DNA of 60,716 nucleotides, filler included, from Hausera hauseri (Eukaryota), in assembly GCA_046269625.1 (NCBI GenBank). It is 11 parts of 11 records of this genome, joined end to end, with 100 filler letters (N's around TTAATTAATTAA, not from the genome) between each part and the next. Parts side by side here need not be neighbours in the genome. Positions count along the whole stretch, not along the records: positions 39,565 to 44,460 come from JBJURY010400035.1; 10 more parts are not named here. One strand, 5' to 3'. Positions 1-60,716 of the stretch are shown one piece after another. Each line of letters opens with the position of its first letter. Positions within the stretch are counted from its first letter, which is position 1. A program made the translations under genes and the position numbers. Below the pieces are notes generated by a model, which made no database searches, was not told the DNA's origin, and was given only the letters and a program-made list of their open reading frames with translations.

Positions 1-241
1 ATGGTAGTAAAATGAATGAAACCTTAGAAGTGCCGAAAATACGTAAAGCTTGGCCGTTAGCTGTGTACAATTTGGTGTTAGATGGTGAGATGAATGGTGT
101 TTTGATGGATGGTGGTAAAAAAGAAACGGCAGCCCCAGAGTCAATTAAGAAGTTGATGGGTTGATTGGATTCAAAAGTTAAAAAAGCTTTTTGTGTAAAA
201 ACGGCATAAGTACAGCAATCATAATGAAAACGTTTGCCTGT

Positions 242-283
242 GCCAGCATGTGCCGAAACATCTGGCGGCTTTATGAGTTTTTT
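242..283 (-). promoter_or_regulatory. -1 programmed ribosomal frameshift site (A AAA AAC plus pseudoknot/hairpin) between gag and pol
   Basis: Slippery heptamer at 283-277 just before the gag stop, 7-nt spacer, then GCCG/CGGC and CCAGATGT/ACATGCTGG stems. The -1 frame is open into the protease. Confidence 0.75.
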
Positions 284-1320
284 GGAGGCACAGGATTTAT
301 ATCGTTGGAAAAGGTAGGTGGTGGTGAATTAGATCGGTTAGCGAAAGTGCAACCTGTAATACAATTATGTGCTTGAGAATTAAATTTGTTATGATAAATA
401 CAGATAATGTCAGGTCGTTTGAAATGGGGTGCATAAAATCTGCAACCTAAACAGCATTTAGTGGAGTTGTCTTTAAATTTGGTGTGGTAGTAACATACCA
501 TTGACCGTGTAGGTGACCTCGCATGCCTTGAATTTTGAGATGAGGTGCGGCTATGGTTCGCATCGGGATGATTTCGTCTAGGCATGGTCAAAGCTTCGAT
601 TTTTGACGTGAGTTCAGAAATTGCTTGATGTATGTTCGCGTTTTCGGTACGTAAAGAATTTATCTGTGAGTTCAGATTAGCTATGTCGCTAGCTTGTTGA
701 GTTGTTGGTGCATGTAACGTAGCGGCTGTTAATGGGGCTGTATGTGCAGATAAAATGTCGTGGCTTTTGTCAGCCAGTTGTGCTAGTTTTTGTAGTGACG
801 ATGTGTCCTCTACTATTGTCAATAGTGCGCGTATGTCTTGGAAAAGACTGTCGAAAATGCCTGCGTAGTAAATCGGCGTTATTTGCTTCATTAACGCTAA
901 GGGTACTCAATTGAGTTAGTGAGGTTTGTAGAAATTCTGAGGGTTTCAATGTTCCTATGGTGTTGTCATCAAAATATTTATGTTTGATGTTATCTAGGGA
1001 TGATTCGGTGATTTTTAAAATAGAGTTAGATTGTTTTATATGGGTCACTACTTTGGAAAATTTCCGATAAATTGGGAAGCTGCGACTTAATGTTAGAAGG
1101 CAAGAGCATAAGCAAACTGTTTGCTTTAAGGAACGAATCGACAATATTATTTGACTTCAACCAAGCCACATGAAAGTCCAACCACGTCCGACTAGAGTTG
1201 CTTGTCGACGAAGTATTCTACGCAAGGTAGATTTATAGTAGACGCAGGAGGTAGAGGTACACTTATAGTAGGGATGTCGCCAAATCTTGTTGGTCCTTAG
1301 ATGTTTTTGGATCAGATCCA
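271..1320 (-). pseudogene. gag: Gypsy gag, frameshifted, with duplicated C-terminal Cys/His motif
   Basis: ORFs 770..1144 and 271..891 join across frameshifts; CYYHTKFKDNSTKCCLGC and CIYHNKFNSQAHNCITGC. The 5' boundary is approximate. Confidence 0.85.
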
Positions 1321-1559
1321 CCTAACAGACGATAGTGTGAGGTAACTATAGGTGTCGAAGAGGAGCGGGTGTAGTTAGTGATAATGTCTGATTGCTGCAA
1401 AAAATCCGTTAAAACTAAAAGGAAAATTAGTCTGGAATATTTCTCGTTGGAGTACGCTAGACAAATTTGCGATAGTTGCAGTTTGATGTAGTATGTGTGT
1501 GCATGTTTTCAAGCAACAGAGTAAGGAAGATAAAGTTTTCAGCTATGTTGGGTGTATAA

Positions 1560-1660
1560 TGTGGTGCATAGGACACGGGCGCACCCAAAATCCCCGCGCT
1601 GTAATAGTTGATCTGCCCAATCAGGGTCGTAAACACTAGGAAAGATGTCCTGCGGCTACA
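1560..1660 (-). repeat. Putative short 5' LTR (~101 bp)
   Basis: TGTAGCCGCAGGACA...TGTCCTATGCACCACA on the minus strand: TG...CA ends with an imperfect terminal inverted repeat, upstream of gag. Confidence 0.6.
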
Positions 1661-2056
1661 GCTCGGTTTATGTATGACATTGGTTTTCCGTAATCTTGAT
1701 GAATGTCTTTCTAACAATTTGTTCCGCATTAAATCAACTGGCGTTTCGTTAACTAACGACTCACCGTCTGCAAATTTAATCAAGCGTCGACGGTAAATAT
1801 GTTCGGGTGAACTATGAGATGTATTATAAAAAAATTACGAAATCTAAGATCCATGAATAAATGTATGGAATGGAAATATATCAAATTCACCGACCTTTTT
1901 TTAAATCCTGGGTCCAAAACAGCTGTAGAGCACGGGATCGTTAGAGAGCTCCGCGCCTTGTGAGAAAACCAAACAGACACCACCGTTTTAAAAACAACAC
2001 CAACGGGAACGAGTGAACAAAATATCGTTCAGTGTCTTTGATAAATTCGGTGGAGT

Positions 2057-2968
2057 TTACGTCATAGCCACGGTGATGAGGTTCGTGAAATGCTTTGTAA
2101 TATGCTCAGTGGTATATTCGCCTTTGGTTTTAAAATCGTTGGCGACTTTGACAAAATGATTTTCAATGTCAACATCGGATTTGCGTAGTAAAGATAGAAT
2201 TGTAGATAGTGCTTGCATTCTGTTATCAAATTGAGGATCATACAAAACAACAATATCCAACATATCTAGGCATCGATTTCTGAACTGCCTCTTTACCAAA
2301 GCATTTCGTCTCTTATCTTTCAAATATTGTTTTGGTTTATTAAAGAGCGATGTATCCGCATTTTTGTCGCCACCATCGTCACTGATATCATGACCTTTAG
2401 TATCTGGGCAGTTATCATCATCACTATAATCTACGTCCGCCTGAAAGGATCCAAGTGCCGAGATAATTCGATTTCTAACTTCCTCATCCCCCTCACAACT
2501 CTCATTATTATCCTCACTCTCTTCATCTGATTCCTCTTTTGACTTATCGTTTGATGCCTCTTGCGTTTCATTCAAAATTCCTTTAATCGACTTATCACCT
2601 GAATCCTCTGATTGCAAAATGCTAGCAATTGAATCATTTACATGACTAATGACGGATGAATCGCAATAGCCACTTTTGGTAAACTGCTGAAATGTTCGAA
2701 CGGCCAAATTTCTCAAATAGTGACAGTCTTATCCCAACAGTAAAATTAAGACGTCAGTAAATACCAATCTCCAGTTGGTATTTTCGACTTCCGACTTATC
2801 GTTGTTCGTGCTTAACTTTTGTTTTTTTGTACTCGGCTGTTTATTGACTTTGAGTGACATGGATTCGGTCAGACATATCCATAAATCGTCAATAATTTCG
2901 AAGAGTTCTGGAAATATTTTGAGTAAACTACAGCTGAAGGAGTATATGTAACAAAGAAGAGAGCACAA
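2057..2968 (-). pseudogene. MYBBP1A: MYB-binding protein 1A / Pol5 (DNA polymerase phi family) fragment with in-frame stop
   Basis: WRLVFTDVLILLLG*DCHYLRNLAVRTF, an acidic tract, then FRNRCLDMLDIVV, matching recalled MYBBP1A motifs WVEVLVEILLALLAQPSHLMRQVARSVF and FQIRVLDLVEVLV. The two ORFs share a frame and are separated by TAA at 2731-2729. Confidence 0.75.
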
Positions 2969-3494
2969 GTACGACTAAATGAATAAGAATTCCTGTGTAA
3001 GCATATCTCGTACGAATTTGCAATCAATTATGTATCAGAAAATATATAATCTATCAGTTTGAAACGATATGATTCACAATGTTAGAATATTTTCATCATT
3101 TTTGTTAACGTGCGTCGATATCAGCAATTGAATAATGATCATGAAAAGAGACGGATATGATACGAAACGTGAATGCGAAATTAAAATCATTTGATGTTGC
3201 TCTGTGAACAATTTGGTCACAAAATCGAATGAAAATAAAGAGAAAGCGTTTTTCGGGGGAATTTCCCGTACAATATCGCATTCGAACCGACACACAGATA
3301 TGTAAAAACAAATATGTCGAAATTCCTGTAATAAAAAGTTCAAATCGTAATATTATTAAAAATTGAGCGAATTACAAAAATCCCCGGCTCAGCATTAAGG
3401 AAGTAGTTATTCTGAACATTTTGAGCCGCTTTTGTTGGCGATTAGCCTTACCTACAAAACGTTATAGCATTTTGAAATCAGCTATGAGGAAAGG

Positions 3495-4470
3495 CATAGT
3501 GCAGTGGTCCCAGACAAGTAAACTGGTTAGCAAAAAACTTCAAAAGAGAAAACAACAAAAAATAACTTTTAATTTTCAAAAAGACCGCTATAAAATAGAA
3601 TATATTCATCGAGTGCGTTTTTGCCGCATGTATGAGCACCTCCAATATTTTTCCGCTTTAACCTTATGCATAATGGATCAAAAGTTGAATGAAGTTTTTC
3701 TAATCCTTCTTTTGACATGTTTCCCAAATAATGGTTTTGTTTCAAGAAATCCCCCAAATGTACTGCAACATGAGCCTTGATAGTTCGAAATCCAATTTCG
3801 GACGCTTCCAGACGCGTAAGAAGCCTCTCTGAGCTGCAAATTATTTCACCTAATTCACCATCGCCCATTGCTAATTTTGTTGAGCTAATTAATTTTGAAA
3901 ATTTTTCAAATTAACCAAGACAATCGACCACTACGTAGAATCTTGGCGACTTAACAAGTCCTCGAAATTTGGCTTTATTTGAACATAATTTCCTGACTTT
4001 TTGTCCCATTTACATCATCAGATTTAAAAATTTTCGAGAATCCAAGTCTGCTAGAAATACTCTGGCGCCTGTGCTAATCGAGATCGGACCGTTGCCATAA
4101 CATCACGTAGTATAACCATATTTTTATCGATCTTGTATTCACAGTTCACCTGCAAAGGTTCCTTTATTTTCCTCATTTGGTACTCCGTGGAAAAAGCGCG
4201 TGTAGTTTTAGTATAAGCACGATGTGCAATTCTTGAAGCTTTCGACTTGAAAAAGAGTGCTAGAGTTTGGATTGGTGAAAGACGAGAATCTGTTGTTGAC
4301 TGTGACTGTTGAAGATACTTATTGCGAATATTACTAGCCATGTGAAGTAGCTGCAACTTATGTTGGCGATTTAATTGAATTTTCTCTTGGTTGAGACGTT
4401 TTTGCTCTCGCGTCGTTTTAATTTTTAACATAATCTTTTTGTCTTTCTTCCTAATCACTGGCTTCATTTT
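3495..4470 (-). mobile_element. Transib/RAG1-like transposase remnant (internally deleted) with one candidate terminus
   Basis: LSPIQTLALFFKSKASRIAH and KAHVAVHLGDFLKQNHYLGNMSKEGLEKLH resemble the Transib/RAG1 LSP..LAL and H..LG..SEEG.E..H motifs; CATAGTG/TGCAGTGGTCC at 3495-3510. Confidence 0.5.
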
Positions 4471-4612
4471 TCGAATTTGCTATAGAGGCACATTTTTTGT
4501 TCGGTTTGAAGCTTTGGATCTACGGGACATCTCTAAAAAAGTATTAAGTTTAATAAAAAACCTCTCTTATTCAAGTCTTTAAATTGGTTCCAGCATCTGT
4601 ACTGTTTAGAAC

Positions 4613-4712
4613 NNNNNNNNNNNNNNNNNNNNNNNNNNNNNNNNNNNNNNNNNNNNTTAATTAATTAANNNNNNNNNNNNNNNNNNNNNNNNNNNNNNNN
4701 NNNNNNNNNNNN
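4613..4712. other. Artificial contig-joining spacer (first of ten identical 100-bp spacers; others start at 11204, 15651, 20351, 26382, 34801, 39465, 44461, 51376, 55538)
   Basis: Identical 44N-TTAATTAATTAA-44N blocks; the core has stop codons in all six frames. Confidence 0.98.
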
Positions 4713-7700
4713 TTGCATGACGTTGATAGTTGCCATAGTGTAATGGAGCAGTACTATGGCGCCACAACGGTGTACGATAAACGGGCTTATGTTTGTCTTG
4801 GTTGTTCTATAGTTGATAATATCAGCTATGAACAATTCTACAACATTCACAAGAACCACTTGAACCAGTTTCAGAGGTTTAAAAAGGAAATATTCATGGA
4901 CGCAGCAAGAAACAGCAGGAAACGTCTAGCATCAGCAAACCTTGACGAATACTTTCAAAACAACAGAAGTCAAAAACAGCAGCAGCAGAAGGAACGTGAA
5001 CCGCCCATTACTGTCAAGTACGAACTGGGCAGATTTTACGTGGATATAAAGGTAAACATGTCGGCGAAAACAGCAACGTAATTGAAGGATGTACCCGTTA
5101 ATGTGCATAACTAGTTGGAATCAAAGGTGGCCAAATTGCAACAAAAACACCACTGCAAAGTGCAATATTATGCACTTGCAAAAATTGAAAATCTGCAAGG
5201 TGACAGAAAACAATGCTACCTGTCACATCGAGCCGTACCATACTCTGAGGATTTTATTGTCGATGTAGGCGGAAAGATTGACAAAAAATCGTCAACTACA
5301 CCGATAAGGGCAGTAGTTGGCGAATTGTAAAGATTGTCACCATCGGCTTTATTCTGACCAAGACGAGTGACATGATTTACCTGTCTGGACGTTCATTTAT
5401 ACCGACACTTGCATCCTTGAAGCAATGTCTGAAGGTAGTGAATGTACAAAATACTAACGACAAATACTGCTTTATTTATATCAAGTATCCGAATATCATG
5501 CAAATTGTCCAAAGCAGTACAGTAAGTATATCTCAGAATTGGACTACGACGAGGGTCGGATGCCCATGAAACTTAAAACCATTCCGGCTTTTGAACGGCG
5601 TAATCCGCCACTGGCAATCAACGTGTTGCGGTACAACACAATCGTAGAAATACCTGCATACGAAGAAATATACAAAAACCCACACATGTATATAATTTAT
5701 CGCAGTCGGAACCCGAATGGACGCTCGGTAAATTTGTTGCTGTTGGAGCAAGCAGATAAATTTTACTACGTGGTAGTAACCAATTTGGACAGACTGCTGA
5801 ACATGTATCACCACCAATTCACCAAAAAGCGTATAAATTGTAAATGGTGCCCTACATGTCTGCATGGTTTTAGGTCAAAAACGACATGGGAAAAACACGT
5901 GGCACTGTCAGACAAAGTTCATCAGGGAAAACAATGTACGTCATGCTAGTCGAAAAGGAGCTGAGATTTAGTGACTGGTCGAAAACAGACAGTCCGGCAT
6001 ATGTGGTATATGCCGATATCGAGACAATCCTACCGCGGCACAACGTATACGAACAAAATCACATTCCAATCGCCTTCGATATGTTGGTTTTTTCAATAAA
6101 AGCCGCCGGAGAACTGCAATATTACGTTTTTCATTGCTCGAACTGTATACACGATTTCCTGCAACAGTTGGAAACTATAGTGGAAACGGAAATCGCACCG
6201 TGGTACAGTAAAAATAGCACTAAGCCCTTGTTATGGACAGACGAATATGAACCGCTGCTTTTTGCTGCCACTGATGAACGTTTCCTCTGCCACAAAATAT
6301 TGCCTTTTGATGCACAGGAACTGCTTGTACCGGACCACGATCATTTTACCGGTCGGTACCTGGGAGCAGCATGCAACGCATGCAATTTAACAAGGCGTGT
6401 TCGGCCATTTCTACCGGTGATCTTTCATAATTTCCTAGGTTACGATTATCACTATATACTAAAATGGGCCATCAACGGATTTTCGCACTGGGAACTGCCC
6501 ATAATCTTAACAACAATGGAGAAGTACCTGTCCCTGTCAGACGCATAAACCGGTTTCAGGTATGCTTCCTTCATTCATTGGAATTTCTCAATTAATCATT
6601 GACGAAGCTGGTAAATGCCTTGCCGGATGTGCCAACTACCTCAACGCAGTTCCCCACACATATTGCACGCAGCAAAGGCATATTTCCATATGACTTTGCA
6701 ACATCATATGCGCGACTCTGGACAGCAGAGGAATTACCACCGCGATGGAGTGGCATCATAGAAGATGAATATCATTGAGCACAAGAATCTATGATAGAAC
6801 TGGGCTGTAGAAACATGTTGGATTACATGCTCCAGTATCTTAAAATGGACGTGAACTTATTAGCCGATGTGTTCCAGACGTTTTGAGCGAAAGCGTTGGC
6901 GGAAGATAGGCTGGAGTCGCTCAACATTTACTCAATATCCGGAATGAGTTGGGCATCAGCTCTGATGTTACTGGATCGGGATATCAAGCTATTGTAAAAC
7001 CCGGAAATATACTATACGGAAAAACAGTGGAGAATCTGAATAAGCGGCTCAATGTACGCCTATGCAATAGTGAAAAGCGGCTGGTCACGTACACGAGTAC
7101 GGTGCAGCTTCGGCGGTCAATGCACATTGCCGATGGATTGGTTACCGTGCTTTTGAACAGAGAAAAAGTCGTTCTGGACCGGCCAAGTTACATCGGACAA
7201 GTGGTATTGGACCTGAGCAAGTTGCGGATTTATGAGCTACAGTATCGCGATTTGGCACGTTACAGGCAAATGTTCGGCGGCAGTGGCAGAATCAATATAA
7301 TTGCCGATAACACAGAAAGTTTTTTCTTGGAACTGAAAAAAGTCAATCGCGAACAACTACTGCAGCAAATGATGGCAGACGGATTACTGGACACGTTTCG
7401 TTAACCAGAGAATCATCCATTGTACAGCAATACCATCACAAACAAAATCGGCTGCTTCAAGGATGAAAGTGAAGGTCGGGCTTATTATCGGGAATGGGTA
7501 TTTCTACGGCCAAAATGTTATTGTCTTTTGATTGACTGTGGACCGAAAATGCGCCCCAAAGGAGTTCAGTTGTCCCAGAAGGAAATAAATCACTGTGATT
7601 GTCGCGGTGTTTATGAAGAAGAAGGAAGACAATCAAGAGCTGTTGTGTTTCAAACGATCATCCGATTGATTGGGCATCAGGTGTATACGGCGACCAAGAC

Positions 7701-7770
7701 AAAAGTCGCTTTATCATGCAGTGATGATAAGCGTAAGTGGGTGAGAGGGAATAAGTGTTGGGCGTACGAA
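4713..7770 (+). pseudogene. polB: Polinton/Maverick (adintovirus-type) protein-primed DNA polymerase B, degraded
   Basis: VNVQNTNDKYCF, YADIE, DHDHFTGRYLGAACNACNL, FHNFLGYD, KGIFPYD, YGKTVENLNKR, YIGQVVLDLSK, PKGV, DDKR. Many stops and frameshifts; the motif-A region appears deleted near 6980. Confidence 0.9.
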
Positions 7771-8116
7771 TATTGCTCCCATTGTTACCAAATCGAATTT
7801 CACCATCGACACCTAGTTTGTAGCATATGTTATTTTTGTCCTCAATTCATATATTCTTACTTCCACCACCCTAGAAGAGCTGTTCTCACCATCACTAACA
7901 TACCGATCCCTCAATTACTTCCAACCAGATATTTTCGATTAGAACAACAATCATCCGCCAGAGTTGAATTTCCAATCCATCGTTTTAGCCCATCCACAAT
8001 AGTCAGACCACTGCCAGTTACATACCAAGACCTTTACCCCACATAAATGTCACGCCCCTACTACGTCAATTATCCTCAATACCACACCCACGTTATCATC
8101 CCGAAGAGATCATTAG

Positions 8117-8674
8117 GCCGTTACCTTCACTATACCTTCAATAATACCTGTTCCGACTATATATCATAGTCCTTCACTTCCATCATTATTACAACAAGAT
8201 TGGTTCCAAGTTTTAAATAGATGTCCGATTGACCTCATTTCCGATCTAGCCTCTCCAGATCTTTGGGCATCACTGCAAATCCTTTTCTACGACCAACTCC
8301 ATACATACGAATGTACTATATGTCTTATCGAACGTATAAATGTGGTCCAATTCCAATGCAACAATAATCTATGTGTAACGTGCTTCAACAAACTTCGTTC
8401 CCAATTCCTGCAATCCATCGACCCAAACGATGCACTTCGAATGACTTTCCAGAACGGAATTTCATGCCCTTACTGCCGTCAACCATCAGTTTACCACTTT
8501 TCATACACCTACGACAATCGTACCCAACGATTATGCCATTGGATCAACCCTATGAACGACGCGATATTAACAATCAAACCCAGAAACCTCAGCTTCATTG
8601 ATGTCAGTACCGAGAGTGATCCGGAGGACCGAATCCTTTTTCAAAGGGGGAAAAATGTTAGGGTTTGTTGTTAA
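8117..8674 (+). CDS. RING-finger (C3HC4-like) protein fragment
   Basis: Frame is open from 8117: ECTICLIERINVVQFQCNNNLCVTC...CPYC (the His position is Asn). Confidence 0.7.
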   Translation, partial: AVTFTIPSIIPVPTIYHSPSLPSLLQQDWFQVLNRCPIDLISDLASPDLWASLQILFYDQLHTYECTICLIERINVVQFQCNNNLCVTCFNKLRSQFLQSIDPNDALRMTFQNGISCPYCRQPSVYHFSYTYDNRTQRLCHWINPMNDAILTIKPRNLSFIDVSTESDPEDRILFQRGKNVRVCC

Positions 8675-8743
8675 TTGAAGTAAACATCAAACTCAAAACG
8701 TCAGATATCAACACAGAATTCAACTCCAACATGGTATCCAGCT
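8644..8743 (+). repeat. Polypurine tract, ~76-bp LTR-like unit and PBS-like sequence
   Basis: AAGGGGGAAAAA, then TGTTAG(8656)...CCAACA(8731), followed immediately by TGGTATCCAGCT. Confidence 0.5.
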
Positions 8744-11700
8744 ACAACAAAAACGTTGACTTTATTTGATTTTTGATAATCCAAACATTACAAACTGAGG
8801 TGTGAATATTGGTGTAATGGTTAGTAAAACCCTTGTGTATAATCGTCCTGTCTTGTGTTTTGTTGAGCCCCTGATTGGCGTTCCTATTATACCTGTTTCG
8901 TGTACACTATTGTTATCCAAGGTGACTTAGTTAAAATCATGATGAGTTCATTTGTGGCACCATTAGTCAGCAATTTTAGAAAATCATAACAGCTCATTTG
9001 TGGATTATATACAATAAGTATAATAACTCATTTATGGATTACATTAAAATAAAAACACAATATATTCGATCTGCTAAAAGAATAGACATTAGGTCATTAA
9101 TGGATTCCTTATAGATACCACCCAGAAACCATCAGAATTTGTCAGAACGTTTAAAATATATTAAGAATTGTTTATATCTATCAAGTGCCCTCTTCAAATG
9201 CATCATTCAAAGAAAGCAGAAAACTACAGACCGGATTTTCAAAATATAAACTTTTTTATCTAGGAAATGCCAATCAAACTTCAAAAAACTAAATTTTAGA
9301 TTAACATCCATAAGAAATCCATTTAGAATTGACAGATTTTGCATTTCAAAAATGCTAAAATAGAATTGATAAATTAACAAACAGATAAGGCCAGAATGGT
9401 ATAAAAACGGAATGTAATCAACAGAAAACAACAACTTAACACATTGAAAAATTAAAAAGTTAAAGTTCCTGGATACCTTTGACAAATTATACATACTAAT
9501 TCCATTGAAATCGAGATATTGCTAACGAATTTTCAAGGAAATCATAAATTCGCGGAAAGAAAGCAGTAAACTTATCAAAACAAACCAGAAAGACAAAACA
9601 GAATTTAAATACTTAGTCATTGTCAACCAAAATCAATTTTCTACGAATAACTATACAGAATACCAACGATCTGATCATGGCTGAAAGATATGCTAATGAA
9701 ATTGAAATGCAAGAAGAATTACCTGGTAAATGTTTATTTTACGTTGCTGACCATAAGTTTCATTAATGCTAATCATGATTATAGTCGCAAAAGATGTTGT
9801 AAAATTTTGTCGTTAAAATATAGTTTTATATTAAAAGAAATTTGATGCGAACAGCCGATTATCAATGATAAAATTGCCATCCTCAGATGGGCCAGTGTTG
9901 AATATGGCAGGTAATTGAAAGTCGATTAAATGACGAAATATGCCTTATTTGAGCCGTGATATTAATGTGCAGATGGATTGATGTTTTCTTATGACTAACA
10001 ATATTCCATCAGTCAGTTGCCAAAGTGAGAGGTGGTCGTCACTGTTTCCTATGACTTAAGTGCTACGAAATTGATAATAATATTAAAGTTATCATCTCTG
10101 AATAAAGATAATGTACAGAATCTACGTAATTGAAGTGAGGTTTAAAACCAAATCACTAATGGATGACGTGCAAATGGGATAAACAAGTATTTTGACAAAA
10201 TAGTCTAATTGATCTCATTCCTCAACACAATCAGTAAAATTTATATTCGTTTTGTCAGTCATTACCAGTTGAATTATCATGTTTAACATCGTGCTAATTG
10301 GTATGGGCATGTAATTTATGAAAGGAATTTCCTACTGTTTGCAATGATTGAATTAAATGTAATATTTAGAGTCTATACTGCGAGTGATCAATCAAGATAA
10401 TTAATAATCCTTCTATTGACCATGTACTGATAAGGTCCACGTCGAATGAGCATTGATGAGATACAAAATATAAGCTATACGTTTTTATGAGTTGTGAAAT
10501 ATTATGTGATTGAATAATGATCTTCTCCTTCTGTATTGTATATAGACAATGAGGTATTAGATAAATTTTCCATGTAAGTAAACGTTGAGATGACTTAAGT
10601 CTATATATGTTTTACGATTCAAAGTATCGTTGCGACTGTGAATAAGAAAGATGAAGATTACTAAAGTCACCAAAAAAATTATAATAAATGTAAAACGTTC
10701 ATATAAAAAGCAGTTCTTACTTATATAACCATAAGGGATAACGATGATTATACATTTGACAAGATAAATATAAGTATTGATATTAAAGAATAAATTCCAA
10801 AGATTATACCTCAATTAATCAAGTTAAACAAATTCGGTTTAATTCTAGAAATTTATGAATAAGATTATTCAAGGTGAAAATGAGAGCATTCAATTAACTG
10901 TCTATTACCATGGTAACCTTAAATTTTGTGAGAGATCTTTATTAGATTATTTATTCAAACTACAATAAACAAAGGTGCAGACAATTAAATTGTCGAACCG
11001 CCAATGAACATCACCCCCTCAGTCATAAAACCAGGAATGAAACCATAGATGATGCCAATAAATTGTAGGATAAAATTTATATGTTGGAAAGGTACTTCAT
11101 TGGAATTTAACGCATTATATTGATATGGATTACTTATCTTTATTGAATCAATCCAACACATGGGGAAAATCGGTTGGGAAAATTTCCGTCGGGTAAAATT
11201 TCCNNNNNNNNNNNNNNNNNNNNNNNNNNNNNNNNNNNNNNNNNNNNTTAATTAATTAANNNNNNNNNNNNNNNNNNNNNNNNNNNNNNNNNNNNNNNNN
11301 NNNTTGCTTTCAATTTCTGATGACGTAGTTTTCCTCTTTGTTTCCATTTTCTGTATCTGAGCAGTCACTATACTGCGACAACACGCTCCTCCTTTATTTA
11401 AAAGGAACCTTTCTTTCTACACTCCAGTAGACAGAAAGTTCTTTACTGGTGATCTCTTCCTTCTGGCCCTCGCTGCGTTCTCGTCTGCTGACGGTTGCTT
11501 ATCTATATTCCGCCCATCCCTTCAGAAAAATCATTTTCCATTTCACGTGCACATATGGTCGTATTCGATTCGCTGTACGTTTGCAGAAATGGGAAATATT
11601 TTCCTCCAAATTGTAATGTTTTAAGCCTTATGGATTATTAAGTTCGGGTAAATCGTCCCGATGTCTCGAAATTCGATTCGCGCGTCAGTGTTTTATCCAC

Positions 11701-11804
11701 TATGTCTTCTGACGTTGTTGTGGCGGACATACATTATTTGCATTAGCGATATGTTTATCCAACATTTTTTCTCTCGCTATCTTCCTCCACCTGTTTGTCG
11801 TGTC

Positions 11805-14800
11805 TTACGCTAAACTCAGCATAACTTGCGACATGGCTTTGAGAAGCTGCTCCTTCTTGAAGTCCCCGTCTTTTCTGTCTCTGTGTAATTCGTTCTGACT
11901 GTCTGCTATGTGGTCCGCCGTATCTGTTTCTTTGCTAAGTTGGTTAGTAGTATGCTGTGTATGTTCGTGTACTGCATGTGTCGGATTCCGTTTGTGCACA
12001 GAGTCCTTGCCGTTAATCACATCAGTTAACTGCTTTCTTAATTTTGTTATTGTCGCTGATTTCTCTATGCTGGCTGCTTCTAATTGTTCCGCTTGTCGTT
12101 GCCATTCTAGCCTGACGGCCTCGACTTCTTGTACTCGGTTCTGGAGTTCCCCTATTCGTTTCTCGGAAACACGTCGTGCTTCTGCCAGTTTGTTGACCAT
12201 ATCGCGAATCTCCGCCATTTCTTTATCCTTCTGATTAACGACTGCTTGCACTTCCGCGATTTTTACTTGAACTTGGGTCCTTACTTGTTCTTGGTTTTTT
12301 CTAATTTCAGGTAGCTGTGTTACATTCTGTGGCCGTTTAATTTTCATAGCCGCGCTTATTGGTATTCGTGATTGTCTTTGAATGTTCTCTTCAGTTTTCT
12401 TAGCATATTGTCTTCGTAAGGCTTCCTGTCGGCTGATTTTATTTCTGGGTTCGTCTTCTATAGTTGCCCCTAGTTCTCGACTTCGTTTGGTTGATCTGAC
12501 GATTCTTTCGATTTCAGATGACTCACTGTCATAATCAGCTTCCCTTTCCGATTCGGATGCGTCGACTTCTGAACTAGATGTTCCGGGTAGTGCTACATGT
12601 GTTGCATCAGTCGGGGTATCGGTTTCTTGTGCATGTTGATTTTCTCGATCTTGTAGTCTTCTTCTTCTCTCAGGTATGGGTAGATCGCTTTCTGCGGATG
12701 AAGTTTCCAACATGTTTCGGCATCGTTTCATATGTCTCTTTTTGGCTTCTTCAAACCGTCTCCTCGCTGCAGCTCTTGTGTTAGGGTATTGTGCTTCTGT
12801 GTCGGTTTTGGTGTGGGGTTTCTGTTCTTCACATTCATGCCTGGTCTGCGTCTTGGTAGCCAACGGTACTGGCCCTATTTCATATCTCGTGTCACTGCTT
12901 TCCTCGTCTGATCTAGCACTACTGGTTTCGTCTCCTGATAACTCAGAGGTATTGTTTTCGGGTGCTACTACGTGTCTGGCCTTCCGCATTGTTCTCGTGT
13001 TGGTTGTGGATGGCTCGAGATTTCTGTTAGTCTCATCTTTTCTCAGATAATCTGTTGTGGTCTTTGCAGTTTGTCCAGTATATTGGTGTCTAATCGTATA
13101 TGTAATTGGACCTCTCTTTTCGACAATTTGGTAACCTGGTGTCCAGCGGTTATCAAATTTCGACTTCCTATGATGTTTGCGATAGCACACTTTATCTCCA
13201 ATTTCAAATGTTTGCGGTGTCGTTTTCTTGTCGCTTCGTTGTTTGCGTGTTTGGAATGCACTTCTAATATTTCTACCAACTTTTACAGCTATTTCATGAT
13301 GTTTCTGTAACAGGTATTTGTGGTAGTCTTCTCCATAGTATTTGCTTCTCGGCTGTAGGATGTTATCAACTGGTAATATCGGTTCGCGACCAAAAATCAT
13401 CTCATAAGGAGAGTAACGTCTACTGCCGTTCTCCATGAATCGGATCGCCATTGCTGCTTGATTTAAGTGTAGGTCCCAATTTTGCACTTGATCTTGGGCG
13501 TACTTAGCAATGATGTCATAAATGGTGGTATGTTGTCTTTCATTAACACCATTCGCTCCGGGGTTGTAGTGGGCGGTGCATACATGTCTGATGTTGAGCT
13601 CCTGGAGCGTGTGTTTCATGGCTTGGTTAACGAACTCGGAACCGTTATCGGTGATAATTATTTTTGGACAACCGTATCTTGGTATGAATTGTTCAGTCAG
13701 TATACCCACTATGTTGTCAGCCGCTTTATTTGGTATTGGGTATAACTCTGGCCAACAACTGTACACGTCTACTATATGCAGTATATATAGGTTCCCTGAG
13801 AGTGTCGGTGGGTGAGGTCCAGAAAGATCTAAGCTGACTTTTTCAAAGGGGAACACAGCATGCTCTGGTTCCTGCATCTCATGTTTCCATGCCTCCATCT
13901 TTCGCAATTTGCATGTCTCGCAACGTCGTACATGGAGTGCCACATCTTTGTGTAAGTTCTCCCAGTAGTATTTCTGAGTAATCATAGCACTCGTTCTGTC
14001 GCGACCTAAGTGTCCGAGGTTATCGTGATATTGCCTGATCACTTGGTTCTGTAGCCGTTTTGGAACACACAGCTGGAAGTGACCATGTGGGTCGATGCGG
14101 TAGAGAGTATCTTCCTCCAACATGAACTTTGACCATTTCTTGCTTGAACTTGTCTTGCCTGACCTCAATGTCTCTATTATGTTTCTAATTTCCATGTCTT
14201 TTTGCTGCTCCATTGCGACATTTGGTATGTCATTATCCCCAGACTTGTGTTCTTCATCGCTCTCTGAGGAGTCTTTTGCAATGTTGGAGTTAATGACTGC
14301 AACCTGACGGGCGTTATCGTCGATTTCCACTGTGGTTTCGCCTTCATCTTGCGTTTGCGTATTGTCTGCATTAACCGGCATGCGTGAAAGGAGATCAGCA
14401 ACCGTGTTTTTCAGGCCTGGTATGTATTCAATTGACATGTTGTAACCTTGTATGTTTAATATCCAGGGTTGAATTCTCCTATTCTGTACGTTTGCTTTCA
14501 AGAGTCCTTTTAGCGGTTGGTGATCGGTTCGTACTACGAATCTGCTGTTATGTAAGTAAAAGTGCAGCTTCTGTAGCGCAAAGTGGATGGCGTAGGCCTC
14601 CTTTTCAATGACCGGCCATTTTCTTTGAGATTTCGTAAGCCTGTGTGAAAGGAAATAAATTGGCTTCTCGGCGGTCTTAAGTTGTCCGGTAACTTCTACT
14701 TCTTCGTCTTCCTGGGCTAACACTGCACCGATGGCGTAATCTGAGGCATCGGTATACAGAATATAATCTTTGCTAGTGTCTGGATATGATAGCAATGGGA

Positions 14801-15650
14801 CAACTGTTAAGCTCTCCTTGAGGTAGTCAAATGCGGTTTGGCACTCTGAGTCCCAGTGAAATCGGGCAAATTTCCGTGTCAGTGCCACTAAAGGCTCTGC
14901 TATCTGGGAAAAGTTCGGTATAAAGCGGCGGTAATAGCCACACGTACCTAAGAATCCTCTGACTTCCCTGGTGTTCTTGGGTGCAGCCATTTGTTTGATC
15001 GCTTGTATCTTATCTGCGTCTGGTTTAATGCCGTCGTTCGATATCACAAAACCCAAGTATTTCGTTTCTGTCTTAAGGAAGTCGCATTTGCTCAATTTTA
15101 GTTTGACCCCGTGGTGTCGCATACGGTCAAATACTGTTTCAACATGGCCCAAATGATCTTCAATATCGGCCTTTGTAAATATGAGGATATCGTCAATGTA
15201 CGCTAGTGCGAAGTTTTGCATTCCTTCGAGCACTATGTTCATCAGGCTCATGTACGTGGCGGGTGATCCTTTTAACCCGAAAGGCATCACATTCCAGGCG
15301 TATAGCCCGGTGTGTGTACAGAACGCTGATTTTTCCTTCGCCTCTGCTGTCAGGGGAATGGTCCAAAATCCTGACCTTGCGTCTAGGGTTGTAAAATACG
15401 TCGTGCCTTCTAAGGTGCCCAAAATGTCGTCAATTAACGGCATTGGGTATGCCACATTGGCTGTAATGGCATTAAGTGCCCTGTAGTCGACGCAAAAGCG
15501 GTGGCTTCCGTCCTTTTTTGACACAATTACAACCGGGAACGACCATTCGGAACGTGTCCTCTCAATGATGCCGTCTCTCAGCATATCTTCGACAGCTCTT
15601 TCTACGATCTCACGGTTGCCCAACGGTGTTCGATAAGGTTTGAGACTTAT
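11805..15650 (-). CDS. pol: Intact Ty3/Gypsy Pol (RT-RNase H-integrase) with long C-terminal extension; 5' truncated by contig end
   Basis: 1272-aa ORF: RFCVDYRALN, MPFGL, YIDD, TDASD, EKEAYAI, TDHQPL, ADLLSR, H-X4-H/C-X2-C zinc motif, D..D(TDNG)..E(NER). Confidence 0.97.
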   Translation of the reverse strand: MSLKPYRTPLGNREIVERAVEDMLRDGIIERTRSEWSFPVVIVSKKDGSHRFCVDYRALNAITANVAYPMPLIDDILGTLEGTTYFTTLDARSGFWTIPLTAEAKEKSAFCTHTGLYAWNVMPFGLKGSPATYMSLMNIVLEGMQNFALAYIDDILIFTKADIEDHLGHVETVFDRMRHHGVKLKLSKCDFLKTETKYLGFVISNDGIKPDADKIQAIKQMAAPKNTREVRGFLGTCGYYRRFIPNFSQIAEPLVALTRKFARFHWDSECQTAFDYLKESLTVVPLLSYPDTSKDYILYTDASDYAIGAVLAQEDEEVEVTGQLKTAEKPIYFLSHRLTKSQRKWPVIEKEAYAIHFALQKLHFYLHNSRFVVRTDHQPLKGLLKANVQNRRIQPWILNIQGYNMSIEYIPGLKNTVADLLSRMPVNADNTQTQDEGETTVEIDDNARQVAVINSNIAKDSSESDEEHKSGDNDIPNVAMEQQKDMEIRNIIETLRSGKTSSSKKWSKFMLEEDTLYRIDPHGHFQLCVPKRLQNQVIRQYHDNLGHLGRDRTSAMITQKYYWENLHKDVALHVRRCETCKLRKMEAWKHEMQEPEHAVFPFEKVSLDLSGPHPPTLSGNLYILHIVDVYSCWPELYPIPNKAADNIVGILTEQFIPRYGCPKIIITDNGSEFVNQAMKHTLQELNIRHVCTAHYNPGANGVNERQHTTIYDIIAKYAQDQVQNWDLHLNQAAMAIRFMENGSRRYSPYEMIFGREPILPVDNILQPRSKYYGEDYHKYLLQKHHEIAVKVGRNIRSAFQTRKQRSDKKTTPQTFEIGDKVCYRKHHRKSKFDNRWTPGYQIVEKRGPITYTIRHQYTGQTAKTTTDYLRKDETNRNLEPSTTNTRTMRKARHVVAPENNTSELSGDETSSARSDEESSDTRYEIGPVPLATKTQTRHECEEQKPHTKTDTEAQYPNTRAAARRRFEEAKKRHMKRCRNMLETSSAESDLPIPERRRRLQDRENQHAQETDTPTDATHVALPGTSSSEVDASESEREADYDSESSEIERIVRSTKRSRELGATIEDEPRNKISRQEALRRQYAKKTEENIQRQSRIPISAAMKIKRPQNVTQLPEIRKNQEQVRTQVQVKIAEVQAVVNQKDKEMAEIRDMVNKLAEARRVSEKRIGELQNRVQEVEAVRLEWQRQAEQLEAASIEKSATITKLRKQLTDVINGKDSVHKRNPTHAVHEHTQHTTNQLSKETDTADHIADSQNELHRDRKDGDFKKEQLLKAMSQVMLSLA

Positions 15651-16659
15651 NNNNNNNNNNNNNNNNNNNNNNNNNNNNNNNNNNNNNNNNNNNNTTAATT
15701 AATTAANNNNNNNNNNNNNNNNNNNNNNNNNNNNNNNNNNNNNNNNNNNNCCATTGCCGGAAGTATTTTATAACATCTTGGAATTCTTCATTATAATGGG
15801 ATATTTGTGTTCGATGCGTTAATAAATTTCGATATTCTACTTTTAGAATCTCTAATTTTCGTAAGTATTTTGAAATAATAGAGCAGTCGAATTTATTAAC
15901 TCTAAATCTGCATTTGATGTTGTCACAGATTTTTTCTGGAATTCAAATTTGAAGGAATCATGCAATTGTAGCAGAAAAATTTGTATAAGACCATCTAATG
16001 GCTTTAACGGTGTGATTGTAGTTGAAAAAATTCACTTCGGTACCGCCGGTGTTTAATTTAAAATTGCGTTGTTTTAAATAATGCAATTGTTGATTGGACA
16101 GGTTCGTGTCGGACTGAAGATTGTTTATGAGTAAGGTTTTTTGAGTTTGATGTTCAGATCATTGGATAGAACGACAGACTGATTGGGATAAATGGAACTG
16201 AGAGACGTTGACAAGAGGTAGTTCGTAGGACAGTTGAATCCCAATTGATTATCAACAGGAATCGCTGTGAGATTATCATTATGAGCCTGAATTATGACAT
16301 TGTTAAATGAGTTATTAAATGAGATAGGGGATTTGGCTAAAACGGATTTCAAACTAATTAGGTCCTGTTTGCGTTTCGACGTTCGTGGAGATCCCGGTTA
16401 AACGATGTTGGAGTCCTTCGTAGCGGAAATGTACAGTGATGGACCACAACTGTTTTGCAGAGGATCGTGGTTTGATACGTACACATTCTGTAATTAGGAT
16501 GCTATCAACACGTAATGAGGCTCATTTGAATTTGTCAGAGTGCTGTCGTCATTTCTTTTGGTCTGTTTAGGGAGTGGTCGAGGTTCACAGGTTTTGATTT
16601 CACAGTCTTTTAACGTGAAATTTTTGAGTATGATAGGAATTGTAAAATTTAGAGGAAAA

Positions 16660-16756
16660 GAATCGGGTCCGACTATGAACCCAACGTGGCGGCGACGGAC
16701 GCACGGCCGTGCCTGACCAAATGGGCCAAAGGGCACCGGCCGCTGTGGGCATTACA
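16660..16756 (-). repeat. Short GC-rich LTR copy, inverted relative to the adjacent pol
   Basis: Reverse complement TGTAATGCCCACAGCGGCCGGTGCCCTTTGGCCCATTTGGTCAGGCACGGCCG...ATAGTCGGACCC closely matches 19753-19845 and 24750-24845. Confidence 0.8.
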
Positions 16757-19700
16757 TCACCATTCAGAATTAAGCCCTTATACACCTCTTCAGGTCAACC
16801 GCTGCACATTTCTGGCGCGGCTAAATTATCCTTCACTTACCAAAATTTCCTTCAACTTTGCACTAGACGTTCACAGTTGCTAACGTCCAGACGGCATTTC
16901 TACTGTCCGATTTTCTATCACATTGTAATTTATTGGTTGACTGCAGTCAACGATGTCTGAGGAGCGGCATCACTGGAAGCATTGCTGAGCATGTTGATAG
17001 CCTTTCGACTGCCGTGCAGTTGATCGAGACACGGAGGTCAATTTTGAGAAAATCAATAAATAATTCGAATTTCCATAACAATAATTCAATTCGTAAACTT
17101 TTAAATAATAATATTGATATCCGACCGAGGTTCGATGTCAATAATTGTGGTACAGTCAACAATGTTCAATCACTTGACGAAATCATTTCATCCAACACCA
17201 TTTTTAATTCGAACATCTTAAACCAAATACCACTTGGCTGCACATCAAAAATCAAGTCACAAATCGCATCCGCTACTATTCAAACTGCTTCACCATCATC
17301 ACGGAATCTATCACAGTTGCGTACAGCTTTACAGCAATTCGTTACCATATAATGTCCACGCGTACTTCAAAAAGGTCGTTCGTTTACCCCTACAAACAGC
17401 ACTGTACATAACATAATTACACAGCATCAACGACCAATACATCAAAAGGTATGACCACTGTCACTTCGTCATAGACAGGCCATAGAAGTCTAATTTGTTG
17501 AACTAGAATGCTCCGGCATTGTACGCCGTTCCAAATCTCCTTGTTCGTCACCTTTACACGTTGTACAAAAAGGACGGTACTTTTAGACTATTCGGTGACT
17601 ACCGACAGTTGAACCACTTGACCATCATGGATGCCTACCCCTTACCACTCATCAAGGACATCCTGCATCGCCTTAATTCAACTACCATTTACTCGACCAT
17701 CGATTTAGCCAAAGCATAACACCAAATACCGGTGGCACCCGAAGACATAGAAAAAACTGCTGTCACTACTCCTTTTGGCCTTTACGAGTACCTGTTTATG
17801 CCATTCGGTTTGCAAAATGCCGCCGAGACTTTCCAGCGACATATCAACTTAATTCTCTCATATTTCCGTTTGCACACCCTTACATTGACAATATTCTGAT
17901 TGTTTCGTCTTCGGTTAAACAACACGAGGAACACATTCGCACAATATTCCAACGCCTTCACCACCATAACCTGCATGTCAATTTCGACAAATGCCATCTT
18001 TACAAAAAGCGCGTCAACTTTTTGTATCACGTTATTTCACCAGACGGCCATTTTCTTCAGCCGGACCGAGTTGAAGCCTTTAAAAATATCCATTTACCAC
18101 GTACGACCACCGAAATACGCAGCTTCCTTGGTACACTACACTTTGTACATAAATATGTACCATACTGCTCCGAATTGTCAGCACCATTTGAACACTTAAG
18201 CGGTAGCAAAAAACATCAGCCAATCCGGTGGACACCTGAGTTGGTAGACAAATTTGAAAAGTTACGCGAAGGAATTAAGAACGTCGATATTCTCGCTTTC
18301 CCCAAGCCTGATGCGGAACTCATCCTTACCACACATGCTTCAACCACTGCAGTAGGTGCTGTACTCCACCAGATCTACAAAGGAGAAAATCAACCGCTAG
18401 AATTTCTTTCTTGCAAGCTAACATCCCCTGAAACCAGATATTCAACGTTCAATCGAGATTTATTGGCCATCGTTCTTGCTTTAAAGCATTTCTCCTACTT
18501 ACTTGTCACTCGCCATTTTATTATACAAATTGATCACAAACCCTTACTTAACATTATGGCTATGAAACATCCTTCCACACGTCAAGAACGACAGACATCA
18601 TACTTGTCGATATTTAACTTCGACATAAAACATATTAATGGGGTTAGAAATTTAGTTGCAGATTTTTTATCTAGGTCGGTTAGTTTGATTAATTTTTCAC
18701 CGATTTTTACGAAGTGGCTTTAGACACTTCCAAACCAGGTCATTCCTTAATAATCCTTGCATTACCGTTGCAAAGGCAAGCCTTTAATAGTGTACATTCG
18801 CTACACTACCCTGGTGCTAAAGCCACTTTTCATTTACTTCATCGACAAGTAATTTGGCCGTCAATGCGTTCCGATGTGCAGGCATAGGTTAAGGAGTGTG
18901 TGGCTTGCCAAAAATACAAAACAACTAAGCATCTAAAGCCACCGTTATTCAACTTCCCCTGCACATTGCGTTTTGAATTCGTGCATATCGACATCGTTGG
19001 CCCTCTTCTTCCAGACAACGGTCATCAATTCATTCTCACCATGATGGCCGTTCCTCGCGATGGCCAGAAGCCATCCCTCTGCGGAGCACAAACACCGATA
19101 CTATAGCTGACGTTGTCATTCGTACATGGATTAGCAGGCTTGAATCACGTCGTTTTATCATCACGGACCAGGGTCTACAGTTTGAATCCAACCTATTCAA
19201 ATCCTTTGTTAACCCATTGGGGATCCATCACATACATACTACGCCTTATCACCCCCAATCGAACGGCCTTTTAGAACGTTTTCACCGAACATTGGAAACG
19301 TCACTAAGAATTATGGCATAGTCCAACAGTAGTTGGACGAATCTTTTTCCATTTGTTCTGCTTGGCTAGCGGAACACTCCGTTTACTTCTACAGGATGCT
19401 CACCTACTGAAGTCTTATTGAGAGCTCCTGTACGATCATTATTCGAACTAACTGCCCTAGACGACACTCCTACAGATTAAATGATACGGGCGGAACAAAA
19501 TCACTTCGTTACGGTCAGCAAAGATTCGTTCTGCAGGTTACTTCATAAAGACAAAACATATTTACCCGAAGATTTGTCCTCGGCAAAATTCGTATGCCTA
19601 AAAAATGAAATACCATGCGGTTTTCAGCTGCGGTATCTGCGGCCCTATAAAGTGATACAGCTGCATTTACATAACGCTATTATTTCTAAAGACGGCAAAG

Positions 19701-19860
19701 AAGTTATAGTGCATATCACCAACTTAAAGCCCGCCTTCTTTGTCGACGACGATGTGGTGCCAATCGCGGCCGGTGCCCTTCGGCCCATTTTGGTTGGGCA
19801 CGGCCGGGCGTCTGCTTCGCTGCGTCGGATCAATAGTCGGACCCCATTTCCCGCCTTAAG
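16757..19860 (+). mobile_element. pol: Degraded Ty3/Gypsy pol (protease remnant-RT-RNase H-integrase) plus 3' LTR
   Basis: [68 protein letters not shown] starts TGTGGTG at 19753. Confidence 0.93.
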
Positions 19861-21789
19861 AATTTAATACTACTGCAAGTCCGTCATTCAGAATGAGTAT
19901 TCATAAATAAACCCCTTTGAAAGTGACAGAAGTCCAATAGGTTGTGCAATTTAACTTTGTCTCATGCAAGCAGGTGGTCTGGTCTCATTTTCAGACAGAC
20001 TTCAATATCAACAGATGATTCGTGGAATTGTACGGAGGACTTTTGTTACGCTTTGTATGTCATATCTAGTCGGATGTTTAGCCACCACTGATCGGAATCT
20101 TTACATTTTTTGTACGGTACACACGAACGCATCCGATAAACCACATAATAATTTCCCCGATGCACAGCACTGACTTATCAACAGATGCTGAGTTCCAATC
20201 CGATAACATCAATCGATCCATTCTTTTAAAATACGATTACTGAAGCAAAAAAATGCCGTTATCGTTTCTACCACATCAAACAATCTCTCCCCCACTCAGT
20301 TAGTTCATCTCCAAGCCATATCAATGTCACAGCCGATTGGTATCATCCATNNNNNNNNNNNNNNNNNNNNNNNNNNNNNNNNNNNNNNNNNNNNTTAATT
20401 AATTAANNNNNNNNNNNNNNNNNNNNNNNNNNNNNNNNNNNNNNNNNNNNCACTCAACCTCATAAAATAAATCATTTTCTGATTTGATATTTTTCAGACT
20501 TATTTGTATTAGCGTTTTTCGCGAATTCTTACGAACACTTGATTAACATCACCATTTCATGACGTACTTTCCTCATTTTCCTTTTCAATTCGCGAAGCTT
20601 GTTTTTCTTCTTTCTTTACCCAATTTTTATCTATCTTCTTAAACTTCCTCGTTTCTTTCTTCTCAGTCTTTTTATTCTCCGCCCAGGATTTTTTGAACCA
20701 TGGCCATTTGATATAATTTTAATTGGCACTCTGCCCAAGGCTCAACCACATTCTTATTAAGCGGCATTTCATCAATTTCATCGCAACTCAGAGAAGCACT
20801 TTCATAACCTTTTTCGACATAATATCTGAGTTGAGTGTTTCTTGAGAAGATTTTCGCCTTTTCAACTTTAAACCAACGGAGATAAGAAGTACCGAAAACA
20901 AGGAGAAGGTTATGAAAATCTCTGAAGCCAATCATAAGCCGTGGTTTACACTCCCGATCACAAGTGGGCGCGTAAACCACGCTCTGCTACCATATGGAAA
21001 ATTTACATAGCTTTTATATAGAAAAATTGTTTCAACATTACACATATCGTCCTTAAAATTAAAATCTTTATCCATCAAAATGTTATCCCTATTAAAACAC
21101 GAGCTCGTATTCATCAGTTTTTCAGAGGGCAAATACTTTTCAATTCAATTCAGAAATTTTTTTACCCTAAGTTAATTCCCCTTTTACCCTCAATTTATTT
21201 AAATTTGAAAACAGCTTATTTTAACGAACATATACTATCATATTGAGGAGATGCCTCCCTTTAATCTTACTTTCCAACCCAGTCCCTTTAATCCCAACAG
21301 ACATACAAGCAATTCCTTCCATAATGAAACCCAAGTCGACATTCGCGGTACCAAGACGGTAATAATAACAAACGATATTATTAGAATCATTTCTAACCAA
21401 AATTATGGAAACGCTGTTTGATCCCCTTTCGATGTCAATATTTTTACAGCCATGATGACAATATTGCCAACATTTTGCGTAAAATCCATTAACCCAAAAT
21501 TCTGATTGTTTCAAAATATGCAATATATACCGACAATTATATATAGATTTTTGCAATAACCGACTAGTAATGTTAACTTTAATATTGTACAAGAGACTGA
21601 AATTTGACCCGGGTAAATTTTCTTGTTCGATGGAATTTTTACAACTGTTTGTAAGACACGAGTAAGTTGTAATTGATTTTTGTTGGTATATTTCAGCCGA
21701 TCGTAACATAGAACGAGGAAATTTCGATGAGAATTCACCTGGGGTAAGGTAAAAATGACCATTTGAATACGTCACCTCGACGTAGACAG

Positions 21790-24700
21790 GCCGTAAAAGC
21801 CGAATTTCTTGAACTATAACGCTTCGGCATTGTACGACGTTCCAAATCTCTTTGGTCGTCACCTTTACATGTTGTACAAAAAAGGACGGAACTTTTAGAC
21901 CAAGCAGTGATTACCGACAATTAAACAACTTGACTATTATGGATGCCTACCCCTTACCACTCATTAAGGATATCTTGCATCGCATTAATTCAACTACCAT
22001 TTATTCGACTATCGATTTAGCCAAAGAATACCACCAAATACCGGTGGCACCCGAAGAGAGACAAAAAACTGCTGTCACTACTTCTTTTGGCCTCTACTAG
22101 TACCCGTTTATGCCATTCGGTTTGCAAAATGCCGCATAGACTTTTCAGCGACATATCGACTCAATTCTCTCAGATTTTCCCTTTGCTCACCCTTACATTG
22201 ATGATATTCTGATCGTTTACTCTTCGGCCAAACAACACGAGAAACACCTTCGCGCGATATTCCAACGCCTTCACCACCATAATCTCCAAATAAATTTAGA
22301 TAAATACCATTTTTTCAAAAAGCGCATCAACCTTTTGGGTCACGTTATTTCACCAGGCAGCCACTCGCTTCAACAAGACCAAGTTGAAAGACTTAAAAAT
22401 ATATAATTGCCATGTACGACCACCGAAATGCGCATCTTCCTCTGTACACTAAACTTTGTACATAAATATGTACCCTATTGCTTTAAATTGAGAGCACTAT
22501 TCGCACACTTAAGCGGCGACAAAAAACATCAGCAAATCCAGTGGACACCTAAACTGGTTGACAAGTTTGATACGCTACGCAAAGGAATTAAAATCGTCGA
22601 CATTCTTGCTTTACCCAAGCCTGATGCTGAACTCATCCTTAATACAGACGCTTCAACCACTGCAGTAGGTGCTGTACTCCACCAAATCCACAAAGGAGAA
22701 AATCAACCGCTAGAATTTTCCTTTCGTAAGCTAACATTCAATAAAACCAGATATTCCACGTTTGATCGAGAATTATTGGTCATCGTCCTTGCTTTGGAAG
22801 GTTTTTTCCACCTACTTGTCGCTCGCCATTTTAACATACAGACCGATCACAAACCTTTACTTAACATCATGACTATGAAACATCTTTCCACACGCCAAGA
22901 ACGACAGATATCATACTTGTCGGCATTTAACTTAGACATAAAACATATTAATGGGGTTAATAATTTGGTTGACGACTTTTTATCTAGGTCGATTAGTTCG
23001 ATTAATTTTTCACCGATTTTTACGCAAGCTCAACTTCAACAGAACCAGTTACCTCAGGACATGTTTAATTCTTTCAAGACTTGCACAATTGTTGACGGCG
23101 TGGCTTTAGACACTTCCAAACCAGGTCATTCCATAATAAACTTTGCACCACCTTTGCAAAGGCAAGCATTTAATAGTGTACATCCGCTACACCATCCCGG
23201 CACTAAAACCACTTTTCGATTACTCCATCGGCAAGTAATTTGGCTATCAATGTGTTCTTATGTGCAGGCATGGGTTAAGGAATGTGTGGCTTGCCAAAAA
23301 TACAAAGCAACTAAGCATTTAAAGCCACCACTATTCCACTTCCTCTGCACATCGCGTTTCGAATCCGTGCATCTCGACATCGTTGGCCCTCTTTCTCCAG
23401 ATAAGGGTCATCAATTCACTCTCACCATGATGGACCGTTCCTTGCGATGACCAAAAGCCATCCCTCTGCGGAGTACAAATACCGACACCGTAGCTGACGT
23501 TTTCATTCTTACATGGATTAGTAGGTTTGGATCACCTCGTTTCATCATCACGGACCAGGGTCCACAATTTGAATCCAACCTGTTCAAATTTCTCATTAAC
23601 AGATTGTGGATCCACCACATAAATACTACGCCTTATCACCCCAATCGAATGACTTTTTAGAACGTTTCCACCAAACATCGAAAACGTCACTACGAATCCT
23701 TGAAGAGTTCAACACTAGTTGGACGAATCTTCTTCCCTTCGTTCTGATCGACTGGCGGAACACTCCGTCCACTTTTACAGGATGCTCACCTACCGAAGCC
23801 TTATTCGGAGCTCTTGTACGATCATTATTCGAACTAACTTCTCTAGACGACACTCTTACAGGTAAAATAATACGGGCGGCTCAAAATCGCTTCGTTACGG
23901 TCAGCAAAGATTCGTTCTGCTGGTTACTTCATAAAGACAAAACATATTTACCCAAAGATTTGTATTCGGCAAAATTCGTATGGCCAAAAAATCAAATATC
24001 GTGCGGTTTTCAGCCGCGGTATCTGGGGTCCTATAAATTGACACATCTGTATTCATATAAAGCTATTATTTCTAAATACTGTAAAGAACTTACAATGCAT
24101 ATCACCAACTTAAAACCCGCCTTCTTTGTCGACGACATTTCACCAATCGACACGTCAATCTCTTTTTTCACTCCTACACTTCCTGCTATTCATATACCTA
24201 TTGCTACACCTGTTTTACCTCCTCCTTCTTCTTCTAGTTCTGCTTCATCATTTTCTACATCTTCTACTTCTATTTTTATCTCTCTTCTTATCTCTACCAC
24301 TACCTCTGTTTCATTTTCTACTTCTACTCTTTCGCCTAATACAATTCCAACTTCTACTCCAATTTTCGTCTCTTCTCCTTCATCCGCCACTATACCTTTT
24401 GTCAGTCCTTCGACTTCTAACACTCTCTTTAGTACCTTTAACCATCCTTCTCCACGAATCTCTTCTTTCTTTACCTTCTCCTTCTCCATTCTGACTCGCC
24501 TTTGCACGACATATAACTCACAACAAAATCTGAAAATTTTTTTCCCAAACTTCGAACTCTGCAAGAAAACACACTGCATACAGACAAACCATGCAGTCAC
24601 ATTTAGCATATATAGCAGGGAAAATTCAGTAGAAGGCACTCAACATCTTGTTCATACTAAGACCAGCTGACACAGACATTTTCCCTTTGGCGATTTTTTC

Positions 24701-24870
24701 TTTCCGTCTATTTTACCCTTTATAGTTTCAACCTTGCTACGGGGGATGATGTGGTGCCAACCGTGGCTGGTGCCCTTTGGTCCATTTAGTTGGGCACGGC
24801 CGGGCGTCCGTTGTCGCCGCCGCAGATCCATAGTCGGGACCGATCTTCCGACTTTTTGCCTTAAAAGTTT
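21790..24870 (+). mobile_element. pol: Degraded Ty3/Gypsy RT-RNase H-integrase, pyrimidine-rich 3' region, PPT and 3' LTR
   Basis: Closely similar to 17500-19750; YIDD, TDAS, TDHKPL; GGGGGATGA|TGTGGTG at 24741-24756. Confidence 0.93.
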
Positions 24871-26809
24871 AATGTTTTGCATTTTTTCAGGATGGAAATT
24901 CATTTATTTCACTTTTACTTCTCTCCGTTTGCGTTGCTGGAAACGATATAAAGGTTGATAAGAGTCTAGACAGTGAAGCAGTACCTCATTGCGTTAGACG
25001 GCTAAATTCAACCTCATCAGTTGGTTGCTCATCAAATACTATGGAAACACTGGAGTTGTTCAAATTATTTAAAACATGTCAGATCTGAATGACAAAATGA
25101 TCGACATAAAAGAAGACACGGTCATCATTTTAAGCGCCGATTTATTTATAAATATTAGTATTCATCGGACACTATTCAGTAATAAGTACGTCATCGGTAT
25201 TCTTGTTTTTGAAAAGGACATAGGCAATTCATCCGGTATTAATCTATCATCATTTTCCGAAAATTACATTTTCCCAAATTCGAAATTTCATTTTTGCCTT
25301 TGTTACAGAGTTTGCCTGCTGCTATTTTAATTGAATTTCTTTCTCTATTTAAAAAATTTTTAACTTTCAGTAATTATAGTTGTAATTACGATACGTTCCG
25401 AATAATTTGGTCGATGTGTAACAAGCAGTACAAAAGGAAATCTAACCGTGGGCGTTTCAATAAACATACAGATGTTTTATGATGAATTGGCGAAATTATA
25501 TCAGCATTTATTCCTTAATTAATATCTAAATAAACGTCAATCGTCTGAAAAGAAAATGTTTCAATCAATTCACAAAATTCACGGTAAATAAACTTTATTT
25601 GAACTAAACAAACTTTCTTTTTCATTTACGTTTTTCAAACAAACTTGTCGGTTTTGGAAACACGATTAAAATAACACAGCTGGGGTTGTTTAGACGCATT
25701 TTGATTGATTAAATTGAGATGATGTAACAAATCCAGAATAGTTTTTGTAGTGATAATTGTATCAGCACAGAATTGCATACCGTGGTATTTAGCTCTATTG
25801 TACATAAGTAACAGCATGTACATTTTAGAACTTGGGATATCTTTTTCCGGTATGTAGCGTTCAGTTTTTGGTTAGTGTCGTATTTTTCTGACAATTTTTC
25901 GAAAGAATCGGCTATAGTATTTCAGTAAATACATAACTGGATAAAAAATTAACACTAAATAACGATACAAGTTACTGAATAAAATAAAACAGATGAAATA
26001 AAAATAGATGAATTCAATTAAAGCACGTGTTGCAATACTAAAATGGATTTGTCTTTGTTTAGTTCCGTCGTATTCGAGCATACAGATAGATCATTCGTAA
26101 CTGTTTTTTCTTGACTTATTCATGACTGTGGCTTTTTGATGACCCAATTTTGATTTGGAATTTCAGCTCATTTTTCAATCCTTCGTAATTTTGAGATTCG
26201 GTGAAATTTAGGGTATTTTTTATTGATGAATTTAACAAATTTCCTGAGTACGATGGACGAAATTTTGGATTTTGTCAAAATATCCATAAATATCGATTGT
26301 TCACGGAAAAGTCTTGTTGATTATACAGTGAGTTTGGTCTTTTGGATTTCGATCTAAATGCGATTTTTTGTTGCAAAGGAGNNNNNNNNNNNNNNNNNNN
26401 NNNNNNNNNNNNNNNNNNNNNNNNNTTAATTAATTAANNNNNNNNNNNNNNNNNNNNNNNNNNNNNNNNNNNNNNNNNNNNGAACATGTCTCATGTCTAG
26501 TAAACCATCATTTTCAACACAAATTCTCAATTCAACATGAGATCCGTTTAAAGCCGCACATCGTTCAACATTTGTGTCATCCTTAATAAAATGTCGTTTT
26601 CGCATTCTATCCTAAATGATACATTTATTACACTATCATGTTTATACAGATTTTTACATTATAGGAATGAAGTATGTTGATGAGCTATGTAAAAACCTGT
26701 GACTAAAACCATCCAGAACATTGTAGATTTACTTAGATAAACCATAATTTTAAAGATAAATAACAATGAAACAAATTTTACTTCAAATCGTGTTGATATA
26801 GTGTCTATG

Positions 26810-26959
26810 TACAAACGGTTCATGAAACATACATGCACAAATTTGAAAAATACATGCACAATTTCAAATTTGCACATGAAGTAAGTCTGTTGGGATTCAA
26901 TTTTTCAAAATATGAATGTATTTTTCACATTTGTGCACATGTTTTATGAGCCCTTTGTA
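26810..26959. repeat. Imperfect inverted repeat (MITE-like), ~50-bp arms and ~50-bp spacer
   Basis: TACAAACGGTTCATGAAACATACATGCACAAATTTGAAAAATACATGCACA versus TATGAATGTATTTTTCACATTTGTGCACATGTTTTATGAGCCCTTTGTA. Confidence 0.7.
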
Positions 26960-28085
26960 AAATGTTTGTACATCTCAATATTTAGGGTGATGCATAAATT
27001 TCCAACATTTTCAACGAGTTTTTATTATCAAATTTTAAATGTTTTATTCCATAAAGTATTCACCGTTTTCAACCGTTTTATAGATTTAATATCATTTTAT
27101 GAGCACATTTCAATTATTCAAGTTGTTGCAGCTATGAAGTCATTTTCTGAAGTTCTTTCATCTAAATGGTCTGCAACAATTAATAAGAACCTAAACTTAG
27201 ATGTTCAGCGTTTTTGTAAAACAGCATCACTGATTGATCTATTTCGTAAATACACTCATTATTCTAACGTAGATTACTTTAACTACTGTCTTGGGTTTTA
27301 CTCAGGTGTCGCTGGCAGCATTAAATCAGAGTTTACATCATATTAGAAACTTCACCTGGTAACAAAATATTAGTATTTTTGAAATCTGAAGTTCTTTGGT
27401 GCTTTTGAAATCAAAGTTACAGTAATAGTTTCTTTTTATTAATTACATAAAGAAAACCAGGCTATATCGTAGAATTTCGATAATACAGTTTCATTTTTTT
27501 ATATGATGCAAATTAACCATGTTGTTTACCAATTGTTGTTAACCAATGTTTAGGAAAAATTAAATACCATTAATAATTTGAACTCGTTGATATAACAGTT
27601 TGTCATTTATTTGTTTAGGTTAAACAAATAATTTTAGCTAATATATCCAAAACGAATACTTAATATATTACCAACAAGCTGTAACAGTGATAGTTATTAC
27701 TTTACAATAAATAATATTCGAAACATGTATAAATTTCTAATTTACAGGTAATCTTACTAATTTCAGGACAAGTGAATTTATAGACGAAATTCCACAGCCA
27801 ACAGTTTCGTATCTAAAGCGACGACAATTTACGTTCAATTGTTTGATAGCTACCAAACAGAACTCATGAAAACAGTATTTATATTAGTAATTTACAACAA
27901 TAAGGTTCAGGACGATGTTAGTTTAAAATCATTGTTCTTCATAAAATTACGAATAATCTGTTTTAAAATTCGAAAAAATTTCAATAAGAAAAAATGCTGA
28001 ACAAAGTTCCAGACTTCGAAAAGCGAAATCGACCAAAATATTGAACTATTGTGGAACTGGAACAACTTTAATAAGGCAAATGCAC

Positions 28086-28400
28086 TTAATGAAAATTTTC
28101 TTTTAGAAAGAGTTCAATCAATAGAGTATTTTTTTCACAGAATCGATTTCCCACAAAACTTACCGTCTGAATCTGGTAACCATTTTTCATAAACCTAGAC
28201 ATTGGTATATTTAGATTCGAGGTCAACGAACATACTCTATGAATAAAGCTATTCACCTTGTTTGAATTATAAATGTCATCAGTAAAACATTTTGAGGATA
28301 ACATAAAGCCCAATGTCTGATGGTATTTATAAATTAAACATGGTCAAAGATTTTATTATTATTTTGATAAGAACGAACATGTCGTATTATCATTTCCGAT
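28086..28400 (-). pseudogene. Penelope-like retroelement RT C-terminal remnant
   Basis: YKYHQTLGFML...NSFIHRVCSLTS...FMKNGYQ resembles the PLE pattern YRKPT.TG...SLIHRA..ICS...F..NGYP. Confidence 0.4.
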
Positions 28401-30869
28401 GTTCAATTATATAAAATCTCAAAATATCTTCCAATTCTGTCTAGACACATATTTCCAAAATGTATCACGCTATTTGTAGTTCAATTCTATTTTTACAACA
28501 ATAATATAATAAAAAATAAAACAATAACGATAATATATGGTCAATCCACACATCTATAACTTTTACAATTATTAAGATTAAGACATTTTTAGAAGTATAA
28601 ATTAAAATATATACAGATGTCTTTGTAAAGCAGTGTTAATTCCAAATAGCAAAAACTAATCACAGAATGAAAAATGATGCTAATAGACATAACTTACACG
28701 TTAATAGATTTTAAAGCAAAATACTCAGATTTCAGTCTAATACGTATACAGTTGGATATTACAACAAAATGAATTGGCGATGTAAAATCAAGAGTTACAT
28801 TTTAACAATGAACAACATTTATAATATGTTGAAAAGAAATACTTTCAATGAAGGAAGATGGATTATTATTCCACAAATTGAAGACCATAAAAATTTAAAG
28901 TATATTAATGTGCCGCTCGTATCCCATTAGAGTGATTAGAAATTGAATTCACAACATAAATTGTAAAATAAGGAAAAGTACGCTTGAATTTTATAATCAA
29001 CCGTGTCACAAGATATGAACACTGATATCCTGAAAGAGCGTGTTCGTGGGAAAAAAGTGTCCTAACATAGAGGTCAAATTCATTTTACATCAAAAGTAAA
29101 AATGTTATCGTTAATTTTCAAATCAATTTAACAAATCAAAGTATCTTAATTTAGATCACTATTTCTCTTAAAATACCTTATAGGGCATTTCCTAACGTTA
29201 ATTCATTGAATACAAAAAAGTGTGAAATAAAAGTTCAGCAAATAAACAGAAAATGTTATTATGACAACCAAAACGAATTAGTCATATCTAAGCACATTAC
29301 TGTGCAAACGACATAACTTCCATCACTGCTACTGAGCAATTAAACAGCGTACTTCATTAAAAGCAATAATTATGTCGTAATTAATATACTGACAACTGAG
29401 AAAGTTGATTAGAATCAACAGTTCAGAACAAAATGGAATGCGACCTTTGTTAGAATTGAACTACAAATAGCGGGGGGGGTTTGAACAAGTGCAATAGGAT
29501 CTCACATTTAAATCCTCCAAACGAGTTATTTTGGTTTCTCTGCAAAAAAAAAACAAAACGGTAATGACTGCGAAATTTGCATATCCAAATGTTAACTGGA
29601 TTTGAACTGTTGTTGTAGATATTTTATTAGTTAAGATCTTGTACATGATAAATTACGCATTTAAACACCATTTAAAAGTTGGTTTTTCTCCGTCTGTCAG
29701 TTCATTATGAAAATATAGTTATTACACCATGCATCGATCTCATAATGATGCATGACATCAGACAAAATAACGAAAAAACGATATAAATTCGTTTGCATTA
29801 TAAGCTGACATGTCGAATAAGGAATTTACATGGAACAAATCTGGAGCATACATAAAATGTTGCACTCTGCTGTTTTGCTTTTCATCGAGAAATTGCCTGA
29901 ATTTTACTTTTCAAAGTATTCGTAATTTAGCGAAAATTTAAAGCCTAAAACCAGTTATTGCAAAATTAACAAATTAAAATTATATAAAAATATATATAAG
30001 TAAAACAGTAACTTACATTACATTCAGCCATGATACAAAAATGAGAAAGATTAACGCACGATCATATTTTATATAAACTGTATGTTTTGTGATCGTGTCT
30101 AAATTCAGGATGAATGGAACAACATTAAATACAAATATTTTTTCAATGTGAAGGACAACATAGATTTGAAAATTAGTCCAAAACTGGGTCATTGTAGTTA
30201 TATCCAGTAGATGTGCTAATCAAATAGTTATTTTGCTACTGCACCTGAATAAATGATTATTCACTGATTTAATGTAACAATTTGTACTAAGATAGTAAAT
30301 TTGACGTCTTTATTGGTCATGTCAAGAATATACTAAATAAAATGCAAAAAAAAACCCCGACTTATATACATCACATTTGGGGTTAAAGTTTATAAGCTAT
30401 CGACATTGTCAAAATTACAATTCTTGATTTTGTTATGTGAAATCGAATGTTATTCGGAGCTGATTAAACATTGAAAATAAGTTCAGACCAATTATGATAC
30501 TGTCACTTCAAACAAATGAGGTTAGCAAATAGGCATGACAGATGATGAACGTGACGAAACATTTTGAAGTGATTTTGTGAATTTGGAATTAATGTAACAA
30601 TTTGTACTAAGGACAAACAATGCTCACATACTTGCCAAAATTGTTTTGAATGAATTAGTATGCACTTTGGAATGGCTTTTAACATTGTACATAACAGATT
30701 CGGTGTTTATGGGATTTCTTTTAATTGAATGATGGTGCAATACCTGTCATTTTCATTTTATTTTAATACACTGGATTTTGCTTACTTGTTACAATATGTC
30801 TAGGGTACACCATAAATTTAATATTACCTCAAGAAAAGGAGCGAAATGTTATTAAAGTTCGAAAATTTC

Positions 30870-31340
30870 TAAACATTGTGGAGGAGATTTGAACAAGTGC
30901 GAAATGCTGTCACATTTAAAAGCTCTAGTTGCGTGCGTGATTTGAATTAATTAGTTTCAAAATATAATTTTGTTCTCACATAAATTGCTATAAAAATGCC
31001 AAAAAAAACTGATATAAGCATGAGGGAACTGATTAGGGATAAAGTCAACCAACAGAAAAGTTATCGTTATATTCACATTTGCCAGTATATAAATTATGAA
31101 GTTGTTCAATGTTCAAAAAATACCGGGGATTTGAAAATTGAAAATGTGGGAGGAAGACAATTCTTTCTGAAATTGCAAAATGGGCTTTGATGATGGAAAT
31201 AAGGAGAAATGCAACAGTTACAAGTGTATATTTAAAGATAATGTTACGCAATAAGTTTGCTAGTCATATTGAGCGTCAAGCTATATGCAATATTCTAGTA
31301 TAATTAGGTTTTCGTAATTCATCCATGGTTAAAAAGCCTA
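30870..31340 (+). mobile_element. Tc1/mariner transposase N-terminal (HTH) remnant with possible TIR
   Basis: MPKKTDISMRELI...KSYRYI...GGR, then (frameshifted) ALMMEIRRNATVTS...RQAICNILV*LGFRNSSMVKKP. The upstream TTTGAACAAGTGC...TCACATTTAAA motif recurs at ~29480. Confidence 0.6.
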
Positions 31341-31375
31341 AATAAACAGTCAAGCATATTTGTAAACATCTAAAT

Positions 31376-31700
31376 TTATTTACATGACAAATAGTGTTGA
31401 CACAACACCAAGCATTTCTTATAGGCACATTTCGAACCATGGTCGGTATATGGACACAAAATATTGTCTGGAACTGTCTTCAGATTATGTGCAGAGTAGT
31501 TCACAATTCGTAATGATGGAAAATACGATTTAAGAGCGTTGCTTTTCTGTCCATTGATGTGATCTTTCACATAAAACAATGTTTGTTTCACATTAGCAAA
31601 GTACGACAAATCGTCCAATATAGATTTTGGAGAAAACGATCGATATCCTTCTGCCCAAGCTAACTTAATTCGATGAATCATTAGATACAAATTTATATTT
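31376..31700 (-). CDS. Probable Polinton-associated small protein fragment with C-terminal Cys/His cluster
   Basis: L.W.EG...FYVK...QK..L...CPYTDHGSKCA pattern recalled from accessory proteins of invertebrate Polintons. Confidence 0.35.
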
Positions 31701-34426
31701 TGTGTTGTTGGGTTATCTCGTTGGGTTATTTCATATTAATGCTCACCAACATATAAATAGTCAAATTTATCTTGATCAATCCTTCAAGATGTTTGCTCGT
31801 GCAGTTTTAACTTTGGTTTTCTGAAGTCATGAGTTCGTGGGCGGTCTGACCTATTAAGAGATCCAGCGCCCCCTCTACTTCTGAATTTCTTTGCCTGTAT
31901 TGTTTTCTATTATTATGGAGGCTTCCTACTAATACTATTGTGTAATTTATTATTACCATCCGTCTTGATCTCTTATCTAAGAGAAATGATTTATACACCT
32001 TAATGTTGTTTGGTGGGATTAGTCGTGACAATATTGCAAAATTAAGGTTACGGTCAGTTTGAATGACCGACATTTATAATCCAATAAGACTACGAATAAG
32101 ATTCAAAATCTATATAGAGGGTATAAATAAATCATTCGTGAGAATATTAGATGACTGATAGGTAAGGGAGGTGATAATTTTGTTTTGTAACTCAAAATAA
32201 CCGTGTAAAGCATATAAGCATATCAAAGTACAGGTCCATACGAACAACACCGAATAAAGGAATATAAATATCAGTACAACATACAAAATAAATTCCCATA
32301 TTCTCATCTCCATATATTCATAGGGTAAAATCGTAAATGTGGATTAAAATTCTTTGAGAATTTTACTCGGTATAAAATTTATCTTTTAAAATTTGGGTCA
32401 ATATAGTCAATACATATTTATACATTCTGTGCGCTCCTTACCGGCAAAGCGGGCCTAGACCTTTAAAATGATTAATACTAAGTTTGGCATATTCCAAGAT
32501 CCATATGCATGCACACGTAAGAACCTAGGATTCAAGGATACTACTAACGTATGAAAAATAGCCTCCGGTGAAGGACAATAATAACTAGAAATTTTATACT
32601 GTTCATATATTTTCGTGTATAAATTCTAAAACCTTTTATCATGGAGATCCCCTTCACCATTCTATCCCAAAGTTTTCCCATTACTCTATTTCATCACAGA
32701 TATCCCAATTAACAAACCAAAGTTTATATCGTGACCTCATCAGAGTCTTACATTAGTCTATACCACCAAGCCATTCTCCTTCATAAAATCAAATCAAAAG
32801 GCCCAATTTAAGAAATTGTCCTTTAACCCAAGGTAACTCTGCCAAGATTTTCCACAATCCATACTGTCAACGCCCAGAAATCGGTTGCAAAGGTAAAATT
32901 ATCCGTCCATCATTTTTCTGTTCGTTATGGCGGTTCTCTCTCTCTAATGAAAAAACCATAATTTTACTTAAAATCATTTATTTACCCTCGTGGATAACAT
33001 CTATAAACCCGTTTTTATTAATTTATATAAATAAATAAATATACTAATATTTTGGCAAATGACCCTTTAATGATACTGTTACCTTTCAATGGCATTAGTC
33101 AAAAATCGTCATCTCAATTAGTATTCGGCTCCTTCTCTTAATCTCACTTATCACACGTATTATTATTCATCAGACATCATTTACTAACCCATCTCTACCG
33201 GGCTAAAACTCTTACTTACTATCGGCAAGAGAATAATATTGACCGTTATGATAAACGTAGTAAATATTTACTTTAATGATAATCTAAAATAATATTACCG
33301 TCTCTCGATCTTCATCAATAAAACGATTCACTATAATAGTACATAAACATACATACGACTACATCAGTTTATCAAATCGTCATGAAACAATTCCCACTTT
33401 TGTTCAGAATGGGTACAATAATAATCAACTACAAGAAGGAACTGCAATGCCTTTACTCTGTTACCTTTGACCAACCATGCAGTTGAATTATCACACAATA
33501 CTGAAACGTAAATATGTTTCCTTAATTCGTTATGCTCATAGAGAATTGAGATCATGATCCTGTGTTTTGTGGTCTTCACCTTCGTAGCACTCCCTACGCA
33601 CCAATGCACTCGGCTTTCTGTTGTTCCTGGCTCGACTAGTGCACAATCTTTACAGAGCTGTTCCCATTCTAGAGTCGTTATATTCTGATTTCTTCTGGAA
33701 TAATTAATTCCCTCTCGCATGGTTAAACCATTGCTCCAATAAACAAGCTTGGAAAGGAAATCCCTGTCACAAACTAAATAATACCGCTCTCAAATACACA
33801 AGGTCATTCTACCTACAATCGTCAAATTGATTATTATTTTTAATCATTTTATTAAACAAAATTTTACAAATAAATAGAAATGTAATGGTTAACATTAACG
33901 GGGAATACCAAATCAATATTATATACAAGTCAAAACTTTACCACTATTGGGTTTCTCATTTCGTTCATCGTTGTTCATGCTAGCCATCATAGAATTTCTG
34001 CAAATCTGGAATTTGACGAAAAGGTACAATTTAATCTAATGTCTGTGGAGTTTAAATAACTGATAAAGAATAATGCTGGATTATTGATTTTTCTAGGTCT
34101 GTCTCCTAAAGTTGATAGAGTTAAAATAAACTCTTCAAATCTAACAATTAAGTCTGCAAGGTTTCGGTGTTGAAAGGTAATTATTGTTGTTGTTGTTCTA
34201 CCTTTTTAGCTGCTTTATATAGCAGTTTATATCGGCTTCTATTTTGTAATTGATTGTGAAAATTAGCATATGTAATTTGTTTAATAAGATTATTATTATG
34301 AAATCAATTTTCAAATTCGCCGTCATTAACCGGCTGCTATTTTAACACATTATTATTGTTGTTTATGATTAGGAAATTGATTTTCGAATCTACAACGTTA
34401 GACAGCTGTTATTTTTCGAACTAATT

Positions 34427-34507
34427 TAACGTACCGATTTGTAGATTTGAACATAACGTACTGATTTGTAGATTTGAACATAACGTACTGATTTGTATAT
34501 TTGAACA
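34427..34507. repeat. 27-bp minisatellite, 3 copies
   Basis: TAACGTAC(C/T)GATTTGTA(G/T)ATTTGAACA tandem units starting at 34427, 34454 and 34481. Confidence 0.95.
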
Positions 34508-35688
34508 TGCTAATTTGTAAATATGTGATTATTTTGGCTAATTTGTAGATTTGTAAATTTGTAAACTTGTTTGTTCCGTTTTGTAAACCTACCAATCCGG
34601 CATCCCCGAATAATGTTACGTCACCTTGGATAACAACCATATACATAGAGCAGATTTTTCCAAGGGTACTCATCAAGAGGTAACAATAAAGATGGTGGAG
34701 AAATAAAATGAAAGATTATATGTACATATATATATTATTAAGACATAATCAGTTCGTAGTGTTGGAATCAGTTCAGTGTTCAATAATCATAGTCAGAAAA
34801 NNNNNNNNNNNNNNNNNNNNNNNNNNNNNNNNNNNNNNNNNNNNTTAATTAATTAANNNNNNNNNNNNNNNNNNNNNNNNNNNNNNNNNNNNNNNNNNNN
34901 AAAGTCGCTGTTCAATGTCAGTTTGGAAATTCCATAGTAATAGAAACTGTACGGGGTCTGTCAACAACAGCATCTCAACCATTTACTTCTCTTTATATAA
35001 ATTCTCAAGAAACATCCCTCACTCCACCATCAGGTCCACCTTCATCGCTATTTACAGCTGCAGTTTCCTTTTGGAAAAAGAATATATTGATATGATAGAC
35101 TCAAAAGCTCGAAAAGTCGGGATTATTGCTACCAATTTTTTAGAGAAAAATGTTTATAAAAATGATACCTTAGTCTGTTCCTTCAAATCTCCAACTAATA
35201 TGTTACAAAAGAAAATTTTCAATGTTTTTAAAACGTTACAAATCGGACATGATGTTGAAAATTGCGTGTTTTAATTTCTTTCTGCTGTCATTAAGTATGT
35301 CTAACAGAATTGGCATTACGACTCTATTTTTCAAAAACAGAAGACACGAATGCATAATTGTTTTTATCCTGCATTTTCTTTGTATCCGAACGTTAAAGAT
35401 ACGAAAAAAATTATTTATTTCTTAGTTGAAATGTTACCCAAAGATTCTGGGCCAACTTTTAGTGAGGGTTTAAATGAAAAAAATAAACTTGATTCTGGAA
35501 TTAAAAAGTGTTTTGTTGACAATTGAAAATCTCCTTGGCTGCCGTACTACTGCCACCCGGCTAGTCCATTGACCCAATCCATTATTTCCAGGACTTTGTT
35601 GATTTCCTTTAAATCGGATTTAGGCGCACTAAAATCACTTTCAACGTTGCTTAGTTCTCTGCCATCTCTGTAGTCACAAGTCGATAGT

Positions 35689-36056
35689 TTGGAAGAACTT
35701 TTAATGCCCCTTTCATCGTTCGAGTGTAAATTAAAACTATCGGAAGGCATCGACATAAAAGAGCTAATTAAAACGATTATTTCCATCAACGAAAACATTA
35801 GAGCCAAAGAACAAAAGATGAAAATGAAACCGGAAGTTGCCCGTCTAACTCATTTTCTAATTAACGTCAAAACACAAAATGAAAGTAAGTCAAATGAAAT
35901 TCGAGAAACCGAAAAAAACCAAATCGAATTGCACGAAAACCAATTCCAGGAAAGTCAAATCGTATTGGAATCGACAATAATCGAATATAATACGATCGTT
36001 AGAAAACTGAATCAATTGAAAGAGAAAATAAATTCATTAGTTATGGAAAACAATAG
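35689..36056 (+). CDS. Coiled-coil-like host ORF fragment, unknown
   Basis: E/K/Q/N-rich heptad-like open frame; no recognised domain. Confidence 0.35.
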
Positions 36057-36259
36057 GTGTTCAACAGTTTTTAAACTAGGTATAAATAGTTAACCACCGG
36101 TTGCTGTTCCAAGTTCTGAAATTGCACAAAGTAACAAAAGTGTTATGATGATATCAAATACTACTGCTATAGTTCAACTACTTGAGTCCTTCTGTAAGTC
36201 CTTTTACATTTTATTTTCTAAAAGAAGTTTTGTGCACTGGTACGTTGGAGAAGGATTTT
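36057..36259 (+). pseudogene. Divergent alpha-tubulin C-terminal fragment, truncated by LTR insertion
   Basis: CSTVFKLGINS*PPVAVP...MISNTTAI...KRSFVHWYVGEG versus alpha-tubulin CPTGFKVGINYQPPTVVP...MLSNTTAI...KRAFVHWYVGEG. Confidence 0.85.
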
Positions 36260-39200
36260 TGTGGGAATTCGATTACCCGGAATTTGGGACCCGCCGCGAC
36301 AAGGCTGACGTCCCGGCCGCTCACCCTGCACCATTGGGTCAGACGGCGCCGTTCGTTGCCGCCCCACAACACGCCCCGGACACACCACCTCTTTATCTCC
36401 TTTTCTTTTTTATCAACAACAGGCATATTAGCACACATACAGCAACACATGTAAACACTGCTGCCATCCATAAAATCATCTCCACTTCTTTTCATTCCTG
36501 TAACTTTTATGTCACACAATGGATCTTTAGTACCCCTCGCTGGAACTCTAAAATCTTCCTCAACCCACATCTGTCTTCACATTAACTTCCGTATCCGTGG
36601 TGGCATGGATTCATCACCCACAATTGATACCACGGACAAACTCACCAAACCACAAATCCCCATCATTCACTTATCCAAACAAATTGCTTCAAACACCCCC
36701 ACACAACACACACTCCTCACTCATTCACCCGGCACCAAATACTTTCTCGACAGCCAAAACTCTACTCAAACTTGGCTAAAACTGCACCAATTTTGGCTCC
36801 AATCATAAAACGTCGTCGACTCTTTATCCAAAGCCAACATCCTCTTTTTTCATTTATCAGCTTCCACCAAACTAAAATTACCAATATCATCGATATCCTT
36901 CAGCAAACCGATCCATATGCTCAACTTTACAAGGCTGTTCTCAAGCTTATTCAGCCGTCAATCGATTCAATTATTCAAAGGTTCGTTAACGACAACGCCA
37001 TGGGCCTTTAGAAGCCTTCTGAATTCCTACGCACATCCTTGTCTCACCTCAACACCCTCAGCGTAACATCTGAGCATAGTCCAGAACTTATTCGTCGCTA
37101 TTTCTTAAATGCATTTCCCCTTCAAATAAGAGCTTTGCTTACCGTAGTCGAGGACTCCACTGCTCTGGACAAGCTAGCCGAACTGGCAGATAAAGCATAC
37201 GAAGTACTACACTCACACAGCACCAACTATCTCTGCAGCATTAACAACAGACCAACAACAACAAAATGCAATAATGCAGCAACAATTTGCGCAATTACAC
37301 ACAGAAACTGAAATGTTGCAAAAAACCATTAACATAAACGAAAAATTAAGCGAACTAACGCTGCCTCGACGGGGTTTTTCTATGGCTGCTTCCCGTAATG
37401 TATTTAATCAACGTCAAAAACGGTGGCCTTCGCCCGCGCGGTCATTAATTTGCTATTATCATAGCAAATTTGGTAACAGTGCTCAGAAATGCTGCATCGC
37501 TTGTAACTTTAATTCCCCGATTTTAATACAAGCGACATCGTTTGCATCTACCATTCAAAATTTGGCACAAAAGCACAAAAATGCCTACCTGGCTGCAACA
37601 ACAACACAATAAATCCAATATTACTAAATTCACACAGCACAGTAGACCAAACTCACCAACTACGAAAAACTGATTTCGCCGCTAGGACACACGGCAAGTC
37701 CTAACATGGGCAACAACCAGCAAAAAGACAGCCGACACATCTCTTGCTGTATTCACGTTGGAAGCACCATTCGTCACTCCAACAAAGCAAAACATTAACT
37801 TTCTTATACACACTGGTGCAGCAATCTCTCTACTGTCACCAACACAACACATCCAAAACAATTTCACCTCAAAAAAAAACAACTGTTCACTGCGTCCGGT
37901 GAACCTTTACAAACTTTTGGTGTTACTAAATAAACGTTCACACTTCCAAATTTCCCAAACACATTCACTGGGAAATTTACAGTAGCCAATGTACGCACAC
38001 CTATATTGGGTTCAGACTTTCTGTCCCACTAAAATTTACTTGTCGATTGCAAGCGATGTTCCTTAAAATGAGGAAATAATCTCAATCAAATTAGCAGCAT
38101 TTAGGTGACCACCCAGACGATCGCGTCCAGTACGTCAATACTGAAGCAAACGACTTCCGATTTAAATTATTTTTACAATCATACATTATACAGAAATTTT
38201 TACTACGGTGACAAATGCGATATTGCCAACTGCGTGGCACCTATTACTAATAGCACAGCTTCAAACACCATCTTCAACACAAACATCCTGCACCAAGTAC
38301 CACCCAGTCACAACACCTCGTCCATAACTCATACCTCAGCTGCATCCTGTCATGATGCATCGACACCATCGGATAATTTGTCATCGTTGCCTTCTGATCT
38401 ACAGCAATACATTTCGTCTTCCTACACGCGTCTGTTGCAAAAGGACAAATCATTCGTACCACCTCAATCCACCTTTCATCATATAGTAACAGCACAAAGA
38501 CCAATACGGCAAAAGGTCCGCACGCTTTCGCCTCGTCACATACAGGCAGTGGAGGCTGAGTTTCTCGAACTGGAACGATCAGGAATAATCAGAAGATCCA
38601 AATCCCCATGGTCTTCGCCACTGCATGTGGTTCCAAAAACAGATGGCACCTTTCGCCCATGCGGTAATTACCGCCAACTCAATAGCATAACCACAATGGA
38701 TGCCTAGCCTCTACCATTAATCAACGATATCCTTCGCAGGCTCCACGGTTCGACCATATTTTCCTGCATTGATTTACACAAAGCATACCACAAAATTCCG
38801 CTGGCCCCAGCAGACATTGCGAAAACGGATGTCATTACACTTTTCGGCCTTTTTGAATACCTATTTATGCCTTTTGAACTCCGTAGCGCTTCCCAGACTT
38901 CCAAAGGCATATCGATACAGTTCTCTCATGTTTAGACTTCGACTATCCCTATATTGATGATATCTTAATTGCATCATCTTCCTCCAAACAACACTCTGAA
39001 CACTTACGCTTAATCTTCCAGAGCTTACACCAAAACAACTTGCAAATCAAGTTCTCTAAATGCTGCTTTTTCAACATAAGGTCAATTTCCTAGGACATGT
39101 TATTAGCTCCTCCAGACATTCACCTCAGCCAAACCGCATCACACAGCTCAAAAACAGACAGATACCACTTACATCAACAGAGATGCGTTCTTTCCTCGGA

Positions 39201-39464
39201 ACCTTGCACTTTATTCATAAGTAAGTTCCACACTGCTCCACTCTAACCGCTCAATTTGCATCACTAAGCTCTGGCAAGAAGAAACAACCTATTCAATGAA
39301 CTGCCAAGCTATTCAACGCTTTCGATCACCTCAAAGACAATTTAAAAACTGGAAATCCTGGCCTATCCCGACTCCCATGAAAAACTCTTCTTAACCACCG
39401 ACGCATCCACAACAGCTGCAGGTGCTGTCCTCCATCAAGTTAAAAATGGATCCCATGAGCCATT
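36260..39464 (+). mobile_element. Degraded Ty3/Gypsy element: 5' LTR (36260-36368), gag, protease, RT, start of RNase H
   Basis: TGTGGG...CCCACA LTR; KPSEFLR, CYYHSKFG; FLIHTGAAISL; SPWSSPLHVVPK; YIDD; TDAS. Confidence 0.92.
37664..37703 (+). promoter_or_regulatory. -1 frameshift site (G AAA AAC plus pseudoknot)
   Basis: Same layout as 242-283: 7-nt spacer, GCCG/CGGC and TAGGAC/GTCCTA stems. Confidence 0.7.
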
Positions 39465-39564
39465 NNNNNNNNNNNNNNNNNNNNNNNNNNNNNNNNNNNN
39501 NNNNNNNNTTAATTAATTAANNNNNNNNNNNNNNNNNNNNNNNNNNNNNNNNNNNNNNNNNNNN

Positions 39565-40725
39565 TCTTGGTAGTTGGTATGTATCCGTCTCCGTTATTTC
39601 ATTTAAGGCTCTATAGTCTATGCAAAATCTCATACTTCCATCTTTCTTTTTAATCATTACTACTGGCGCTGTCCATGGAGAACAACTTGGTCAAATTATC
39701 TTATTTTCCCGCATCTCCTTTATTATTTTGCGAGTTTCCTGTTTCTTATCATATGCCAGTCGATACGGTCTCTTCTTAATCGGCTTGTCCTGTCCGTCCT
39801 TCAACTTAGTGACATGCTGTATTACTTTCATGGTACCAAGGTCATAGTCGGTTTGTGAAAATCGACTGGCATTCTTTTTTAATAATTTCACTAACATTTC
39901 CTTTTCTTCCTTACTTAGAATTTCACATTTCTGCAGTCTCTCTTTTCAATTAATATTTGTGGTTTTATTTCTTTTGTCTTCGTCCGGTTTTTTTCCCAGT
40001 TTTTCCATCTTCATCTTTTCTATTTTATCCACATCTAATATTACTGAGCAAGTTTCTTCTTTGGTTATTTCTTCAGTGATCGTTGTTTTTTTCATTCTAG
40101 TATCCTTTCGTAATCGTTTTCCCTTATTTGTCGTATTACAAATGCATAAGTGAACTTTTCCATCTCTAACTTTATTTACGTGAAAGGCGATTAGGACTTC
40201 ATACTTTTCCGTAACTTGTGGAAATGGTTCAAAATAAATAATTTCTTTAGCGTTCGACTTTCTGCTTCTCCAGGGACCATTATCTCAGATCGTGGTGGGA
40301 TCGTAATGTCTTTCGTTAATGAAACCATTCATTCGTTACGATCTTCACCGAACGTCTTAAGTTGACATGTTCTCATATATATACGCGTTTTCCAATTGAT
40401 TTAATATATCACATCCTATTAAAATTTCGTTAGTCAGATTATCGGCTATTCTTATAGTATGTTTCAAAATTTGTACTCCAATCTTGATTTTGGCGTCCAG
40501 GATCATTTTGATTTCTTCTTCTGTGCCAAATGCTCCTACGTTGACTAGTGTAGTAGTTGGCCTTCGCAACTTCCTTTTTAATTCCTTTGGCAATTGGCTT
40601 CTTTCCATTATCGTCGTTGTAGATCCAGTACATAGCAAGGCCATCATGGGGTATCCATTTACTTCTATTTCTATTTCTGGCCTTATAGGTGGTTGTCGTT
40701 CATTTTTATCATACACCGTGTACAT
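39565..40725 (-). pseudogene. pol: Gypsy aspartic protease and N-terminal RT
   Basis: IEVNGYPMMALLCTGSTTTIM...ILIGCDIL; PIKKRPYRL...[27 protein letters not shown]. Confidence 0.9.
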
Positions 40726-41034
40726 GAATTCACGTTTATAAGTTGTTAAATTTTCTTCAAAACTTTTTCATCTGCTGTACCTGTCGTATAGGGCATAGTT
40801 CTGTATGTACTACGTATCGGGGAGCTGATGGATTTATTAACGGTTGTTCATTATACATTTGTCCGTGATATTTATCTGCAGGATACAGACGAGGTAGGTC
40901 TGTTATTAATTTCTGTCTACACTTAGGCTTCCATGTTTTAAGTATTAGTTGTTTAACACTAGGTACTCGTTTCTTTGCTTTTATTTGACTATATTCGGCA
41001 TCATCATTATCAGGTATACTATATTGGGATTCTT

Positions 41035-42917
41035 TCATGTCTTTTCTTTCAGTATCTTTCTCTTCCATCGTGCATCATGGTTTGCTAAGAGGCAACTTGC
41101 TACTGCCGGTACTACCTTTTTTAGAATCTTCCATGAGCATCCTACTGCGGCATGTATCCCATATGCCTTACCTAATGCCGTAAATACTGTTCGAAGGGCG
41201 CTAATTATAAAATATATCGCTAGAAAACCTGAAGCGGTTGACCAAAATATAAAAACTTGCCCCACATCTTTTCCATTACATTTTTCGTCACCTTCTTTAA
41301 ATAGTCCTTACCCATAAGATTTTCCCACTGTAATGATCCTTCGCCATTCCACATTACTGTCCTTGTCAATTCCGTTATGACCCTCTGTCTCTGCTGGGGA
41401 AACAACAACATACGTCGATAGTCTTCTAGATTTTGCTGTGTGTAAATTCCTCCTTGCGATATTCCAGTCAACGGTTCGAATTTCTGATTCCGTTGTAAAT
41501 TAATTAAACTCAATGTCTCTGGTTTAGATACTCGTTCTCTTTTGGGCATCCTAATCCACTTATCGTTATCAATCTCGAACATGGGCGACATATTAAAGGT
41601 ACAATTATATAGAGGAGTATGCTTCATGTTATTGTCTAATAATATTCTAGTTACTGGCATTAAATATTTTGGTTCCGTATGGTACATCACAGGTAATTCC
41701 ATCATACATACTTCTGTTGGCCTAATTGATACTTCCACATTCTTACGTTCTATTGTTATTAAAACTTCGCCCATTACTCTGTCGATAATTCCGTCACCGA
41801 AGGGCATTACAGGCGCTACCATATCCGGGTTCGTTATTACCAGCGCCATTTTATTACGCATTATTTCGTAATTCAGCTTGCACTCGTTCATTATTATTTC
41901 ACGATATAGACCTCTAATCTCTTTCCTTACGTAATTAATTAAAAAATCAATCTTATTGTCGAAATATTGCGTCAGTTTTATATCTTATCTATTTTGGTTT
42001 TCGCCCCGAGTATCTCTTTTCTTGATAAGAAAATACCCTTAGTTAGTTTTCGATGCTTCGTTACATTTAGTTGCTACTCCCGTAATCTTGAATCGCATCA
42101 TATCTTCCGGGTTTTCTGAATATACAATCGTAGCCACTTCTGTCATCTTCACTTCCTTTGTTCCTTCTTTATACGTGGCTGTTTCTTTTTCCGCTGTTTT
42201 TCCTACCGTTTTATTAAATTTTCCTTCCTTCAGTAACGTTAATTGACATTTACTTGCTGTGACTTCCCATGTCATTTTCGATTCTCCGGTATCACATTCG
42301 CCATTATCATATTCACATTCGCTCATAGTCGTCATTATTTTTGTCTGTGAATCAAATAATACTTCATATTCCTTCAACTGGATCTGGTAATCTTCGATGG
42401 CTACCGTCCTAGGCGCAATGGTACCTCCTACGTCGTAATCTACCCCTTTGCACGTTCCTTCCATCGTCTTATCTATTCTTCCTGCCTTGAAAATTCTGGT
42501 ATATTTTATCCGATTCCGAACTGCTGGTACATGTGCGTTTTGTATAGTTATAATACCAATCTTGAAAGCTTCTTGGCACTCTGATCGTGATATAATAATT
42601 GGTTCGAAAGGTGTGGTGGGTTCGATTATGGCTGAGTTTCCTGAATAGTAGGCACAATAAAACAAGAAAAATGATCTCTTTACGTAACATCCCCTGACTT
42701 TTGCTTTTATGAATTCCGATTCTTGATATACCCAGTATGTAAGACCACTTGTCGTGGTTAACTGTTCTGGGTCAGCTTCTGGGCATTTCTCCAAATCCAT
42801 TAGAGAGTACTTTTGACCTTCACTAGGTTTAGAGCAGTCATAAGCTATTATACCCACAGCTTTTGGCATCAATAATGACGTTATTAGGAGAATTTGAATA
42901 ATCTCCATCATTGACAT
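41035..42917 (-). pseudogene. env: Chuvirus-like envelope glycoprotein
   Basis: Hydrophobic signal then IIAYDC...SL...C...Q....C..R...YC; YFDNKIDF...LYREIIMNECKL; G....MGEV...VEVSIRPTEVC..ELPV....YL.P.TRIL; GIYT; WGKFLYFG followed by a TM segment. The motif order matches recalled Jingchuvirales glycoproteins. Confidence 0.8.
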
Positions 42918-44355
42918 ACCTGTTATGCCTGCTCTAGAGATGTTTGGTTGTGTCGCCATTGGCGTATCTATTAGTCTTTCTCGTTCTCCTGGCCTTATTA
43001 CGTTGGTCATCAGGCTGGTTAACCATCCACCTCTACATTGAGCCCAATTGCCTAACGTATCTTTCAAAATTTTTACGGCTGTTCTTATATTCCGCTCAAT
43101 TTCTTCTAGGTTTTGCGTTTGGTGATTGATTACTATTATTTTATATAGAAGGTATGATATCGCCGTTCGAGCTTTTTCGCGTGTAATTCCGGTTGCGAAC
43201 ATTTTTTCTAAAATATCCATCTCATGCAGTTCATTTATCCGTTCTTCCTCTAAATTTTCGTAGAATTGCCTACTTATTCGTAGCATATTATTATGTAACG
43301 TTGTGAATAGTTCATCTGGTATTATTGCCTGCATGTCAAATGAGGCAAATGACGTATGTAGTCTAGCCAATAATGTTCTTAATAATGGATCTATGTCCAC
43401 CGATTCAGGAGTACCATCTGTTCCTGCTAATAATAATCGTCTCACTATTTCTTCATTTCTATCTTTTCTATTACGAATATCACTTATTTTTGTTCCTTTC
43501 GGCCTACCTCTTCTCTTAGCTTCTGTTTGAACCGTAACATCCTGCGTATCACCTATAGGAATTTCTTCTACTCCGGGTGGTTCTAGTTCTCTTATAATAT
43601 TTTCTACTGTAGCCTGGGCTCTTGCCTCTGGATGTATTTCGGTTATCGTTATCGGATTGTAGTTCTCACTTCTACATCCAATTCTCAATAATTTGTCGTA
43701 GTTATATAACGTTCTTCCATAGTAATTTAGTCCATATGGGCTTCCCTGATAGAAAGGTTCCAACTCCTCAATCCTTTCTCTTAGGCTTTGTATATCGTCT
43801 ACTTCCTTCATCCTAATAACCCTCATATCTTGGTTTCCTTCCCTTACTGTTATCCGTAAAACTTCGTTCCTTCCTTTCTCATCTTCGGCAACCTTGGCCA
43901 ATACCGTTCTTGCTACTTCTCTTACAGGATTCGTATCCTGGGCTAATAACACTAATTGAAGTAAAATTTCATTCACCCTTTCTGACGTTACTTTATTAGT
44001 AAGTATCTTTAATATCGTGGTTGTTGTTTTATCTACATCGATTATATTATTGGGATCAACAGTTATTACTGCCTGAATAATATCTTCTTCTTCGTCTAAG
44101 TCTACGCCTAGATTTCTTATTACTTTAATCCAATATAGTATCGTCAAATATTGGCGTAGCTTGGGTTTCTTCCGGACTGAATGAGGGTGAGGGTGTGCTG
44201 AGATTACTCTTCTTTCTTCCTCTTTTCTTTTCTTTTAATACCTCTTCTCTCTCGGTTGACGTTTCTCTTGATTCAACCTCTACATCAACTATTTTCTTAT
44301 TGCCTTTCTTTCTTCCTTTACGGGATCCTTGTTTCTCTGGTTGATTTTCTATCAT
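42918..44355 (-). CDS. Unknown charged, probably helical domain with AT-hook/NLS-like motifs, in frame with env
   Basis: The first ~410 aa of ORF 42039..44147 run directly into the env signal peptide; KRRGRPKG; KKRGRKK in the overlapping upstream frame. Confidence 0.7.
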
Positions 44356-44560
44356 ATAAATACTACTTTCTTTCAGTCTTTGCTGCTGTCTTTTATACTC
44401 CTTTAATTCTATTTCTAATTGCTTCTTTACATGGTGAGGTAATGTATCGTTTATATAGTTNNNNNNNNNNNNNNNNNNNNNNNNNNNNNNNNNNNNNNNN
44501 NNNNTTAATTAATTAANNNNNNNNNNNNNNNNNNNNNNNNNNNNNNNNNNNNNNNNNNNN

Positions 44561-45200
44561 GCTAGATCTGGTGCAACAGCTGCGAAGCATATTAGCGAAT
44601 TGAAATGCTCAACCGCATTAGACGTAGCCACATCAGATGCAGCGGCTCCAACAAAAAGTCAATGGCAGCGGTCAGTTTATGCTACAGAGTTAAAGAGAAA
44701 ATTCCGCAGTTATGGTGTTGATGCAACTGGCCAAACAACCCTCCAAGAGTTCCTATTATGCACAGAGGAAGAAACAGGGAATTTTTCAGGACAACATGGC
44801 TAAGCTCAAGGCATTTAAGGTCAATATGAAACTGAAGGCCACATACATCAATGTTGATGGCGAAGATTCCAAGAGGGCCTTCAAGACCAAAAATAGGCCC
44901 ATATTGGAAACAACCAATATAGTGGAATGGCTGTATGAGGAACACAGGAAGATGATCCGTGAAGCCAGAGAGAGCCCGGATAAGAAAAGCTACTGGACTT
45001 TGTCAGCCATACAGACTGCTTGTGTATGTGCACAAGTACTCCCTGAACGGAGTCAGCAGAAAAACGTATGCATCAATGCCAATAATAGTGACAAAATGTG
45101 TTTCATGTATGCCATTCTATCAAAACTTGTAATGGATCAAAAACATTCCTCACGAGTCACAGTATAGCGAAACATCCAGCACAACTATGACTTCCAATAT
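44561..45200 (+). pseudogene. polB: Polinton pPolB N-terminal region fragment
   Basis: KVNMKLKATY...RAFKTKNRP...CFMYAILSKL, homologous to 54300-54892. Confidence 0.8.
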
Positions 45201-45799
45201 GTTAAGTTTTATGTTGCAATTAATTCGCAAAAGTTAAATCCAAAATGAAAAGAGAGAAACAGCTGCTGAACTACGCTTTATTATGCAAAATTCAAAAAAA
45301 CTTAATTATTTTCAATCAATTCTCTATACAATCAAATCCATATACAAATGTTTATACAGATTTTGTACAATCAAGCATCTTTCGACCAAGTGTTTATCCA
45401 GTTTTTTTGTACGATTAAGCGTCTTTCGACCAGAAACGCGTCCGTGGAATGTTGTGGACGTGTGAGATGACGTAATTAACTTGAGACTAACTGCACTGTC
45501 TGTTAAAAGAGAACATTGTAAAAGTGTGAAATGACGTAACAATTTTCATGTATGACGAAATGAATATGGAACATCTGCATTTGGATTTGAGCTGACTTCA
45601 GTATCTGTCGTTGGAGCGGAAGTTGACTTGAACACTGGCTGAAAGTTGTTTGGACTTGGAGAGGCAGTCGACTAAATCAAAGGATTAAGGGTTAGAATTA
45701 GTTGCATTAGCATGGAAGAATTTCGATGGAGGAGCACAATGAATATTCGATCTGTTTCTACTTGATCTGATTATCAATAAGTGTTGATAGGACAAAAGT

Positions 45800-47950
45800 T
45801 GTGTCCGTGACCGCGTCACCACATCACCCCAGTGGCAGAATAGAAACGATGTGAAGGAAAAAACAATGATGAAGATAAGATGGATGAAAATGATGAGTCG
45901 CAAAATGAACAATGTTCGGTGCCTATTCGGTTTTAGTATGGGTCAGGCGTTGTGTAACATCAAAGAACTTTTCTATGCAGTACGTATTGAATGTCACTGT
46001 GCGTGGCTTACTCGATGGATTTGTGCTGGGTTGTTGAGTGATATTTTGTGATGAAAATTATAGTGAAGATAAGTCAAGCAAAAAGGCGATGCAATTGGAG
46101 GTGATGAAAAGTCATTTAGAAAATCTGTAGGAGTGCGAGATGAGTTTGAGTTGGAGGTAGAATTGGCATTTGAAATGTCGTCAATGAAGAAAGCGGGCTT
46201 TAAGGTCGAAATATAGATTTTGTAAGGTTTATCTTGGCGTAAGATGGTTGCTGGGTGAGATGAGAGATTCAGCAGTTTGTATGGACCAACATATTGAGGT
46301 CTAAAACAAGAAGGCGATTGATACTTCAGTCGCACAAACTCGGAGGCAAATAAACCCTTTGGAATATAGGATTTGTTGTTGTTAAATAGACGACAGAATG
46401 AATCTAAGCTGACATCGACAAAGTGAGATTGTGAATCACGAATGTTTTCGTCTGCGGGGTTGTCGTTGGGATCCGAAAGCTCAAATAGTGCCAGAATTGG
46501 AGTTCCAAAGAGTGCTTCGGCTGGAGCACAAGCGGTAGTGGTAGAAGGTGTGTTGCAATACCCTAGTAGAACAAATGGTAGAATGGACGTCCAATTACGA
46601 TGAATGTCAGCCAAGATTTTTGAAGAAATTTTCATTGTGCGATGGAGTCTTTCAAGGAGGCCATTTGCTTGAGAATGATATAGTGTAGTATGGAAATGGG
46701 ATATTCCCAAACCCTTGACAATTGATTTGAAAAGTTTCGTCTCAAATTGTGGACCTTGATCTATTATTATGTGACGTGTAGAACCAAAGCGACTGATCCA
46801 GATTTTAATAAAAGGCGTATGCAACTGAACCAGTGTTCGTTGAACGAAGAGGAACGGCTTCAGGCCAGCGAGAAGCACGTTTCATCATGGTAAGTATATG
46901 TTAATATCCGTTGTCTGAAGGCCAAGGATTAACTAGACCAAGATGAACCGTAGGGAAACGTGATTGACAGGGAAATGGTACAGTGGCGGTTTGAGGTGTT
47001 TGTTGATTTTGTATTTCTGACAGGCTACGCATTCTTTAACCCAACCCTGTACATCTCTACGCATTAATGGCCATACTACATGACGTTCAAGTAGGCGAAA
47101 GGTTGCTTTGGAACCTGGATGATGGAGTGAATGCGTGTTAACAAAAGCTGGCTTTTGTAAAGATGGTGCTAAAATGATCTTTTTATTACCGATATTCGAC
47201 GTATCATAAGCAATGCCATCGGTGATCTCGAAAGATTTGAAGAAACTAAGGAGGCCTGCAGACGGTAGATTTGCCTTTAACACGTCGGATGGGAAAATGG
47301 GATCAACTGTGATGGAGCCAACCGACCTCGATAGAAAATCTGCTACTAGATTATCTGTGCCTCAGATGTATTCCAAAACAAAGCTGAACGCAGACAGGTA
47401 TGATATATGTCTCCACTGCCTCGGTGATGGCTGTTTTAACGACATGATGTGTAGGAGAGGCTTTTAATCAGTTTGAGTGACAAATAAACGAGACAGAAGT
47501 ATATTTTTAAAATGTTTTACTGCCTGAACTATGGAGAGTAACTCACGGTCAAATGTTGAATAACGGCTTTCGGGTTGTTTAAACTTCCTAAAGTAAAATT
47601 TTAATGGTTCATCAATCCCGTTGGAAATTTGGTGTAATATCGCACCAGTTGCTGTGGTCGAGGCATTGGTAGTAAGTATAAGATCTTCGTTGAGCTTTGG
47701 ATAGGCCAGTATTTCGACCGATTTAGGCCATCGCGTAAGTGATCAAACTTAGTGACTAAATCAGGAGTCCAGTGAATCAACAGCCTTTTTTCCCAATATG
47801 ACAAATGTGCAAAAGATGCCGTAAGCTCAGAACAATGAGGTACGTATTTGTGGATGAAGTGGAGTGTGCCTAAGAAGCTTTTCATGTGCGTGGTAGTCGT
47901 TGGTAGAGTAATGTTCTTCAATTGTTGTAGTCGATCCGGTTATGGAGAGT
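45800..47950 (-). mobile_element. pol: Degraded Ty3/Gypsy RNase H-integrase with PPT and LTR start
   Basis: SFLGTLHFIHKYVP, HSLHHPG, ECVACQ, IDQGPQFE, ERLHR; GGGGTGA|TGTGGTG at 45830-45817. Confidence 0.9.
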
Positions 47951-48580
47951 GGCCGTGAGAAGTGCTGACGTGACTGTAATTTCGAAACGTTGTAAATAAA
48001 CTCGTACATAAAAGGTTTCCATCAAAGCCATAAGTAGAATGATCCAACATAAACAAAATTTAAAATTTCTATTTCTAAACTTCTTACAAATCAATTTTTA
48101 TATTCTACATCTACATATTCATACCTATATACACAAATATATACATGTTTCCTTGTAAACTTTCATTCATACAAACATATACATTCAATTGCAAACATCA
48201 ACTCATACACACAAAATTACATATTCCCATGCAAACATCCACTTGTACACAAGCATACACATGTTCCCATACAAACATCCTTCTATATAAACAAGCATAT
48301 ATATATACTGTTATAGGGGGCAAACATTATTATCTCTTTTCTTTCTTCTACTTTGAGGAGAAAGCGTACAATTCTGTGCATTACTGCCTCTAAAGAGGCA
48401 GTACTATTGAGTACTTGAGTACTATTGGACAACAAATCAAGAAAATAATAGGTTGAATAGAGGCACATGCATAGGTCCTATCGGCTCATCTGCGTCCAAG
48501 CATCCCATCAGCATGAAGCTCAACAGTCTAAGCAAACTTTTAATGATTAAATCCATACTAATGATTCCACAAAATGGTTT

Positions 48581-50977
48581 TTAACCATTTAATTTATTTG
48601 TAGAAACAGTTGAAACAACTACATCATTACCCGATGTTAATTCACTTGTTATTGGATTATCTGACATTATTTTCAATTCTGGTGTAGCACTAACATTTAT
48701 GTTCTCAAATTCGGTTTTGACGTTTGATACAGATTGAATTGTTTCAATATTAGGCTTCATACTAACTCGCTGAATTTCTTCGGGTAACTGAGATTCTACA
48801 GTAGGTTTGTTAACATTTATTTGAGAACCGTTAACAGGTGAACAAACGTTAACACCCGGAATATTTAATAAACCGGAGTGATTAGTAATAATACTCACAG
48901 AATTATTGATTTCAGAAGGTTCAAGTATTGTTGCTTGATAACTAACTGTCGGAGATTTCTGCACACTAACAGATAATGAAATCGAAGATGATACACTTGA
49001 AGTCGAGCTAGTAACTGGAAGATTTTTCACATTTGATACATTTGAACACCGTTTATTTCTCTTCGAAGTACCCTTTTCGATTTTCACTTTATTTTGATTT
49101 TCAGCATTTTGTTCTTGCATTACTCGTTCAATGACACTCTTAACGTAGGACGTAAGATCTTCTTTCTCTACGGTATTTGTATTATTGGCATTTACTTGTT
49201 TCAATGGATAAAGTTTAACGTTTGAATTGTCAAGCACAGTTCCTTCAACAATAATATTGCTAGAATTATTATTTGTTGTTTCACTGTTGGAATTATCAGA
49301 ACATTTATCCAAAACTTGATTTGCAATATTCATGCTGCTTAACTGAGACTCTGAATTAGTAATATTTGGTGAAATAATATTGCTTATAGAACTGGACGAA
49401 GTGATTGATTCTTCTAATGCAGTTTCAATACTAAGGAAAAGATTATTATTTGTTTCATCTTCGCTTTTATGATCAACATTTATTTCGGATTCGCAAAAAA
49501 TTATAACTTTCGGTGTCGAAACTCGAACTTCTTCATGACTGATATTTATAAAGCTATCTATTATATTCTCTTTTATGTCGTTATGTTTTACATTTTCAAC
49601 ATTTGTGGATTCAGTAACTGTATCTACATCAGAGTTCGCATCACATTTCCAGATTAATGGTGACCTTATTTCACTTTCTTCTTTTAGCATTATACTAGCA
49701 ATAGCAATATCTTGCTCTTCTTTATCTAATTCGGTTTTTTCATCATCCGCAAATTTTGAACTTTCTAATTCACCCGTATTATTTACTATTTCAAATTTAC
49801 AATCCTCAATTTCTTTACTTACTAATTCATTTGAATCAATTAAGCTTTCTATCAATTCTTTTCCAGTGTTGTTTTCTAAATTATCGTTTTCATTTTTAAT
49901 TATTGCTGATGATTCTTCTTCGTCCAATTTAACAAAAGATATATTATTAATATTTTTGGAAATAATTTCAAAGCTTCCGACTTTTTCTTTAACTATATTT
50001 CCACTTTCACAACTGCTTTGATAACTTAAACCTGATTTCCAATCATCATCCGACAATTTCATACTTTCTAAATCAACTTCAGCATATTCCACAGAATAAG
50101 ATTTAATAACCAAAAATCTAGCCAAAGCCAGCTTTGATAAATGAAACAGCTGAGGATTAATTGTCTGCATAGTTTCTATTAAACGTTTTTTGATTTGGGG
50201 GTCTGAGATAGATGAAATGATTTCACGAAATCTTTTTACATCGAAAGTAGTAGAAGTCTGTGTCACAATATTGTCAGAACAATAACAATCGTTAATGCTT
50301 AAGCTTTTTAATGTCTGATGAAAGTTTTCATCGAGTAAATGAGCATCATAAGGATTCCAAGCGAGACCTGGTGCAGGTGCTTCGACCGATAAGTTTCCTG
50401 AATTATTCTGCTTGTTGTACTGAGGATTTTTCCTTATAATCTGATTGTTTTGTGGAGAATTTGACATTTTGGATTTGGAACTGTTTACTGGTAGTGGATT
50501 GAAATTATTGTCGAGGTTATTAGCAACAGCCGAAGAAAAGTTACTATTGCTGTTCATAGGATTGTCGGAGTTTTTTGTCATCATAAACGCATTCTGATGA
50601 GGATCAATATTCGGAGAAAGACCCAGGCCTGGTAAACTGTAATAATTTGATAATGAACAATAATTTGAATGAGTTCCAGCATTAGGAAACTGATATAAAA
50701 GTGGCATAAATTCTAAGGGACTGTAGATACACTGATTTGCCATACTATTTGTATAAGCGTCATAACCAATATTTGGTGGCTGTGAATAATAACTTGTTTC
50801 TCCATCGGATATAATTCTATTATTATAATGAACCTGTTCTGAATCATTTCTTGAAGTTTTTTCATCGTTTAAATTTTGATATTGCTGTTTAGGAACGAAA
50901 GGAATAGAGAAACAATCATCCCACTTCTGACACCAATTTGTGGGTAGTAATAATCCATCGTATAAAATAAATCCAAA
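48581..50977 (-). CDS. Large host exon, unknown N/S/E-rich protein (~800 codons)
   Basis: 720-aa ORF whose frame stays open upstream (FGFILYDGLLLPTNWCQKW...) to a pyrimidine-rich acceptor TTTTGCTTTGTTAG ending at 50978. Confidence 0.7.
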   Translation of the reverse strand, partial: FGFILYDGLLLPTNWCQKWDDCFSIPFVPKQQYQNLNDEKTSRNDSEQVHYNNRIISDGETSYYSQPPNIGYDAYTNSMANQCIYSPLEFMPLLYQFPNAGTHSNYCSLSNYYSLPGLGLSPNIDPHQNAFMMTKNSDNPMNSNSNFSSAVANNLDNNFNPLPVNSSKSKMSNSPQNNQIIRKNPQYNKQNNSGNLSVEAPAPGLAWNPYDAHLLDENFHQTLKSLSINDCYCSDNIVTQTSTTFDVKRFREIISSISDPQIKKRLIETMQTINPQLFHLSKLALARFLVIKSYSVEYAEVDLESMKLSDDDWKSGLSYQSSCESGNIVKEKVGSFEIISKNINNISFVKLDEEESSAIIKNENDNLENNTGKELIESLIDSNELVSKEIEDCKFEIVNNTGELESSKFADDEKTELDKEEQDIAIASIMLKEESEIRSPLIWKCDANSDVDTVTESTNVENVKHNDIKENIIDSFINISHEEVRVSTPKVIIFCESEINVDHKSEDETNNNLFLSIETALEESITSSSSISNIISPNITNSESQLSSMNIANQVLDKCSDNSNSETTNNNSSNIIVEGTVLDNSNVKLYPLKQVNANNTNTVEKEDLTSYVKSVIERVMQEQNAENQNKVKIEKGTSKRNKRCSNVSNVKNLPVTSSTSSVSSSISLSVSVQKSPTVSYQATILEPSEINNSVSIITNHSGLLNIPGVNVCSPVNGSQINVNKPTVESQLPEEIQRVSMKPNIETIQSVSNVKTEFENINVSATPELKIMSDNPITSELTSGNDVVVSTVSTNKLNG

Positions 50978-51269
50978 CTAACAAAGCAAAACAGTTGAGA
51001 GAAGCAAAACAATTGAGACTAAAGTTTTTTATTCAAAAGTTCCATAATCAATTAACTATTCAATTTTTCAATTATTCATGTAGTCAAGAAAACAATTGTT
51101 TATACACATATATACATATATTTCTTTTGTCCAATGGTTTGAGAGACGAAAGATTTGGCCGATATTTACACCGTTTGCTTATAAATTCCTGCTGAATATT
51201 TTTTTTCTGAATTCGAGGTTCTTTAAAGGAGTGATCCGAACAGGTTTGTTTTGGATGGATTGTTTGATG

Positions 51270-51375
51270 GAGGAAATCCTTCGGTCGGAAGAACCACTCG
51301 CGCCCACCATCGCGGCACCACATCACCCCCCGTGGCGGAAAAGAGACTGTGTAGTTGAAGAGGAAAAGCTATTCG
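51270..51375 (-). repeat. 3' terminus (PPT plus LTR start) of another Gypsy copy
   Basis: GGGGGGTGA|TGTGGTGCCGCG at 51331-51311. Confidence 0.6.
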
Positions 51376-51542
51376 NNNNNNNNNNNNNNNNNNNNNNNNN
51401 NNNNNNNNNNNNNNNNNNNTTAATTAATTAANNNNNNNNNNNNNNNNNNNNNNNNNNNNNNNNNNNNNNNNNNNNACAACACGATATTTCTATACAACAT
51501 TTATTGAACAAAGAATAACAAAGAATAACAATATGTACATAG

Positions 51543-54500
51543 TTACAATAATACCACATGTCCATGAGGTAGTGTCTGAATTCCGTCTTCAAGAATGTTC
51601 TTCTTATCATCGAACCAATTGAAATTTTTCTTCCACAACGCAACTGTGGCAATCTGACGTTCTCGGGACCGGATTCTTTTCATCTCGCTGACTATGTGAC
51701 TTTGTTCCCGCAACACTCTCTCAAAATCTCCAAAACCCATGTCTTTAGCTAATGTGGCACTTTGAACGCCCTTGGCCTGCTTCTTCACCTGATTACTTAC
51801 ATCGATGGCGTACATTTTTAATCTCAGCACCACGAAACGGGTGATAATCTTTTCATTCACCTTGTCTTTAAACATCTCAAGGACCTTCTTGTTGGTAACT
51901 GAATAATTTGGATGAGCCTTCGGATAGTCTAAGGTATCCATATATTGCGCCAATTTTGCATTCTTTTAAAATACATAATCTGTGCAAATCTGGTATATGA
52001 AACCGTCTGTGTCCATGTACATTAGCTGGAGCTCCATGAATGTGGAGACCATGATGTTGTAATAAAAGTCATACATCAAAGTCTTAGATAGATCTAATAT
52101 GGACATGCCCATATATAGGCTTGTTGAACTCAAGTGATGTCTTGAGCACATTAATGCTCAACAGGTTCTCTGTGTAGATTGTCCTGCTGTGGAAGTTGGA
52201 CTTAGCGATGAGTTTCTTTGCGCTTTTCCAGTCACATACTAGCTCAATGTTTATCCGGTTTCGGATGTTCTCCATAGTTTTGCCAAAGACCGAGTTGTTG
52301 TAAAGTTTGAATTGGTCCTTTGAAACTCTTTCTTGGCATTGGCACTCAATTGAGTATTGAGGTCTATGTATAGATTCAGCCATTTGGACTGGCTGGACTG
52401 CAGGGTCCGATGAATCCTGATGACTCGGAGTCCATTATGGATGGCCTGTTGGAGATTGATGTAGTGGACTACATACCTCTCCGTGTTTTCGAGATGGCAG
52501 TGCAGCTTATTATGCTTAACATTTGGTGGCCTCTTGCTCTCCGGCAGAAAAGGCAGCTGCTCATACATTGTGTGGATGCTATGAGGGTATACCACATCCA
52601 CCTCCAGTATATATCCCGTATCTCCAGTAGGATCTAGGTCCAATATTTGGATATCTTCAGGATTCTCGACCCATTTAAAGTTATCATAGGGCAATGGGTT
52701 GCTCATTGCCCATTCATACAAGTTGTTGACTTCCAGATATGAAATATATGAGGATTCCTTTGACGGATCATAATTTTCCATGTATTTGTTGTTGGCTTTA
52801 CTGTAGCTGTGAATGGCGTGGCATATTCCACCTCTAATGCCTCTCTCAACTATGAGGACCATATTGTAATCTTTCAATATTTGGAGCCCTATACCGGTAT
52901 AGCGCAGAATCGCCACCCAGCTCATTCCTGGAGCTGTAAGGAAATTGGCTGGATCTTGTGGCTCGTAAGGGTTACATCCCGGAAACGTTCGAAGACATCT
53001 GTAAGCAGCAGCACATCTTTGAGGCGATAGATATCACTGTATTCTCCCATGGCCCTGCACTGGAAGGTTTGCCATACTCTTTGGGCATGCTCATAATCAG
53101 CATCGCTAATATGACTGAGTAACAACTGACTATAAAAGTCCTTATTGTCCGGTAATGTTTCTTCATCCAGTGTTGCCCATGACGTTATATAGTCATAGGG
53201 GAAGATGCCTTTCCTCTTGACGAGGCCAAATGCAGCGGGGAAGAACCGCTTCGTCTCCTTAAGTTCTTCTGCAGGGAGATTCTTCACTAAGCTATCCTGT
53301 GACAAGCTCATGAAGCGGAAGCTGTCTATGAATCGAAATTGAATGTGGCCCACATGCTTAGCAAAGGTGATATATTTTTCCTCACAGTTTGGAATGACAT
53401 CAATGTTTTTATCAATATTACCAAGTTCCCGAACAATGAAATAGAAATCATAACCACTGAGATTGTGGAACACTACATGCACATGTGTACATGTTTTGCA
53501 ACGTAGATTGCAGTTGTTGCATGCTGCACCTCGATATTTGCCTGTAAAATGGCAATGATCCCTGACTTTATAATTATCCTTGGTGAAGGACTTGTTGCAC
53601 AAGTAGCATGTTGTTACCTTGCGCCATTCATCTTCTTGCTGATTCGACATGCTCACTGTATCCTTATGCTGCTGAAGCGTGTTTTTAAGCATATGAGCTA
53701 TGTCTTCTAATCTCTTCATAAAATGTGCTGCTGCTTCTGGCCCTCTGAATAGAAATGGTTTACTGTCCAGTCCTTTGGCATACATACAATATGATGAGAG
53801 TTCATGATATTTGTATGTTGTTGTGCTGCTATGTTGGGGATTAGGGCTGCAGATGTGAACTGGGCTGAGGATGGCCTTATAATAGCAATAGACGACAATC
53901 GGCACCTTCCGCATCTTCTCAAACTCCTTGAATTCCAGGTAAACCTCCTTGGTGAATTCTGCTCGGATGCAATAATATGTATTACAGTAGGTCTTGTGCT
54001 CCATCAACTTTTCTGCGGCTGTCTACCCATTAAAATTGGTAAAGAATCTCTTGCATATTTCCAGCCTTGATTTATGCTTGGATATTTGGGATCGTACAAG
54101 GCGCTCAAAATTCTTGATCCAGATGAAATGCACCGTTTCTCCATCATCTATCAGGAGTAAATCCTTATAATCCTCCAATTCCTCCTTGTATACATGCAAT
54201 TGGTAAAATTTGTCCTCCTTCAATCCGAAGATGTTGCTTGAGATGTTGTTCACGCTTTCAAATTTCACGACTTCTTCTAGGCTCGGCGGAAATGAAATAC
54301 AGCTGAAGTTGTATGTGTGCTGCACTTTGTCATATATCCAAACGTGGGAAGCATTATGTTGATCCTGGACTAGTTTTGATAAAATGGCATATATGAAACA
54401 CATGTTGTCATTATTATGGACATTAACACATGCCTTTTTCTTAACTATCCATTAAGGAAGCGGTATGTAGGACTTGCTTCTTGTGGGAGAATACTTGTGC

Positions 54501-55289
54501 ACATGCACAAGTAACCGCTTTATTGTTGCTAAAGTCCAACTGCTCTTCTTGTCCTGGCTTTCTTCGGCTTCAAGGATGAGCCTTGCATAGTCCACTGTAA
54601 TGAAATCCTTAATGTTAAAGGATTTCACTAGTGGCCTGTTTTTTGTCTTAAAGGCTCTATTAAACAGCTCTCCCTTGACATTGGTGAAGGTGGCTTCCAA
54701 TTTGAAGTTCACCTTAAGGGATTCCAGCTCCAACAAGTTGTCCTGGAGAATGCCTGCTGCCTCCTGCTTAGAATATTCCAGGAATTCATGGAGCAATGTC
54801 TGCCCCACTGCTGGTATGAAGTATTGGCGAACTTTGCTCTTCAGTGCAGCTGTATCAACTGGCCGCTGTCTTTGGATTTTTTGATGAAGCATCTGCTGCT
54901 ACTTCTGATAGTACTTTTGGTCCTGCATCAGGCCTTGTTGCTAAAGTAGGCTATACAACTGGCTGTACTCTCACAGCAGGATACTGCTCATTAAATGTGA
55001 CGTTCTCTGGCTCTGAATTGAAGTCTGGCAAATGGGAAATATGATCTTTGTAAAACTGCATGTATTTTCCATCACATACAGCCTCACATCCAGGGCAAAT
55101 ATAATAAAGGATTCTATGGAATTTGTATCCATAATAGCTCCTCGTGGCATTGTGGCAATTATGAGGATTGTGTATTACACATGTGAAATACACATGTGAA
55201 CTGCACCTTTGATTTTTCTTTGGCATGAAAGTCGTTATTGGCATATTGGTACTGAATATTTGTGTTTTCGACTTGGTGAAGGAAATCAA
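51543..55289 (-). pseudogene. polB: Near-complete Polinton/adintovirus-type protein-primed DNA polymerase B, multiply frameshifted
   Basis: VRDHCHFTGKYRGAACNNCNL, FHNLSGYD, FIDSFRFM, KGIFPYDY, RGGIC, YLEVNNLYEWAMS, KLYNNSVFGKTMENIRNR, YMDTDG, KMYA, AKGV, DDKK. Confidence 0.95.
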
Positions 55290-55637
55290 GTGCTGTTTAT
55301 GGACATTGTAAAAGCCTTAATAATTTATTTGGCACACTACCTCACATGTAGGGCATATATAATAATAAACCATGTTGAACATATGACCAAAGTACTTCTT
55401 CATAACACTGTGGCAATTTTTCGGCTCGTAGATTTGAGCCAAACATTCGCTGTAAAGTTTGGACATCTAAAATCAATCAATTATTTGAGGAGCACAATTA
55501 TAAATCACACTATTCGTTGAAGTGATTTTGGAAATAANNNNNNNNNNNNNNNNNNNNNNNNNNNNNNNNNNNNNNNNNNNNTTAATTAATTAANNNNNNN
55601 NNNNNNNNNNNNNNNNNNNNNNNNNNNNNNNNNNNNN

Positions 55638-56487
55638 ATAGTAGCGAACATTCCGTCGCATCGGGAAATCATCTCCTTTTTAATGAATTTTTCAGTCCAT
55701 GCTGATCCGAGACTAATATAGTGGGTGTAGATTGTTCCGATACATCTTCGCGTGTCCTTGAGTTGGTATCCGATTTATCCAAATATCGCTTTCCAGTAGT
55801 TTCATTAAACTTCAGTTCCTTAATTTTAATAAAATTACAACTTCTTCCAGAGGGAGGTTCCCATATTATGACAGAACTTCTAAAAGCACAGGTTCCGTCT
55901 TGTAAATGACATTTTTGATTCTCGGTGTATAACGTAGTGACACTATGGAACATTACTTTGTGTGATCGCATTACCGATTCATAGAAATCCACAACTACCA
56001 CGTTTGCTTGTAATCCTTTTCCGGTGTCGTATTGTGCTCCGTGACAATGTCCTCTATGCATATCTAACCTTTCGACCATTACTTTGTATGCCATAATTAT
56101 CTTTCCTGGTTGCATTTCTAATTACATACTGTCACATTGTACTCTTCCGGTCTCCTTAGTCTGTTTGCAGTGCTGGCGTTCTAAGTTCATTGGGATTGGA
56201 GGGGTTGTTGGTTTGATTATTGAGGAATGTCCGTGTACTAACCCGCAGTGAAAAATGCTACGAGATTGTCTCAGCATACATTCCGTTTCATCTAATGATA
56301 TCAATTCTTGTTGATACAGAAAGTAAATTTTCTCTTTCGTTTCTAACTTGTTCAGCCTGGCATCTTCGCACACTTCCAAATCCATTAGGGAATATCTCTG
56401 CCCTAGTTTGAACTTATCGCAATCGTAGACGGTAGCAGCGCCTATTTGCTTTATTAACATTATAAAGGTGAGAAGGTTAATTAGCCA
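55638..56487 (-). pseudogene. env: Chuvirus-like envelope glycoprotein, N-terminal part
   Basis: WLINLLTFIMLIKQIGAATVYDCDKFKLGQRYSLMDLEVC...YQ...C...HCG...PTTP...C...G; clearly homologous to AYDCSKPSEGQKYSLMDLEKC at ~42840. Confidence 0.82.
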
Positions 56488-59400
56488 ACTTGTTTCACTT
56501 TTCCGGTGGCCCATATCCGTTGTTGTCAAATTACGTAACATATCGTAGAGTCTATTACTCCGTTTGTCTTCTTCCTTGTCAAATAGTTTGACCAAGTTAC
56601 TTCGCAAGGAAACTTCCTAGCCGCTCTTCGTGCTAAGCTTATAGCTTTGATGATTTCGTTCTCTTTAGGATTTATTTTGATAGCTAAGTATAGCAATACT
56701 TAATTCTTCATTGGTGCTTTCTACCATAATCTTTTTGATTACCACTTCGTCGGTTAAGTTACTTTTTGATAGTTTAAAACGTGAACTTCGCATCATTGCA
56801 TTAAATATTACTTTTTCTTTATCATCTGGTATGTCACCTCGAAGGCTCGAATAATTTACAATTCGTATCAAATTTTTCATTAACTCGCTTAATTCCTCAT
56901 TGTTTGTACTGAAAGTCGGAATGGACATCTGTCTTAATTCTCTAATCAATTCCCCATTATAACCAATTTCTTCTCTTGTCTTCTTAGGTCTACCGACTGG
57001 GCGTTTCTGTCTTGGAACATTGGCTATCGTTTCACTCAGCGGCACTAAATTCTTGTCGTATTGTTTTTTTTCCTCATCCGTTTGCAAATACTCGAAATAC
57101 ATTGCAGCATCTCGGACTCCCATGATTTTTTCTACGCATTGTTCTGCCTTGGCCTTACGCACGGCTTCTTTAGTTTGCTCATTGGCTACTATTGCCACTA
57201 TTCGATTTGTTTCGTCGGGAATAATTTCGGTTCATTTTTAACATCTGGGAGTTCATAGTCTATTAAGGCTGTATTCGTTCTCACATTTTCTCGAATTTCC
57301 TTTAATTTTGGTTGTATTTCTTTTATCTGCGTAGTTTGGAAACCTATGTCATTTCCGCAGGCATACTGAATTATTTTCAGTAATTCGCCTAATTCGTTAG
57401 AGTTGATGAGTCCTTTTTCGTGATAATCTGTTAGTTCAATAATTACATCTTTGCCATCTTTGTACAAATTCTCGCTTATTTTTGATCTCTGATTCGGTAA
57501 GAGAATATTTATTTCGGTAGATTTCGAGCTCTTACTAGTTCGTCTAACCTTGTTGCTCTTGGTTTGGTTTTAATTCAGGTTTCTTCAACCTATCTGATTT
57601 TAGGCATCAATTGCCTCATCTTTTCATCGTTAATTTCTGCCATTCTATTGCATCCAGCAATTTCTTTACGAACTTAGATTTTTGAAAACTAAAATGTTGA
57701 TCGTCTCTTATCTTCGTCAACTCGGTGTGGCAATTCTGATTTGATCCGGCTATCCAGTCTTGTGGTTTATGCAAGAATTTTATTGCTTCCGTTAAAGCGG
57801 CTTGATGTTCCGGCCAAATGTCTAGGGTTTCAATATCTCGGATAGAGATTTCGTCGATAGGTTTATCTCTTAAATGTTGGACTGCCTCTAGTCGGATATT
57901 TCTTAATCTTGGGTAAAAGTTGCAAGTCATATTTTGTTTTTCTGTAAAATTCGTCTCTTCGACCATTTTATAGATCTCTTCCAATATCATTACTTCTTGC
58001 TTCTTCATAAAGTTTAGCTGTTGTGCTTCGAATTGAGTTTGGATATCTATTTCCGCCTTTATTGTATCTAAATTACGTGCACTCTCTTCTAACTGTTTCT
58101 TTATAGAAGGCTCGCTCTCTGGAAATTCTTTCCTACGGTTTTCCACTAATTTACTTAGTCACGTTACTAATTCGGACCATTCCGACAATTGATTGGCGAT
58201 TATTGGCTTTGCCATTATAGCCCTACCTAACATCTTATATGCATCCTTTAGTTCATCATCTGGACCTTTTATGAAATTCGTTATCCGGCTGACATAATCG
58301 AACTCGTCCTTGTATTCGTCCAGTTCTATGATACAAGCTTTTACTACGTATTGGGTTTCTTCATGGTTTGGAGATATCATTCGGTTTCTCAAGCTATAAA
58401 TCTGCGCTCGCCTTTCATTTTCCATTTTGATTCGATTCTCTAGATTCGTGTATCGTTTGGGTACAGCGAAAGCGATTTTTATCATCTCCATTAAGGGAGG
58501 AATATCAACTGGGTCTACGCCCAATATTTCTAAATCGGTATTACTTCGATTGCTAACTGGTCTTTTTCTAAGCCGGTTAATCATTGCGTGGCGAATATCG
58601 TCCATCATACGCTCTAAATTACGGACTACTCTCTTCAGTTTTGGGTTTACTTCTAAAGTAGACAATAGCGACCGGGCTTTAGCGACTTTTACGTCGACAC
58701 TATCTTCGTTTTTGCTCTATCCTTCTGAAAATTCAACTCCGCTTTTAATCCATAATTCTAATTCATGCTTCCATTTGGCAGTGTTTTAGGTGATACCTCT
58801 TCAGGTTGTCCTAAGTCGATCGCTTCATCGAGTTTTCCTTCACTGCATAATTTCAAACTTTTATATAACCTCTCATCAAACTGTTGCTCTTTTCCGGATA
58901 TATCTACTTGTTCGCTGATTTGCTTGAGTCTTTCCCAGTTACGTTGTATTATTTCCGGGTCGTGACATCTAATTCTCATTTTCTTTAACTCATCGGCGTT
59001 TTCCCATGAACGTCGAATCTTCCACTTTCTTGGATCAAAATCATCAATATTTTCCGTTTCTTCCTTACTAGTGGAAAGTGGGCAAATCTCGTTAATTTTA
59101 TTTATTGATTCTGTGGATTCTTTTACCTCGGTAGGCGTTAATGGACCAATTTCTGGCGTATTTTAATTATGCTCTACATCGCCTTCTGCTATGGTATTCG
59201 TATTTTTTGTTTCTTCTAATTTCTCTCGAGTTACTTGCGAGCGTGAACGATATCTAAGTTTCGTTTTTAATGCAGGGCTACGGCTCTATTTTTCGTAATT
59301 TTAAGTATTAATGGCTCTATGAATTCTTTTTCATCTGTATCATCTTCGGTAGCCTTATTTGGCTTTTCAACCGTGGACTCAGGTTCTGCATCTAAGTCGA

Positions 59401-59740
59401 CTTCTGTCGAGGTTCCTGGTTTATCAATTATTTTATTACTCGTCGGGACTCTTTCCGCGTCATATCAATTCGTTTGGGTGCTATCGCATATTCATATTCA
59501 GTTTCTGGCTCTACTAAACCATGGTATACTTCTAATAGTCTTAGCTTATCTCCGTATTCTTTTCTAGCCATCAAAATTTGTGGGTTAATAGTCTCGGGCT
59601 GAGCATCTAGAAATCTTCGTAAGTCTTCTATGTCGATGATAGTACCTGTATCTCCACGAACACCATACTTTGCTTCTAAATTTTTATTAACTCTAATCAT
59701 ACTGGTCTTATTAGGCTCAGTAAATGAAACGCTACGTGGG
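56488..59740 (-). pseudogene. ~1100-codon unknown charged/coiled-coil region between gag and env, fragmented
   Basis: Chain of consecutive same-strand ORFs (59428, 58758, 58159, 57616, 57198, 56665, 56122); contains KRPVGRPKK. Confidence 0.65.
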
Positions 59741-60716
59741 TTTGGACATGACCTTGAAATGTGTCCTTTTCCGCAAGTGAACAAATTAAATTTCCGTTTT
59801 TGCCGACTCTGTCGACCGTCTTCGTTCACAGGTGACTTAGGCCTATTTGTGCTTCTATTGTACTGATTCGGAAAACTTTGTGTACTATCTACATTTCTTT
59901 GATTATCATTATTTCGATTATCATCATCACGATTTGAATAGTTCGAACTTTGTAGTTTTCTCGAATTCTATTCGAATTAGAATTTGACTTGTTCATATTT
60001 CGGCCATTAGCATAACTATTGTTTCGATTATTCCTGTAGTCATTATTACTATTTCTATTTTCATAATTTCTATTTCTATTAAATCGTCTATCATCTCTTC
60101 TACGATTGTCATTCGGATTTCTATCGTGACGGTCATGTCGGTCATTTCTATCATTTCCATCGTTGTGTCTGGCATATCTATCGAGTGCCATTTCTAAGTC
60201 TTGAGCCAATTGTAGAGTTTTCTCGAAATTCTCAGGTCTGGTCAAAATCAACTGCTTAATTAAATCTCGGGACCAAATACCGTTATTTAATTGAGTTGTC
60301 ATCAGGACGTCTAAGTCTGGCGAGGTTGCCTTTTCCGCTGCATCACGTACTGCATCTGTTTTAGCCTTTGCTACATTAGTTATTCTCAGAGTACTTACAT
60401 AACTATTAGCGAGTTTCTTCAATGCAAATGCAAACTGGGTTACCGATTCGCCCTTCTGTTGCACTCTAATTTTGAAATGCCATAAGCTTCTGTTGTGGCG
60501 TTACTGTCGGCAATAATTTACGGTTTAATGCTCCTACTAGGGAGGACCAAGATTTCTTTTCATTACTAGTGAGCTCACTATAAGCGTCAGCGGCTAAATT
60601 TTTCAAATATAATGACAAGGGTTTAATCATCACTTCAGGGGTTAGACTAGCACCTTCTGCCTGCAATTTAAAGTTCTCAAGAACTCATTAAGCCCGTCCG
60701 GGTCACCATCGTATGG
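59741..60716 (-). pseudogene. gag: Retrotransposon Gag (capsid, N/R-rich linker, degenerate CCHC knuckle)
   Basis: YDGDP..FL...LYL...AAD.Y..L...SWSSL...QQKGESVTQFAFALKKLA; LFTCGKGHISRSCP. Confidence 0.85.

Follow-up and report, generated by a model that had tools for sequence, protein, structure and literature searches.

Results

The window, the whole 60,716-nucleotide stretch of Hausera hauseri DNA that was analysed, contains a piece of a Ty3/Gypsy-type element that fills one entire contig (39565–44460, minus strand), with N spacers at either end. Both ends of the contig fall inside an open reading frame, at the 5′ and 3′ sides, and the gag, RNase H (RH), integrase (IN) and LTRs of the element lie off the contig. 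The copy is broken and mutationally dead, with stops, frameshifts and a protease lacking the catalytic Asp. All of its features described below are on the minus strand.

The envelope gene (env) opens with an internal signal-like hydrophobic segment (42855–42917), recognised by hydropathy and homologues, which lies upstream of a conserved YDC motif. It starts at 42917–42926, has a KD value of 1.74 over 19 residues and occupies the same position in all 16 homologues compared. The ectodomain that follows (41262–42854) is chuvirus-like and of the gB-type class III fusogen kind, and is interrupted in frame by stop codons at 42041 and 41987. With X placed at both stops, the stretch 42917–41223 matched PF24664 (Monjiviricetes_fusion) with an E value of 2e-73, and 13 of the 14 cysteines conserved among 128 homologues were kept. 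Foldseek analysis of the predicted model (mean pLDDT 83.9) retrieved herpesvirus gB from the PDB (E 6e-16) and chuvirus glycoproteins from BFVD (E 2.5e-38), whereas a sequence search of the PDB gave no matches; no conserved furin site was found in env. The model thus predicts a class III fusogen with a gB-like fold, and the chuvirus-like glycoprotein called by the first-pass annotation stands.

The transmembrane (TM) region and cytoplasmic tail or linker (40690–41261) were located by tblastn of relatives. The TM segment begins at about 41259 in a frame other than that of the ectodomain, so that env is frameshifted as well as interrupted by stops; with P0003, P0006, P0011 and P0154 as queries, the match ran on in the other frame at 41301–41041. 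The spacing between env and protease is about 209 codons, and spacings of 129–260 were found in 10 of the 15 measurable homologues. As judged from sequence, the stretch between env and protease is probably a decayed coding linker and not intergenic. The series of signal, ectodomain, TM segment and tail originally placed at 42917–41035 thus lies entirely on one strand of one contig, but its signal is internal and its TM segment is in another frame.

A retroviral-type aspartic protease (PR; 40390–40683, RVP E 1.1e-9) with a non-Asp residue at the catalytic position was identified downstream. Protease and reverse transcriptase (RT) had been reported within about 300 nt of env; both are present, but the protease lies about 350 nt past the stop at 41035, which the first pass had taken for the end of env, and only the N-terminal part of the RT is on the contig. 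Between them is a conserved, frameshifted spacer domain (40095–40331), for which a profile of four homologues scored 11.7 bits, whereas none of 600 shuffled frames exceeded 4.2. The spacer of the related element L001 had no matches in the PDB, and that of a relative matched only unnamed eukaryotic clusters in the Atlas, neither search naming a dUTPase. A linker and the RT fragment (39565–39924), with one stop, are truncated at the contig end. In a PDB search this piece of only 120 residues matched Ty3 RT best (E 1.2e-17; next family, 8.8e-8). It was 40–53% identical to the RTs of all seven env polyproteins tested and in these comparisons outscored the other RTs in the window. These matches assign the RT to the Ty3/Gypsy (Metaviridae) type, in keeping with the initial identification of a Gypsy element.

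Ahead of env, a 439-codon stretch (the X region) continues in the env frame. Translation of the 5′ end of the contig yields a charged low-complexity linker (44112–44460), and gag is predicted to lie further upstream, off the contig. The next segment (43635–44111), defined by alignment to P0004 (37% identity over 407 aa) and by profile, is helical and then probably ubiquitin-like (about 43870–43640). The aligned part of P0004 gave a weak ubiquitin match (E 0.031), and a three-row profile including two L001 repeats had the UHRF1 ubiquitin-like domain (Ubl) as its top match (E 0.0039); when close relatives were left out, the profile reached 1.9 bits (shuffle maximum, 3.1), and a direct PDB search with the stretch found no ubiquitin. 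A ubiquitin-like domain ahead of the Bcl-2-like domain described below, in frame with env, is probable, although the call is weak. In P0004 the homologous X region begins at residue 376, downstream of a zinc knuckle at 197–212. A basic motif seen on translation (43490–43515) and common to P0004 is presumably AT-hook-like; motifs of similar type precede env in P0006, P0008, P0009 and P0154.

Immediately before env, and in its frame, lies a helical domain (43015–43400) in which segments resembling BH1 and BH2 can be made out. It matched Pfam Bcl-2 with an E value of 0.012, which does not reach Pfam's cut-off, and a single-sequence PDB search gave BOK as the best match (E 0.14), whereas with a five-row profile the best 60 of 106 PDB matches were all Bcl-xL/Bcl-2 (top E 0.0023). 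The region is helical in the predicted model (pLDDT 50–79), and its BH1 motif is degenerate. The profile matches, more than the weak single-sequence ones, classify this domain as Bcl-2-like. A BH2-like motif also precedes env in P0004, P0007 and P0015, with a variant in P0005; no Bcl-2-like motif was seen before env in P0009, P0012, P0017 and P0020, and the cassette is thus not universal. The X region had no usable match in the Atlas, and its single-sequence model (pLDDT 36.8) was not used. Of the proposed gag-X-env-pol order, X could be resolved into a Bcl-2-like and a probable ubiquitin-like domain in frame with env, but no gag domain was recognised on the contig.

Among 22 relatives scanned, 12 carried env followed by protease within one protein (five also with RT, four also with integrase); P0003, P0154 and L001 do likewise, so that 15 other proteins share the junction in one ORF and it is not peculiar to this copy. 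The contig itself carries PR and then RT; RH and IN follow in P0006, P0011, P0019, P0020, P0154 and L001, and env 5′ of PR-RT-RH-IN, as anticipated by the first-pass annotation, is accordingly found in several independent sequences. Relatives carry Gypsy-type RT_RNaseH and Integrase_H2C2 domains. In P0004 a single ORF runs from a gag knuckle through the same X region into env, and P0154 is a 4844-aa env polyprotein with ankyrin repeats. L001 is a single 3703-codon ORF with the order gag-CCHC-Ubl-env-PR-PR-RT-RH-IN; no LTR pair was found within 15.4 kb and no ankyrin repeats were seen in it, and MATH and BIR domains were seen in neither L001 nor P0154.

A second, divergent and decayed element of the same kind was detected by tblastn and translation on another contig (55700–60681, minus strand). 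It comprises a gag-like start, a zinc knuckle, a long spacer and the first half of an env of the same type (PF24664, E 3e-12), which is 30% identical to the first env with no blastn match. In this second family the order gag, then env, can be seen directly.

Read-run contigs on the element stretch at ≥85% numbered 17,853 in X1 (which may be the window's own source), 2,327 in X2 and 248 in X3, covering 30/30, 30/30 and 28/30 bins, respectively. The parent is a multi-copy Ty3/Gypsy retrotransposon family.

Discussion

The arrangement found here closely resembles that of Burro/GYPSM1, the giant Gypsy elements known from dugesiid planarians (Jurka 2007; Grohme 2018, via PMC6431247). Arkhipova and Yushenova (2019, PMC6431247) describe planarian Burro elements as Ubl-BCL2-env (mononegavirus-like)-PR-RT in one ORF. 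Burro, as described there, and the contig copy share the order Ubi/SUMO-like (a probable domain in the contig copy), BCL2-like, env, PR, spacer domain and RT, with the spacer sitting where Burro has its dUTPase-like domain; in both, env lies in frame between gag and pol, and copies are many. In the contig copy the X region and env are in one frame, and the continuity of env with PR is broken here but intact in relatives. The Burro env is reported to match mononegavirus fusion glycoproteins, and ours is likewise related to the mononegavirus/chuvirus type. Burro has MATH, BIR and ankyrin domains in about 30 kb; the contig copy is a decayed piece of 4.9 kb. Kinship with Burro1–4, judged by architecture and not by alignment, is putative.

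A recent survey (Chary and Hayashi 2026, PMC13524379) lists Gypsy elements of GAG-ENV-POL order from nematodes, bryozoans and flatworms; it also counts 114 Gypsy elements whose glycoprotein is chuvirus-like. Its HSV/gB-type errantiviruses are like the contig copy in combining a Ty3/Gypsy pol with a class III gB-like env upstream of it, flanked by signal or TM segments and with no conserved furin site, although they are intact and our copy is broken. The main text of that survey makes no mention of Burro, Bcl or ubiquitin. Anakin elements (Dezordi et al. 2020, PMC7642597) carry a glycoprotein of the same family (PF24664); their pol is BEL/Pao, whereas the RT here is Ty3-like, which places the contig element outside BEL/Pao, and its env, unlike that of Anakin, is placed before PR-RT within a polyprotein and belongs to a separate clade.

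We consider it very probable that the contig holds a dead copy of a multi-copy Ty3/Gypsy family with a Burro-type layout; the ancestor of this copy, when active, likely produced a single Gag-to-integrase polyprotein. An alternative with a fair claim, although we hold it to be the less probable, is an element of the same kind from a GAG-ENV-POL lineage apart from Burro proper, for instance of a non-planarian host, with Ubl, Bcl-2 and env shared with Burro by old descent or exchange. That GAG-ENV-POL elements are reported as not monophyletic in pol (PMC13524379), that the nearest envs are just 33–47% identical and that MATH and BIR were not seen in either L001 or P0154 would fit such a lineage, whereas the domain order agrees point by point with the published Burro description. 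This alternative overlaps the Burro-type reading, the family label being the sole difference.

That a Gypsy lineage took up a chuvirus glycoprotein anew and independently, as first supposed, is very improbable. Besides the PF24664 match, chuvirus glycoproteins are the best viral structural matches: Jingchuvirales glycoproteins share the cysteine pattern and reach a TM-score of up to 0.59 in BFVD, but at only 16–21% identity, and they are stand-alone viral genes without a retroelement context. The best 17 of 867 env matches were long polyproteins or fragments, and the first stand-alone protein appeared at rank 18 with 27% identity; median identity was 34.6% to 17 polyprotein-clade rows and 25.7% to 53 others. 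(Among 4,664 candidates of near length, a word-index protein search retrieved none, a limit of its sensitivity given these 867 relatives, and a search of viral contigs found no relative.) In a quick-search tree without bootstraps, built from 70 of 126 full-coverage matches (of 153) and with a window row of odd composition, env fell within an 18-row group with a long, fully supported stem (SH-aLRT 100, length 0.98), in which protease follows env in 13 of the 17 other rows. By sequence, env belongs to an old, well-separated clade of polyprotein-embedded envs and not to the stand-alone glycoproteins, and this nesting argues against a new capture. A solo chuvirus-derived EVE does not fit the same placement or the shared frame of env and its upstream domains. 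The env-pol order, initially thought unusual, is not so for this env type and is already in print for Burro/GYPSM1 (PMC6431247) and GAG-ENV-POL errantiviruses (PMC13524379). Prior cataloguing of the architecture had been named in the first pass as grounds for refutation, and the proposal of a new retrovirus-like lineage falls with it.

Chance juxtaposition of a chuvirus-derived EVE and an unrelated Gypsy pol, or misassembly, is extremely improbable: the assembly is fragmented, this copy is disrupted on the way from env to protease and, among the run contigs listed, no single one bridges the env TM to the protease or spans the whole junction, but the junction recurs in the 15 other proteins, its spacing agrees with homologues, the depth of its bins in X1 and X2 resembles that of other low bins, and, of the RTs tested, those of env polyproteins are the nearest to the downstream RT.

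Under the Burro-type reading, the ancestral polyprotein would have run Gag, ubiquitin-like, Bcl-2-like, gB-type Env, protease, RT, RNase H and integrase. The internal signal would direct the ectodomain of env into the lumen of the ER, the TM segment would bring the tail and Pol back into the cytosol, and the parts could be freed by signal peptidase and the element's own protease. The Bcl-2-like domain would be kept at the cytosolic side of the membrane, anchored by the env signal about 40 residues past the BH2-like motif, an arrangement resembling that of tail-anchored cellular Bcl-2 proteins. Most likely it would dampen cell death, only a guess given that the Bcl-2 matches fall short of the Pfam cut-off and that the BH1 motif has degenerated. 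Env, as a predicted class III fusogen, may mediate particle entry into neighbouring or germ/stem cells; it would have been inherited within the old clade of such elements and not newly taken from a chuvirus.

The contig copy extends a described group by one further, broken member. It is useful as a connecting case: Arkhipova and Yushenova (2019) on Burro and Chary and Hayashi (2026) on GAG-ENV-POL elements appear to cover overlapping elements (PMC6431247, PMC13524379). L001, P0004, P0005, P0007 and P0015 place the Ubl/Bcl-2/env module across several divergent families, and if the host is neither a dugesiid nor a land planarian, the range of Burro-type elements would be wider. Quite tentatively, and with more doubt than confidence, Burro-type elements might be an old, wider enveloped Gypsy lineage beyond planarians, in which Bcl-2 is hard-wired to a class III fusogen and the env signal doubles as its membrane anchor; the env clade would then be deeply sister to the chuvirus glycoproteins and not have branched off from within them, and at least two such families, one highly amplified, would be present in this genome. 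Burro1 reportedly protects the stem cells of planarians via a BIR/RING region (cited in PMC13465017), and a retroelement-borne Bcl-2 would thus be a second way of achieving this that is open to testing.

Organization of the element

The window element occupies one entire 4,896-base contig (39565-44460) and is encoded on the minus strand. A 731-codon open frame (44234-42042, minus) runs continuously from an upstream region through the hydrophobic segment at 42917 into the glycoprotein (env), whose ectodomain (42917-41223, minus; X placed at two in-frame stops) matched PF24664 Monjiviricetes_fusion with an E-value of 2e-73 and retains 13 of the 14 cysteines conserved across 128 homologues. The transmembrane (TM) region starts at about 41260 (minus), in a frame differing from that of the ectodomain, and is followed on the same strand by a retroviral-type protease (PR; RVP, E-value 1.1e-9) with a residue other than Asp at the catalytic position, a spacer that has undergone a frameshift, and only the beginning of a reverse transcriptase (RT; best PDB match Ty3 RT, E-value 1.2e-17). 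Gag, RNase H, integrase, and LTRs are all missing from the contig, and this copy is dead.

The 130 residues before the env signal resemble Bcl-2 (Pfam E-value 0.012; BOK E-value 0.14). With a five-row profile of this region, the 60 matches listed of 106 were all Bcl-xL or Bcl-2, the best (E-value 0.0023) extending from BH1 to BH2; BH1 itself is degenerate. A BH2-like motif also precedes env in the homologous proteins P0004, P0007, and P0015, with a variant form in P0005, and was absent from the other 12 homologues compared. Further upstream lies a probable ubiquitin-like domain, supported via P0004 and L001 (a metagenome locus of a related element) but not by an independent profile, which scored 1.9 bits and so stayed below the best shuffle score of 3.1. 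Relatives have a homologous PR-RT spacer (profile score 11.7 bits versus a maximum of 4.2 for shuffles), and PDB and Atlas searches with the relatives' spacers gave no dUTPase match.

A single polyprotein of this layout would cross the ER membrane twice, with the internal signal opening a lumenal ectodomain and the TM segment closing it. The Gag-side and Pol-side parts would remain cytosolic, and signal peptidase together with the protease of the element would release them. Lying about 40 residues past the BH2-like motif, the signal segment would anchor the Bcl-2-like domain, which might plausibly counteract cell death.

Env-protease junction in relatives

A phmmer search of 1.84 billion proteins returned 867 relatives, of which the top 17 are long polyproteins or fragments and rank 18 is the first stand-alone protein. 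Domain scanning of 22 of the 150 relatives listed, picked by rank and length, revealed env followed by protease within a single protein in 12, with RT as well in five of these and integrase in four; P0003, P0154, and L001 are three further cases beyond the scanned set. L001 carries gag, two CCHC knuckles, a ubiquitin-like domain, env, two proteases, RT, RNase H, and integrase in one 3703-codon ORF (97-11208), and P0004 has a knuckle, then a stretch 37% identical over 407 residues to the X region of the window element (upstream of env and in its frame), then env. The pre-TM and protease motifs lie about 209 codons apart in the window element, within the range of 129-260 codons found in the 10 homologues, out of 15, that allowed both to be located, so the apparent env-protease gap is probably a decayed coding linker. 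The first-pass annotation, which placed env 5' of protease-RT, was correct on this point: the junction recurs in relatives instead of being confined to one copy, and the observation is real and no artefact.

The L001 ORF also holds a second ubiquitin-like copy (order gag-Ubl-Ubl-env-PR-PR-RT-RH-IN) and is followed by an accessory ORF (12085-13473) with an RNase T-like exonuclease match (E-value 0.0011). Two to four protease-like domains per polyprotein are common among relatives (P0003, P0006, P0008, P0009, P0017, and P0154), and some relatives have extra hydrophobic segments beyond integrase. The database entry for P0011 (HBK71150.1), an env-pol polyprotein of the same env clade, assigns it to a Flavobacteriaceae MAG, most likely because animal DNA was binned with bacterial sequence.

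Fold and origin of env

A structure model built from a 129-row alignment had a mean pLDDT of 83.9. Foldseek returned herpesvirus gB throughout the PDB matches listed (best E-value 6e-16, TM-score 0.3-0.37), and chuvirus glycoproteins as top matches in a viral library (E-value 2.5e-38; TM-score up to 0.59, 16-21% identity). Env is therefore predicted to adopt a class III fusogen fold, and its description as chuvirus-like, already indicated by PF24664, holds.

Its reading as a new, independent capture is very unlikely. In a quick IQ-TREE analysis (71 rows, including 70 of 126 full-coverage matches), the window env fell inside an 18-row group (SH-aLRT 100, stem 0.98) of polyprotein-embedded envs and fragments, with mostly stand-alone proteins of 580-1000 aa outside; its median identity was 34.6% inside the group versus 25.7% outside. 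This pattern is at odds with recent capture from a chuvirus, and the tree gives no direction of transfer because it is unrooted and without bootstraps and most of its rows are unnamed.

Copies and other contents of the window

Contigs from three public sequencing runs (X1, X2, and X3; three coded organisms and studies, X1 possibly the window's own source) matched the element at 85% or more in 17,853, 2,327, and 248 cases, contig depth not being copy number, and covered 30/30, 30/30, and 28/30 bins along it. On this evidence, the element belongs to a multi-copy family. None of the run contigs listed spans env TM to protease. A second contig (55638-60716, minus) holds a divergent decayed element with a gag-like start, a knuckle, a 3.3-kb spacer in which no named domain was found, and an env of the same type, of which the first half is present and which is 30% identical to the first env; the two elements share no DNA similarity.

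The window consists of 11 short contigs, with N runs at 4613, 11204, 15651, 20351, 26382, 34801, 39465, 44461, 51376, and 55538, and neighbourhood across these artificial spacers carries no meaning. An open 1297-codon Gypsy pol (RT-RH-IN; 11805-15698, minus) has a charged extension of about 400 residues beyond integrase. A different Gypsy family, for which env matches were lacking, has left several decayed copies at 17460-19800, 21770-24800, 38100-39440, and 46000-48000, two of them 83-89% identical. Protein-primed DNA polymerase B is represented by decayed pieces with matches to endonuclease VII at 52251-54022 (minus) and 5874-8674 (plus), accompanied by a RING finger ORF at 8117-8671; this assemblage is Polinton/Maverick-like. 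A 798-codon low-complexity ORF (48581-50977, minus) without a significant Pfam match is probably a host exon.

Relationship to known elements

The gag-X-env-pol order and the pairing of Gypsy with a chuvirus-like env had both been proposed as new, and both are already in print (PMC6431247, PMC13524379). The giant planarian Gypsy elements Burro/GYPSM1 encode gag, MATH, Ubi2/SUMO-like, BCL2, env, PR, dUTPase-like, and RT in one ORF, with an env matching mononegavirus fusion glycoproteins, and are presented as the first case of an env set in frame between gag and pol (Arkhipova and Yushenova 2019, PMC6431247). Gypsy elements that have the GAG-ENV-POL order and a gB-type env are described from Nematoda (citing Sacco 2022), Bryozoa, and Platyhelminthes, with nine flatworm rows, one with 215 copies, alongside 114 arthropod Gypsy elements with a chuvirus-like glycoprotein (Chary and Hayashi 2026, PMC13524379); chuvirus glycoprotein in BEL/Pao elements is also documented (Dezordi 2020, PMC7642597).

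The window element shares with Burro the order Bcl-2-like, env, PR, spacer, RT, and solely on this architecture it is a candidate member of Burro proper. Among the Burro-type GAG-ENV-POL Gypsy elements it is a new, though decayed, member and is in that sense already explained. If the Bcl-2/env module marked a wide lineage outside planarians, the interest of the element would rise.

Follow-up and report, generated by a model that had tools for sequence, protein, structure and literature searches.

A decayed copy of an apparently compact, high-copy Burro-like gypsy retroelement in Hausera hauseri, with predicted ubiquitin-like and Bcl-2-like domains ahead of an in-frame Env

In the genome of Hausera hauseri (GCA_046269625.1), we found a decayed copy of an apparently compact, high-copy Burro-like gypsy retroelement. 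It lies in a stretch of 60,716 nucleotides that was analyzed as a whole (the window). Just ahead of its envelope protein (Env) is a region, which we call X, that according to profiles and predicted folds comprises a four-helix bundle, a ubiquitin-like domain, a basic GRP motif, and then a Bcl-2-like domain. Taken jointly, a Burro-like element with in-frame cargo and a class III Env, and the release of Env by signal peptidase from a Gag-cargo-Env-Pol polyprotein, seem to us a probable account.

The element and its reading frames

The element occupies a 4.9-kb contig (39565..44460) with assembly gaps on both sides (at 39564 and 44461). Its features are listed here in the order of translation, followed by a second element. 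(Amino acid positions, aa, refer to the minus-strand frame 42039..44234, and P0001 is a relative that is described below.)

44125..44460, minus strand: basic linker between Gag and X, an open frame in another phase, resembling P0001 aa 213-376
43878..44099, minus strand: four-helix bundle, ORF aa 46-119 (AlphaFold2 model, pLDDT 81-93 by block)
43629..43865, minus strand: ubiquitin/SUMO-like domain, aa 124-202 (Foldseek, VIA, sequence profile)
43494..43541, minus strand: basic linker motif VQT-x2-KRRGRPK, earlier called an "AT-hook", between the ubiquitin-like and Bcl-2-like domains
42996..43370, minus strand: Bcl-2-like domain, about aa 289-413 (Pfam, PDB, profile, Foldseek, VIA)
42852..42917, minus strand: internal signal-like helix, aa 440-461, ending in A-V-G (hydropathy)
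40760..42851, minus strand: class III (gB / mononegavirus G-like) Env (Pfam PF24664, E = 5e-24 and 6e-47)
39565..40767, minus strand: aspartic protease (PR), PR-RT spacer, and start of the reverse transcriptase (RT), decayed (Pfam RVP, E = 1e-9)
55638..60716, minus strand: second, more decayed element on another contig, with Gag pieces, a GRP motif, a signal-like helix, and the start of Env

When translated, frame 42039..44234 has 731 codons without a stop. X and Env share this frame, with Env from aa 442, which agrees with a preliminary description of X as fused in frame to the Env signal peptide. That description gave the ORF as 42039..44147, with ~410 aa ahead of an internal signal sequence. 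This ORF is open and in frame with Env, and the distance from 44147 to the signal-like helix is exactly 410 aa, but the ORF is a fragment, not a whole gene. (Position 44147 is a TTG codon, Leu30, rather than ATG, and the earliest methionine in the 731-codon ORF is at aa 137.) On the 5' side, there is a frame shift near 44,130, and an open frame in the other phase (44125..44460) runs up to the assembly gap at 44461. The similarity of this frame to the Gag-to-X linker of P0001 has a score that was reached by 1 of 1,000 shuffles. The Gag of the window copy lies beyond the gap.

Downstream of X, the Pfam match to Monjiviricetes_fusion (PF24664) begins at aa 442 (E = 5e-24). Env has an ectodomain, a transmembrane helix near 41260-41170, and a tail, and it is disrupted by stops at 42039 and near 41990 and by frame changes near 41240 and 41050. 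The copy is broken, and its frame from Env to protease is unreadable. The region 39565..40767 is collinear with aa 1136-1478 of another relative, P0004 (E = 6e-41), and its RT is cut by the gap at 39564. The PR-RT spacer aligns collinearly with P0004, P0014, and P0146; the one frame of it that was scanned had no Pfam match at E ≤ 0.1. As Env, protease, and RT follow X on the same strand, the order is X-Env-PR-RT. Assembly gaps hide the two ends of the element, so that its length and any LTRs fall outside the readable sequence. We took weak Pfam matches to Glyco_hydro_57, Rep_OBD, DUF4891, DUF5001, and Wbp11 to be due to chance.

The window has ten gaps (such as 39465-39564 and 44461-44560), each made of two runs of N flanking a 12-base TTAA-type linker. 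By this pattern, the window consists of short contigs joined end to end, and adjacency across the gaps is meaningless. Other contigs hold an unbroken gypsy pol frame of 1297 codons (11805-15698, minus strand; RT, RNase H, and integrase) that starts in an assembly gap and has about 400 extra residues past the integrase, with a coiled-coil-like end. Decayed, related gypsy pol copies without Env are at 17460-24670 and 38105-39400 (plus strand) and at 46000-48000 (minus strand). There are also pieces of Polinton/Maverick-like elements at 51543-54898 (minus strand), 5874-8674 (plus strand), and 44694-45167 (plus strand), with matches to protein-primed DNA polymerase B and endonuclease VII and a RING finger at 8117-8674; by eye, 44694-45167 is similar to 54452-54898. 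The open frame of 798 codons at 48581-50977 (minus strand), rich in Ser and Asn, is perhaps a host exon; Pfam gave nothing convincing for it (only Ependymin, E = 0.022). A short fragment of a tubulin C-terminus (36094-36585, plus strand; E = 0.009) is probably a piece of a pseudogene.

Predicted domains of X

The preliminary description treated X as an unknown domain and suggested AlphaFold and Foldseek as a check. For the X of the first element, that check returned ubiquitin-like and Bcl-2 family matches. Given the agreement of sequence profiles and predicted folds, we are nearly certain that these two identifications are correct, so X no longer counts as unknown.

We modeled the N-terminal half of X from five sequences with AlphaFold2 (pLDDT 85), and it is predicted to form four helices and a beta-grasp domain. 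For the beta-grasp domain, the Foldseek matches include ISG15 (E = 2e-4), and ISG15, ubiquitin, and SUMO are among 27 matches at E ≤ 0.001. With VIA, 77 residues aligned with Z = 12.3 and an rmsd of 1.9. A sequence profile gave E = 0.03-0.05 to the ubiquitin-like domains of UHRF1 and ISG15. (A PDB search with the N-terminal part of X as a single sequence gave weak, unrelated matches only.) The domain does not have the C-terminal Gly-Gly. In both fold lists (Foldseek and VIA), all places were taken by the ubiquitin-like domain, which left no fold match for the four-helix bundle itself. A profile built from four relatives recovers the bundle at E = 6e-4.

The Bcl-2-like domain contains a BH1-like FATGITREK and a BH2-like WAQCRGGW. 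As a single sequence, it matches Pfam's Bcl-2 family at E = 0.032 (15.2 bits versus a cut-off of 31.4), and its best match in the PDB is BOK (E = 0.16). Four short relatives match the same Pfam family at E = 8e-5 to 0.012. All of these Pfam scores, for the window copy and the four short relatives, are below the curated cut-off; judging from the sequence, the domain is divergent. A profile of nine retroelement sequences matched Bcl-xL at E = 2e-5, and 60 of the 60 matches listed are from the Bcl-2 family. (An alignment in which P0010 and P0014 were misaligned was set aside and a later alignment was used instead.) The structural model (pLDDT 72, pTM 0.64) is consistent with this. All of the Foldseek matches listed are Bcl-2 family members, at E = 0.013-0.07, with none at E ≤ 0.001 and with TM-scores of 0.26-0.40 by query length. 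Similarly, ranks 1-27 from VIA are all Bcl-2 family members (best Z = 8.8, rmsd 3.2, 113 residues aligned), and the earliest unrelated row has Z = 5.9. A Z near 8 would be weak on its own for a helical domain, and it is the independent sequence profile that makes the Bcl-2 assignment firm. Also, profiles that were built without the window's sequence recover both domains of X in the window, at E = 7e-19 and 4e-11.

Between these domains lies the basic motif that was previously labeled an AT-hook. The RGRP core is indeed in the sequence, but Pfam's AT_hook did not match the motif of the first element at E up to 10, and its match to the motif of the second element (E = 0.018) is under the curated cut-off. 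We compared 22 sequences, namely the two elements in the window plus 20 relatives, taken from the 30 that extend far upstream of Env. GRP[KR] is present in 6 of the 22; QT precedes the motif in 5 of these 6, and the RGRP core is present in 3 of the 6.

Relatives, a second element, and known systems

Word-indexed searches for homologs of X (at longer or near lengths) and of Env (at longer lengths) found none; a full HMMER search gave 145 matches. These relatives are gene calls on contigs, not proven proteins. The closest is P0001 (1130 aa), whose match covers aa 14-699 of the query (42%), with 37% identity when X is taken by itself. It has a Gag with a CCHC knuckle, X, the signal helix, and Env in one ORF. 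We scanned 25 relatives, picked from the 145 for their length or upstream extension. Pfam found Gag ahead of Env in 3 of these. In 9, the ORF that encodes Env continues into protease, and in 5 of these 9 it also contains RT; in P0130, Pol is ahead of Env. By eye, P0014 and P0020 have Gag-Env-PR-RT-RH-IN in one ORF. The Pol profile of the relatives matches the Ty3 Gag-Pol at E = 4e-48. (P0014 was deposited as a hypothetical protein from a Flavobacteriaceae metagenome bin and is likely to be animal DNA in a bacterial bin. P0146 has 4844 aa, which is Burro-sized, with Env, seven protease-like stretches, ankyrin repeats, a C2H2 finger, RT, RNase H, and integrase, and with more hydrophobic segments after the integrase.)

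What precedes Env varies among the relatives. In the 30 with more than 90 aa ahead of Env, we found the Bcl-2-like domain in 8 and the ubiquitin-like domain in 4, all of which were seeds of the profiles. (P0010 looks ubiquitin-like by eye, yet the profile missed it.) That just 8 of 30 have the Bcl-2-like domain suggests that this cargo is dispensable. Other relatives carry other cargo ahead of the Env signal helix: a chromodomain in P0043 (E = 3e-4) and a C-type lectin in P0129 (E = 3e-5). In P0018, this region looks like an exonuclease by eye.

In three public sequencing runs, the contig (39570-44460) was covered in all 30 bins, by 20267, 2747, and 337 contigs. This full coverage by many contigs shows that X is part of a high-copy family. 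Of the best-supported 40 variant sites (out of 436), 31 are in X, and 23 of these 31 occupy the third position of a codon in the Env frame (p = 4e-6). This excess indicates that X has been under purifying selection in that frame.

The second element includes about 2.8 kb of broken frames. Its Gag pieces, compared with the Gag of P0001, beat 300 of 300 shuffles, and its Env matches Pfam at E = 3e-12. The preliminary description listed motifs that are collinear between the two X regions, and all eight of the eight are present, in the order that it gave. One pair, EARAQATVENII/KAKAEQCVEKIM, falls outside the best local alignment of the two regions. By BLASTP, the two regions match at E = 0.009, and a local alignment of 138 columns has p = 0.005-0.01 (2,000 shuffles). 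The score of the second X against P0001 was reached by 3 of 1,000 shuffles; for four other relatives the counts were 128-345 of 1,000. When the two regions were compared as profiles, which had been proposed as the refuting test, there was no significant match (probability 0.1%), although other evidence supports the X of the first element as genuine. The Bcl-2 and ubiquitin-like profiles did no better on the second X than on shuffles (95, 58, and 97 of 300). From these sequence comparisons, it is possible that the two X regions are distantly homologous.

These results bear on an earlier proposal for X, that it is a matrix-like or nucleoprotein-derived protein or an AT-hook chromatin tether that is common to both elements. 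In its favor are the GRP[KR] motif in some of the sequences and the fact that the two X regions are weakly alike when aligned as a pair. The parts of X that could be matched to a fold resemble ubiquitin-like and Bcl-2 proteins, not matrix or nucleoprotein folds, what speaks for a chromatin tether is one GRP motif that Pfam did not call in the first element, and the profile tests fail on the second. We consider this proposal very improbable.

The best match to the first element among known systems is Burro (or GYPSM1). According to PMC6431247, planarian Burro has Ubi2/SUMO-like and then BCL2-like motifs, followed by an in-frame, mononegavirus-like Env that sits between gag and pol, and then protease, a dUTPase-like region, and RT. 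The same 2019 paper calls the Burro Env the first such in-frame case and reports thousands of copies, as well as decayed copies in a third planarian species. Elsewhere, PMC8532177 reports that BURRO1 is transcribed and controlled by PIWI. The element in the window has the same order (ubiquitin/SUMO-like, BCL2-like, in-frame mononegavirus-like Env, protease, RT): the ubiquitin-like domain is upstream of the Bcl-2-like domain, X and Env are in one frame with PR and RT downstream, and Gag is seen in P0001. Judged by likeness to known elements, the host is probably a planarian.

The element also appears to be more compact than Burro. The ORF1 of Burro has 4,873-5,140 aa, and the Burro element is over 30 kb, whereas the element in the window has one protease that lies ~0.5 kb after the transmembrane helix of Env. 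In P0001, it takes just ~160 aa to go from a single CCHC knuckle to X. No MATH, BIR, RING, or ankyrin domains were found by Pfam in the 4.9-kb contig or in P0001, an absence that points to a compact relative and not to Burro itself. The uninterrupted ORF from Gag to integrase that is typical of Burro is present, by eye, in P0014 and P0020; the window copy is broken and cut by gaps.

A second comparison is with the GAG-ENV-POL errantiviruses with a gB-type Env that PMC13524379 describes in flatworms, bryozoans, and nematodes. These include Smed_errantivirus_1-6, with the same gene order as here (a class III Env ahead of a Ty3/gypsy pol). By eye, the domain I-II motifs of the gB-type Env (YVYQES and C-x-TGES) resemble the C1a rows, and the Env motifs of those errantiviruses resemble those of the element in the window. 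In its supplement, 4 of the 6 Smed_errantivirus elements span ~14.5-14.9 kb, and if these spans include flanks of 3 kb, they would fit a polyprotein of near 2,900 aa. The main text of PMC13524379 does not contain Bcl, ubiquitin, polyprotein, or Burro, so the cargo and its processing are not described there. Similarly, a term search of PMC6338049 gave no mention of Bcl, ubiquitin, or planarians.

Viral Bcl-2 homologs (canarypox CNP058, ASFV A179L, KSHV Bcl-2, BHRF1, and GIV66) have the same predicted fold as the domain in the window, with Z = 8.0-8.8 and rmsd 3.2-3.7, and are 8-15% identical to it in sequence. These homologs are stand-alone genes. In the window, by contrast, the domain forms part of a retroelement polyprotein, where the signal helix of Env would serve as its tail anchor.

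Release of Env and the role of the cargo

We then considered how Env might be released. The signal-like helix is the sole segment of the ORF with hydropathy above 1.5 (in a 15-residue window), and the hydrophobic stretch covers aa 437-464. The A-V-G at its end directly precedes IIAYDC. Signal peptidase sites follow the -3/-1 rule, which A-V-G fits, and by this sequence rule A-V-G is likely to be the site of cleavage. A hydrophobic helix is present ahead of YDC in 22 of 22 sequences, with the site in each chosen by a script by the helix itself.

The preliminary description proposed that Env is part of a structural polyprotein, and our results favor this. Relatives have Gag, PR, and RT in the same ORF as Env, and there is no conserved methionine near the helix. 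An origin of Env within a polyprotein is, in our judgment, very likely.

How most of the Env is made is a separate question. The gypsy errantiviruses of insects express Env from a spliced or subgenomic RNA. If the same were true here, then the polyprotein frame would exist, the RNA behind most of the Env would begin at the signal helix or shortly ahead of it, and the amount of Env would be decoupled from that of Gag-Pol. The window copy does have methionines at the start of the helix (Met440/442/443), and the nearest methionine is within 15 residues of the helix in 9 of the 22 sequences (and at 20-23 residues in another 3), which makes separate initiation possible. There are also 11 YAG sites within 250 nt on the 5' side of the helix. 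Against this, the nearest methionine is beyond 40 residues in 10 of the 22 sequences, including P0001, and X and Env are not separated by a stop codon in the window copy or in the long relatives. Furthermore, the YAG sites do not have a strong pyrimidine tract (3-9 pyrimidines of 17; the mean for 89 sites is 6.45), and none of the 11 stands out as a strong splice acceptor. Overall, we view a spliced or subgenomic RNA, the main alternative, as an unlikely source of most Env. Because there is no methionine near the helix in 10 of the 22 sequences and no strong splice acceptor upstream, signal peptidase is the likeliest main route for the release of Env, and we would expect it to be so.

If signal peptidase is the main route, then Gag and X would be made in the cytosol, and the internal helix would thread Env into the endoplasmic reticulum (ER). 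Signal peptidase would cut after A-V-G. The transmembrane helix of Env would bring the chain back across the membrane, so that protease, RT, and integrase would be on the cytosolic side. With these two crossings of the membrane, Gag and X would be cytosolic, the ectodomain of Env would be in the lumen of the ER, and Pol would be cytosolic. The former signal helix would then hold the Bcl-2-like domain to the ER membrane on its cytosolic side, much as Bcl-2 proteins are anchored by their tails. Gag would be cut away from the cargo by the protease of the element.

There is a precedent for this kind of anchoring. In flaviviruses and hepaciviruses, the capsid protein carries at its end the signal sequence for the glycoprotein that follows, and it stays anchored in the membrane once signal peptidase has cut. 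The likeness to these polyproteins is an analogy of mechanism only; we do not claim homology.

What would the cargo do? The Bcl-2-like domain might most likely dampen cell death or stress signaling in the host. We hold this anti-apoptotic role to be a tentative proposal, with odds somewhat short of even. Alternatively, the Bcl-2-like and ubiquitin-like domains could be structural or trafficking adaptors that have lost any role in regulating cell death, and might tether Gag to membranes or contact the proteasome or dynein. We give this alternative a little less credence, but it has several points in its favor. First, the BH1 is degenerate, with TREK where NWGR is expected (BOK has TWGK), and the position of the groove glycine differs among the aligned relatives. 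Second, the ubiquitin-like domain does not end in Gly-Gly, and the Bcl-2 domain is absent from many relatives. Third, X has a conserved QT-basic-GRP motif, which we take to resemble a dynein light chain site. On the other side, most of the nine aligned sequences retain both W-x5-GGW, the BH2-like motif, and the basic residue of BH1. Also, PMC13465017 cites a 2026 study in which the IAP module of Burro1, a second anti-death module, is said to protect stem cells.

A more specific idea is that one helix serves as both the signal of Env and the tail anchor of the Bcl-2-like domain, and that the slot before this helix is a bay for swappable cargo. With every Env produced, the ER would then retain an anti-death module along with a tether for Gag, and Pol would hang from the cytosolic tail of Env. 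We offer this as a speculative reading, which could well be wrong. Our literature search did not find a description of such dual processing as signal and anchor; Grohme 2018 and the 2026 Burro1 study were outside that search.

Because this layout was already published, the finding itself is modest. What it adds is the support from profiles and predicted folds for domains that were previously identified by HHpred, along with evidence of purifying selection on the cargo domains. This apparently compact version would also be easier to study than the 30-kb Burro. If the signal helix is the anchor of the Bcl-2-like domain, this would explain how an element with Gag, Env, and Pol in one ORF sorts its proteins across the ER, and how such an element could keep the stem cells of its host alive.
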